64,000 bases of DNA from Octopus sinensis (GCF_006345805.1 NC_043014.1:3596001-3660000); one strand, 5' to 3'; counted from the first letter of the stretch, positions 1 through 64,000 are shown. The notes: generated from the letters alone by a model not told the origin. Numbers and translations are program-made.

Positions 1-162
1 TTCGAATGACCCGTCCGTTTTTTGTGTCGTCTCTTTGATTGTTTTGCGTTCTTGTCCCATTTTGTATTTTTATATATATTTTTTATACATATATATATAT
101 TTGTGTGTGTGTGTATACATATATATATATATATATATATATGTGTATACATATATATATAT

Positions 163-543
163 GGCCTCCGTGCTGTGGGCACGTAACAAACACCATCCGA
201 TCGTGGCCGTTCGCCAGCCTCATCTGGCACCTGTGTCGGTGGCACATAAAAACACCATCCGAGCGTGGCCGTCTGCCAGCCTCGTCTGGCACCTGTGTCG
301 GTGGCACATAAAAAAAACACCATCCGAGCGTGGCCGTTCGCCAGCCTCGTCTGGCACCTGTGTCGGTGGCACATAAAATCACCCACTACACTCTCGGAGT
401 GGTTGGCGTTAGGAAGGGCATCCAGCTGTAGAAACACTGCCAGATCTGACTGGCCTGGTGCAGCCTTCGGGCTTGCCAGACCCCAGTTGAACCGTCCAAC
501 CCATGCTAGCATGGAAAGCGGACGTTAAATGATGATGATGATA
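163..543 (+). mobile_element. RTE-tail-type interspersed repeat with internal ~60-bp GCCGGTGGCAC units and (GAT)n tail
   Basis: Same family at 4620-4862, 8278-8656, 28359-28735 (-), 36266-36620 (-) and 38193-38618. Confidence 0.75.
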
Positions 544-670
544 TATATATACATATATATATACACATACACACTTATATATTCCCTCCCAGTCATTTCA
601 AAATGTAACCACATGTGAATCGTTGGTGATATTTTTCCTCCATCTTCCTTTTCTTTTGGACTTTCCTCTC

Positions 671-704
671 TTTCTGAAGAAGAGCGTCTGCTCGAAACGT
701 TAAA
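671..704 (+). ncRNA. Minimal type I hammerhead-like motif
   Basis: TTT-CTGAAGA-A-GAGC(GTCT)GCTC-GAAA-CG-TT|AAA. Confidence 0.55.
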
Positions 705-814
705 CCATCTTTCTTTCCTTCCCTGAGCATCTGCTAATACTTTACATGTACTATGTCCCCACGTTGTTGTTTTTTGGGGATTTACTATATGCATATATAT
801 ATATATATATATAC

Positions 815-1140
815 ATCAAGATGTAGGACAAGATATTGTGATAGCCTGGGCTTCAGAGGCCCACGGCTCTTCAATATCCTCCCGAAGAACCTGAGGGACC
901 TGCATGGTGTAGATGCGGATGTCTTTAAAGTAGGACTGGATCTCTTCCTGTCAGGTGTCCCGGATGAACCAACTTCACGGCAGGAGGTGCAGATGAGGGC
1001 AGCTGCATCGAACTCTCTCATGCATCAGATGGCGTTTGCTAAAAAGCATCCGTGAGGTAAAAACCATGTAGCAAACCAAATGGCGGTGCCCCAGCATGGT
1101 CACAGCTCATTAGCTGAAACTGCAAAAATCAAAATCAAAA
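815..1140 (+). mobile_element. CR1/L2-group LINE 3' end
   Basis: Translates RGPRLFNILP..FKVGLDLFLSGVPDEP..AASNSL. Its 3' tail GGCGGTGCCCCAGCATGG is shared with SINE tails in the window. Confidence 0.7.
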
Positions 1141-1180
1141 TCATATATATATATATATATATATAATATATATATATATT

Positions 1181-2453
1181 ATATTATATTAAATTAGAGA
1201 TAAAACCACTATTAGGCAAATCAAACAGTGAAAAACATAAGCCAATACATAAAATTAATTTTGAAATATAAAAGTTAAAATTTAAAAATTTAAAAATTAT
1301 TTAAATAATTTAAACTTATAAATTATAAATTATATATACAAATATATATATATATGTATGTATATTTTTATATTTATATATTATTTTATTTATTAATTAA
1401 TTAATTAATTTATTTATTTATTTTTATTATTATATAAATATCAAAAGTATTAAAAGTTTAATAAAAGATAAAGAGTAAAACACTACGATCGTTTCATGGC
1501 TGTACCAATTTGAATAACAATAATTTAAATTCAATTAATAATTCGAATTACAGTCAATCTTCAGGTTAATTGAAATATTTTAAAAATAATCAGAAATATT
1601 TAAACAATATTTTTAATATAATAATTTTACTTATAATAAACTCTATAATATATATTTATTTATAGAGATTATTTTAGATCTTAATTATAATATTTATATA
1701 CATTTATATATTTTCATTGATAATTTATATATAATAGTCATTTTAAAAAAAAATATTTATGTAATTAGATATAGACTATTACCAATATTAGATTATTGGT
1801 GGGTTTCTTACCTTAAAAATTAAAATTAATATTTAACATTATAATCGATTTTGATATAATCATAATAGTTAAGTTTTAAGTTTCTAGTTTGATAATGGAG
1901 TTTATTATAAGTAAAATTATTATATTAAAAATATTGTTTAAATATTTCTGATTATTTTTAAAATATTTCAATTAACCTGAAGGCTGACTGTAACCATAAT
2001 TCGAATTATTAATTGAATTTAAATTATTGTTATTCGAATTGGTACAGCCATGAAACGGTCGTAGTGTTTTACTCTTTATCTTTTATTAAACTTTTAATAC
2101 TTTTGATATTTATATAATAAAAAATAATAAATAAATAAATTAATTAATTAATAAATAAAATAATATATAACTCTAAAAATATACATACATATATATATAT
2201 ATATATTTGTATATATATATTTAAAATTTATAAGTTTAAATTATTTAAATAATTTTAAAGTTTTTTAAATTTTAACTTTTATATTTTAAAATTAATTTTA
2301 TGTATTGGCTTATGTTTTTCATTGTTTGATTATATAATAGTGGTGTTATCTCTAATTTAATATAATATAATATAATATATTTATACTATAAAATTGGATT
2401 TAATCCTAAATCTAATTCTTCTCTGTAAGTTTGGATTTATTCCCTAATATTAT

Positions 2454-2460
<7 letters not shown>
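1181..2460. repeat. Foldback element (arms ~470 bp, spacer ~250 bp) plus unique tail; Penelope-like
   Basis: 1181-1648 is the reverse complement of 1897-2368. Sits in (TA)n. A short relative lies at 20455-20745. Confidence 0.75.
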
Positions 2461-2494
<34 letters not shown>

Positions 2495-2816
2495 CACAAA
2501 GGGCTTCTTTCATTTTCCATCTACTGAATCCACTTGCAAAGCTTTGATTGGCTTGAGGCTATAGAAGACTAGTCGATGACCCTTGCCCGAGGTGCCATGC
2601 AGTGGGATTGCACCTGGAACCATGTGGCTGGGGAGCAAACTTCTTAATACGCAGAATCATTGCAAGGAATATGTTTATTGTTTTGTTTCTTTATTAAGAT
2701 GGAATTAATTGTTGAAGAAGAATGAGTCCTGACTTTCCTATATTGGAGTATCTGAATTTCTCTTTTTTTTTTTACCTGCAGAGAGAAAGGGGGAGAGACA
2801 GAGGGGGGGATGGAGT

Positions 2817-2856
<40 letters not shown>

Positions 2857-3163
2857 GTGGAAAGAGATAGACAATTTGAGAGATTAGAAAACAAAGAGAT
2901 AAAAAGACAGAAAGAAAATGAGAGAGAGAGAGAGAGAGTGAGAGAGATGAAATAGGTAGATAGAAGGGGAGAGAGAGTGAGAAAACCAGAGATCGACAGA
3001 GACACAGAAAAGTAAAGAGAGAGAGAAAGAGAGAGAGAAGGAGGGAGAGAGAGATAAAAGCATAAAAACATATAAAATAGATAAGAGACAGACAGACAGA
3101 CAGATGGTGATAGTGTAACACTGTTTCTCGGTAACATATAGCTACAGATGGTCGGGAGAGAAA

Positions 3164-3194
<31 letters not shown>

Positions 3195-3559
3195 TGCACG
3201 AGCAGAGGAATAGTGAGAGGGATAGACAGGAAGACAAACAGAGAGAGAGAGAGAAATGTCATTTGAGTGAGGGTGGGTGGAGGTGGAGCAAGGGTTGGGA
3301 TCAGATAATATTACCAAAAAATAAATGGCATCACATGTTAAAGAAATACGGATGGATTGATGGGTTCTGACTGGGATGGTTCCCTCTGGAAGTTGCACGG
3401 AAGAGTTCAAAGAAATAGGTCATGTAAATAGGGAGGCAGAGGAGAGACATGTATTGTAGAGGAATGGTTAGGGTTTTTAAGGGTTGTTTTGTAGGGGACA
3501 TGCCAGATGTGTAGGGAGCTGACACTGTATTGAGTGACAAACTGTTTCTGTCTGCTTGT

Positions 3560-3624
3560 TTCTCTCTCTCTCTCTCTATCTATCTATCTGTCTATCTATT
3601 TGTCTATCTATCTGTCTATCTATG

Positions 3625-3678
<54 letters not shown>

Positions 3679-3687
3679 CCTACCTAC

Positions 3688-3741
<54 letters not shown>

Positions 3742-3766
3742 GTCTGTCTATCTATCTATCTATCTG

Positions 3767-3811
<45 letters not shown>

Positions 3812-3820
3812 ATCTATCTA

Positions 3821-3879
<59 letters not shown>

Positions 3880-3944
3880 GTCTATCTGTCTATCTATCTA
3901 TCTGTCTGTCGATCTATCTATCTATCTATCTGTCTATCTATCTG

Positions 3945-3981
<37 letters not shown>

Positions 3982-4018
3982 ATCTATCTATCTGTCTATC
4001 TATCTATCTATCTGTCTG

Positions 4019-4055
<37 letters not shown>

Positions 4056-4114
4056 ATCTATCTATCTGTCTATCTATCTATCTATCTATTTGTCTATCTA
4101 TCCGTCTATCTATG

Positions 4115-4155
<41 letters not shown>

Positions 4156-4220
4156 GTCTATCTGTCTATCTATCTATCTGTCTGTCGATCTATCTATCTA
4201 TCTATCTGTCTATCTATCTG

Positions 4221-4261
<41 letters not shown>

Positions 4262-4274
4262 ATCTATCTATCTG

Positions 4275-4347
<73 letters not shown>

Positions 4348-4348
4348 C
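3560..4348. repeat. (TATC)n/(TGTC)n compound microsatellite
   Basis: Direct reading. Similar arrays at 39440-39550, 42375-42706, 45528-45740 and 52600-52785. Confidence 0.95.
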
Positions 4349-4865
4349 TTTCACCATTTCCCTTGCTTTCTCTCTCTGTATTTCATATATATATATAAGG
4401 TGTCTTTCGACTGAGAACAAATCAAATACAGTTGGCGTGTAGGGAGTGAAAGCCTAAAAGCAGGAACAAAGGAGATGGACCATAAGAGGTGTTGGCGGTA
4501 TGTATATGACCATGTATGTATATGAGGCATGATCTTCGAATGTTGAGCCACATGGAGCCAATGACAAGTGACCAACACCATGACAGTATGCCGTGTTTGA
4601 GTACACTCGGCAAGCCAAGTGAAACTGTAGTCAGGACTGCTGGCAGTGTCATGTCAGTGGCACCTGGGATGGTGGCATGTAAAAAGCATCTTTTACACTG
4701 TTGGGGTGGTTGGTGTCAGGAAGGGCATCCAGCCATAGAAACATGCCAAATCAGACTTGAACCTGGTACAGTTCTCTGGCTTACCAGCTGCAGTCCAACC
4801 ATCTAACCCATGCCAGCATGGAAAGCAGACATTGAATAATGCTCATGATGATAATGATGATCATA

Positions 4866-4896
<31 letters not shown>

Positions 4897-4957
4897 GCTT
4901 GTCAGTGAACATTAATATATACACATACATATATATACATATATATACATATATATT

Positions 4958-5192
4958 TTTTTTTTCTTTATTACCCACAAGGAGCTAAACATAAAAGGGA
5001 CAAACAAGGACAGACAAACGGATTAAGTCGATTAGATCAACCTCAGTGCGTAACTGGTACTTAATTTATTGACCCCGTAAGGATGAAAGACAAAGTCGAC
5101 CTCGGCGGAATTTGAACTTAGAGCGTAGCGGCAGATGAAATAAGGCTACGCATTTCGCCCGGCGTGCTAACGGTTCTGCCAGCTCGCCGCCT
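4958..5192 (-). mobile_element. tRNA-derived SINE with Nin-like central domain (another copy at 51137-51354, +)
   Basis: tRNA-like head with GAGTTCAAATTCC B box; core CTTTCATCCTT..GGGTC..TAAATTAAGTACCAG. Confidence 0.65.
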
Positions 5193-5227
5193 TCAATATA
5201 TATACACACGCACCACCACACACACAC

Positions 5228-5275
<48 letters not shown>

Positions 5276-5758
5276 GAAAGGTAACAAACAAAGGAAAAGA
5301 ATTCCTTCAAGGGGTGGTGTAAACACCCAATTCACTGGTACATTGGTTGAATACCACAGAATTAGGGGTACAATGTAATTGCAAACAATAAATTAGAGAG
5401 ATTAATTGAGAATCCAACAATTTATTTATAAAATAACATAATACACTATGAATATAATATAATATAACATAATTATTTAAACAACCAAAAAAGCCAACAA
5501 TTTGTTTCGACTTTATACATTTTTTGATATATAAACAATTCAGTTCCCTTATATATAAGTCACATCAGGGCATTGGTGTGCAGATAGCCGAACTTCCTTG
5601 TGAACGAATTGCCGGATTGTAAAAAAATTAATTCAAACGACTATGTATTATTAGGTGGGTGTTAACCATTCAACTAGATATCAATTACATTAAAAATTAA
5701 AAAACAGAAAAATTATAACGGGCAAAATAATTAAGTAGAATCTAAAACTATTGAAATA

Positions 5759-6065
5759 TCTTTATATATAAAATTGAAGTTGTGTGTGTGAGACTCTGTC
5801 TCCTCCGATTTAGATTCCTAACTACTCCCACATTTTGCGGTGCAGTTTAACCAAAAGTGGCTATCTTATAGTTGTCATTCATATCGAGCCTTTCTGGGTA
5901 TTAGCGCGCGTCTATGATGAGTCTTCGATTTAAAAAGAAATTTACCATCATTTTTCCGCATTTTTAATGATTTTTGCTCAGGTTATACAAGGGAAGTAAC
6001 TCTCTAAAAATGCTTATATAGTTATTTCCCTTACAAACTCTAGCAACGCTGGGCGATACTGCTAG
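5759..6065 (+). mobile_element. Non-autonomous Helitron (~307 bp)
   Basis: 5' TC, 3' CTAG, subterminal GC hairpin, inserted between A and T. An empty-site version of the flank exists at ~33090-33115. Confidence 0.85.
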
Positions 6066-6884
6066 TATATCTATATTTCTCAAATAATATCAATCTAAAC
6101 TCGTTATTATAATCACATGCAACAATAATATATATGTATATAATTAAGTATCAGGGTCTTACTGAATCTACAAACTGTAATAAAACATGTAAAAAGATAT
6201 AATGATAATTATATTTTTCATATATAATAACTTTTCTATTTATTTAAAGTTATTGATATAAAAAAGTTGGGATCTTTTCGTTTTGACCGGCAGATTTTTA
6301 AAATAATTTCTTTGTAGTAACTAAACACTTTTAAACTTCGTATACTGGTAGTGGGTTACATAAAACATCTTTTTCTTTTGGCTTTCTTGAGAAAATTCTG
6401 TAGTTTGTAAGCTATTTGTGGTTTAATTTCTTGCATTTCACCAATTTCAACCAATCAATGACGTCTATTGAAGTGAATACATTTTCTGCTGTAGTGTGTC
6501 AACAACAATTATTTGCAGTGTCATATGAATTTGTCACTGTTATTTATGATATATTTCATATCAGTTACGTTCGTATGAATAAAAGATTATCATTATTAAA
6601 CTTTTATTAATAAACACATATTCTAAGTTCACAACATATGCAGTTTAATTTCCCTCTCTGTAATGAACTGACACTTATACATCTTTGCTACTCCATTTTC
6701 TTATTTTGTATTATTAATTTGTAGTAAAACATTTTACCTTTGCCCATATAATACAGTAAATGAATTGATTACATCGCAATCCTTACCATTTATGTATTAA
6801 CTTTGTTGGGTGCTTCACTGGCAGTATATTGGATATATGTTATCCCATGGTGGGTTGCACTCACAAACTTTATCTCAATTTGTA

Positions 6885-6917
<33 letters not shown>

Positions 6918-7010
6918 ATATTTATACAAAATTATATATATATGATATATACAAAATATATATATATATATGTGATATATACAATATTTATATGTGTGTG
7001 ATGTATACAA

Positions 7011-7047
<37 letters not shown>

Positions 7048-7100
7048 GTGATATATACAATATTTATATGTGTGTGATGTATACAATATATAATATATAT

Positions 7101-7144
<44 letters not shown>

Positions 7145-7591
7145 AAATTAATTTAAACAGCCGGTTGCAATCTTACACCAAAAGGAAGAATTATAAATGT
7201 GAGTAGGGTGTTAGGAAACACTTACATTGCTAGAAATAAGAGCTAAACCACTCTAATGCAGTAGTTAATGCACATGAATTAAGCCATGTACCCTAACTGG
7301 GACCATAATTGTCCAAAAAGTGACCGGCCAGCATTTTAGTTCTTGTTTATCTGTGCATGTGTGTTTGTGTGTGTGCATGTTTATGCTTGTATGTATGTAT
7401 ATGTATGCGTATGACCTTCTATGTATGTATACGTATGTATGTATATGTATGTCCGAACAGGTACATAAAATATACATACATAAAATATACATACATCTAC
7501 ACACATATGAATTTAGTGTGTGTATATGTATGTGTGAAGTGATATATATACTTAAGTACATAAAAGATCAAAAAAATAGGAAAGGAAGAAT

Positions 7592-7932
7592 TCAGAGAGT
7601 GAGGGAGAGAGAGAGAGCGAGAGAGAGAGTGAGAGAGTTGTAAGCCGTGATGGCTGAGTTAAAGATGGTAACGGTCACAGTCTTGGTCAAGTTATAGGAG
7701 ATTCCGCCAACCGTGTTGTTAGCGGTACACACATACACCCCACTTGTGTCAGGGTCCAGTTCCATAGTTCTACCCCAAGATATCCTGCTAGTTTGAGATG
7801 TCTCTGGGAAGAACTCCCACATGGTTGTGGGGTCAGGGTTGCCGAATGCTACACAGCGAAATCTTCTTTTCGTGCCACGAACCAGTGTCCATTCTGTGAC
7901 ATCTGGAATTAGTCTGATGGCATCAACGGGAT
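7592..7932 (-). CDS. Three-Ig protein, left copy, terminal exon 4 (Ig domain 3 plus putative GPI signal)
   Basis: tttcag acceptor gives the YPV linker. Motifs FRCVAFGNPDP..W and DTSGVYVCTANN. Ends FNSAITAYNSLTLSLALSLSLTL-stop. The four exons total 1020 nt (339 aa plus stop), in frame. Confidence 0.85.
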
Positions 7933-8277
7933 CTGAAAGAAAACGGATGATCAAAAGAGAATTTACTGAAACCATTTTATGTGGCAACACTTGGTTGTCA
8001 AATGTGGCACTTTACTCTCACTCCCTTTCTCACTCTCTCTCTCTCACTCACACAGCCCAAATAACCCCTTCAAAAAACGTCTATATACAGACACATTCCC
8101 CCTTATTCTCATCCCTTCTTAACTTCCCACAGTCAAAGGCCATTGCAGAAGGCACACAATGTGCTGTGCAGTGAGGTTGAACCTAAAACCACATGGTTTG
8201 GAAGAGAACTTGTTACCCACATGCCTGCACCTAAAATAAAGTGTATATATATATATATATATATATATATTTTAAAA

Positions 8278-8656
8278 AAATCAAAATCGATCAACATGAG
8301 TGGAAATTGTAGCTGTGATACCAGTGCCGGTGACACATAAGAGAACCATCCGAACGTGGCCGTTGCCAGCGCCACCCCGAGTGGCTTCCGTGCTGGTGGC
8401 ACGTAAAAAGCACCAACCGATCGTGGCCGTTTGCCAGCCTCGTCTGGCACTTGTGCCGGTGGCACGTAAAAAGCACCCACTACACTCATGAAGTGGTTGA
8501 CGTTAGGAAGGGCATCCAGTCGTAGAAACATGCCAGATCAGACTGGGCCTGGTGCAGCCTTCTGACTTCCCAGACCCCAGTTGCACTGTCCAACCCATGC
8601 CAGCATGGAAAGCGGACGCTAAACGACGACGACGATGATGATGATGATGATGATGA
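8278..8656 (+). mobile_element. RTE-tail-type repeat in Ig gene intron 3 (mirror copy at 28359-28735)
   Basis: GGAAAGCGGACGCTAAACG then (GAT)n end; internal tandem units. Confidence 0.75.
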
Positions 8657-8891
8657 TATATATGTTTAACACTCCTTGGGTGACAGATTTTCTAGGGCTT
8701 GATGCCCAGTGATGAGAGAGAAATAATTCTCTCTGTTTTTTCCCCAATCCCTACATTAACAATGAATTAAAGGTGTGTGTGGTCAATAGCACTGCTAGAA
8801 ACAGCAACTAAATGTCTCTTGTATTACACTCTGCTGTCTGATCATATGAAGTACTCATTGAATAATTATATAATATATATATATATATGTA

Positions 8892-8934
<43 letters not shown>

Positions 8935-8984
8935 TATATATATAATATATATATATATATTATATATATATATGTTATATTATG

Positions 8985-9054
<70 letters not shown>

Positions 9055-9060
9055 CTGTAG

Positions 9061-9440
9061 ATGCAAAATGGCCCAGTGATTAGGGCAGTGGACTCATAGT
9101 TGTAGGATCACAGTTTCAATTCCCAGACTGGACAATGTGAGTGTTTATTGAGTGAAAACACGCCTAAAGCTCGATGAGGCTCCAGCAGTGGGGGTGGGAG
9201 GGTGAACCCTACTGTACTTTTTCACTGCAACTTTCTCTCACTCTTTTTTCCCTGTTTCTATCGTGCCTGTAATTAAAAGGGGCCAGCCTTGTCACACTCT
9301 GTGTCATGCTCAATCTACCCGAAAACTATGTTAAGGGTACATGTGTCTGTGGAGTGCTCAGCCACTTGCATGTTAATTTCACAAGCAGGCTGTTCCATTG
9401 ACTGGCTTAACTGGAACCCTCGTAACTGACAGAGAGCCAC
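9061..9440 (+). mobile_element. tRNA-derived SINE (copies at 13963-14330 + and 27740-28125 -)
   Basis: A-box-like TGGCCCAGTGATTAG, B-box-like GTTTCAATTCC, shared body. Confidence 0.65.
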
Positions 9441-10421
9441 AATATATATACATATATATATAAGTAAATATAAGAGAGTGGTCACTATGTGGCTCACTCC
9501 TTATTAATTAATTATATATATATATATATATATTGTTATATTAAAAGCCTGGGTGCATTGTGTTCCGTTATTTAATAAATGAAAGAAACGTTTGTAAATA
9601 CACAAACAACACGTGAAAATGTATAACGTATATGAAGTGCACAAACAGATGGAAGACACACGCAGAAGGTCCCTAATTCTTGATCAGTTATCAACCAAAT
9701 GGTATAACTCAGTTTCACACCCTTAATTATATAATTGTGTGCATGCACATTGATATCCCCGGCCCCTGTCTAGTATTAGCAGTGAAGAAAATAAACTGGT
9801 CAAGCATCAAAGGCTTGACTTAGCAGTCGTTCAGGAGGAGTTGACAAAATACATCCTGCACTTGGAATGATTGTGGAAACAAATGTTGGGGACAAAGCCC
9901 CAGCATGGGCACAATCCAGTGACTGAAACCAGTAAAAGATTAACATTTAGGGTAAACACTTATGTGCTGTCCCCTGTCCTTGAATGCAGGAGTCCATGAC
10001 TCATCAGGCAGTGAATGAGGTCTGTAGGTGTTTGAGTCCCTTCCACTGTGAAACCAGAGATACCCAGGGCAACCCAACAAACTACATGATGTTGAGATCC
10101 TGGGCCAGATGTTTCTATCCTGTCTCCCATGCTCATTCTTCCTGCATCACTCATCTCCTCTCTCAACCCAGATGTAATGACTTGCTTTGTGAGAATCTTC
10201 CAAGAATTTTCTGGCAACATTATTTCCCACCTTCACACCTAATCCAAGAATCTTGAGCATTGAGTGAACACTGGTTCCAATCAATCTCCAAACGCCAATC
10301 TCTGGAGGAAGGCACATTGCCTCCCATCCATTCTTTACACAGAATCCAACCAACTCACTGTGTTTTCTGTGATTTCTGAAGAAATAATAATAGCAACAGA
10401 GAAGAAAAGCAGACAACTTAC

Positions 10422-10703
10422 AGTCAACTTCCCAGGTTTGTTTATCTTCCAAAGAACTTGACCCCACTCTACATGTAGCCGTCTTGGTTGTCTTGGTGAC
10501 TTGAAATGTTAGGCTTGCAGTTTGTGTGAAAATGCACTGATCGACCTGTTTAACTGGTGGGTTTGGTTTAGCGCAGGTATTGCCAACACAAAGTTGTAAT
10601 TCCTGTGCAGGACTTCCAACGTTACTCTCGCAAAAAACGGTGACAATGTCATTGAGAATTTGATTATTAGAAGGAGCCGTCAGATTGGGAGTTCCAGCTG
10701 GAC
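10422..10703 (-). CDS. Three-Ig protein, left copy, exon 3 (Ig domain 2, C2-like)
   Basis: ctacag acceptor, GTAAGT donor, 282 nt, phase 1-1. Motifs VTVFCESNVGSP and TATCRV. Confidence 0.85.
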
Positions 10704-10883
10704 CTGTAGGAAAAAAGAAATGGAAAGAAAAGGGGACATTTAAAAGCAAGAAGTAATGTTTAGGGAAGTTAAGGATCATCAACAATTTCATTGTATGTGA
10801 GAGAGAGAGAGGGGAGGACGGGGATAGAGGGGAAGAGGGAGAGGAGAGAGAGAAAGGGGGAGTAGATAAAGGTAACTCCTTAC

Positions 10884-11219
10884 CCAGAACATCAAGTGTC
10901 TCACTGTTACTCTTCAATGCAGCAGCATTTTGATTCACCACCTCACACCTGTAATTCCCTCGGTCAGAGCAAGACAAAGAACTGATCGTATACTTATAGT
11001 AATACTGGTTGCCTGAACCATTGACTGAAGTGTTGGGATCACTTTGACCTGAAACAACAGGAGTAAAGGCTGTAGCAATCTGGTTGTCATTATGCATGAA
11101 AATAGCATTGTACTGAAGTACTGTGGTGGTGGCATTGCAGAAGAACTGAGCAGAATCACCAATTTTGGCAGAAGTAGAGATGGAGAATGTCACTGCTTGA
11201 GATTTCACAACTGGAACAC
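10884..11219 (-). CDS. Three-Ig protein, left copy, exon 2 (Ig domain 1)
   Basis: tttcag acceptor, GTAAGG donor, 336 nt, phase 1-1. B-strand Cys (QFFC) and F-strand DRGNYRC motif. Confidence 0.9.
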
Positions 11220-11728
11220 CTGAAATGATGGAAAGACAGAAAGATTAATAAACATGAATGTCTGGCTACTTTTTTCTTTACTTCTTTCATTCATTAGACT
11301 GTGGCCATGCTGGGGCACCACCTTGAACAGCTTTTAGTTCAACGAATTGACCCCAGTGCATTTTTTTAAGACTCATACTTATTTCACTGCTCTCTTTTTG
11401 CCAATCTGCTAAGTTATGGAGATGTAAACAAACCAACACCGGTTGCCAAGTGGTATGGTAAACTAACACAGACACAAAGCCACACACACACATACACACA
11501 CAATGGGCTTCATTCAGTTCCTGCCAACCAAATCCCCTCACAAGGTTTCAGTCAGCTCAAGTCTATAGGAGAGGACATTTGCCCATTAGTGCCATGCAGT
11601 GGGACTGAACTTAGAACCATGTGGCCGGAAAGTAAACTTCTTTCCACACAGCCACCCCTGTGCCCTTCTATACAAATATGTATGGGTATATGTAACCATC
11701 TATCTTCCTCTCACTCCCTTTCTCTCTG

Positions 11729-11793
<65 letters not shown>

Positions 11794-11828
11794 GTATCTA
11801 TCTATCTATCTATATATATATATATATA

Positions 11829-12226
11829 CTAGCAGTATCGCCCGGCGTTGCTCGGGTTTGTAAGGTAAATAACTATATAAGCATTTTTAGTGAGTTATAG
11901 CAAAAAAATAGCAAAAAATGCATTAAAATGGAATAAAAAATTATGGTAATTTTTTTTTTAAATCGTTGACTCATCGTAGACATTTTTAGAGAGTTACTTC
12001 CCTTATATAATAGCGAAAAATGCATTAAAATGGAATAAAAAATGATGGTAAATTTTTTTTAAAATTGTAGACTCATCGTAGACGCGCACTAATACGCAGA
12101 AGGGCTCGATATGAATCACGACTAAAAGATACCGGGTTTTGGTTAAACTGCACCACAAAATGTGGGAGTAGTTAGGAATCTAAATCATAGGAGACAGACA
12201 CACAACTTCACTTTTATATATAAAGA
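11829..12226 (-). mobile_element. Non-autonomous Helitron with internal duplication
   Basis: TC...CTAG termini, same family. A further partial copy lies at ~12515-12730. Confidence 0.8.
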
Positions 12227-12748
12227 TTTGTGCAACAACTAAAACATTTGGTTGTGCAAATTGTTTGCACAGGAAACCTGCCCTGTGTGGCTGTAATTGC
12301 CGTTTTTGTGGATCTGTTTCAGCTTTTTAGCGATTTCTGTTTTGGCGACTTCAAGCCATGAAGTCGTTGTTCTAAAAGAACGCTGGTCTCCTTGACAACG
12401 CATTACGACGTTGATTTCCTTACACTCCCTTCCCCACAGCTTCACGAGGGAGGGAAGAAGGGGGAGAAGCAACACAGGTGTGAGCGTGGACGCCAATTCC
12501 GCCGCCATCGGCACACGAAAAATTATGCATTAAAATGGAATAAAAAATGATGTTAAATTATTTTTAAAATTGTAGACTCATCGTAGACGCGCGCTAATAC
12601 CCAGACGGGCTCGATGTGAATCACGACTATAAGATACCCAAATTTGGTTAAACTGCACCGCAAAATGTGGGAGTAGTTAGGAATCTAAATCGAAGGGGAC
12701 AGACACTCACACAACTACAGTTTTATATATATATATACATATATATAT

Positions 12749-13871
12749 ATTGATTTGCTTTTCGCAGGAAGGAAGTTTTCTTCGAAGTATACGTCTCGCT
12801 TTTATCCTTCGAAACGGTTAGTAGATGAAACCTTAGCGACTGAAGAAGGGGATTTTTCGTTGTGCTTATTGTCCTGTATCTCTCTTTTTTTGCTTGTCTT
12901 GTTCCTTGGTTTGTGTCTATGTGTTTCGTCTCTCTATGTGTTCGACGTCTTTTTGGTGCCTGTACACATATATGCGTGTATATGTACATGTAGAGGTAGG
13001 TACGTACATATATGTTTATATATATGCATATTTCTATTATTAACATATTATACGACAAACGCACGCACCCTATTAGTAAGATTGTTCTGTTTATCAAGTT
13101 AGCCTTGATATTAACTCTCACGCGACTCTGCATCTTTCTTTCTTCTCTCCCATTCCCTTTTTCGTCTTTTTCCCTCACTTAACTTGTCTCTTCCTCTCTC
13201 TCTCCCCCCCACCGTTCTTCATGGTCTCCTCGCACCATTCCCTTCTTCTCTCTCTTCCTCTTGCTCCTCCTCCCCCATTCCCGTCATCCATCTGCGACGA
13301 TACTTCCGTCGTAACTGCTATCCTGTCTTTTCTTGCCCGCCTTCTAAGGCTACTGGTCGACATTCTTTCTCTCTCGTCGTCCACTATAATCCAGCGTTTG
13401 CAATACTTTTTTCGTCTGGCGTTAACAGCCCTTCTTATCTTGTTCTCCTTGTCCTGTCTCTCACTGTGTTATTATTTATTTTTCCACTGTTTATATATAT
13501 ATTTTTTACTGTTTATGTTTGTACTGTCGTTACCGTCTGCTTTTTTTACCCCTCTGTGAAAAGATCTCAGAATTTTAATTGATTTGCTTTTCGCAGGAAG
13601 GAAGTTTTCTTCGAAGTATACGTCTCGCTTTTATCCTTCGAAACGTTTAGTAGATGAAACCATAGCGACTGAAGAAGGGGATTTTTCGTTGTGCTTATTG
13701 TCCTGTATCTCTTTTTTTGCTTGTCTTGTCCTTGGTTTGTGTCTATGTTTTTCGTCTCTCTATGTGTTCGACGTCCCTTTGGTGTCCTGTACTCATATAT
13801 GCGTGTATATGTACATGTAGAGGTAGGTACGTACATATATGTTTATATATATGCATATGTTCTATTTTATT

Positions 13872-13878
<7 letters not shown>
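12749..13878 (+). repeat. Two ~295-bp direct repeats flanking a ~540-bp non-coding core
   Basis: 12749-13045 and 13578-13878. Confidence 0.8.
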
Positions 13879-13912
<34 letters not shown>

Positions 13913-14424
13913 GAGCATGTGCATGTGTGTATATATACATATATATATGTTTATATGTGGAGGAGCAATGGCCCAGTGGTTAGGGCAGTGGATTTCCAGT
14001 TTCGATTCCCAGACCGGGCGTTGTGAGTGTTTATTGAGTGTAAATATTTTAGGCTCCACGAAGCTCCGGGCAGGGGCAGGTGGTGAACCCTGCTGTACAC
14101 CATCACCACAGCTTTCTCTCACACTTTCTTCCTGTTTCTGTTGTACCTGTATTTCAAAGGGTCACCTTGTCACAATCCGTGTCACGCTGAATCTCCCTGA
14201 GAATATGTTAAGGGTACACGAGTCTGTGGTGTACTCTGCCACTTGCACGTTAATTTCATGAGCAGTCTGTTCGGTTGATTGGGTCGACTGGAACCCTTGT
14301 CTTCGTAACCGACGGAGTACTGGAGTAGCATATATTGATATATACATTTATATGTGTGTGTGTGTATGTGTATATATATATATATGTGTGTGTGACTGTG
14401 TCTGTGTATATACATATGTGTATA

Positions 14425-14466
<42 letters not shown>

Positions 14467-14469
14467 AGC

Positions 14470-14850
14470 ACAGGAGCGGCTGTGTGATAAAACGCTTGCT
14501 TCCGAACCACAAGGTTCCGGATTCAGTCCCACTACGTGGAACCTTGGGCAAGTGTCTTTTGCTAGAGACTCAGGCCAACGAAAGCCTTGTGAGTGGACAT
14601 GATAGCCGGAAACTGAAAGAAGCCTGTTGTATATATAAGTATGTATGTGTTTGTTATTTATATCTGTGTTTATCCTCCCACCATCGCTTGACAACCGATG
14701 TTGGTGTGTTTATGACCCGCCACTTAGTGGTTTGGCAAAAGAGACCAATAGAATAAGTACTTGGCTTACAAACAATAATTCCTGGAGTTAACATGTCCAT
14801 CTAAAGGTGGTGCTCCAGCATGGCTACAGTCAAATGATTGCAGCAAGTAA
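14470..14850 (+). mobile_element. tRNA-derived SINE (copies at 2492-2648 -, 11280-11660 -, 24843-25220 -, 25290-25665 +, 35243-35655 +, 52940-53117 +)
   Basis: GGCTGTGTG head, GGTTCAGTCCC-type B box, CAGCATGG(C/T)..CAGTCAAATGA tail. Confidence 0.7.
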
Positions 14851-15134
14851 AAAAAAAGTAATATATATATGTGTTTCTGTATATATATGTGTGCGTGTAT
14901 ATATAGATATATATATTTCTCTGTTATCTTGATGCGGTACGGTGGATTAATTTAAGACTTTAGCTCTTATTTCTAGCAGGTAGATGCTTGTTAAGCATCA
15001 TTACACTTCGTGCAAATATATAATTCATAGCTATTTAATGCTATTGCGCCTGCGATCCACCTATGTCACTGCTGGTGACATCTGATTTCAAATCTCAGTG
15101 TTTGAATGTTTTTTTTTATATATGTATGTATATA

Positions 15135-16677
15135 CACTGTGTCCCACATTATTAGGCAAATGAACCTTCTCTCAATAAATGAATCCATATTCACTTGAAG
15201 ACCTGTTGTTTTTCCATTGACTGTTGGCAACACCTCTCTGTGCACATTCTGTGAGAATAAATCAGATCTGTGCAGACGCCAACAAACGGCAGCCGTTTTT
15301 GTGATTGGGCAAGATTTTCACCGTCACAAATTACTAGGCAAGTGTAATAAAAATGATAATTGTGTCAGAACAGTCATTTAATTAATTCAATAGAAAAGGA
15401 CTTAATGGTAAACATAATAATACATTGGCATTCAAATAGTCACAGCGTTATGATACAGCTCCTAGTGTTTCGTGTATGGCCCTCCACACGCAATAACCTT
15501 CCTTACACGCTGATCCATTGAATTTGTCAAGGTGATGATATCTTCTTGTGTCATGATTTGAGCAGCATCTACAATAGCATCCCAGAGGGCAACTTTACTT
15601 GAAAACTGCCGTCCATCTTGGTAAATGTGCCTCTTCAGGACACTCTACAGGTTCTCAATTGGGTTAAAGTCAAACGACCTTAAGAAAACCCTAAAAGCTG
15701 CAGGGATTCCTTAGAATTTTGGGCTGCATAAGATGAGGCATTATATTGCATAAAGACCAGCCTTTTCTTGAAGAAAAGTTCTTGTATTTGGAACCACGGT
15801 TGGAAATTGTCCTTTAAGATGGTAACATACGTTTTCAATGTCATCTTAATACCATCTGGGACTTTCCATGGTCTGACCATCACACCACAAACGATGCCAA
15901 CCCAAAACATGACCCCACATCTCCCCTGTTGGCATCTCAAGCTATGAGGATTGTTCCCTCTGATTGATTCCCAACCTTTACTCCAGCCATCTGGTTCGTC
16001 AAGGGTAGCACAGCATTTGTCAGTGAACAGAACTGTTGCTAAATCTATCTTCATATATTCTTCTGTCCATTCCTGTCTCTTCTGCTTATGAACAGCCTTC
16101 AGAAGGAGCTTGGCAACAGGTTTAACATTCCTGGTTACCTGCTTCAAGAAGCGACACCTGGTAGTTTTTGATACGTCTTCCCTGCCACAGCATTTGAAGA
16201 CTTCTCTACTTGTCAGACCTGAGTTCCGCACATCTTCACTTTTCTCATGTGACAAAGTATGATTTGAAGCAGCTCTCAACTTACCATTATCTGCCCACGA
16301 CCAAACAGAAATAGGAGACTGCACAAATTCCTTCACTGTTCGGTGATCTTTTCCCACTATTTTTGGTATTTCTATGGTTGTTTTTCCTTTTCCCAGCTCT
16401 GACACGATGTTAGACTTCTCATTCGAGGTAAGATCACGTTTCTGACCCCTAATCACACTTAAATTGGGCACCTGTCGTGTAATTTGGGACAGAAGACATT
16501 TTGCTGGGACACGATAATAGCCGCCGCTTCCTTTTGTCTGCACAGATCTGATTTATTTTAACAGAATGTGCACAGAAAGGTGTTGCCAAAAGTCAGTGGG
16601 AAAATAATTGATTTGCAACGAATATACATTTATTTATTGAGAGACGGTTGAGTCACCTAATTATGTAGGATGCAGGG
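15135..16677 (-). mobile_element. Degenerate Tc1-family DNA transposon (TRT/DD37E-like)
   Basis: TA flanks and imperfect ~150 bp TIRs. Transposase remnant GQKRDLT..LFTD..DEPDGW..MQYN, then an internal deletion and a frameshifted NPIENL tail. Confidence 0.85.
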
Positions 16678-16858
16678 TATATATATCTTTAATATGTATG
16701 TGTGAGTGTGTGTGTATAATTCATTTTTTAAATGTTTGAAACATTACAACTCTTATCTAAACTTTAATTTTAAATATAGCACACACACACACACACACAT
16801 GTTTATAGATAGATAGAGGGAGAGAGCTTGCATACATGCATACCTACAGACATGCATA

Positions 16859-18090
16859 TTAGGTTGTTTCACACGAAATGTCGCATTTGAAAGGTAACAA
16901 TAAAATGTTTCACAAGTGTTAGAGAACTGATTTATTTAATCAAAGTATGATCCATGTTCATTTAAGACGTTTACCCAACGTTTTTCCATGTCATGTATTC
17001 CATCATTATCAAAAAATAAATTCATCTTTTGCTGAGGTAAACTGTCCGAGTGCTTCAATTACCTCTTCTTTATTTAAGAATGTTTTATTGCTTATGAAAA
17101 GCCCAAAATGCTTAAATAAGTGATAATTAGTAGGAGAGATATTAGAGGAATAATGAGGATGTTGCAAAATCTTATAATTCAGGTTTTGCAACTTTTGGAT
17201 CGTAGTTTGAGGATTTGCATTATGGTGGAGCAAAATTGGGCCATCTCTCTTCACTAGTCTGGGTTGCTCCTTCTTCAAATTCTCATGCATACAGTCAATT
17301 TTCTGGCAATACGATGCTGCTGTTACCGTTTCTCCTTGTTGCAAAAATGAATAATGAATAACTCCCTTCACAGACCACCTAAGAGTGACCACTAACTTTT
17401 TAGGGTACAACGGTGGGTTTAGGTAGTGTTTAGGTGAATCTCCTGCATCTGGCCACTGACCTCCTCTCCTGCTGTTGTCAAAGAGTATCCATTTCCCATC
17501 ACAAGAAATGATTTGATGCATAAACGGTCTTTTTCCAGTCAAGAAAGCAATAAGGAGCACACTTTAAGGCATTTGCTTTTTGAATCTCATTCAGTTGATG
17601 TGGAACAAACCTATTCGTTTTCTAGACTTTTCCCAATTTTTATAGGGGTCCAAAAACAGTTGTGTGAGATGTTTGGGGTTCTGATGAAAGTTTTCAAACA
17701 TTTGTTCTTAGATTTTGTTCAACAAAAGCATTTAATCCATCATGCCAAATGACTGATTTTGGCCTACCCCTTGGTTTATTTTCAAGGCTATCATCTCCTG
17801 AACCATCTCTGAACAATTCTGATATCAAAAAATTCCATTACCAAAGACCCACTTGATATTCCGTAGAGCTTCTGCGGCAGAGTGAATGAGTTTGTACTCA
17901 TATGAGAAAATCACTCAACATAGTTTGGTTGTTATCCTTTTCATGAGGTCTGTGGGTATGAATTTTGTGAACCAATATTGTTGGGAAAGAAAAAGAGTGA
18001 AGATTAAATGCAGGGTATACATAATTGAGTTTTTAAAAGACTGAAATAACAAGTAGTTAAAAACGTGACATTTCATGTGAAACAACCTAA
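16859..18090 (-). mobile_element. Degenerate mariner (cecropia/Hsmar1-like)
   Basis: TIR TTAGGTTGTTTCAC with TA flanks. Motifs CDGKWILFDN, LLHHN and SPTNYHLFKH; two catalytic Asp positions are mutated. Confidence 0.9.
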
Positions 18091-18274
18091 TACATACATA
18101 CCCACATATTTGGCCCCTTGGGGGTAATAAAAAATCAACATAAATACCAACATATTTAGATGCAAAGAGACAGACAGACTGACAAGCAGCAAGCAGTTAT
18201 GAGAGGTATAAAGAGAGGAAAAGATGAAGATTGGTGAGAGACGATACTTTCTGAAGACAATTCCAAATACTTAC

Positions 18275-18335
18275 CAAACAGCAACAACAACAAGAAACTT
18301 GTTAGAAGTAAAGAAATCTCCATTAGAAAGTTCAT
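18275..18335 (-). CDS. Three-Ig-domain protein, left copy, coding exon 1 (signal peptide MNFLMEISLLLTSFLLLLLF)
   Basis: ATG at 18335, 20 mostly hydrophobic codons plus 1 nt, GTAAGT donor (phase 1). Identical 61-nt exon in the right arm. Confidence 0.8.
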
Positions 18336-18442
18336 CCTCGTTAATTAATCCGTCTTAATCAGTTTGCTGGATTCAGATAATTCCAATGGAAATGTGCAAA
18401 AGTAAAAGAAAATATGTTATAAATTTAAAAAAATTATAATCC

Positions 18443-18523
<81 letters not shown>

Positions 18524-19028
18524 AACGTATGTTTGTATGTGTGTATTTGACAGGGAAATGAACTTATTATTGATGAAATAAGTTTGATTTAAATTCCATC
18601 CAGATAACAGTTGAAGCATGTTTGTTTGATCAGAGATTTCCATACAACAATAAAAAAAAAAATCTCTCTCTCACTCTCCCTCTTTCTCTCTCTTTTTGCA
18701 AACACACACACACACATATATATATATATAAGTCCGTAGGTGACTTAAAACTGTATGATAGATTGCCGTTAATTCATTCTCTTTTACCTGTTTGTGTTTG
18801 CCTTTCAAATGCTGTGCCTTTACTGTGATCTCCCTTTTAGTAGAAGAAATAGCTATAATCTCTTTGACTGCTATTTCTAAATTCGGTGTGTGGTAAGGCA
18901 ATTCGTTGCTAAACCCTTAATTGCTTAGTATTACTTAAATTTTCCTCGAATGAGGCTTTTACATGCCGAAGACTACTTGGTGTAATTGATAATTGTTCCA
19001 AATTAATTAATTTCACCCTTCATTGTTA

Positions 19029-19078
<50 letters not shown>

Positions 19079-19907
19079 TACATAGATACATGCATATGTA
19101 CATACATATACAAATATATATATATATATAATATATATATATATACACACATATCTATATATATATTTATTTATATACACATACATACACACATATATAT
19201 ATATATATAAATTTTAAATTTTATCTAGTTTCAGCTCACAAGCTGTGGCCATGCTGGGGCACCGCCATTCATGTATGATTCCTTCTTTCTCTCTCTTCTC
19301 TCTCTTTGTTGCGTTTGTCCCTCCTCTCTCTCTCTCCTCTCTCTCTCTCTCCTCTCTCTCTCTCTTCCTTTGCTTCTCTTTCTTTTCTTTTCTCTCTTCT
19401 CTGTCACGTGACTGCTGGCCGAAATCTGCCTTTCAGCTTCTCACCAGCGTCGTGTTAACATCGTTGTTTTTCGTCCGCCGCTATAGGCATCGCCGATAAG
19501 GCTCCTTTCCAATGCGCCAGAGAAAAAATTTGTTTGCTTGTTATCAGTCGTAAGACACTTGTTGTTGTTTTCACCGTTAATGCTTCTGTATTTCATGTTT
19601 CTGTATTCCATTATTGTTTTTTGTTTTTTTTTATTCGTCCCTTTTGCTGTCCTGGTGTTCGTATGCATTCGATCCTTCTTCCAGGAAATCTACGCTCCCA
19701 GCTTAGTTTTTCTAATGCTCGTTGCTTAGTTTTTCTTGGAGGGCTGGCCGTGATCTAGTAATCTCAAGATTAATCAGCTGAAGTTACTACGATGATCCGG
19801 TTCTTGACTGAAGACTGAGGGTTTCGAATGTCCTGTCCGTGTTTATTTTATCGTCTTCTAAGAGTTATACGTTCTTGTCCATGTTGTATTTTTTACATAC
19901 CTTAACA

Positions 19908-19941
<34 letters not shown>

Positions 19942-19987
19942 GTATTTCTAAAATTATGGTTTTCCAAGATGCATGGGTGTATACAAA

Positions 19988-20025
<38 letters not shown>

Positions 20026-20325
20026 ACATACTTAACGTCCTTCCCCTATTTTCTAGTATGCAAGGCATGCAATAATATCAGATACCATCACATGACAACA
20101 CCCCCTTCCATCCCCCCCGTCCCAATCTACTACCACCCCACCACATACCTGCTCTGCCCCCTCCATCTACCCATATATATATATATATATACATATATAC
20201 ACATACATATATATATAGTAGTTTATATAAACAGATATAGATTTAAAATACACACAAGCACACACACACACACAGTCACATACATATTGTATTAGTAGGG
20301 CGCTCAGGAATATGAATAAAACAAG

Positions 20326-20363
20326 TCTTTTACGTTTCGAGCCTAGGCTCTTCAACAGAAAGA
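20326..20363 (-). ncRNA. Minimal type I hammerhead-like motif (one core change)
   Basis: TCTTT-CTGTTGA-A-GAGC(CTAG)GCTC-GAAA-CG-TA|AAAGA. Confidence 0.55.
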
Positions 20364-20733
20364 TACACAGAAAAGAAACACAGAGAGAAACAAGGAGAGA
20401 AAAAAAATGCGTGCAGAAGCTAGTGATTCATATATATATATATATATATATAATAATAATAAATATTAGGGAATAAATCCAAATTTACAGGGAAAAATCA
20501 GATTTAGGATTAAATCCAATTTTATAGTAAAATATTATATAATATTAATTAGAGACAAAACCACTATTTTGTAAAACAAACAAGGAAAGACTTAATCAAT
20601 ACATAAAATTTTAATAAAAAGTAAAAAATAAAAAATAAAAAATAAAATTTATTAAAATTTTATGTATTGATTAAGTCTTTCCTTGTTTGTTTTACAAAAT
20701 AGTGGTTTTGTCTCTAATTAATATTATATATAT

Positions 20734-20765
<32 letters not shown>

Positions 20766-21369
20766 ATATATAGTAGTTTATATAAACGGATATAGATTTA
20801 AAATGCACACAAACACACACAGACACATACATATATATACGGACGCAATTATGTTCATATATCTATGGGGTAATTTCAATTATGTGTGAATATGTCTGTG
20901 TGTATGTTTGTGAAAGCATGTAATATTGTATTTCAGTACCAATGTAGCTATTTATGCATACATGTGCAAACCACACACACACACACACACTCCACACTCG
21001 AGTACATTCCCTCCCACTCCCACTCATACTTACACTCACCCTCCATTGCAAAATGGCGTCTATACCCACCCCGATCCAGTGATTGGTTGCTGTCCTGTAG
21101 AAATTAACTCACTTCAAACTTTTCTGGCACTTTTTTCTCCCCTCCATCTGCCCCACGATCGATCTGCTCCAACTTTATCTTAACAATTTTACCTCTTCTT
21201 TCTACAATTATCCCTTTTAGTCAACAATAACAACCACCAGGCACCTGCAAAGCAATCAATTCGGATTATAATTTCTTAAAGTTTATAACATATTTTCTTT
21301 TACTTTTGCACATTTCCATTTGAATTATCTGAATCCAGCAAACTGATTAAGACGGATTAATTAACGAGG

Positions 21370-21430
21370 ATGAACTTTCTAATGGAGATTTCTTTACTTC
21401 TAACAAGTTTCTTGTTGTTGTTGCTGTTTG
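21370..21430 (+). CDS. Three-Ig protein, right copy, coding exon 1 (signal peptide)
   Basis: ATG at 21370 and GTAAGT donor; identical to the left copy. Confidence 0.8.
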
Positions 21431-21613
21431 GTAAGTATTTGGAATTGTCTTCAGAAAGTATCGTCTCTCACCAATCTTCATCTTTTCCTCTCTTTATACC
21501 TCTCATAACTGCTTGCTACTTGTCAGTCTGTCTGTCTCTTTGCATCTAAATATGTGGGTATTTATGTTGATTTTTATTACCCCCAAGGGGCCAAATATGT
21601 GGATATGTATGTA

Positions 21614-22856
21614 TTAGGTTGTTTCACATGAAATGTCACGTTTTTAACTACTTGTTATTTCAGTCATTTAAAAACTCAATTATGTATACCCTGCATTTAA
21701 TCTTGACTATTTTTCTTTCCCAACAATATTGGTTCACAAAATTCATACTCACAGACCTCATGAAAAGGATAACAACCAAACTATGTTGAGTGATTTTCTC
21801 ATATGAGTACAAACTCATTCACTCTGCCGCAGAAGCTCTACGGAATATCAAGTGGGTCTTTGGTAATGGAATTTTTTGATATCAGAATTGTTCAGAGATG
21901 GTTCCTAAATCTTGTTCAGGAGATGATAGCCTTGAAAATAAACCAAGGGGTAGGCCAAAATCAGTCATTCGGCATGATGGATTAAATGCTTTTGTTGAAC
22001 AAAATCTAAGAACAAAGGTTTGAAAACTTTCATCAGAACCCCAAACATCTCACACAACTGTTTTTGGACCCCTATAAAAAATGGGAAAAGTCTAGAAAAC
22101 GAATAGGTTTGTTCCACATCAACTGAATGAGATTCAAAAAGCAAATGCCTTAAAGTCTGCTCCTTATTGCTTTCTTGACTGGAAAAAGACCGTTTCTGCA
22201 TCAAATCATTTCTTGTGATGGGAAATGCATACTCTTTGACAACTTCAGGAGAGGAGGTCAGTGGCCAGATGCAGGTGAGTCACCTAAACACTACCTAAAC
22301 CCACCATTGTACCCTAAAAAGTTAGTGGTCACTCTTTGGTGGTCTGTGAAGGGAGTTATTCATTATTCATTTTTGCAACAAGGAGAAACGGTAACAGCAG
22401 CTTTGTATTGCCAGAAAATTGACTGTATGCATGAGAATTTGAAGAAGGAGCAACCCAGACTAGTGAAGAGAGATGGCCCAATTTTGCTCCACCATAATGC
22501 ACCTCTTCAAACTACGATCCAAAAGTTGCAAAGCCTGAATTATAAGATTTTGCAACATCCTCCCATTCCTCTAATATCTCTCCTACTAATTATCACTTAT
22601 TTAAGCATTTGGGGCTTTTCATAAGCAATAAAACATTCTTCAATAAAGAAGAGGTAATTGAAGCACTCGGACAGTTTACCTCAGCAAAAGATGAATTTAT
22701 TCTTTTAAATGATGGAATACATGACATGGAAAAACGTTGGGTAAACGTCTTAAATGAACATGGATCATACTTTGATTAAATAAATCAGTTCTCTAACACT
22801 TGTGAAACATTTCATTGTTAGCTTTCAAATGCGACATTTCGTGTGAAACAACCTAA
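21614..22856 (+). mobile_element. Degenerate mariner (duplicate copy)
   Basis: Same TIRs and transposase remnant (ORF 22175-22624). Confidence 0.9.
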
Positions 22857-23041
22857 TATGCATGTATGTAGGTATGCATGTATGCAAGCTCTCTCCCTCT
22901 ATCTATCTATAAACGTGTGTGTGTGTGTGTGTGTGTGTGCTATATTTAAAATTAAAGTTTAGATAAGAGTTGTAATGTCTCAATCATTTAAAAAATGAAT
23001 TATACACACACACTCACTCATACATATTAAAGATATATATA

Positions 23042-24584
23042 CCCCGCATCCTACATAATTAGGTGACTCAACCGTCTCTCAATAAATAAATGTATATTCG
23101 TTGCAAATCAATTATTTTCCCACTGACTTTTGGCAACACCTCTCTGTGCACATTCTGTTAAAATAAATCAGATCTGTGCAGACAAAAGGAAGCGGCGGCT
23201 ATTATCGTGTCCCAGCAAAATGTCTTCTGTCCCAAATTACACGACAGGTGCCCAATTTAAGTGTGATTAGGGGTCAGAAACGTGATCTTACCTCGAAGGA
23301 GAAGTCTAACATCGTGTCAGAGCTGGGAAAAGGCAAAACAACCATAGAAATATCAAAAATAGTGGGAAAAGATCACCGAACAGTGAAGGAATTTGTGCAG
23401 TCTCCTATTTCTGTTTGGTCATGGGCAGATAATGGTAAGTTGAGAGTTGCTTCAAATCATTCTTTGTCACATGAGAAAAGTGAAGATGTGCGGAACTCAG
23501 GTCTGACAAGTAGAGAAGTCTTCAAATGCTGTGGCAGGGAAGACGTATCAAAAACTACCAGGTGTCGCCTCTTGAAGCAGGTAACCAGGAATGTTAAACC
23601 TGTTGCCAAGCCCCTTCTGAAGGCTGTTCATAAGCAGAAGAGACAGGAATGGACAGAAGAATATATGAAGATAGATTTAGCAACAGTTCTGTTCACTGAC
23701 AAATGCTGTGCTACCCTTGACGAACCAGATGGCTGGAGTAAAGTTTGGGTATCAATCAGAGGGAACCATCCTCATAGCTTGAGACGCCAACAGGAGAGAT
23801 GTGGGGTCATGTTTTGGGCTGGCATCGTTTGTGGTGTGATGGTCAGACCATGGAAAGTCCCAGATGGTATTAAGATGACATTGAAAACGTATGTTACCAT
23901 CTTAAAGGAAAATTTCCAACCGTGGTTCCAAATACAAGAACTTTTCTTCAAGAAAAACCTGGTCTTTATGCAATATAATGCCTCATCTTATGCAGCCCAA
24001 AATTCTAAGGAATACCTGCAGCTATTAGGGTTTTCTTAAGGTCGTTTGACTTTAACCCAATTGAGAACCTGTAGAGTGTCCTGAAGAGGCACATTTACCA
24101 AGATGGACGGCAGTTTTCAAGTAAAGTTGCCCTCTGGGATGCTATTGTAGATGCTGCTCAAATCATGACACAAGAAGATATCATCACCTTGACAAATTCA
24201 ATGGATCAGCGCGTAAGGAAGGTTATTGCGTGTGGAGGGCCATACACGAAACACTAGGAGCTGTATCATAAAGCTGTGACTATTTTAATGCCAATGTATT
24301 ATTATGTTTACCATTAAGTCCTTTTCTATTGAATTAATTAAATGACTGTTCTGACACAATTATCATTTTTATTATACTTGCCTAGTAATTTGTGACGGTG
24401 AAAATCTTGCCCAATCACAAAAACGGCTGCCGTTTGTTGGCGTCTGCACAGATCTGATTTATTCTAACAGAATGTGCACAGATAGCTGTTGCCAACAGTC
24501 AATGGAAAAACAACAGGTCTTTCAATGAATATGCATTCATTTATTAGGAGAAGGTTCATTTGTCTAATAATGTGGGACACAGTG
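23042..24584 (+). mobile_element. Degenerate Tc1-family transposon (duplicate copy)
   Basis: Reverse complement of 15135-16677 with the same lesions; 15 of 287 translated positions differ. Confidence 0.85.
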
Positions 24585-25722
24585 TATATACATACATATA
24601 TAAAAAAAAACATTCAAACACTGAGATTTGAAATCAGATGTCACCAGCAGTGACATAGGTGGATCGCAGGTGCAATAGCATTAAATAGCTATGAATTATA
24701 TATTTGCACGAAGTGTAATGATGCTTAACAAGCATCTACCTGCTAGAAATAAGAGCTAAAGTCTTAAATTAATCCACCGTACCGCACCAACATAACAGAG
24801 AAATATATATATCTATATATACACATATATATATTATTTTTTTTACTTCCTGCAATCATTTGACAGTGGCCATGCTGGAGCACCACCTTTAGATGGACAT
24901 GTTAACTCCAGGACTTATTGCTTGTAAGCCAAGTACTTATTCTATTGGTCTCTTTTGCCAAACCACTAAGTGGCGGGTCATAAACACACCAACATCGGTT
25001 GTCAAGCGATGGTGGGAGGATAAACACAGATATAAATAACAAACACATACATAATTATATATATAACAGGCTTCTTTCAGTTTCCATCTACCAAGACCAC
25101 TTACAAGGCTTTCGTTGGCTTAAGTCTATAGTAAAAGACACTTGCAAAAGTTCCACGTAGTGGGACTGAACCCGGAACCTTGTGGTTGGGAAGCAAGCTT
25201 CTTATCACACAGCCACTCCTGAGAGAAAGGGAGTGAGAGGAAGATAGGTGGTTACATATACCCATACATATTTGTATATAAGGGCACAGGGGTGGCTGTG
25301 TGGAAAGAAGTTTACTTTCCAGCCACATGGTTCTAAGTTCAGTCCCACTGCATGGCACTATGGGCAAATGTCCTCTCCTATAGCCTTGAGCTAACTAGAA
25401 CCTTGTGAGGGGATTTGGTTGGCAGGAACTAAATGAAGCCCATTGTGTATGTGTGCATGTGGCTTTGTGTATGTGTTTGTTCACAATACCACTTGGTAAC
25501 CGGTGTTGGTTTGTTACATCTCCATAACTTAGCAGTTTGGCAAAAAGAGAGCGGTGAAATACGTATGAGTCTTAAAAAATGCACTGGGGTCAATTCATTG
25601 AACTAAAAGCTGTTCAAGGTGGTGCTCCAGTATGGCCACAGTCTAATGACCTCAAGAAGTAAAAAAAAAAAAATAGCCAGACATTTGTGTTTATTAATCT
25701 TTCTGTCTTTCCATCATTTCAG

Positions 25723-26058
25723 ATGTTCCAGTTGTGAAATCTCAAACAGTGACATTCTCCATCTCTTCTTCTGCCAAAATTGGTGATTCTGCTCAGTTCT
25801 TCTGCAATGCCACCACCACAGAACCTCAGTACGATGCTTATTTCATGCATAATGACAACCAGATTTCTAAAGCCATAGCTTCTTATGTTCGAGGTCAAAG
25901 TAGTTCCAACATTTCAGTCACTGGTTCAGGCAACCAGTATTACTATAAGTATTCGATCAGTTCTTTGTCTTGCTCTGACCGAGGGAATTACAGGTGTTAC
26001 GTGGTGAATCAAAATTCTGATCTGTTCAAGACTAACAGTGTGACACTTGATGTTCTGG
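25723..26058 (+). CDS. Three-Ig protein, right copy, exon 2 (Ig domain 1, divergent)
   Basis: Same splice sites and 336-nt length as the left copy; open frame; Cys and DxGxYxC retained. Confidence 0.9.
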
Positions 26059-26256
26059 GTAAGGATTACCTTTATCTACTTTCACTTTTACTCCCCCTTT
26101 CTCTCTCTCCTCTTTCTCTCCCTCTTCCCCTCTATCCTCGTCCTCCCCTCTCTCTCTCTCTCACATACAATGAAATTGTTGATGATCCTTAACTTACCTA
26201 ACAAAATTTCTTGCATTTCAATGTCCCTTTTTGTTCCCTTTTCGTTTTTCCTACAG

Positions 26257-26537
26257 GTCCAGCTGGAACTCCCGATCTGACGGCTCCTTCTAATAATCAA
26301 ATTCTCAATGACATTGTCACCGTTTTTGCGAGAGTAACGTTGGAAGTCCTGCACAGGAATTACACCTTTGTGTTGGCAATACCCGCGCTAAACCAAACCC
26401 ACCAGTTAAACAGGTCGATCAGTGCATTTTCACACAAACTGCAAGCCTAACATTTCAAGTCACCAAGACAACCAAGACGGCTACATGTAGAGTGGGGTCA
26501 AGTTATTTGGAAGATAAACAAACCTGGGAAGTTTACT
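26257..26537 (+). pseudogene. Three-Ig protein, right copy, exon 3 with a 1-nt deletion (frameshift as assembled)
   Basis: 281 nt versus 282 in the left copy; T5 instead of T6 at ~26323. The shifted frame stops at 26450. Also carries a Cys-to-Arg change. Confidence 0.75.
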
Positions 26538-27385
26538 GTAAGTTGTCTGTTTTTCTTCTCTGTTGCTATTATTATTTCTTCAGAAATCAGAGAAAACACA
26601 GTGAGTTGGTTGGATTCTGTGTAAAGAATGGATGGGAGGCAATGTGCCTTCCTCCAGAGATTGGCGTTTGGAGATTGATTGGAACCAGTGGTCACTCAAT
26701 GCTCAAGATTCTTGGATTAGGTGTGAAGGTGGGAAATAATGTTGCCAGAAAATTCTTGGAAGATTCTCACAAAGCAAGTCATTACATCTGGGTTGAGAGA
26801 GGAGATGAGTGATGCAGCAAGAATGAGCATGGGAGACAGGATAGAAACATCTGGCCCAGAATCTGAACATCATGTAGTTTGTTGGGTTGCCCTGGGTATC
26901 TCTGGTTTCACAGTGGAAGGGACTCAAACACCTACAGACCTCATCAGGGGACAGCACATAAGTGTTTACCCTAAATGTTAATCTTTTACTGGTTTCAGTC
27001 ACTGGATTGTGCCCATGCTGGGGCTTTGTCCCCAACATTTGTTTCCACAATCATTCCAAGTGCAGGATGTATTTTATCAACTCCTACTGAACGACTGCTA
27101 AGTCAAGCCTTTGATGCTTGACCAGTTTATTTTCTTCACTGCTAATACTAGACAGGGGCCGGGGATATCAATGTGCATGCACACAATTATATGATTAAGG
27201 GTGCGAAACTGAGTTATACCATTTGGTTGATAACTGATGAAGAATTAGGGACCTTCTGCGTCTGTCTTCCGTCTGTTTGTGCACTTCATATACGTTATAC
27301 ATTTTCACTTGTTGTTTGTGTATTTAGAATAGATTTTAAAAAATTTATTAAGTTACAGAATGCAATGCACCCAGGCTTTTAATAT

Positions 27386-27438
<53 letters not shown>

Positions 27439-27697
27439 CAATTGCAGGGTGGAAGGTTTTTATAAGCCATTTAAGAAACACACAAAAGCCGTTCGATTCA
27501 CTTCAACATTTAAGTTTAATTTGCGACGGATTTTAGCGATGAAAATATTTTGACAAATTAAACTTAAATGTTGAAAGGAATCGAACGGCTTTTGTGTGTT
27601 TCTTAAATGGCTTACAAACACCTTCCACGCTGCAATTGTTTTCGTTTCAGCACACGATCTCAGATCAAATTACTTGCTATGCGAGTACATCTCCGTA

Positions 27698-27742
<45 letters not shown>

Positions 27743-28749
27743 GGCTCTCTGTCAGTTACGAGGGTTCCAGTTAAGCCAGTCAACGGAACAGCCTGCTTGT
27801 GAAATTAAGATGCAAGTGGCTGAGCACTCCACAGACACGTGTACCCTTAACATAGTTGTCAGGGAGATTGAGCATGACACAGAGTGTGACAAGGCTGGCC
27901 CCTTTTAATTACAGGCACAATAGAAACAGGGAAAAAAGAGTGAGAGAAAGTTGCAGTGAAAAAGTACAGTAGGGTTCAACCCCTACCCCCACTGCTGGAT
28001 CCTCATCGAGCTTTAGGCGTGTTTTCACTCAATAAACACTCACATTGCCCAGTCTGGGAATTGAAACTGTGATCCTACAACTATGAGTCCACTGCCCTAA
28101 TCACTGGGCCATTTTGCCTCTACAGATATATATATATATACATATTATTATTCAATGAGTTCTTCATTTGATCAGACAGCAGAGTGTAATACAAGAGACA
28201 TTTAGTTGCTATTTCTAGCAGTGCTATTGACCCCATAGCAATGTTTCAGTCATTGTTAATGTAGGGATTGGGGAAAAAAGCAGAGAAATTATTTCTCTCT
28301 CATCACTGGGCATCAAGCCCTAGAAAATCTGTCACCCAAGGAGTGTTAAACATATATATCATCATCATCATCATCATCATCATCGTCGTCGTTTAGCGTC
28401 CGCTTTCCATGCTGGCATGGGTTGGACAGTGCAACTGGGGTCTGGGAAGCCAGAAGGCTGCACCAGGCCCAGTCTGATCTGGCAATGTTTCTACAGCTGG
28501 ATGCCCTTCCTATCGTCAACCACTCCATGGGTGCTTTTAATGTGCCACCGGCACAGGTGCCAGGCGAGGCTGGCAAAAACGGCCACGATCGGATGGTGCT
28601 TTTTATGTGCCACCAGCACGGAGGCCAGGCGAGGCTGGCAACGGCCACGTTCGGATGGTTCTCTTATGTGCCACCAGTACTGGTATCACAGCTACAATTT
28701 CCATTCATGTTGATCGATGTTGATTTTTATACATATATAGATATATATA

Positions 28750-28787
<38 letters not shown>

Positions 28788-29043
28788 CTTATTTTAGGTG
28801 CAGGCATGTGGGTAACAAGTTCTCTTTCAAACCTTGTGGTTTTAGGTTCAACCTCACTGCACAGCACTTGTGTGCCTTCTGCAATGGCCTTTGACTGTGG
28901 GAAGTTAAGAAGGGATGAAGGGACAAGGAGCACTATAAGAAGGTATTCATGCATTGAGATGAGAATAAGGGGAAATGTGTCTGTATATAGACCTTTTCTG
29001 AAGGGGTTATTTGGGCTGTGTGTGTGTGCATGTGTGTGTGTGT

Positions 29044-29079
<36 letters not shown>

Positions 29080-29174
29080 AAGGGAGTGAGAGTAAAGTGC
29101 CACATTTGACAACAAAGTGTTGCCACATAAAATGGTTTCAGTAAATTCTCTTTTGATCATCTGTTTTCTTTCAG

Positions 29175-29527
29175 ATCCCGTTGATGCCATCAGACTAATT
29201 CCAAATGTCACAGAATGGACACTGGTTCGTGGCACGAAAAGAAGATTTCGCTGTGTAGCATTCGGCAACCCTGACCCCACAACCATGTGGGAGTTCTTCC
29301 CAGAGACATCTCAAACTAGCAGGATATCTTGGGGTAGAACTATGGAACTGGACCCTGACACAAGTGGGGTGTATGTGTGTACCGCTAACAACACGGTTGG
29401 CGGAATCTCCCATAAATTGACCAAGACTGTGACCGTTACCATCTTTAACTCAGCCATCACGGCTTACAACTCTCTCAATCTCTCTCTTGCTCTCTCTCTC
29501 GCTCTCTCTCTCTCCCTCACTCTCTGA
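29175..29527 (+). CDS. Three-Ig protein, right copy, terminal exon 4 (Ig domain 3 plus putative GPI signal)
   Basis: Four substitutions versus the left copy; CT-repeat tail is 12 nt longer and stays in frame. Confidence 0.8.
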
Positions 29528-30340
29528 ATTCTTCCTTTCCTATTTTTTTGATCTTTTATGTACGTAAGTATATATATCACTCACACATACATATACACAC
29601 ACTAAATTCATGTGTGTAGATGTATGCATATTTTATGTATGTATATTTTATGTACCTGTTCGGACATACATATACATACATACGTATACATACATACAAG
29701 GACACACGCATACATATACATACATACAAGCATAAACATGCACACACACAAATACACATGTACAGATAAACAAGAACTAAAATGCTGGCTGGTCATTTTT
29801 TGGACAATTATGGTCCCTGTTAGGGTATATATATATACATATATATTTTGTATATATCATACATATATAATTTTGTATATATTTCACATATATATATATA
29901 CATATGTATATGTGTGTGTGTGTCTTACCTTTGTATGGTATTTTTTCCCATGCTGGTCACTTGATAATATCGATGTTTGAACGTCGATATTAACTTATTT
30001 ATAAATATATTATATATATATTATATATATATATATAATATATAATATAATATATATATATATATATAATATATTATATATAATATATATATAATATAAT
30101 ATATATATATATACGTAAATGTATGTATATACATATATATATATGTATGTATATATGTATATATGTTGATATATTTGTTTTGCAAGATTTTGATGTGAAA
30201 TCGTGTGTTGAAACAGATATTGTTATAGTTCGGAATGGTCATTTTGCCAGTTTAGCTAATAAAAACACACGCACTATATATTTGGTGTTACTTTGCTTCA
30301 GTGTTATTTGTTTTTTAAATTAATCTTAATCTTATTTCGG

Positions 30341-30380
30341 CCAGAGTTCTTTCATCACACTCCTGTGACCGCATCAGTGG
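30341..30380 (-). ncRNA. Type I hammerhead-like motif (CTGATGC instead of CTGATGA)
   Basis: CCA-CTGATGC-G-GTCACA(GGAG)TGTGAT-GAAA-GAAC-TC|TGG. Confidence 0.55.
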
Positions 30381-30580
30381 TCCTTTGCTTTCTTCTTTCT
30401 TATTTGTGTGTCTCTCCTTACTAACCGTCAGCCATTTTGTATTTCTATTGTATGTGTCTTCATTTGTGCATGTGTATATCTCTATGTGCGTTTATGTGTG
30501 AAGACACATAAAAACGAAATACAAAATGGCTGACAGTTAGTATGGAGAGACACACAAATAAGAAAGAAGAAAGCAAAGGA

Positions 30581-30620
30581 CCACTGATGAGGTCACAGGA
30601 GTGTGACGAGAGAACTCTGG
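30581..30620 (+). ncRNA. Type I hammerhead-like motif (GAGA instead of GAAA)
   Basis: CCA-CTGATGA-G-GTCACA(GGAG)TGTGAC-GAGA-GAAC-TC|TGG. Confidence 0.55.
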
Positions 30621-30789
30621 CCGAAATAAGATTAAGATTAATGTAAAAAATAAATAACACTGAAGCAAAGTAACACCAAATATATAGTGCGTGTGTTTTT
30701 ATTGGCTAAACTGGCAAAATGACCATTCCTATATATGTATATACACATATATATATTTATATATGTATGTATATGCATATATATATATA

Positions 30790-30877
<88 letters not shown>

Positions 30878-30921
30878 TCCACCTGCCTTCGTCTTTTGTT
30901 TATTTTCATAAAGCTTCCCGT

Positions 30922-30956
<35 letters not shown>

Positions 30957-31741
30957 GTGTGTGTGTGTATATATATGTATATTTATATATATATATATAT
31001 TATATATATATATATTATATTTATATATATATATATATAGATATATATATATATGTATATATATATATGTGTGTGTATGTGTGTGTATGTGTATATATAT
31101 ATATAAATATATGAGTAGCAAAGATGTATAAGTGTCAGTTCATTACAGAGAGGGAAATTAAAACTGCATATGTTGTGAACTTAGAATATGTGTTTATTAA
31201 TAAAAGTTTAATAATGATAATCTTTTATTCATACGAATGTAACTGATATGAAATATGTCATAAATAACAGTGACAAATTCATATGACACTGCAAATAATT
31301 GTTGTTGACACACTACAGCAGAAAATGTATTAAATTCAATAGACGTCATTGATTGGTTGAAATTGCCGAAATGCAAGAAATTAAGCCACAAATAGCTTAC
31401 AAACTACAAAATTTTCTCAAGAAAACCAAGTGAAAAAGATGTTTTATGTAACCCACTACCAGTATACGAAGTTTAAAAGTGTTTAGTTACTACAAAGAAA
31501 TTATTTTAAAAATCTGCCGGTCAAAACGAAAAGATCCCAACTTTTTTATAACAATAACTTTAAATAAATAGAAAAGTTATTATATATAAAAAATATAATT
31601 ATCATTATATCTTTTTACATGTTTTATTACAGTTTGTAGATTCAGTAAGACCCTGATACTTAATTATACACATATATATTATTGTTGCATGTGATTATAA
31701 TAACGATTTTAGATTGATATTATTTGAGATATATAGATATA

Positions 31742-32048
31742 CTAGCAGTATCGCCCGGCATTGGTCGGGTTTGTAAGGGAAATAACTATATAAGCATTTT
31801 TAGAGAGTTACTTCCCTTGTATAACCTGAGCAAAAATCATTAAAAATGCGGAAAAATGATGGTAAATTTCTTTTTAAATCGAAGACTCATCGTAGACGCG
31901 CGCTAATACCCAGAAAGGCTCGATATGAATGACAACTATAAGATAGCCACTTTTGGTTAAACTGCACCGCAAAATGTGGGAGTAGATAGGAATCTAAATC
32001 GGAGGAGACAGAGTCTCACACACACAACTTCAATTTTATATATAAAGA
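31742..32048 (-). mobile_element. Non-autonomous Helitron (duplicate of 5759-6065)
   Basis: Same termini and same insertion site, in the right arm. Confidence 0.85.
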
Positions 32049-32430
32049 TATTTCAATAGTTTTAGATTCTACTTAATTATTTTGCCCGTTATAATTTTTC
32101 TGTTTTTTTAATTTTTAATGTAATTGATATCTAGTTGAATGGTTAACACCCACCTAATAATACGTAAGCGTTTGAATTAATTTTTTTACAATCCAGCAAT
32201 TCTTTCACAAGGAAGTTTGTCTATCTACACACCAATGCCCTGATGTGACTTATATATAAGGGAACTGAATTGTTTATATATCAAAAAATGTATAAAGTCG
32301 AAACAAATTGTTGGCTTTTTTGGTTGTTTAAATAATTATGTTATATTATATTATATTCATAGTGTATTATGTTATTTTATAAATAAATTGTTGGATTGTC
32401 AATTAATCTCTCTAATTTATTGTTTGCATT

Positions 32431-32471
<41 letters not shown>

Positions 32472-32481
32472 TATATATATA

Positions 32482-32516
<35 letters not shown>

Positions 32517-32570
32517 TACATATGTGTATGTGTGTATATATATGCTTGTGAACATTAATATATACTCATT

Positions 32571-32616
<46 letters not shown>

Positions 32617-33417
32617 GAAAGGTAACAAACAACAACGGAAAAGAATTCCTTCAAAGGGGTGTGTAAAACACCCAATTCACTGGTACATTGGTTGAATACC
32701 ACAGAATTAGGGGTACAATGTAAATTGCAAACAATAAATTAGAGAGATTAATTGACAATCCAACAATTTATTTATAAAATAACATAATATACTATGAATA
32801 TAATATAATATAACATAATTATTTAAACAACCAAAAAAGCCAACAATTAGTTTCGACTTTATACATTTTTTGATATATAAACAATTTAGTTCCCTTATAT
32901 ATAAGTCACATCAGGGCATTGGTGTGTAGATAGACGAACTTCCTTGTGAAAGAATTGCTGGATTGTAAAAAAATTAATTCAAACGACTATGTATTATTAG
33001 GTGGGTGTTAACCATTCAACTAGATATCAATTACATTAAAAATTAAAAAAACAGCAATATTATAACGGACAAAATAATTAATTAGAATCTAAAACTATTG
33101 AAATATATATCTATATACCTCAAATAATATCAATCCAAACTCGTTATTATAATCACATGCAACAATAATATATATGTATGTAATTAAGTATTTTGAAATG
33201 TTCATGGTGCCACTGTGTGGATCTCATCAAAGAGATTACAATTAAAAAAAGTAGAACATTTTTGAAACATAAAATGGAGGAATACAAAATAAATCATAGC
33301 TTTCCATCTTACTGTTCGATTTGTTTGATTTTGAAGAATAGAAATTTATGGTTTATTATTGTTTGTATTTTTAATTAAACATATTTGGGAGAATGGAAAG
33401 CTTTTACATGTTTAGAG

Positions 33418-33618
33418 CAATGCTTTTCAAACTTTTTGCTGGAGAGGAACCCCAAGGGAACATTCCGCTGGCTCGTGGAACCCCCGTGCAATAATTTAAT
33501 AGTCTTATGCACACATATCTGCACAGGAGAATTAAAAATTACAGCCGATTTTAGCAGTTTTGTAACTTCTTGTGGAACCCCTGGACTGTACTGGCGGAAC
33601 CCTGGTTGAAAACCACTG
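33418..33618. mobile_element. hAT (Charlie-like) MITE
   Basis: 8-bp target duplication GTTTAGAG on both sides; imperfect TIRs CAATGCTTTTCAA and TTGAAAACCACTG. Confidence 0.8.
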
Positions 33619-34540
33619 GTTTAGAGTGTCTATGGGTCTTAATCTGGCCCCAACATCTGTATATACACAGAAATTTAAGGAGACAGAAGTTGGAAGTGAG
33701 TTGGGAGAGGGACATCAAGGTGAAAACTTAGAAACTGAACCAGAAGATAGATAGATAGGTAGAGAGAGAGAGAGAGAGAGAGAGGAAGAGAGAGAGGGAG
33801 GAAGAGAGAGAGAGAGCTATGATTATTATAGTGACAGCAGTGCTTGATCTGTTGCTCTATGCTCAGAATAATTAATATTTTGTTTCATTTCTACGAATTA
33901 AGTAAAACAACATTGAAACAAGAGGAACACTTGACAGACCAAAACTCTTGCATTCGTTTTTAACTGTTTTTATTTCTAAAACCAACAAAATACGCAAATA
34001 AAGCAATGACAGGAAATTCTGACAATGCCTGTGTCTACAAAATTCTAAGCAGTTTAATATTTCTTTAATTGGGATGTCTCTTGGTGTAGTCAACTGACTT
34101 TGAGCAGCAAAATGCTTAATTAGTTTATTAATTCGTCGGTTAATCAAGCAATTGAAAGAACGGTTATTTCCTGAGTCATTCTTCTTACAGGTGAAAAAGG
34201 TATATATTTGATTTTATGCATCATCAGAGCTAGAGGAAGATTTTAGTTAAAAGAAGACATACCAAAGTTCTTCCCCGAAAGTTCTTCCAGACTAAATAAG
34301 TGTGCTTAAACAATTCTCAAGATTATTTGTACCAATTGGTTTTCAAATATAACGTTTTTTTGAGGTGCTATGTGTCTTTTTATAAATTCATAGAAATAAC
34401 CTCAAAAAACTGATGCACCCTGTTCACAGATACACAGACATACACATGGAGCCACATGTGAAATGCAGCAGTTAAGAAAGAAATATTCTACAGAGACCAG
34501 GGTGTGACATGAAGAGAGACAGCTTATGTTTATAGAACAA

Positions 34541-34848
34541 CTTAGCAGTATTGCCCGGCGTTGCTCGGGTTTGTAAGGGAAATAACTATATAAGTATTTT
34601 TAGAGAGTTACTTCCCTTATATAACCCGAGCAAAAATCATTAAAAATGCGGAAAAATGAAGGTAAATTTTATTTTAAATCTTAGACTCATCGTAGACGTG
34701 CGCTAATACCCAGAAGGGCTCGATATGAATCACGACTATAAGATACCCGGTTTTGGTTAAACTGCACCGCAAAATGTGGGAGTAGTTAGGAATCTAAATC
34801 GGAGTAGACAGACACACACACACACAACTTTAGTTTTATATATAAAGA
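34541..34848 (-). mobile_element. Non-autonomous Helitron
   Basis: Same family; the 3' end reads CTAAG. Confidence 0.8.
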
Positions 34849-35029
34849 TGACAGTTAGCTAAGTAGTGACCGACACAGATAGACACCTGCACATATAGCT
34901 AGATAGATAGATAGAGAGAAAGAATGGGAAAGAGAGAGAGAGAGAGAGATAGGTCTCCTCTCTAGACGCATGGTAATATTGTGTCTTAGCTGTAAGAGCA
35001 GTGGTGGGAGGGGAACCAGTGGTTTCCTA

Positions 35030-35101
35030 CTGCAGTGAGTGTCATCTGTGGTAAATTCCATGTAAGGTGGGCCTTCCTCTTTGTCCTCAGCAGTCAAATG
35101 C
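35030..35101 (-). CDS. Candidate cytoplasmic-tail exon (HLTAEDKEEGPPYMEFTTDD..; 3' end uncertain)
   Basis: ttcttttgccag acceptor; acidic sequence with a YxxF motif; donor not firmly placed. Confidence 0.35.
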
Positions 35102-35242
35102 CTGGCAAAAGAACAACGGAATAAGTATCATCGTGAAAATGCAAACAGAATGCAATGGGTTGAAAATGGCAGAGCCACAAGACATATTCTGTAGAATAAA
35201 AAAAAATAATAGAATAGTAAATTTAAAAGAAAAGAAACAGAC

Positions 35243-35384
35243 AGGAGTGGCTGTGTGGTAAGTGTATTGCTTACCGACCACATGGTTCCGGGTTCAGTCC
35301 CACTGCATGGCACCTTGGGCAAGTGTCTTCTACTATAACCTCGGGCCGACCAAAGCCTTGTGAGTGAATTTGGTAGGCGGAAAC

Positions 35385-35442
<58 letters not shown>

Positions 35443-35655
35443 GATGTGTGTTTGTGTGTCCGTGTTTGTCCCCCCTAGCATTGCTTGACAACCGATGCTG
35501 GTGTGTTTATATCCCCGTCACTTAGCGGTTCAGCAAAAGTGACCGATAGAATAAGTACTGGTCTTACAAAAGAATAATCCTGGGGTCGAGTTGCTCGATT
35601 AAAGGTGGTGCTCCAGCATGGCCGCAGTCAAATGACTGAAACAAGTAAAAAGAAA
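35243..35655 (+). mobile_element. Full-length tRNA-derived SINE
   Basis: AGGAGTGGCTGTGTGGTAAG head through TGACTGAAACAAGTAAAAGA tail, with an internal (TA)n expansion. Confidence 0.75.
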
Positions 35656-36265
35656 AAGAAAAAAAGAAACAGATAGCGTGGATGTGTGTGTGTGCGTTGA
35701 GTGTTTGCAGTTACTTCCAGTCATAACAAATGACCAATTCATATTTTATCTCATTAACCCACACCTCTAAGCGGATTGTTAACACCATTATAGACAGACA
35801 GACAGACAGATAGATAAGTAGATCTGTCTATCTCTCTCGATGTCGATGCCAGTGCCGCCTGACAGGCACCCATGCCAGTGACATGTGAAAAGCACCATTC
35901 AAGAGTGACCTACGCCAGTGCCACTTGACTGGCTCCTGTGCCAGTGGCACCTAAAGAGCACCCATTACATTCTCAGAGTGTAACAAACATAAAGAATGAC
36001 CCTTCATCAGTTGCTGGCTGTTTCCCTAGTCTCACATTTCGAACATTTAACAACAATATACGCTTTCAATGAAACAGTTGCTCCTGCAAAGCAAACTAAA
36101 TGAAATTTGGGATTTCGCGGAGGGTCAAAATAGGTAACACAAACAGGACAGTGAAAACAATCAGGAAGGGCTGCTAAGCCTAGACGAGGTTGTGGTGGCG
36201 AACGCGTACTCGTGCTTTGTACTTTTTTGCTGTACAAGTTTCCTGACATCCTGTGCCCACATATG

Positions 36266-37510
36266 CATCATCATCAGCATCATCATCATCGTTTAACGTC
36301 CGTTTTCCGCACTAGCACGGTTGGACGGTTCGACCGGGATCTTGGAGCCAGGGGCTGCACCAGGCTCCAGTCTTATCTGGCAGTGTTTCTACAGCTGGAT
36401 GCCCTTCCTAACGCCAACCACTCCGCGAGTGTAGTGGGAGCTTTTTACGTGCCACCAGCACAGGTGCCAGGGGAGTCTGGTATAGACCACGATTGGTTGG
36501 TGCTTTTAACGTGCCACCGGCATGGAAGCCAGTCAAGGCGGTGCTGGCATCGGCCATGTTCGGATGGTGCTCTTTATGTGCCACCGGCACAGGTGTCACA
36601 ACTACTATTTCCATTGATATTTATTTCGATGCTCATGTACTTGACTCAACAGATCTCCTCAAGTACAGCGGGATATTCTGGAATCCAAGGTACTTTGAAT
36701 GGGCAGGGGCTATGCGGAACTGGTACAGGAAGCAGCCCGGGTCTTTGCAGTCACAGCATATCTCCAGAGATCTCAGTCCTTCGTCATTGCCTCTGTGAGG
36801 CCCAACGCTCTGAGGTCATGCTTGACTACCTCATCCCATGTCTTCCTGGGTCTACCTCTCCCCCTGATACCTTCAACTGTTTGGGAGCGGCACTTCTTCA
36901 CACATCTCTCCTCATCCATCCGCAGTACATGACCATACCATCGCAAGCGTCTCTCTTGCACACCACATCTGATGCTTCTTATGTCCAGCATTTCTCTCAG
37001 GGTGCTTACACTCTGTCGTGCATTCACACTGACATTACACATCCAGTAGATCATGCTAGCTTCATTTCTTTCAAGTCTACGCATGTCCTCTGCAGTCACC
37101 GCCCATGTTTCACTACCGTGAAGCATGGCAGTTAGCACACATGCATCGTACAATCTACCTTTCACTCTGAGCGAGAGACCCTTTGTCGCCAGTAGGGGTA
37201 GGAGCTTTCTAAACTTTGCCCAGGCTATACTTATTCTAGTGGTGACACTCTCTGAGCATCCACCCCCACTACTAACTTGCTCACCTAGGAAGTGGAAGCT
37301 ATCAACTACTTCTAGTTTCTTCCCCTGGCATGTGATGGAATCTGTTTTCTGAGTATCTGTGGTGTCTACTGTCCCTGTGCATCTGCCGCACATGAAAGCT
37401 ATCTTATCAGTTAATTTCCCTTTGATACTGCTGCACCTCTTATGCGTCCATAGCTTGCACTGGGTACATCTAATGGAGTTTCTACCTACACCTTTCCTAC
37501 AGATCGAGCA
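36266..37510 (-). mobile_element. 5'-truncated RTE-clade LINE with 3' UTR and (GAT)n tail
   Basis: ORF remnant CSICRKGVG..FHFLG..AWAKF..LHGSETW..RLRWYGHVLRM..GRGRPRKTW. Continues into the GCCGGTGGCAC-repeat 3' region. Confidence 0.85.
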
Positions 37511-37894
37511 TATATATATATATATATATACACATACATACATACATATGTATAGGTGTATGTATGTATATATACGTATGTGTATATATATAACAATATT
37601 AAGGAATGGCCTTGATAGGCCATTCGACTCACTAGAAAGAGCAGCCAAACTCAAACTGCTAAATAGATGTAATTCTGAAACTATTTCTACTTTAGTTTCA
37701 GAATTACAACTATTTAGCGGTTTGAGTTTATCTGCTCTTTCTAGTGAGTTGAATGGCCTATCAGGGCCATTCCTTAATATTGTTGAATGTATATTATATA
37801 GTCTGTGACTATTTTTGCTTTCTCACTAGACCGCTGGTGGTGGAAAATTTTTCTTGAATTTTTTGCTACCCTTATATTGATAAATATGTGTATG

Positions 37895-37935
<41 letters not shown>

Positions 37936-38192
37936 GTGTGTGTGTGTATTGGTATATATGTATGTACAGAAACACACACACACATACTCACACATGCGTG
38001 TGTGTGACTGTCACCTTATCCTGAGATCCCCTAATGTTTGTAAATAAGCATCATCTGCTTACAAGGGATGCCACTGGGTCCAAAATGTCCATAAAAGACA
38101 TGTCTGGCCATGCAGAATGTAACCTTGGATTGGAGACAGGAATGGCATCAACCTAGAGAAATCTTCCTCAACTAATTCCATTCGACATATCG

Positions 38193-38618
38193 AAATCGAT
38201 CAACATCAATGGAAATTGGAGCTGTGATACCAGTGCCGGTGGCACGTAAGAGAACCATCCGAACGTGGCCGTTGCCAGCGCCGCCCTGACTGGCCTCGTG
38301 CCAGTGGCACGTAAAAAGCACCATCCGTTTGTGGCCGTTGCCAGCCTCACCTGGCCCCCATGCCGGTGGCACGTAAAAAGCACCATCTGATTGTGGCCGT
38401 TTGCCAGACTCGCCTGGCACCTGTGCCGGTGGCACGTAAAAAGCACCCACTACACTCTCGGAGTGGTTGGTGTTAGGAAGGGCATCCAGCTGTAGAAACA
38501 CTGCCAGATCAGACTGGGCCTGGTGCAGCCTCCTGGCTTCCCAGACCCCAGTTGAACCGTCCAACCCATGCCAGCATGGAAAGCGGACGCTAAACGATGA
38601 TGATGATGATGATGATGA
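38193..38618 (+). mobile_element. RTE-tail-type repeat
   Basis: Same family and tail. Confidence 0.75.
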
Positions 38619-38736
38619 TATCAGAGCAAGGAAGAGGGGTCGTTGTCTGTGTGTACGTATGTGTATATGGGTGTATGTATGCATTTGTGCAGGTGTATGT
38701 GTGAGTGTTTAGCAGAAAGAAGGGACATGAGTTTAC

Positions 38737-38828
38737 CCACATTGTTGTACATCTGTATATTCTTTGGAGTCCCTTGCAAATGGATAAGGCCCAGTCTTCT
38801 GTTCATCACATTCTCTTGTCTCTGGTTG
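38737..38828 (-). CDS. Candidate cytoplasmic-tail exon (frame ambiguous: ..SKEYTDV.. or ..QMYNNV..)
   Basis: ttttctctag acceptor and GTAAAC donor; 92 nt of non-repetitive sequence with two open frames. Confidence 0.4.
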
Positions 38829-38864
38829 CTAGAGAAAACACAAATACCAGATTACACATACCTT

Positions 38865-38901
<37 letters not shown>

Positions 38902-38906
<5 letters not shown>

Positions 38907-39276
38907 CTAAGTAATTAAGGGTTTAGCAACGAATTGCCTCACCAACACACCGAATTTAGAAATAGCAGTCAAAGAGATATAGCTATTCCTTCTACTAAAA
39001 GGGGGATCTCAGTAAAAACACAGCACTTGAAAGGCAAACACTTGCCTTTCAAGTGCTGTGTTTTTACTGAGATCCCCCTTTTAGTAGAAGGAATAGCTAT
39101 ATCTCTTTGACTGCTATTTCTAAATTCGGTGTGTTGGTGAGGCAATTCGTTGCTAAACCCTTAATTACTTAGTATTACTTAAATTTTCCTCGAATGGGGC
39201 TTTTACATGCCGAAATCTACTTGGTGTAATTGATAATTATTCCAAATCAATTAATTTCACCCTTCATTATTACTGA

Positions 39277-39280
<4 letters not shown>
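38902..39280. repeat. Perfect 136-bp-arm palindrome (4-nt loop) plus tail
   Basis: 38902-39177 is self-complementary. Relatives at 18770-19030 (single arm) and 49012-49690. Confidence 0.85.
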
Positions 39281-39319
<39 letters not shown>

Positions 39320-39469
39320 ATATATAAAATTTAAATTAGAGATAAAACCACTATTATGCAACTCAAACAGTGATAGACATAAACCAAAGCATAAATAACA
39401 AATAAAATAAAATATATATATATATATGTATATCTGTATCTATCCATCTATCTATCCATCTGTCCATCC

Positions 39470-39502
<33 letters not shown>

Positions 39503-39518
39503 CCTATCTATCTATCTT

Positions 39519-39551
<33 letters not shown>

Positions 39552-39837
39552 TTATATATGTATCTTTACAAAAATGTATATATGTATATACACATATTGA
39601 TGTATATATATTTGTATATGCACTTATGATACAGATATATAAATGCATACACACAAATACACACACAAGTACACCTACACACACACACACACACTCATAT
39701 TCCAGCATGAATTCTTTACCCCATTTTTATTTTTTTAACTCTGAAATTTTAAAAGTACTTTTGTGATTCATAACCATATTTAGTTGTCATCCATGAAATG
39801 CATTAACCATTTGTTAATACCATTCTGTAAATATGTA

Positions 39838-40435
39838 CATGAAGATATCTGCGGCTTTATATAGCTATGGTAAGACCTCACCTGGAATTTGCATCACCGG
39901 TCTGGAACCCCTATCTTGCCCAGGATATCAATCGTCTGGAAGCTGTTCAGTGACGTGCAACCAAGAGAATACCCTCCATCGGGCATTTGCCATATTCTGA
40001 ACGCCTTACTTCCCTGGGCATGGACACATTGAAACTCCTACATCTGGCAGCTGACTTGGCAGACACCCATAAAATTATTAAACATCTTACAAACAATAAC
40101 TCTGAGCACCTTTTCAAACTCCACCTGTCTAACACCTGTGGACATATTTACAAAGTCAGAAAACAGCACAGCTCCCATGACTTTAGGAAGCAATTTTCGC
40201 GCTGAGAGTTGCTGAAGCATGGAACAAACTGCCGGCATCAGTTGTTAGTTGTCGGAGCACTGCATCCTTCAAAACTTCCATGCTTTCTGAGATTCGCCAA
40301 CACGACACCTGATTTTCTCCCCTCCATATACACGCAAGCATGTATCTGACTCATACATTGTTCGCTTTCCAGACATTTGTACATTACTGCATATACTCTG
40401 ACAAGTTGTGGTGCACCTGAGCACTGTATACAATA

Positions 40436-40474
<39 letters not shown>

Positions 40475-40510
40475 ATTATTATTATTATTATTATTATCAT
40501 CATTATTATT
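39838..40510 (+). mobile_element. CR1-clade LINE 3' fragment with (TTA)n tail
   Basis: Translates VRPHLEFASPVWNPY..RATK..YSERL..AWNKLP, with stops and frameshifts. Confidence 0.8.
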
Positions 40511-40932
40511 ATAAGATTGTCACAAAGCATCAAAGAACTCGCAAATTTGTAAAAGCACAAACAGGAAATGTGAGAATTGGTCTCTGTGCATGTATGACAT
40601 AGTGGAAGCATTTTGAGAGAGAATTTGGCCATAAAAGGCATCAGATGTATTGTGCAAGAGAGAGGACTGCATTGGTATGCAATGGGTCAGTCCACCTCTT
40701 GTCACTTAAGGGTGGTCGGAATCCTTCCACAATACATTGTCAAAGCTATTCTTACTAAAATTAATATACATACACTCATATATTCGAGGCGGTGCCCCAG
40801 CATGGCCACAGTCAAATGACTCAAACAACTAAAACATAAATGGCATAGGTATATTCATATATACACATAGGCACACACACAGACATACACCATTTGTGTG
40901 TGTATATATGCATACACAAACATGAATCTGCA

Positions 40933-41112
40933 GTAGCACCACTCCTGGTAGCCCCACCCCTGGTAGCCCCACCCCTTGTAGCCCCACCCCTGGTAGCACC
41001 ACCCCTGGTAGCCCCACCACTGGTAGCCCCATCCCTGGTAGCACCACCCCTGGTAGCCCCACCCCTGGTAGCCCCACCCCAGGTAGCTCCACCCCTGGTA
41101 GCCCCACCCCAA
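40933..41112. repeat. 15-bp minisatellite, 12 copies (GTAGCCCCACCCCTG)
   Basis: Direct count of units. Confidence 0.9.
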
Positions 41113-41149
41113 CAGTGGCAATGTAAAATTAAGCAAAATCTTATCTTAC

Positions 41150-41171
41150 TTTTGTGGAGTTTTTCGAGGTT
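41150..41171 (-). CDS. Candidate 22-nt juxtamembrane microexon (KPRKTPQ)
   Basis: tttcag acceptor and GTAAGA donor; phase matches the TM exon. Confidence 0.45.
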
Positions 41172-41457
41172 CTGAAAGAGATTAAGAGAGATTTAATTAA
41201 TGGAATTGGTTAAAGAGAACAGAATCTTTTCTGTAAAGTACGTACACACAAAAACAGACACACACGCACGCATACACCAAATCAAACACACACAAACATT
41301 GACTCACTCACAGAATTGGTAAAAGGTAAAATATATAGAAGGAAGAAAGGTAAATGTTACCTACAGGTAGACAAAAGGAATAAAACCAAAGGCAAGGTGG
41401 ACATAGACATGTAATTTAAAGGTGGTTTATAAGAAATCTGAATTGACATAAACTAAC

Positions 41458-41571
41458 TTTGAATTTTTGCCGGTGTAGCTCTATATTTGTACAGAATGAT
41501 GGAAAAGACAATCACAATGATGAGGATGATTAGCGTTCCTATGACACTTTTAATCATAATATTCACCGTTT
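41458..41571 (-). CDS. Transmembrane-domain exon of a single-pass membrane protein
   Basis: Polypyrimidine tract with CAG acceptor, GTTAGT donor, 114 nt, phase 1-1. TVNIMIKSVIGTLIILIIVIVFSIILYKYRATPAKIQ: hydrophobic run followed by basic residues. Confidence 0.7.
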
Positions 41572-42034
41572 CTGATCAAAAGAAAAGAAGAAATTCATTA
41601 GAAATGAAAAAAAAAAAGAAAAAGAAAAACACAAATGAAAGAAGTAAATTTGAGAGACAAGCTTCAATGATTTTATCCAAAAATATTTTTATAAAAATAT
41701 AATAGTATACCTTCTTGCTACATCCGATAAGATTCAACGTTATAATGTTTTTCATGATTCTAATTAATTTCTAAAATTTTGAATCGAAACAGCTGTCAGA
41801 GACTATGTCAATTTTTGTAATTAATAAATAATTATTAATTTATCCTTCTGCATTTTCTAATTTTTCTTGAGTAATTACAAACCTCAGTTTACCCAATTTC
41901 CTTGTTCTTGAATATTAAATACAATATTCAATATTTATAATAGATAATATACCAGTAAATTCATTCGATTTTTTACCTCTTCATGAGGTATTTAACCTTT
42001 AACTGAACATGTATATATATATACACACATACAT

Positions 42035-42134
42035 NNNNNNNNNNNNNNNNNNNNNNNNNNNNNNNNNNNNNNNNNNNNNNNNNNNNNNNNNNNNNNNNNN
42101 NNNNNNNNNNNNNNNNNNNNNNNNNNNNNNNNNN
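42035..42134. other. Assembly gap (100 N)
   Basis: Run of N. Confidence 1.
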
Positions 42135-42374
42135 CATATTGACATTTCTGTGATTACGATCCCTATTGATCAACTTTTTTTCCTCTCCGCTTTTCTTTTT
42201 TTAATCCCTCTCCCCCCTGTTTTTAAAAATCCTCCCCTTTTTTTGTCCTCTATCTTTCTTTTTACGATCCCTTTTGATCGAAAACCAACCCCCATTTTTT
42301 TTAGCCCCAAAAGAAATGCTCTACCTTGTAATTTGTTCTGTCTGTGTGCAGCCCTGTGTGGCTAATAAAGAAAC
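42135..42374 (+). mobile_element. 3' UTR of a second, upstream Tx1 copy (cut by the gap)
   Basis: Paralogous to 45340-45527, with the same AATAAAGAAAC end followed by (TATC)n. Confidence 0.8.
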
Positions 42375-42441
42375 ATATCTATCTATCTATATATCTATCT
42401 ATCTATCTGTCTGTCTGTCTGTCTGTCTGTCTGTATGTCTG

Positions 42442-42476
<35 letters not shown>

Positions 42477-42641
42477 ATCTATCTGTCTGTCTGTCTGTCT
42501 GTCTGTATGTCTGTCTATCTCTCTATCTCTCTATCTCTCTATCTATCTATCTATCTATCTACCTATCTACATATCTATCTATCTATGTATCTATCTCTAT
42601 ATCTATCTATCTATCTATCTATCCATCTATCTAATCTATCC

Positions 42642-42706
<65 letters not shown>

Positions 42707-42707
<1 letters not shown>

Positions 42708-45527
42708 GGCAATTAGAAGCGGCATCGCATCCGACGTTTTGGCGGCGAGGTTGGCCCTCGACCAACACTTCAACGCCAAGCACGAAGATGTGCTGTCAGA
42801 GCTAGGATGCGTGCTCTAAGGAACGAAGGTGTTGGAGCCGCGAGAGAGGCCCGGGTGGCAGAGGCGCAACAGGGCAGCAAAGCCACCATTCGGTCCCTGG
42901 TAGATGAACAGGGGCACGAATTGCTTGAGCCAAGTAAAATGTGTGAGGCCTTTCAGCAGCATTTTGCCCGACTGTTCGGGACGAGTGGAGGGCAAGAACG
43001 TAGAGTGGACTTCAGTGCCCACCTACATAGCCTACCACGACTCTCGACAAGAAAGGCAGGGTGCTGCGAAGGTACGGCGGCGGAAGTGCAGGAGGCGATG
43101 GCAGAATGCTCGAGGGACAAATCACCGGGTTTGGATGGTCTACCCTACAAGCTTTACAATTGTATGCCAGACTTGTTTGGAGATCTCTTGGCGGCGGTGT
43201 ACTGCAACTGGCAGCAAAACGGGAGCATTCCTGGTTTTGTGAGCCGAGGAGCTGTAACACTGCTGAAGAAAGATCTAAACAAGGGAAATGTAATAGATAA
43301 CTTTAGGCCCATCACTCTACTTAATGCAGACTTGAAAATTTTGGCCAAGGTGCTAGCCAAGAGGTTGGCGCTTGTCATCGAGAAACTGGTCGACAGGGCG
43401 CAAACATGCGCCGTGCCGGGCCGGACCATCCATGACAACCTCCACCTGATGCGCTACATCATAGACAGGGTAGTTAACGAACCTGGCATGGGTGGGGCGC
43501 TGATCAATCTTGATCAATCGAAAGCTTTCGATAGGGTAGACCATCGATACTTGGAGGCGGTCCTAAGAGCGGCAGGCTTCGGTCCCGTCTTCCGCGGCTG
43601 GATAGCCGCTTTGTACAGAGGTATCCGTTCGGTATTTCGCGTGAATGGACATCTATCGAGACCCTTCGACATCGCACGTTCGGTCCGTCAGGGATGCCCC
43701 CTCTCGTCGCTTCTATACGTATTGACTCTCGAGCAATTATTGCGGAAGCTGGCAACTTTGAGGGGCATCCCGCGAGAACTGGGATGCGGGACGAGCGTGT
43801 CTGCATACGCGGACGACGTCACCGTCATAGTGTCTAGCCACGAGCACATCGAGCTGGTCGGCGAGACACTGAAAAACTACGAAGCGGTGACAGGAGCGAA
43901 AATCAACCGGGAAAAGTCAGTGGGCTTGCGACTAGGCACCTGGAGAAGCAAGCCCATGCCGTCCACCAGCGCCTCCGTCGTGGGACGCTGGACCGACGGC
44001 CCGGTTGAGTTGCTCGGGGTCTAGTTTGGTCCGGACCTCCAAGTGGAGAAGAACTGGAACGAGATAACGAGTAGGGTGGTCACTCTCGCCCGGCAATGGG
44101 CCGAGAAGAAACTGTCCCTAAAAGGTCGGGCGGAGGTGGCGAACACGTACATCGCGTCCGTCATCTACTACCGCCTATCCGTCGTACCTTGTCCCGACCC
44201 TACCATCACCAAACTACAACGCATTCTCTTTCGCTTCTTGTGGAAAGGATGCGTCCCGATGGTCAGGCGATCCATTTGCTGTCAACACCCGCTAAAAGGA
44301 GGGCTGGGTATGCCGTGGTTGATGATGCGCAGACACGCGCCGAGACTGCGACATCTCTGGCTCTATGTAGACGACGGTGAACAGGTGTGGTCGCCGTTTG
44401 TGAGGCACGCTTTCCCGCAGCTCGTCTCCATGACCGAACTGCAGTCGTGGATCAAAAAGAGGCCGAGGAAGGGCGAATGGCACCGCGAGTGTCGCGTTGC
44501 TCTCAAGCAACTCTGCCGTCCCGGGTCGACCTTGAGTGACTTCAACACAACCAAAGCATTCTATAGGGGATTAGTGGAGGGGAGGTACGACGACGACCTC
44601 GGGGCAAACCTGGACGTCGACGAGGAGTCTCTGACCCGCCTGTTCAGGACGACTTTCGGGCCAGGGCCCATGGACAACTTCCAGAGATCCCTGGCCTGGC
44701 AGTGCGACCGAGAAGCGCTACCCGTTCGGGATAAGCTCTACAGACACGGCTCGAGAAACACGGGGCCGACCTGCCCGAGATGCGGTCAGAGCGACGAAAC
44801 CGTTCTGCACGCACCCGTGCAGTGTCCAACAATTTCCGACCTGTGGGCTTATGTCGAACAGCTGCTGTCACGTGTGGGACGTGTCGGTTTATCAGCTGAG
44901 TCTATCGTCAATATTGTCACGCCTCCTTCCTTCAAACGGGAAGGAAGAGCTATTTTCATCATCCTTGTGGCTATGGCGAAAGAATGTATCTGGTGGACGC
45001 GTCTGAAAGGATTGGAGACAAACACTCTCCTCTCTGGTCAATCTCCCATCAACTTCTTCAAGTACCACTTGAAAAGGAAAGTGAGAGTAGAGAGGCAAGT
45101 TTTGTCTAGCGAATGTTTTAAAAAAAGATGGGTGAATGTAGCAAGGATGGCACGTATGAATGACGAAGCCACCTTGAGCATAATCCTATGAACCCAGAAA
45201 TTGAAAACAGAGGGTTACCCACTTGCAAACAAATGTGGTAACATATAACAATATTGACCAAGGTTACCGTGGTCTTTTTCGTAGGCTTTTCTTCCCACGG
45301 ATAAACCTTACTTGCTTTCCTCTTTACACCATGTATCATAACACTGTGATACACGATCCCTATTGATCGTTCTTTTTTTTCCTCTTTTACGATCCCTCTT
45401 GATCGAAAACCTACGCCACCCCCATTTTTTTTTCTTTTGTTTTTTGTTCTCTTCATCCCCCAAAAGAAAAGCTCTACCTTGTAACTTGTCCCATCTGTGT
45501 GCATCCCTGTGTGGCCAATAAAGAAAC
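42707..45527 (+). mobile_element. 5'-truncated Tx1-clade (L1 group) LINE, ORF2 remnant plus 3' UTR
   Basis: RT motifs SPGLDG, FRPITLLN, LDQSKAFDRVDH, QGCPLS and YADD; C-terminal CPRC..H..C knuckle. One TGG-to-TAG stop at 44022. Ends AATAAAGAAAC then (TATC)n. Confidence 0.9.
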
Positions 45528-45595
45528 TTATCTATCTATCTATCTGTCTGCTGTCTGTCTATCTATCTATCTATATATATCTATCCTTCTATGTA

Positions 45596-45636
<41 letters not shown>

Positions 45637-45959
45637 CCTATCTATCTATCTGTCTGTCTATCTACCTACCTATCTATCTATCTGTCTGTCTATCTACCTA
45701 CCTATCTATCTATCTGTCTCTCTGTCTGTCTATCCGCAAATCTATCAATCCATACACACACACATATTTACACACACGCACACACACATATTTACACACA
45801 CGTACACATACATAATACATACACACATATTTACACACACGTACACATACATAATACATACACACATATTTACACACACGCACACATACATACCTAAATA
45901 AATACATGCATACAGACATACATATGTTAACACAAAATCCATGACTTACCGTTTTTGAT

Positions 45960-48905
45960 GGGAGCACAATATTGACGGTCTCGGGACAACAAAGCAGATC
46001 AAGAAGGGAACCTTTAATAATTGAGAATTAAAACGTCGAAATTGTTAGATATAATCTGCCTGTAAGATATAATCGGTGTCTCCTCTACAAAATTTCCTTT
46101 CTCCGATAGCGTACACCTGGATATAGGCTTTGAACTCCACTACGCAACTGTGGTGCCAACAATGTCTGCACAGGTGGGATAAGAATACCCTAAATCCCCA
46201 GCTTTCGGATTGTATTATGGAGTGAAACCTACTAGGTGTGTGGGTTCACCTCTTGAAGCTAAGGCTGAATACGAAGGACCACTGTGGCTGCTGTAAGTAT
46301 ATGCAGCAAACACCGAGGTCAAATACAAATCCTTCCTAAGCAAATTCACCTCAGCTTTAGATATATTTGGGGTAAAGTCATTTGTCCTGCAAGGAGACTT
46401 CAGTGCACACCTTGGCACTGATAACCGTGAGAAGGATTGATTGAAAGGAATGTCGTCAGTGAACTTAATGGAGAGATCATAGCAGCCTTCTGTGCAGGAT
46501 ACACACTCTCCACTCTATGGTATGGATATTATTTTAAGACAGGGATATTTATAAGGGTACCTGGAATAGAAATACTTGGTGACAGAGGTTTCTGATAGAG
46601 TTCGGTCATCTTCCACTCTTTGCTGAACGTTTGTGTAAGAGGACGGGTGGAGTTATCAACTCGTCACTACCTAAATGTTCTAGTGCCGAACACTAGAAAT
46701 TGGTAAGTCCAGCTCGACTTACAGAATACAGTTGGCAGCCGCAGTGGATGCTGGGATCAGAAACAAAATTGTGGAGACTTTTGCATCCAAATTGAGAGTG
46801 ACCCGCCTGAATGAAGTTGGACATCGAAATCGATTCGTGATTGTATTATTTTATTCGGCAGGTTCTTCTTCGGTTGAACGCTTATTTGAGCTAAACTCAC
46901 TTAAAAGTGATAAAGCTGCTGGTGAAAAGCACGTTCGGCTTGATATTTTAGAAACCTTAAATACAGATGGTATTCTCTGAGTGACCCATGTATGCTAGGT
47001 GGATGGGAACCCTGGGAAAAACACCAAGGCAATGGTAATATGGGGTGACAATCACAATTTTTTTCAAACAGAGACCAAAGATTGTGTTCTAATTATCGAA
47101 AAGTCTATTCTAGATGTCAGGAAACGATAAGTGGGGAAATTGTCGCGCCCAAGATTACTGTCCTGGTTGCAGTACACCCGACCAGAGAGTCGTTCAAAGA
47201 TAGATCTTCCAGAAAACGTTGAAGCATTTCCAAGAGGAATACACTGTAAACCACGAAAAGGCATACGATCACGTGCCCTGGGGCATGTTGTGGGTGATTT
47301 ACCATGAAGGTGAGTTTAATGTGCAAATACTGTTTGCCATAAAGAACTTATATGGATGTTCAAATGTTTGTATTTATGTAAAAGTCGAAAGTTTTCAACG
47401 TGAAGGTTTCACTTAGTTGAAGTGTGCATTGTTAGTGCCCCTTCTCACATTCTTTTTGTGATCTGGTTGAATATGCGCAGCCATTGTGGTAGAGGTATCC
47501 CAATTCATCTCTGCGTGATCGGTCGACTGTTATTTGTAGACGACATGCTGCTACCTGATTCGTCTGATGGTCACCAACAACGTGCACTGAATTGGTTGGC
47601 TGACGAGTACCCCAAGGCATGACTGACAAATATGCACTCTGTAGGAAAATGGAAGATCATTATTTCGGGTCTCTATTCACGAACGATTGGAGCACAAGTG
47701 TGAACAGAATGCTGAATTGTAGATATAAACGCAGTGAAGCGCCAGCTCGGGCATTTGATTATCAGATGGAGAGGGCATTCCATGCTTTTCGTATGCAAGC
47801 CGGCGGGGCTCGCTCTGAGCACTCTAATTTGTTCACTGTGAACATACCGGCCGCCTCGGACACTCGGTGAAGTGCACACTCGGATGAACCGTGCGGGCCG
47901 AAACAATTCTCGACGTAGCACTGCATATTTACTCATATACACACAATAAATGGCTAGTATATTAGAGTAACGTTTTATTTAGGAAATTATTGTAAATAGA
48001 ACATATTTTGAAATAAATTCAGGCAAGTGTCTTAGTATATATTATTGTGGAAATATGGATAGTAATGTGGAACTAATTCAAAGTTGGTGAAGTTTTAAAT
48101 CATTAGTTAAGGAAACACGGGTAAAATTCTTTATCTATAAAATTAGTTCTTACTTGGCGTATCATCAGGTTTATCGTCGAGAGATTTCTTGGAGATGAAA
48201 CGGTTCTGTGAAAACAGAAATAGCATCATATAAATAGAACTTCAGGATATTTATTATCGTTTAGAACTTAAAACAATGCAATAGATGACAACATATTCGG
48301 TCAGGTATCATTGCAAGCAATACCATTTCAACCCCTTAGGAATCTTCTAGAAGGCGCTTCCATCCCGTCAAACGATTTTCTGAACAATATCAGACAATAC
48401 AACACTGAATTTCAAATGACATCGTTTGGTGAATCTAAGAAGATAGATAAACATGAATTTACGCCGACGTCAAAGTTCAATGGCAACTCTATCCCCTCAA
48501 TGGTTCCCTGGTACCCGCGAATGAACAACCACAGTTACTCCAAATTTGCACTATGAGTGATATAGGACATCAAACCCGACGTGAGGTGTCAAAATTTACG
48601 ATGATGGGCCGTGTTAGATACAGCGCATACTGCTGCAAAGGTGAGTATATCCACTGACAGCTTTACGGTGCGTTCAAAAATCACACAAACCCCACCTCTA
48701 ATTTTGCATGACAGGTTAGGGCCTGAAACACTCCAAACGGACGCATAGCATGTTGCTTAGTCGAATTAGCCCAGCATTTACTCTACAAATGTTTTGTTGT
48801 CAATGTTACACTTTCCAATATCACCTGTTTCAAAATGACTGGAATATATTATATACCAACTTTGCCATTTTAATCCCCAGCAATACCGGGTACGTCTGCT
48901 AGTAC
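45960..48905 (+). mobile_element. Composite fossil block: RTE-like LINE (~45960-47870) plus Helitron Rep fragment (~48300-48600)
   Basis: Endonuclease-like LQGDFSAHLG; RT-like EKAYDHVP..LW and LLFVDD; Helitron-like FLNNIRQYN..FQMTSFG..GSLVP..QLLQI. Confidence 0.7.
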
Positions 48906-48963
48906 ACACACACACACACACACACACATATTTATACACACATATTTCTCCACACACACACAT

Positions 48964-49011
<48 letters not shown>

Positions 49012-49013
<2 letters not shown>

Positions 49014-49681
49014 ATTATATAATTAGGGCTTAGTAAAATAAATTACTTTGCCACATACTGAACTTAGTAGAAATAGCAGCCAAAAAAAAAAATTTTCTTA
49101 GCATTTCTACTACTTAAAGAAAGTTTCTCTCAGATAATGTTTACTCCAGACAGCTCACGAAGGTTTGGGGGTAAATACAGAAAAATATCACAAGTACATA
49201 GATCGTTTGAGTACGTCAACGTTTCAAGATTAGCCAAATAAAATCAGCATTTCTTTCGTCAGCTCAAAATTTCTTAATTTGGATTTGGAAACACTAAAAA
49301 GAAGGAACTTTACCTATCAGCGAACTTGTCGCTTCAGATGAACCACTCCAACTAAACAGTTGAAACTAATCTTGAAACGTTGACGTACTCAAACGATCTA
49401 TGTACTTGTGATATTTTTCTGTATTTACCCCCAAACCTTCGTGAGCTGTCTGGAGTAAACATTATCTGAGAGAAACTTTCTTTAAGTAGTAGAAATGCTA
49501 AGAAAATTTTTTTTTTTTTTTTTTTGGCTGCTATTTCTACTAAGTTCAGTATGTGGCAAAGTAATTTATTTTACTAAGCCCTAATTCTATAATGTAATAT
49601 TTTGAATTCGCCTTAAATGGTCCTTTTACATACTGAACACTTGATGAAATTGATTAATTAATTAATTTTACCCTCAATTGT

Positions 49682-49690
<9 letters not shown>
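49012..49690. repeat. Foldback element (~220-bp arms) plus tail
   Basis: 49012-49232 versus 49364-49595; absent from the paralogous position near 63600. Confidence 0.8.
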
Positions 49691-49749
<59 letters not shown>

Positions 49750-50029
49750 ATATATAGTTAAATATAATGCAAACAAGAAAGCACAAAAAACATAAACGCG
49801 AGGACGTGGAACAAATATAGTTATTGGACGCTCAGGAAAGAAGGAAAGAAGGAGGGTTTAACGTTTCGGGTGGAGCTCTTCGTCGGAAACATACGAGAAG
49901 GAAAGATCCAGAGGAGGGAAAACAGCGGAAAAAAATCGCCAACGGTACACACGCCGTCACATTTTGAATGGCGTGAAGGGAATGGGTGATGAAAAGTTCT
50001 TTCAAAGACAGGAGAGTGGTAGAGGAGGA

Positions 50030-51130
50030 GGAATGTGTGTGTAAGTGTGGATAAGAGTGTGCGCGTAGGTCTGCGTGTGTGTGTATGTGTGTATGAGTGC
50101 AATGATGACACGTGTGTGTGTGTGTGTGTGTGTATGTGTGTGTGGTTGTGGCTGTTAATCTTTGCGTGTTGTAGGGTTAGTAGTGTTAAGGCCAAGGAAG
50201 AAGGATTTAGGCGTGGATTCCTTTGTCTCTACCGAAGGTCAAGTTGTAGGTACTGCTAGTTTGAAGTATGTGCGTGTGTGCGTGTATGTATATGTTTCGT
50301 GTGTGTTTTGTTTGTATTGTGTGTGTGTGTATGAATGTGTGTGTTCGTGTGAGTAGGCGTAGAGTTAGGTTGTGTGGCGAATAACTGTGCTTTACTTAGT
50401 GTATGTGTACGTGTGTGTGTATGTGGGTATGTGGGTATGTGTGCAATGATGACACGTGTGTGTGTGTATGTGTGTGTTTTGTTTGTAGTGTGTTTGAGTG
50501 TGTATGCGTAGAGTTTGTGTGGTGAGTAACTGTGCGTTTGTGTGTATACATGTATGTATAATTGTGTGCCGTGTGTATGGGACGTATGTGTGGGTACATT
50601 TGTGTGTGTGTGTATGTAAGCGCGTGTGTCTTATATGTGCGTGTAGTTTTGTGTGCGTATATGTGTGTGTAAGCGTATATAATTGTGTATATACGTGTAT
50701 CCGTGGGGTTGTAAGTTTTCGGTGTGTGCATTCGTGTGCGTGTGTGCGAGCGTATGTGCGCGCATGTTTTTGCGTGTGTGTGTGTCTGTGTCTATATGTG
50801 TATACGTATGTGTATGTGTGTGTGCGCGTGTAGGCATATATTGCGTGTATGTATATGTATCGGTGTGTATGTGAATTTATGCATGCGTGTGTGTGTGGGG
50901 TGTTTTGGAGTTGTGTGGGAGTAATGTGCGTGCGTGTGCTTGTGTGCGTGTGTGCGTTTAAGTACGTGTATGTGCGTGTGTGTCTCTGCCCATGTGTGTA
51001 TAAGTGTGTGCGTATCTGTATGAATATAGTTCGTTAAAGGTATATGTGGACATCTGTGCTGGTGTGTGTGTATGTACGTGTGTATGTGGTGTGTGTGTGA
51101 ATTGTGTGCGTATGATAGATATATCTCCGT
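50030..51130. repeat. Degenerate (GT)n-rich tract
   Basis: Direct reading. Further low-complexity tracts at 54190-55200 and 55540-55745. Confidence 0.9.
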
Positions 51131-51709
51131 GATCACGGAGAATCGTTAGCGCGCCGGGCGAAATGCTTAGCGGTATTTCGTCTGCCGTTACGTTCTGAGT
51201 TCAAATTCCGCCGAGGTTGACTTTGCATTTCATCCTTTTAGGGTCGACTAAATAAGTACCAGTTACGCACTGGGGTCGATATAATCGACTTAATCTGTTT
51301 GTCTGTCCTTGTTTGTCCCCTCTGCGTTTAGCCCCTTGTGGGTAATAATGAAATAGGTGTATGTGGACATCTGTGCTGGTGTGTGTGTATGTACGTGTGT
51401 ATGTGTGTGTGTGTTGTGTGCGTATGATACATATTTCTCCGTGATCACCGTTACAGACCAGGCTATCAGTTTTTGCTACACATCGCTGGTCACAATGCGC
51501 ATCGCATTGTTTTAGCCTTTAAATGACGCCTCCCCGCAGGCCAACGAAAGAAAGGGAGAAAGTTGTAGCGAAAGAGTACAGCAGAGATCACAACAACCCA
51601 CTCCCTGAGCCTCGTGGAGCTTTAATCCCCAGCAATACAGAATCGAAACCGCGATCCTACAATCTTGAGTCCGCTGCCCAAACCACTGGGCCACTGCGTC
51701 TTCACACAG

Positions 51710-51798
<89 letters not shown>

Positions 51799-52470
51799 AA
51801 TACATATCAATATATACGTATACACGTACACTTAAGCATACACACCATAAATATCACAAATATACGTATCTACTTATACGCATACACACACACAAACGCC
51901 CACATATATGTGAGTGGACATACACTGTATAGTGTGATTGTTCGTGTACAATTGAGCACGTGTGTCTGTGTGCGTGCGTATGTGTGTGTGTTTGTGTTTA
52001 TTTGTGCGTGTGTTTGTCCGTGTGTCTGTGTGTATGTATTTACATTCGTTCTTACATATTGTCATATATAAAAACCAATGTGAATTACAGTCAAACGTTA
52101 CGAAATTCACCGATCTACATTGGCACTCGCACGTTTTATTTTCAGTTGGAAAGAAAAGATTAAAAAAAACTCGCCTCACTTCCGTTCCTGATGGAGAGAA
52201 ATAGATAAATGTGTGTAAATATGTACGTATTCCTATGTGTGCGTGTGTGTGTGTTTGTATGTGTCTGTTTCTGTGCGTGTGCGCAAGTGTACGTCTAGAT
52301 ATAATACTTAACACTAATATTAATAGGGCTAAACGTTGCAGCGACAGGGCATGGCCATGCCAGAACCCCACCATTAGATTATATCTGGTGAAAGAGCGAT
52401 CGGACAGGAGTACAATTCCACTCTTCTTTGTGTTTCCTGGGATGTGTGTATATGTATATATACATATATA

Positions 52471-52545
<75 letters not shown>

Positions 52546-52600
52546 ATATACATATATTATATATATATATATTATATATATATATTTATTATATATATAT

Positions 52601-52643
<43 letters not shown>

Positions 52644-52675
52644 ATAAATAGATAGATAGATAGATAGATAGATAG

Positions 52676-52723
<48 letters not shown>

Positions 52724-52750
52724 AAATAGATAGATAGATAGATAGATATG

Positions 52751-52784
<34 letters not shown>

Positions 52785-53145
52785 TGTATGTACATACGTA
52801 CGAAACTATATATGTGTGTATGTATATATGATATGTATATATATATATATAGATGTATGTGTGTGTGTTGTGTGGTGTGTTTGTGTGTGTATAGCACACA
52901 TAGTGTGTATGTATCTATGTTTTATGTATGTGTCTGTTATTGTCGCACCACTATCGATTCTCAACTGATGTCGGTGTGTTTACGTCCCCGTTACATAGCG
53001 GTTCGGCTAGAGATAACGATAGAGTGAGTGATAGGCTTACAAAGAATAATTCCTGAAGTCGATTTGTCCTACAAAACGCAGTGCTCTAGCATGGCCGCAG
53101 TCAAATGACTGAAACGGTTATAAGAATATATTTATATACAAACAA

Positions 53146-53198
<53 letters not shown>

Positions 53199-53636
53199 TA
53201 TATATATATAGATAAATAGAGAGAGAGAGAGAGAGATAGGCAGATTGATACAGTGATAGATACACACGCATATATTTGTTTGTATATATCTATATATGTT
53301 CACGCACTGATATATTCATAATATGTATATTATATATACATATATATGTATATTATATATACAAATATATGTATATGTATATATATGTATGTTTAGGTGT
53401 GTGCGCCTGTGTGTTCGTGTGTGATTACGTGTGTGATCTTATGTGTGTGTGTGTGTGCTCCATAGGAACATATGTAAGTGATTCATGCATACATCCTTAC
53501 ATTCATCCATCCATCGGTACGTACATACATCCACATATTAATACATACATACGTAAATGCATACATACATACATACATACATGCATATATAAATACATAA
53601 AGACATAAATATATTAACACAAAATCCATGACTTAC

Positions 53637-53780
53637 CGTTTTCGATTTCTCTTCCATTTTTCCTATTCTTGAATCTTGATGAAGAATCATGATCGTCAGA
53701 ACGAGAAGAACCCCAAAAGCTATGAGAGAAGAAATGGAATAACGCTGCGAAATATTCCTGGACAGTTGTGCGAAATCCAT
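53637..53780 (-). CDS. First coding exon with N-terminal signal/anchor (MDFAQLSR..LIAFGVLLVLTIMIL..MEEKSKT); possibly of a tandem C4-like paralog
   Basis: True ATG, 48 codons, hydrophobic stretch, GTAAGT donor. Gene assignment is inference. Confidence 0.55.
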
Positions 53781-56700
53781 TCTGGTGACAGTTGTCGGTC
53801 GTACGTGATACTTCGTGTGGCTTCAACTAAAGATCGAGATGCGAGGTTGAAGCTGAAGACCTGTAACTGAATTCCACGTATTTATTGAGCGCACAACAAC
53901 CCAGCTCTGGCGTAGATCTTATCGTAAATTTATGAACCAATGCGATTGGTGGAACTGTAAAAGCGGGTGTGAACTTGTCTGACAGGTTTAATTATTGGAA
54001 AGAGATGGTTTGATATTGTCACACAATATTAGCAAAATATTTTGATGAATGAGAGTCACGTGTAAAGTGAAATGATTCCTGTTTCTGGATATATTATGAT
54101 ATATTTATTTACTAATGTTGTTATTTAATTTTATTTGTTATTATTGGGAAACTGTTTTAATATTCAGTGTGGGAAGTATTTCGTTCAACCAACAAATACA
54201 CAGACACAAAGACACACACACATTGACACACACACACACACACACACATCCACACACACTGATACCCACACACGCACACACTTACAAGCACACACACACA
54301 CACATATACTGACACACACCACACGCACACACATACACACACATTGACACACACACTCACACACACACACACAGACTGACACACACATGCACACACTGAC
54401 AAACACACACACACACACATATACTGACACACACACACACACACACTTACACACACACACTCACACACACTCTGACACACACACACACACGCACACACTG
54501 ACAAACACACACACACTCACACACATATATACACACACACTCACACACTGTTTTAATATTCAGTGTGGGAAGTATTTCGTTCAACCCACACAGTAATCGC
54601 AAGACTTAATCTAATGAAGTCCGCTCTTCGGATTGGATTTTTCACAACAAGCGTTAATCTGATTAGAAAAGATTTATGTGAATATCAAAATCAAAACCTA
54701 CCAATTCCCACCCACCCATACATACATACATACATACATACATACATACATACATACAAACATACATACATACACACACATAGATACATACATACATAAA
54801 TACTTTCATACATACATACATGCATGCATATATTTATACATACATTTATGTATGTATACACGTATGCATGCATGTTTGTATGAATGTAATCATGTAAATA
54901 TCGATAGACACATATACACACACATACATACATACATACATACATACATACATGCATGCATACATACATACAACATACATACATACATACATACATGCAT
55001 ACATACATACATACATACATACATGCATGCATACATACATACATACATGCATGCATACATACATACATACATACTTACATACATACATGCATACATACAT
55101 ACATACATACATACACACATACTTACATACATAAATACATATATACACACATACATACATACATACATACATACATGCATACATGCATACATGCATACAA
55201 AAATATCCTGTTCATGTTGTTGAAATTCCAATGAAAGATACTTGGAACTAAGTTAGAAGCCGTCTCTCTTTCTGTTGACCAGAAATATTCTATAAAAACC
55301 GAATAATGACATTCATAAATATTTTTAGCTAGTCATTATCACTAGCTTTGAATACTTTTCTTCTTGTTTTATAAATCATAGCAAAACATACAGGTACAGT
55401 GTCTCCCATTTTAAACTCAATTCGCAAGTGCACCTTCCGTATGGACAGCATTTGTACGACGGAATTCCATAGTTATGATTAAATTTTCTTAGATGAAGCA
55501 TGTTAGACCCCTCAGATATAAGTTGACTTAATTTAATATATATATGTGTGTGTGTTGTGTGTGTTGTGTGTGTTTGTGTGTAGGTGTGGTGTGTGTGTGT
55601 GTGCTCGCGTGTGTGTGTGTGTGTGTGTGTTTGTGTGTAGGTGTGTGTGTGTGTGTGCTCGCGTGTGTGTGTGTGTGTGTTTGTGTGGGGGTGTGTATGT
55701 GTGTGTGTGTGTGTGTGTGTGTATTTGTGTGTGTGTGTGTATGTGTGTAACACTCTCGGTTTGGCCCTCGAAATAAGGTGAATTTGAAATAAGCTACAAA
55801 ATAAATCTTACAGCCATGTCAGATTTCATCAAAGTCCCATAATTCTTCCTATTGTAATGGCGGGTTGCATATGCAGCTGCGCATGCTCTGTACAGCTTAA
55901 ACACATGGCGGTCGTTTTAACTGTCTAATTATTCCGCTGAATCAAAAGATGAATTTGAAGACCTACCAGCGTCCGGATTCTCTGCAATTGTTTACGATTT
56001 ACAACCAGGAAAATATTTGTAATCTAGAGAAGCGAATGCAGATTTACCCATCAGACTCATAATAGTGGGATAGTAAACATTAAGAATCTTTAATCTTTAT
56101 TGCAGCTTGATGCTGTCAACCGAAACCTTCGTTTATCTAACAAATATTCGACACACTCCAACATACTGTCATGAATCCTATTGGATATAACGTGACGGTC
56201 ACAACATCTCAGCCTTTTACACACAGCATCCGTGCTTGCCCTGACTATATTTGCTCTCTTACTCTCACTTTTATGGGTGTTGTATTCGTTTCGCATGAAA
56301 TGTATTCAGCTTCTAGGATCCATCCTTTCTTCGGTCTGGTATGTTTACGTAGATGAGTGAAAGAAATCGTCGTATTTGTTGAGCTCTACTGCTGAAATGG
56401 GCACATTTTTCCGGTGATTTCCTTCTCATTCTTGTATATCAGCGTTTAGCGTATATGTGTATGTTGTGGGCATCGAGTTTCATTTTGTATCTTATCTTGA
56501 AGAGAGGTGGGAATTTTGTGATATAGATTTAGCTGGCAGGACCAACTCATTTATACTGTCTTTTGAAGGATTGATCGTGTAAATTCCATCTCTCACAAAG
56601 CTTAACTTGAACATTTTGTGATATTTCTAAAGTAGACGATAAATAGGTTTTATAAGATATGGCGTTGGAATGGAACGAAAGCTTTCCTGATTATACAGCA

Positions 56701-57232
56701 AATAGAATGGATTGTGTGAAAGTATCTGGTTGTTGTTGAAAGAATTAGTTAAGTTCTGTGCTAAGTAATGTAGCGGTTCATGGCTCCTTGTCAGAATCCG
56801 AGTTGTAATTTGAAACCAAGATGTCTGAGATAGTAGCGTCGAGTATTAGATTTTCTAAGGCTGTGCACGAAAGCTGATATAATTCTATGGTGGTACTTTA
56901 TTTGGGATTTGTTGAATCATGAAACAGAAGACAAAATACTGTTAAACAAAATAACATTTTATTTCAACATAAGTTTGATAAACTGAAATCTTACAAAATG
57001 TTTTTTCTAGAATCATTCCGACAGATTTAGATTTTTCTTGTTTTTGAGGATATTTCTGGCATTCTACGTCGCCTCTTTTGTATTGTTTGAATATCTTCTG
57101 TAAACTAGTACAACAGTTTATTGTAACGATAGACATACTTTGAAGAAAATATTAGGTAACACATTTAAAATTTTATGTTATTTGTTGTAATTCACAGACA
57201 TATTTTCATATGGAACCGAATTTAATTTCTGC

Positions 57233-57727
57233 TCAATATTTACTGCACACAACGCAGGTTAATTCTTGACCATTGACATACGGTGGACACGGCAATGAAC
57301 CACAAGCAGCCTGAACGAAATATAATAGAGCTCCATTTTCGTTTCGGTAACCGCTGGATCAGCTTCTGGTGCATAATCCCACACACATATTCATGTCTGC
57401 CTTTATGACTATGACGCTCCGTCATCAAATACCCTGAATACTCAGCTGTCCAACCATCGTAACACTGTGTCCTTGCTGGTAACATCATAACAACAGCAGG
57501 TTGTCGTGTCAAACAGACAGCGCACGGAACGTTGTGCTCATGAAGTGTTTTAGCGTTAGCAAAGAAAGAGTTTATTTGAGTAGTGGCCAATTTCATATTC
57601 ACTGCCATAAATGTAACCACCTTCTTCAACTTCAGTCGTATAATTGGCCCAAATGGATCGTTAGGTAAACACAAGAGATTACTACCGCCACCCCACTGTG
57701 TGGTCAAAGATTGTCCACCAACCACAC
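57233..57727 (-). pseudogene. Terminal exon of a short-chain collagen C4-like domain gene, frameshifted as assembled
   Basis: Joining frames gives GVVGG..GGGSNLLCLPNDP.WANY..IYGSEYE..HNVPCAVC..MLPARTQCYDGWTAEYSGYLM..EYVC.D..NGALLYFVQAACGSLPCPPYV..ELTCVVCSKY-stop. Needs about four small indel corrections. Confidence 0.8.
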
Positions 57728-57974
57728 CTAGAATTGGTAAGAATAAATCAAGTAAAAAAGAAGATATTAAGTAAAATTAAATATGAATTACGGAAAATTC
57801 ATTACAGTTTGACCCTTAAAAGGAGTCGTGTTTAGTCACGTGTGAACGAATTGTGTGGTGTATATATGTTAGCGTTTATGTGAGTGCAAGAAGTGTCGCT
57901 GTATGCATAAGATTATAACTGTGCAGTTGCATTCTCTTCATATAATATAATATATATATCGAAGTAAGCAACAA

Positions 57975-58875
57975 GGATATCCAGAGATAATGCTGTACGA
58001 TTGTTTCATGCAACTCCATTTAATTGAACAATACAATCATTACATCAATTTAAAATATAGAGCAATCTTCACCTGCATAAATACATAGGATTTAATTAAA
58101 TTAAACAGATTGACACATTAGTATAATTATACCTAAATTTCCAAGAAGTTAAGGAGATACTCAAAGAACATGTTGTCTCTACTTCAGCATAGAAGTTAAT
58201 AAAATTATCAAGAAATTTATGAATACTTATGAATACAATAATATTCAACAATTTCTATCCTATTGTTATAATATTCTTCTAAATAATTCTTTGGAAAACC
58301 CTAAACTTCAACTGTATTCATAGCAACATTGTTTAAAATATTTAACTATAATGTATGATAAGACCTTCCGTTTCATTGTCAATAGTCTGCCAGTGTGCGA
58401 CCACCTTAATTATCAGCTAACATCTTGTTTTAAGTTTTTCCCTTACTAAACCTCATGGTATTGCTTATAATAATTCTTGATTATTTTATAATTATACCAA
58501 CTAGAATGTCTATCTACTCCCTCAGCCCTCCCCCTAACAGATACTGCCCTATGTTCTCTCAGCCTTAGATATACAAAGGATTTGTAAATTAGTCTATAAA
58601 TTAAAACTGACCCATAAAGACAAAAAATCAGTGGTAAGCTGAGTCTTCTTGATAATTTTGTATCTGCTATGCTGAAGTAGAGACAACATGTTCTCTGTAA
58701 TATCTTGGAGATTTTAAGTATAATTATGCAAATGTGTCCATCTGTTGTAATTTAATAAAATCCTACGTATTTTGCAGCTGAAAATTGCTCTAAATTTTAA
58801 ACTGATGTAATGATTTGCATTGTTCAAATAAATGGAGTTGCATGAAACGATCGTACTGCATTATCTCTGGATATC
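57975..58875. repeat. Old foldback element (~190-bp diverged arms)
   Basis: 57975-58150 versus 58700-58875. Confidence 0.65.
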
Positions 58876-59022
58876 ATCGTTGTTATTTTAATTTTAATCC
58901 CTTACTTTGAATTGTATGGATAATGCCGTACTAAATTCTGGAGCCTCAACTTAAGTACCATATTCATCCGAATCTATATATATTATATATACATATACAT
59001 ACACACACACACACACCACACC

Positions 59023-59087
<65 letters not shown>

Positions 59088-60151
59088 AATTATATATATA
59101 TATATATATATGATATGGAATATGTATATATATGTTGAGTGTATACGGGTAAGTATTTGTGGTTACGACGTGGATTATTATGTATGTCATCATGGGGAAG
59201 TGTTAATAGAAGGAGAAAATGAAAGGAATTCGGTAACGCATGTACTCGTGTTACCCGAAATAGAAAAGGGTGTTCACGAGTGAACGGAGATATTTTTGGT
59301 GATGGAGTCGGCGACCGATAAATATACGTGTAGGGTTTATAAAGAGCAGATACAGAGAATTTTAAGGAACGTAAGGTTGATTGGGGACGCAGTTTGTAGC
59401 AGCAGTTTTGAATTGGAAGTTTCGGAATTACCTTACAAAGATATACTGGATAATTAATGAGGTGATGTGGTGCATGAAAAGAGCAGGTTTTAGCGATAGG
59501 ACGATTTCGGTGAGGGGGGGGGGAAGAATAGAAGTGAATTCTGTACTCTGTTGTGTGTTCTCTCACTAATATTTAGTCTCTCTATATTTTACTTAATGAA
59601 TAAAGTCCTTAGCTTTTTCCATCAGTTACAGTATGTGGCTTGTCAGTCCTCATTCTACATTGTGCGTTCACTCCATTAACCATTTACAGTCAGTCATCAA
59701 TTCTAATAGACTCTTTTCAATTTAGCCCACACCTACGATCATTGTGCACTCTAGTTCATGATTGTCAAGCGGCAACTTTTCAGCTCTGGTCACTCACGTA
59801 CAATACCACCATCGTAGCCTGTACAATTGATCACCAGTTAGCATCCTTATCAATTGGTCCGTATTAGACAACATATATATTCTGATTTGACCAATACCCA
59901 CAAAGGAGTAAGCAGTCTTATGTAGTGTCTGTATAGTCTACAGGTATATACGTTTGAAACGTGACATATCATAAGAGGATTTGAGAATGTTTATGTCATT
60001 CAACACGACAAAGGGTGAGTGTGTGTGCGTGTGCGTGAGAGAGAGGGTGATAGAGAAAGAGAGGTAACAAAAAGAAAAATGAGAGGTATAAAAAGAGAGC
60101 AAGAGAAAGACAAAAAGAGAATGAGAGGTCAGAAATATAAGTTATACTAAC

Positions 60152-60224
60152 CGTCATATACAAGATTTGAATAAGGAGGACAAGTTGTTCTGCCCCACCG
60201 GTATACAATGATCCGAGACGGGTT
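60152..60224 (-). pseudogene. Penultimate exon of the C4-like gene (RWGRTTCPPYSNLVYDG)
   Basis: cacag acceptor and GTTAGT phase-1 donor matching the next exon; probably two 1-nt deletions. Confidence 0.7.
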
Positions 60225-60831
60225 CTGTGATATTAAAATGAAATAATGTAGTTTAAAAGAAAGAATTGGGGGACCATTTATAAAGTAGGATGTTGGATGG
60301 GAAGGAATTGATGGAGAAGAGAGAAATATAGAATTTAAGAAAGAATGAGTGAATGAATGATTCAGAACGAAAGATGTAATAATAATAAATTGTAAAGAAA
60401 GAAAAAAAAAACATTTGTCTGTTGAGCCTGTTGGTGACGTTGATGTCAAAGATTTGAGAGATTAATCTCAGAATATCAGAATGTGTATCGGTCTCCGCTA
60501 TGAACGGATGTATGTATGATACGTAAACTTGGGTATGAGTATATATACTTCCCAATAGAATAATGATAAAACTCAATAGAATAATGATAAAATATTCGCC
60601 AGGTGCGAATATTCATCGGTCAATTACAAATCAGTTTGGAGCTCGGCGCAAATAAGGCCATCATAACTACAATATGAAAATAACAACCATACCGCATCAT
60701 TTGTCGATTTAGTTAAAAGACATCGCAACCGGATCTCGAGTAGAGGAGTCCGTTTGATAAATATATAGCACACCCACACAATACCGGTGCAACCAGCAAG
60801 AAGCCTGGACTAAATAATGGTACGTAGGCTA

Positions 60832-63590
60832 GGAGCACAAAATTGACGGTCTCGGGAAACCAAAGCAGATCAAGAAGGGAACCTTTAATAATTGAGAATT
60901 AAACGTCAAAATTGTTAGATACAATCTGCCTGTAAGATATAATCGGTGTCTCCTCTACAAAATTTCGTTTCTTCGATAACGTACACCTTGATATAGGCTT
61001 GAAATTCCAACTACGCAACTGTGGTGCCAAAATGTCTGCACAGGTGGGATTAGGATACTCTCAATCCCAGCTTTCGGATTGTATTATGGAGTGAAACCTA
61101 CTAGGTGTGAGGGTTCACCTCTTGAAGCTACGGCTGAATATGAAGGGCCACTGTGGCTGCTGTAAGTATATGCAGCAAACAGCGGGGTCTAATACAAATC
61201 CTTCCTAAGCAAATTCACCTCAGCTTTAGATATATTTGGGGCAAAGTCATTTGTCCTGCAAGGAGACTTCAGTGTACACCTTGGCACTGATAACCGTGAG
61301 AAGGGTTGATTGGAAGGAACGTCGTCAGTGAACTTAATGGACAGGTCGTAGCAGCTTCTGTGCAGGATACACACTCTCCTCTCTATGGTATAGATATTAT
61401 TTTAAGACAGGGATATTTATAAGGGTGCCTGGTATAGAAATACTTGGTAACGGAGGTTTTTGATAGACTTCGGTCATCTTCCACTCTTTGCTGAACGTTT
61501 GTGTCTGAAAACCTGAACATTCCTACAGTCTGCCGAACACTGGAAATTGGTAGCCGTGATGCTGGGATCAGAAACAAAAATGTGGAGACTTTTGCATCCA
61601 ATTGAGAGTGACACTCCTAAATTAAGTTGGAAATCGAAATGGATTTGTGATTGTATTATTTTTTTCGGTAGGGTAGGTTCTTCTTCGTTTGAACGCTTAT
61701 TTGAGCTAAACTCACTTAAATGTGATAAAACTGCTTGTGAAAAGCACGTTCGGTTTGATATTTTAGAAGCCATAAATACAGATGGTATTCTCTGAGTGAC
61801 CCATGTACGCTAGGTCGATGAGACCTCTGGAAAAACACCAAGGCAATGGTAGTATGGGTGACAATCACAATTTTTTCAAACAAAGACCAAAGAGTGTGTT
61901 CTAATTATAGAAAAGTCTAAACTAGATTTCAGGAAACGATATGTAGGGAAGTTATCGCGCCAAAGTTTCCTGTCCGAGACACAGTACACCCGACCAGGGA
62001 GTCATTCAAAGACAGATCTTCCAGCAAACGTTGAAGCATTTCCAAGAGGAATACGCTGTAAACCACGAAAAGGCACATGATCACGTGCCCTGAGGCTGTT
62101 GTGGATGGTTTACCAGGAAGGTGAGTTTTACTGGGCAAATACTGGTGCCATAAAATACTTATATGGATGTTCAAATGATTGTATTTATGTAAAAGTCGAA
62201 AGTTTTCAACGAGAAGTTTTCACTTAGTTGAAGTGTGCATTGTTAGTGCCCTTCTCACGTTCTTTTTTTGTGATCAGGTTGAACATGCGCCGCCATTGTG
62301 GTAGAGGTATCCCAATTCATCTCTACGTGATCGTGGCGTGTGATTTGTAGACGACATGCTGCTACCTGATTCGTCTGATGGTCACGAACAACGTGCACTG
62401 AATGGGTTTGCTGCCGAGTACACCAAGGCAGGACTGACAAATACGCACTGTGTAGGAAAGTGGAACATCAATATTTCGGGTCTCTATTCACGAACGATTG
62501 AAGCACAAGAGTGGACAGACTGCTGAATTGTAGATATAAACGCAGTGAAGCGCCAGCTCGGACATTTGATTCTCAGATGAAGAGGGCTTAGTACAATTCT
62601 CGACGTAGCGCTTCGTATATACTCATATACACACAATACACGGCATAGTATATTAGAGTAACATTTTAGTTAGGAAGTTATTGTAAGTAGAATATATTTT
62701 GAAATAAATTCAGGCAAGTGTCTTAGTATATAGTATTATGGACATATGGATAATAATGTGGAAATAATTCAAGTTGGTGAAATTATAATTCATTAGTTAA
62801 TGAGTCACGGGTAAAAGACTTTAGCAATAAAATTAGTTCTTACTTGGTGTGTCATCAGGTTTATCGTCGAGAGATTTCTTGGAGATGAAACGGGTTCTGT
62901 GAAAAAATAGAAATAGCATCATATAAATAGAACTTCAGAGTATTTATAATCGTTTAGAACTTAAAACAATGCATAGATGACAACATATTCGGACAGGTAT
63001 CATTGCCAACACTACCATCTCACCCCTTAGAAATCTTGTAGAAAGCGCTTAATCCAGTCAAGGATTTTCTGAACAATATCAGATAATACAAGTCTGCATT
63101 TCAAATGACGTAGTTTTGGTGAATCTAAGAAGATAGATAACCATGAATTTACGCCGACGTCAAAGTTCAAGGCAAGTATATCCCCCCAATGGTTCTCTGG
63201 TACCCGCGAATGAACACCCACAGTTCCTCCAAATTTACTCTATGAGTGATGTAGGACAACAAACACGAAGTGAGGTGTCAAATTTCCGATGATGGGTCGT
63301 GTTAGACACAGCGCACACTGCTGCAAAGGAGAGTATATCACTGACAGCTTTTCGATGCGTTCAAAAATCACACAAACCCCACCTCCAATTTTGCATGACA
63401 GGTTAGGGCCTGAAACACTCCAACGGACACATAGCATGTTGCTTAGTCGAATTAGCCCAGCATTTACTCTACAAATGTTTTGTTGTCAATGTTGCACTTT
63501 CCCATATCACCTGTTTCAAAATGACTGCATATATTATATACCAACTTTGCCAATTTAATCCTCAGCAATGCCGGGTATGTCTGCTATTAC
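60832..63590 (+). mobile_element. Direct paralog of the 45960-48905 fossil block
   Basis: Colinear, clearly diverged direct repeat with the same RTE and Helitron remnants. Confidence 0.75.
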
Positions 63591-63645
63591 ACACCACTCA
63601 CACACACACACACATATATATATTTATACAAACAGATATTTCTAC

Positions 63646-63719
<74 letters not shown>

Positions 63720-64000
63720 AATGTATATATATAGTTAAATTTAATCCAAACAAAAAAGCACAAAGAAACACACAACGCCGTGGACGTTGAACAAATATAG
63801 TATTATTGAACGCTCAGGAAAGAAGGAGGGATTAGCGTTTCGGGTGGAGCTCTTCGTCCGAAACATACGAGATGGAAAGATCCAGAGAGGAAACAGAGGG
63901 AAAAAATCGCCAACGGTACACACGCGGTCACATTTGAATGACCGGAGGAAATGGGTGAAGAAAAGTTCTTTCAAAGACAGTAGAGTGGTAGAGGAGGAAG

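Follow-up and report, generated by a model that had tools for sequence, protein, structure and literature searches.

What process makes one domain of a duplicated receptor gene diverge while its surroundings stay nearly the same? The question is raised by the window analyzed here, 64,000 nucleotides of the Octopus sinensis genome (GCF_006345805.1 NC_043014.1:3596001-3660000), in which two genes, copies A and B, each encode three immunoglobulin (Ig) domains and are nearly identical in framework, in domains 2 and 3 (D2 and D3), and in the rest of the duplicated arms. We conclude, with a probability of about 0.72, that A and B represent the arms of an inverted duplication in a young cluster, and that their first domain (D1) is under diversifying selection, with loop exchange among paralogs, at a putative ligand-binding surface.

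Two Three-Ig Genes Occupy an Inverted Duplication

Inverted repeats and arm alignment delimit a head-to-head duplication of ~13 kb, with copy A in the left arm (5245-18446, minus strand) and copy B in the right arm (21259-33117, plus strand). The arms diverge by 2.2% (2.25%) and end at 18446 and 21259, leaving a unique central spacer of ~2.8 kb (18447-21258) that separates both first exons. The ATGs of the two genes lie 3.0 kb apart, and the spacer is a possible shared promoter region. Intron 1 of copy A contains a 2.7 kb insertion found in this copy only (11727-14470), a decayed Tc1/Tc3-like transposase ORF (15683-16552, minus; B counterpart 23167-24036, plus) that served as a neutral control, and a Mariner-type transposase relic (17012-17563, minus; Pfam PF01359, E = 5e-19; B counterpart 22154-22621, plus). 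The match of the Tc1/Tc3-like relic to Pfam HTH_Tnp_Tc3_2 is weak and below threshold. At 38738-41575 (minus) lie orphan 3' exons that belong to a family member of the short-tail kind, namely a transmembrane exon (41456-41575) and a cytoplasmic exon (38738-38830). They are upstream of A and on the wrong strand for B, in a segment that is inverted relative to O. vulgaris.

Copy A corresponds to NCBI model XP_036366804.1 (XP_036366804; 329 aa), annotated as "CEACAM5-like", and its protein P0010 equals our splice model except at the C-terminus. Copy B is LOC118766837, annotated at 196 aa, and P0006 is its exact frameshifted translation. In the splice models, exon 1 of A (18275-18335, minus) encodes the signal peptide MNFLMEISLLLTSFLLLLLF plus G and ends at a GTAAGT donor; exon 1 of B (21370-21430, plus) has the same sequence, as the first-pass annotation of this locus had claimed. 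Exon 2 encodes D1, a V-like/I-set Ig domain with "C-type" loops in A (10884-11219, minus) and "B-type" loops in B (25723-26058, plus); both exons are 336 nt, have AG/GT borders, and are in phase 1. Exon 3, encoding D2, is intact in A (10422-10703, minus), whereas in B (26257-26537, plus) a 1-nt deletion (T5 at 26323-26327, compared to T6 at 10632-10637 in A) shifts the frame and creates a stop within the exon, which explains why the B model is truncated at 196 aa. The earlier count of five differences in 94 D2 residues holds if this deletion is ignored, but it overlooked the frameshift and stop. This lesion could be a recent pseudogene mutation or a homopolymer error. Exon 4 encodes D3 (I-set) followed in A (7592-7932, minus) by a read-through tail from a (CT)n microsatellite; in B (29175-29527, plus) D3 and the repeat-coded tail are out of frame as assembled. 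The four residue differences previously reported for this exon are accompanied by a four-residue indel in the repeat-coded tail. The NCBI model of A ends instead in a short exon (6151-6174, minus) that reads FVDSVRP and then stop, a sequence also present in the B arm at ~31633-31656.

Exon 2 Diverges Only by Residue-Changing Codons

Realignment reproduced the central observation of the first-pass annotation. Exon 2 differs between A and B at 34 of 336 nt, distributed over 26 codons that all change the residue; there is no silent-only codon, and seven codons carry two or three hits (one hit in 19 codons, two in six, and three in one). The count includes the split first codon (G/GT, Gly in A; G/AT, Asp in B), and the other 86 codons are identical in DNA. 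Within the 111 whole codons, 33 nt differ. Changes group, as described earlier, after the B-strand Cys, the C strand, and the F-strand Cys, and they are clumped beyond random (permutation p = 0.02). The arms as a whole differ by 2.25%, and the divergence of exon 2 lies significantly above this level (p = 6e-13). NG86 estimates gave Sd = 1.5, Nd = 31.5, dS = 0.020, and dN = 0.134 (dN/dS = 6.7; Fisher test p = 0.002-0.015). By comparison, in the dead Tc1 transposase of these arms, which has diverged by 2.2%, three codons are silent-only and 15 are replacement codons; its 15 residue differences had been counted correctly, over a length of 290 residues (19/870 nt) rather than 287. Judged from these codons, the differences in specificity between the copies are shown to sit in D1, where replacement changes have built up several-fold faster than silent or intronic ones.

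The contrast is not confined to the exon. Arm alignment revealed an island of raised divergence of ~1 kb (10704-11726 in A, minus; 25221-26256 in B, plus), sharply bounded by exon 3 on one side and the A-only insertion on the other. Intron divergence reaches 5.8% over the 500 nt upstream of exon 2 and 6.7% in intron 2, compared to 2.2% elsewhere, a feature that had escaped the first-pass annotation. Since the flanking introns are ~3-fold above the arms, part of the exon 2 excess reflects older ancestry or import of a segment rather than divergence in place. Measured against these introns, the replacement-site excess is ~2-fold (p = 0.001) rather than infinite.

Domain 1 Types Are Shared between Species and Mosaic

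We compared the D1 exons of A (sinA) and B (sinB) with those of their relatives. sinB differs by 6 nt from its O. vulgaris ortholog vulP3 (P0003), and the arms are orthologous at 1-2%. The independent O. vulgaris assembly contains the same head-to-head pair, P0003 (minus) and P0004 (plus), and a second such pair formed by P0002 and gene 5a. sinA is closest to the D1 of a third gene, the transmembrane paralog LOC115221682 (sinC), and of its ortholog vulC, from which it differs by 11-12 nt; the homology of A to this C gene ends ~50 nt outside the exon, and the flanks of A resemble other A/B-type genes. The D1 of vulP2 matches P4 in its C'D loop and the B type in its FG loop, down to silent or triple changes in common, and a PHI-type test detected recombination among the D1 exons (p = 0.0002). 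At the level of these alignments, the data show that loop segments have been exchanged among paralogs by short gene-conversion tracts, yielding mosaic D1 exons, and that the D1 types are older than the species splits. Divergence of A and B in place, as implied earlier, does not agree with the presence of B's D1 type in O. vulgaris, the third gene nearest to A, and the mosaic loops. It had also been envisaged that a third paralog might have donated the whole exon with matching silent differences. A related exon does exist, but silent divergence among the D1 types is low (dS 0-0.07), and selection is thus still required.

A Signal of Diversifying Selection in Domain 1

Selection was assessed pairwise on nine D1 exons from O. 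sinensis, O. vulgaris, and O. bimaculoides, and by maximum likelihood on 11 D1 exons from these three species, using our own GY94 code, an NJ tree, and naive posteriors; each species was represented by one assembly. Nearly all pairs of the nine exons had dN above dS, with pairwise omega of 1.2-7, and the excess recurred in bim1-bim2 (p = 0.01), vulP2-vulC (p = 0.012), and sinB-sinC (p = 0.004). Among the D1 types of O. sinensis and O. vulgaris, dN was 0.11-0.16, and the orthologs sinC and vulC are separated by 12 replacement and three silent changes. Across the whole D1 of the 11 exons, M0 omega was 2.20 (LRT against omega = 1, 13.4; p ~ 3e-4). M2a was favored over M1a (LRT 75.6) and placed 34% of sites in a class with omega2 of 7.9; the posterior exceeded 0.9 at 26 sites, although paralog recombination, present in this set, inflates such site-model tests; the partition of D1 into hypervariable and framework portions was defined post hoc, with the data already seen. 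In the control domains, omega was 0.60 for D3 and 1.6 for D2, the latter not significantly different from 1. D1 thus shows the pattern described by Hughes and Nei, a significant excess of dN over dS that is found in the presumed binding domain but in no other domain. These results support and strengthen the earlier proposal of diversifying selection on the N-terminal Ig domain. D1 is also the least conserved domain between Octopus and Argonauta (38% identity; D2, 65%; D3, 48%; tail, 63%).

D1 has the canonical Cys pair, Cys27 and Cys91. A confident AF2 model of the domain (pLDDT 88.4) contains strands A (8-14), B (23-30), C (35-42), C' (45-51), D (63-68), E (71-78), F (87-95), and G (100-108). 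Its Foldseek neighbors are V-type domains (nanobodies, VL, PD-1, LAIR-1). In the model, 21 of the 26 selected sites fall in C, C', F, or G or in the BC, C'D, or FG loops. Those on C (37, 39) and F (90, 92, 94) alternate with core residues F40, Y89, C91, and V93, and it is from this alternation, rather than from computed values, that their surface exposure is inferred. The C/C'/F/G face and loop tip form the partner-binding region of V-type adhesion and immune receptors, and the variable residues of D1 would likewise form the putative binding face of the A/B family.

Copies A and B Probably Derive from a Transmembrane Receptor Family

The full-length relatives P0001, P0009, P0012, and P0004, together with gastropod members, belong to the type I transmembrane proteins: their Ig domains are followed by a stalk, a membrane-spanning helix, and a cytoplasmic tail that is conserved from nemerteans to octopus. 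The octopus genes have long (LOC115221682), short (P0004 and genes 5a-c), or no tails (A, B, and P0003). Within the arms, no transmembrane or tail exons for A or B were found on the strand of the respective gene. Tail motifs of the parent family include IEEPPEKPxNN, DDKPRSRKP, and a terminal PxV. The long octopus tail is without the ITIM/ITSM-like motifs that gastropod relatives show, and no ITIM or ITAM was seen in octopus tails. A GPI signal was defined as a small omega residue, a spacer, and a hydrophobic tail of at least 15 residues; the read-through tail, with the sequence FNSAITAYNSLTLSLALSLSLTL, has only ~13 weakly hydrophobic residues coded by the (CT)n microsatellite, and the FVDSVRP end of the NCBI model has no hydrophobic tail.

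Two descriptions in the first-pass annotation are accordingly unsupported. In the signal-3xIg-GPI layout resembling IgLON or DIP proteins, the presumed GPI tail is translated from a (CT)n microsatellite, and the closest relatives do not share the layout, having a stalk, transmembrane helix, and tail. Activating and inhibitory "paired receptors" combine near-identical ectodomains with opposing signaling parts, an ITIM tail in one and a charged transmembrane residue or ITAM adaptor in the other; this reading is not supported for copies without a transmembrane segment or tail, one of them frameshifted in the assembly. The likeness to IgLON, DIP, and lachesin proteins extends to three Ig domains after a signal peptide, with an I-set D3; similarity to IgLON is confined to D3, and the octopus relatives are transmembrane proteins.

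Vertebrate CEACAM, SIRP, and Siglec receptors resemble the octopus family in having clustered young paralogs with conversion between them, dN above dS focused on the binding face of the N-terminal domain (putative in octopus), and common ectodomains with anchors or tails that differ among members. The octopus genes are not orthologous to CEACAMs: the name of A stems from automated annotation, the CEA similarity is at a generic Ig level (E = 3e-8), and D1 keeps the Cys27/Cys91 pair, whereas CEACAM N domains lack the intradomain Cys pair. The parent layout is like that of nectins and nectin-like proteins (CADM), i.e., signal peptide, V-like, Ig, and I-set domains, stalk, transmembrane helix, and short tail, and gastropod and nemertean relatives bear automated names such as "nectin-3-like" and "CADM4-like". 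The family profile is colinear with CADM4 (5zo1, E = 2e-26) and CD166, in a single stretch that spans the three domains, though many unrelated multi-Ig proteins score higher than CADM4 in the same search. Nectins and CADMs are characterized by a V - C2 - C2/I ectodomain, a transmembrane helix, and FERM- and PDZ-binding motifs in the tail. The tail motifs of the octopus family differ from theirs, which are FERM-binding, EYFI, or ExYV motifs, and clustered hypervariable paralogs are not a known feature of nectins. Amphioxus VCBPs, Hydractinia Alr1/Alr2, and snail FREPs also combine germline Ig domains, hypervariability focused on an N-terminal V-like domain, and clustered genes with recombination or conversion among copies. 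Unlike VCBPs and FREPs, the octopus proteins have no chitin-binding or fibrinogen domain, respectively; Alr- and fuhc-type loci are defined by extreme population-level allelic polymorphism; the octopus family is known here from one assembly per species. The comparison implies no somatic diversification in octopus.

Alternative Explanations

Exchange might suffice without selection if exon 2 was converted from an older paralog, or escaped homogenization of the arms, and the contrast is one of age. The sharply bordered introns flanking exon 2, the proximity of A's D1 to LOC115221682 and its ortholog, the B type common to P0003, and the significant mosaicism are all as this account expects. However, an older donor would have brought silent differences as well, which the low dS belies; replacement sites have diverged more than even the adjoining introns, such an excess also separates the two O. 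bimaculoides paralogs, and C-gene homology stops just beyond the exon, within A/B-type flanks. We consider age by itself improbable as an explanation. Relaxed constraint on one or both copies as pseudogenes could draw on the deletion and premature stop in B, the absence of transmembrane and tail exons from both copies with orphan 3' exons nearby on the wrong strand, and a D2 omega of about 1-2. Yet the neutral rate would be a ceiling, and exon 2 differs by 10%, well beyond the 2.2% of the dead transposase that shares its arms. Moreover, both D1s are free of stops and indels, their unchanged codons are identical, their cysteines and core residues are intact, B's D1 is near-identical to that of an intact O. 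vulgaris ortholog, and T6 to T5 is a typical form of long-read homopolymer error; decay is very improbable on this evidence. It is scarcely credible that one gene has been assembled as A and B, either from its two haplotypes or by a fold-back misassembly: the arms are 97.8% identical and palindromic in an older long-read build, but a fold-back would yield identical arms, only one of these arms carries the 2.7 kb insertion, a unique spacer lies between them, and the independently assembled O. vulgaris genome has this pair plus a second one.

A different question is what drives diversification; the immune, allorecognition, gamete, and neuronal roles suggested earlier are candidate functions. D1 may diversify to set adhesion codes that are homophilic or specific to each paralog (for the wiring of neurons or the sorting of tissues by DIP/Dpr, nectin, or Dscam logic) or for gamete recognition, rather than against a pathogen or other foreign ligand. 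This would suit the likeness of the parent family to three-Ig adhesion receptors colinear with the CADM4 and CD166 ectodomains, the long-conserved tail, and the position of the variation on the GFCC' face, the usual adhesion face. Wiring codes, however, are normally conserved in close species, contrary to the sinC-vulC comparison, and loss of the membrane anchor fits decoys better than adhesion molecules. We hold such a driver to be a tentative option, on balance unlikely.

A Model for the Octopus Cluster

We propose that diversifying selection with loop exchange has acted on a young, fast-rearranging three-Ig cluster on this O. sinensis chromosome, which would derive from a type I receptor conserved in lophotrochozoans, with a signal peptide, V-like D1, D2, I-set D3, Thr/Pro stalk, transmembrane helix, and conserved tail. 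LOC115221682 would represent that receptor in O. sinensis. Copies A and B retain only the signal peptide and three Ig domains and would thus be secreted or truncated forms. The codon patterns point to positive diversifying selection on a putative ligand-binding surface, the most likely driver being a fast-evolving external or partner ligand, and the copies without a tail may serve as soluble forms or decoys of the membrane receptors.

Copies A and B Differ in the First Ig Domain

The two gene copies lie in the arms of an inverted duplication, a "CEACAM5-like" gene (copy A, or sinA) in the left arm (about 5245-18446) and LOC118766837 (copy B, or sinB) in the right arm (about 21259-33117). Exons 2, 3, and 4 encode three Ig domains, D1, D2, and D3. 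The 336-nt exon 2 is located at 10884-11219 on the minus strand in A and at 25723-26058 on the plus strand in B, in each case with AG/GT borders and phase-1 ends. The first-pass annotation described a focused difference between the copies in D1, which we confirmed: 34 positions of exon 2 differ. They fall in 26 codons, including the split first codon (G/GT, Gly, in A; G/AT, Asp, in B), with one hit in 19 codons, two in six, and three in one; there are no silent-only codons. The three clusters of changes quoted in that annotation are correct, and the changes are more clustered than under random placement (p = 0.02). By the NG86 method, there are 1.5 synonymous differences in 75.7 sites and 31.5 replacement differences in 257.3 sites (dS = 0.020; dN = 0.134; omega = 6.7; Fisher test, p = 0.002-0.015). 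Exon 1 is identical in both copies, and exon 4 differs by four residues and a 4-residue indel. A dead transposase in the same arms, serving as an internal neutral control, differs at 15/290 residues and 19/870 nt, with three silent-only and 15 replacement codons. Well-aligned non-coding arm sequence is 2.2% different (76/3372 nt, distal intron 1), compared to 10.1% for exon 2 (p = 6e-13 versus the arm background).

The first-pass annotation overlooked the raised divergence of the adjoining introns (5.8% across 500 nt on the upstream side and 6.7% across intron 2). Because these neighboring introns are also unusually diverged, exon 2 lies inside an island of about 1 kb of older or imported sequence; past this island, divergence falls sharply, with exon 3 differing by 1.8% and the sequence after it by 1.5%. 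When compared to the local flanks, replacement sites of exon 2 are still elevated about 2-fold (p = 0.001) and silent sites are, if anything, lower. This locus illustrates that the arms of a palindrome can stay nearly identical while one exon remains different.

Several repeats accompany the gene pair. A 2.7 kb insertion with internal repeats (11727-14470), found only in intron 1 of copy A, abuts the outer edge of the island exactly. A tRNA-like, SINE-looking segment (GGTTCTAAGTTCAGTCCCACTGC...) lies within the island, in intron 1 just 5' of exon 2 (11590-11660; B counterpart, 25287-25360), with similar copies at other places in the window (e.g., about 14400-14600 and 35240-35660). Intron 1 also carries a Tc1/Tc3-like transposase relic (15683-16552, minus; 23167-24036, plus) and a mariner transposase relic (PF01359; 17012-17563, minus; 22154-22621, plus), which are common to both arms and to the aligned O. 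vulgaris intron-1 copies (P0003, P0004, and a partial copy). Pfam did not recognize the 290-aa "Tc1" open reading frame at E<=0.001; it has a weak Tc3-type HTH match below the Pfam threshold, and the Tc1-like label is tentative because this match is sub-threshold. The O. vulgaris models P0002, P0003, and P0004 have their start wrongly placed within this relic. A related short repeat (translating as LSIYLSIY...) forms long tandem arrays, all of them outside the gene pair, at 3515-4411, 42376-42707, 45529-45734, and 52449-52792.

Exon 3 of copy B contains a run of five T (26323-26327) where copy A has six (10632-10637), a 1-nt deletion that shifts the frame, leads to a stop within the exon, and had been overlooked. 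This deletion explains the 196-aa NCBI model of LOC118766837 (P0006), which is the exact frameshifted translation of copy B; this match assigns the window to O. sinensis. The T run is peculiar to O. sinensis, with a Ser to Phe change (TCT to TTT) in both copies, and its shorter form in copy B may reflect either a genuine lesion or a homopolymer error of long-read sequencing.

The Copies Belong to a Young Octopus Gene Cluster

A protein search with the spliced copy-A model returned seven relatives, every one from Octopus. The annotation of copy A (XP_036366804.1, 329 aa) matches the spliced model save at its end, where a short exon (FVDSVRP, about 6151-6174) takes the place of a (CT)n-coded tail. 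Past D3, the open reading frame of both copies enters a (CT)n microsatellite (7592-7650, minus; 29470-29527, plus), the translation of which (SLTLSLALSLSL...) resembles a hydrophobic tail and differs by four residues in length between A and B. Neither copy has transmembrane or tail exons on its own strand, and the previously proposed GPI-anchored, IgLON-like layout is therefore unsupported; nor did we find support for the label of paired receptors. Within the window, tblastn detected no third paralog, only the two copies and orphan transmembrane (41456-41575) and cytoplasmic (38738-38830) exons of the short-tail P0004 type, both located past B on the minus strand; upstream of them, the window has neither stalk nor Ig exons. 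The segment 33106-42034 is inverted relative to O. vulgaris, in which it is the 3' end of P0004.

A third O. sinensis gene on the same chromosome, LOC115221682 (the C gene, sinC; locus L004), encodes the same three domains and adds a Thr/Pro stalk, a transmembrane helix, and an 87-residue tail. Its Argonauta ortholog shares 52% identity, and relatives of equal length in gastropods and a nemertean share 25-30%, with the tail motifs IEEPPEKPxNN, PDLV, DDKPRSRKP, and a final PxV kept across them. The gastropod and nemertean relatives (P0020, P0022, P0027, and others) conserve LxYADLQFDDKPRSRKP and TDYADVSMPxV in their tails, matching the ITIM (I/V/L/S-x-Y-x-x-L/V) and ITSM (T-x-Y-x-x-V/I) patterns; both tyrosine contexts are lost in the octopus C gene.

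We recovered the O. vulgaris cluster from OX597833.1 (4.29-4.51 Mb). In order, it contains P0002 (minus) head-to-head with 5a (plus), followed by 5b and 5c (both plus); a partial copy (plus) made up of exon 1, intron 1, and a stop-containing D3 exon; P0003 (minus) head-to-head with P0004 (plus); and the C ortholog P0009 (vulC; plus). The model P0011 (931 aa; locus L007, 4303277-4405599) is a fusion of the three tandem genes 5a-5c and omits D3 exons that exist in the DNA. The D1 exons of 5a and 5c are identical, pointing to either a very recent duplication or a repeat in the assembly. The cluster comprises three or more genes in O. sinensis and seven or more in O. vulgaris, and at least two D1 exons are present in O. 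bimaculoides. These comparisons show that this is a young, rearranging octopus cluster that originated from a conserved three-Ig transmembrane receptor, and that its members have a long tail, a short tail, or no anchor.

D1 Types Are Shared Between Genes and Species

The loops of B recur exactly in P0003 (vulP3), with 6 nt differences between the exons, each a replacement. The C genes are the nearest to D1 of A (sinC at 12 nt and vulC at 11 nt), whereas B, P0003, and P0004 are 33-37 nt away (111 whole codons). The homology of A to the C gene ends about 50 nt beyond exon 2, and the flanks of the exon resemble other A/B-type genes. P0002 (vulP2) combines the C'D-loop codons of P0004, one silent change in common, with FG-loop codons of the B type, one triple change in common. 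Silent sites tend to group the genes by species, replacement sites by D1 type, and a PHI-type permutation test was significant (52 informative sites; p = 0.0002). These patterns show that loop segments have been exchanged between paralogs. The D1 exons are thus old relative to the arms and swap segments.

We considered other explanations for the contrast between the copies. The head-to-head arrangement might be an assembly artefact; however, O. vulgaris has such pairs too (P0002/5a and P0003/P0004), so the arrangement is real and recurrent, and we rejected this explanation. Plain pseudogene decay was also rejected. That A and B diverged in place after the duplication, as the first-pass annotation implied, is unsupported, since D1 types are shared with other genes and mosaic among the paralogs. 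sinB is orthologous to P0003 across the whole arm; divergence is mostly 0.3-2.8%, also within the exon-2 island. In intron 1, sinA differs from every other copy by about 2-3%, and in the island it differs by about 5-10% from B/P0003 and from P0004 alike; overall it is about equidistant from P0003 and P0004, with a P0003-like intron 3. One-to-one positional orthology of the O. sinensis and O. vulgaris pairs was rejected, given that the 3' segment is inverted and A is neither P0003- nor P0004-specific.

Replacement Changes Concentrate on One Face of D1

Pairwise comparisons among the O. sinensis and O. vulgaris D1 types gave dN of 0.11-0.16 versus dS of 0-0.07, and the O. bimaculoides pair gave an omega of 2.9. 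We also fitted maximum likelihood models to 11 D1 exons, using our own GY94 code, an NJ tree, and naive posteriors. Omega was 2.20 under M0 (LRT against omega = 1, 13.4). M2a was favored over M1a (LRT 75.6; omega2 = 7.9 in 34% of sites), with posteriors above 0.9 at 26 sites; such site tests are inflated by recombination, the pairwise and whole-domain results being less tied to the tree. With the same code, D3 gave an omega of 0.60 without an M2a signal, and D2 an omega of 1.6 that was not significant. D1 is also the least conserved region between Octopus and Argonauta (38% identity, compared to 65% for D2, 48% for D3, and 63% for the tail). The data thus support the earlier proposal that D1 of a cephalopod Ig family is under diversifying selection, and they extend it to three species.

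In an AlphaFold2 model of A D1 (pLDDT 88.4; pTM 0.82), the strands are A (8-14), B (23-30), C (35-42), C' (45-51), D (63-68), E (71-78), F (87-95), and G (100-108); the C'-D loop is long, and a C'' strand is absent. Foldseek neighbors of the model are generic V-type domains at TM-scores of 0.5-0.7 (nanobodies, VL, PD-1, LAIR-1, and NCAM2 Ig1), and PDB searches by sequence and profile matched Ig domains generically, without pointing to a specific family. Most of the selected sites (21 of 26) map to strands C, C', F, and G or to the BC, C'D, and FG loops; the N-terminal edge has three (7-9) and the opposite sheet two (66 and 77). Selected sites on C (37 and 39) and F (90, 92, and 94) alternate with core residues F40, Y89, C91, and V93, and on this strand alternation are predicted to face outward on the GFCC' face. 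These results show a family-wide replacement excess concentrated at the tip of D1 and along one of its faces, and we infer that D1 is under diversifying selection as a binding surface.

Discussion

We propose, with a probability of roughly one in four, that the cluster is a germline "loop-shuffling" recognition system. V-like D1 exons would trade CDR-like segments through short gene conversions under positive selection, so that the repertoire of three-Ig receptors (membrane-bound, short-tail, and secreted) would differ from species to species and perhaps from one individual to the next; these receptors would act in immune or self/non-self recognition. Apart from that proposal, A and B would encode secreted or truncated products, perhaps soluble or decoy counterparts to the membrane receptors. 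The nearest functional analogy is with vertebrate CEACAM, SIRP, and Siglec-type families and with diversified IgSF molecules of invertebrates, with membership in none of these established. In architecture, the parent gene is nearest to nectin/CADM, a likeness of layout that does not establish membership.

In the literature collection searched, neither gene and protein accessions nor topic queries led to anything on the octopus three-Ig family. Cephalopods are large, long-lived, and complex invertebrates, and we know of no diversified recognition receptor family described from them. An omega above 1 for the domain as a whole, CDR-like hot spots, D1 types that span species, and exchange of loops between paralogs make this small, tractable cluster a concrete candidate for specific recognition in octopus, whether immune-type or other. 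If the loop-shuffling reading is true, it would place diversified receptors in an animal group where none are known to have been described.
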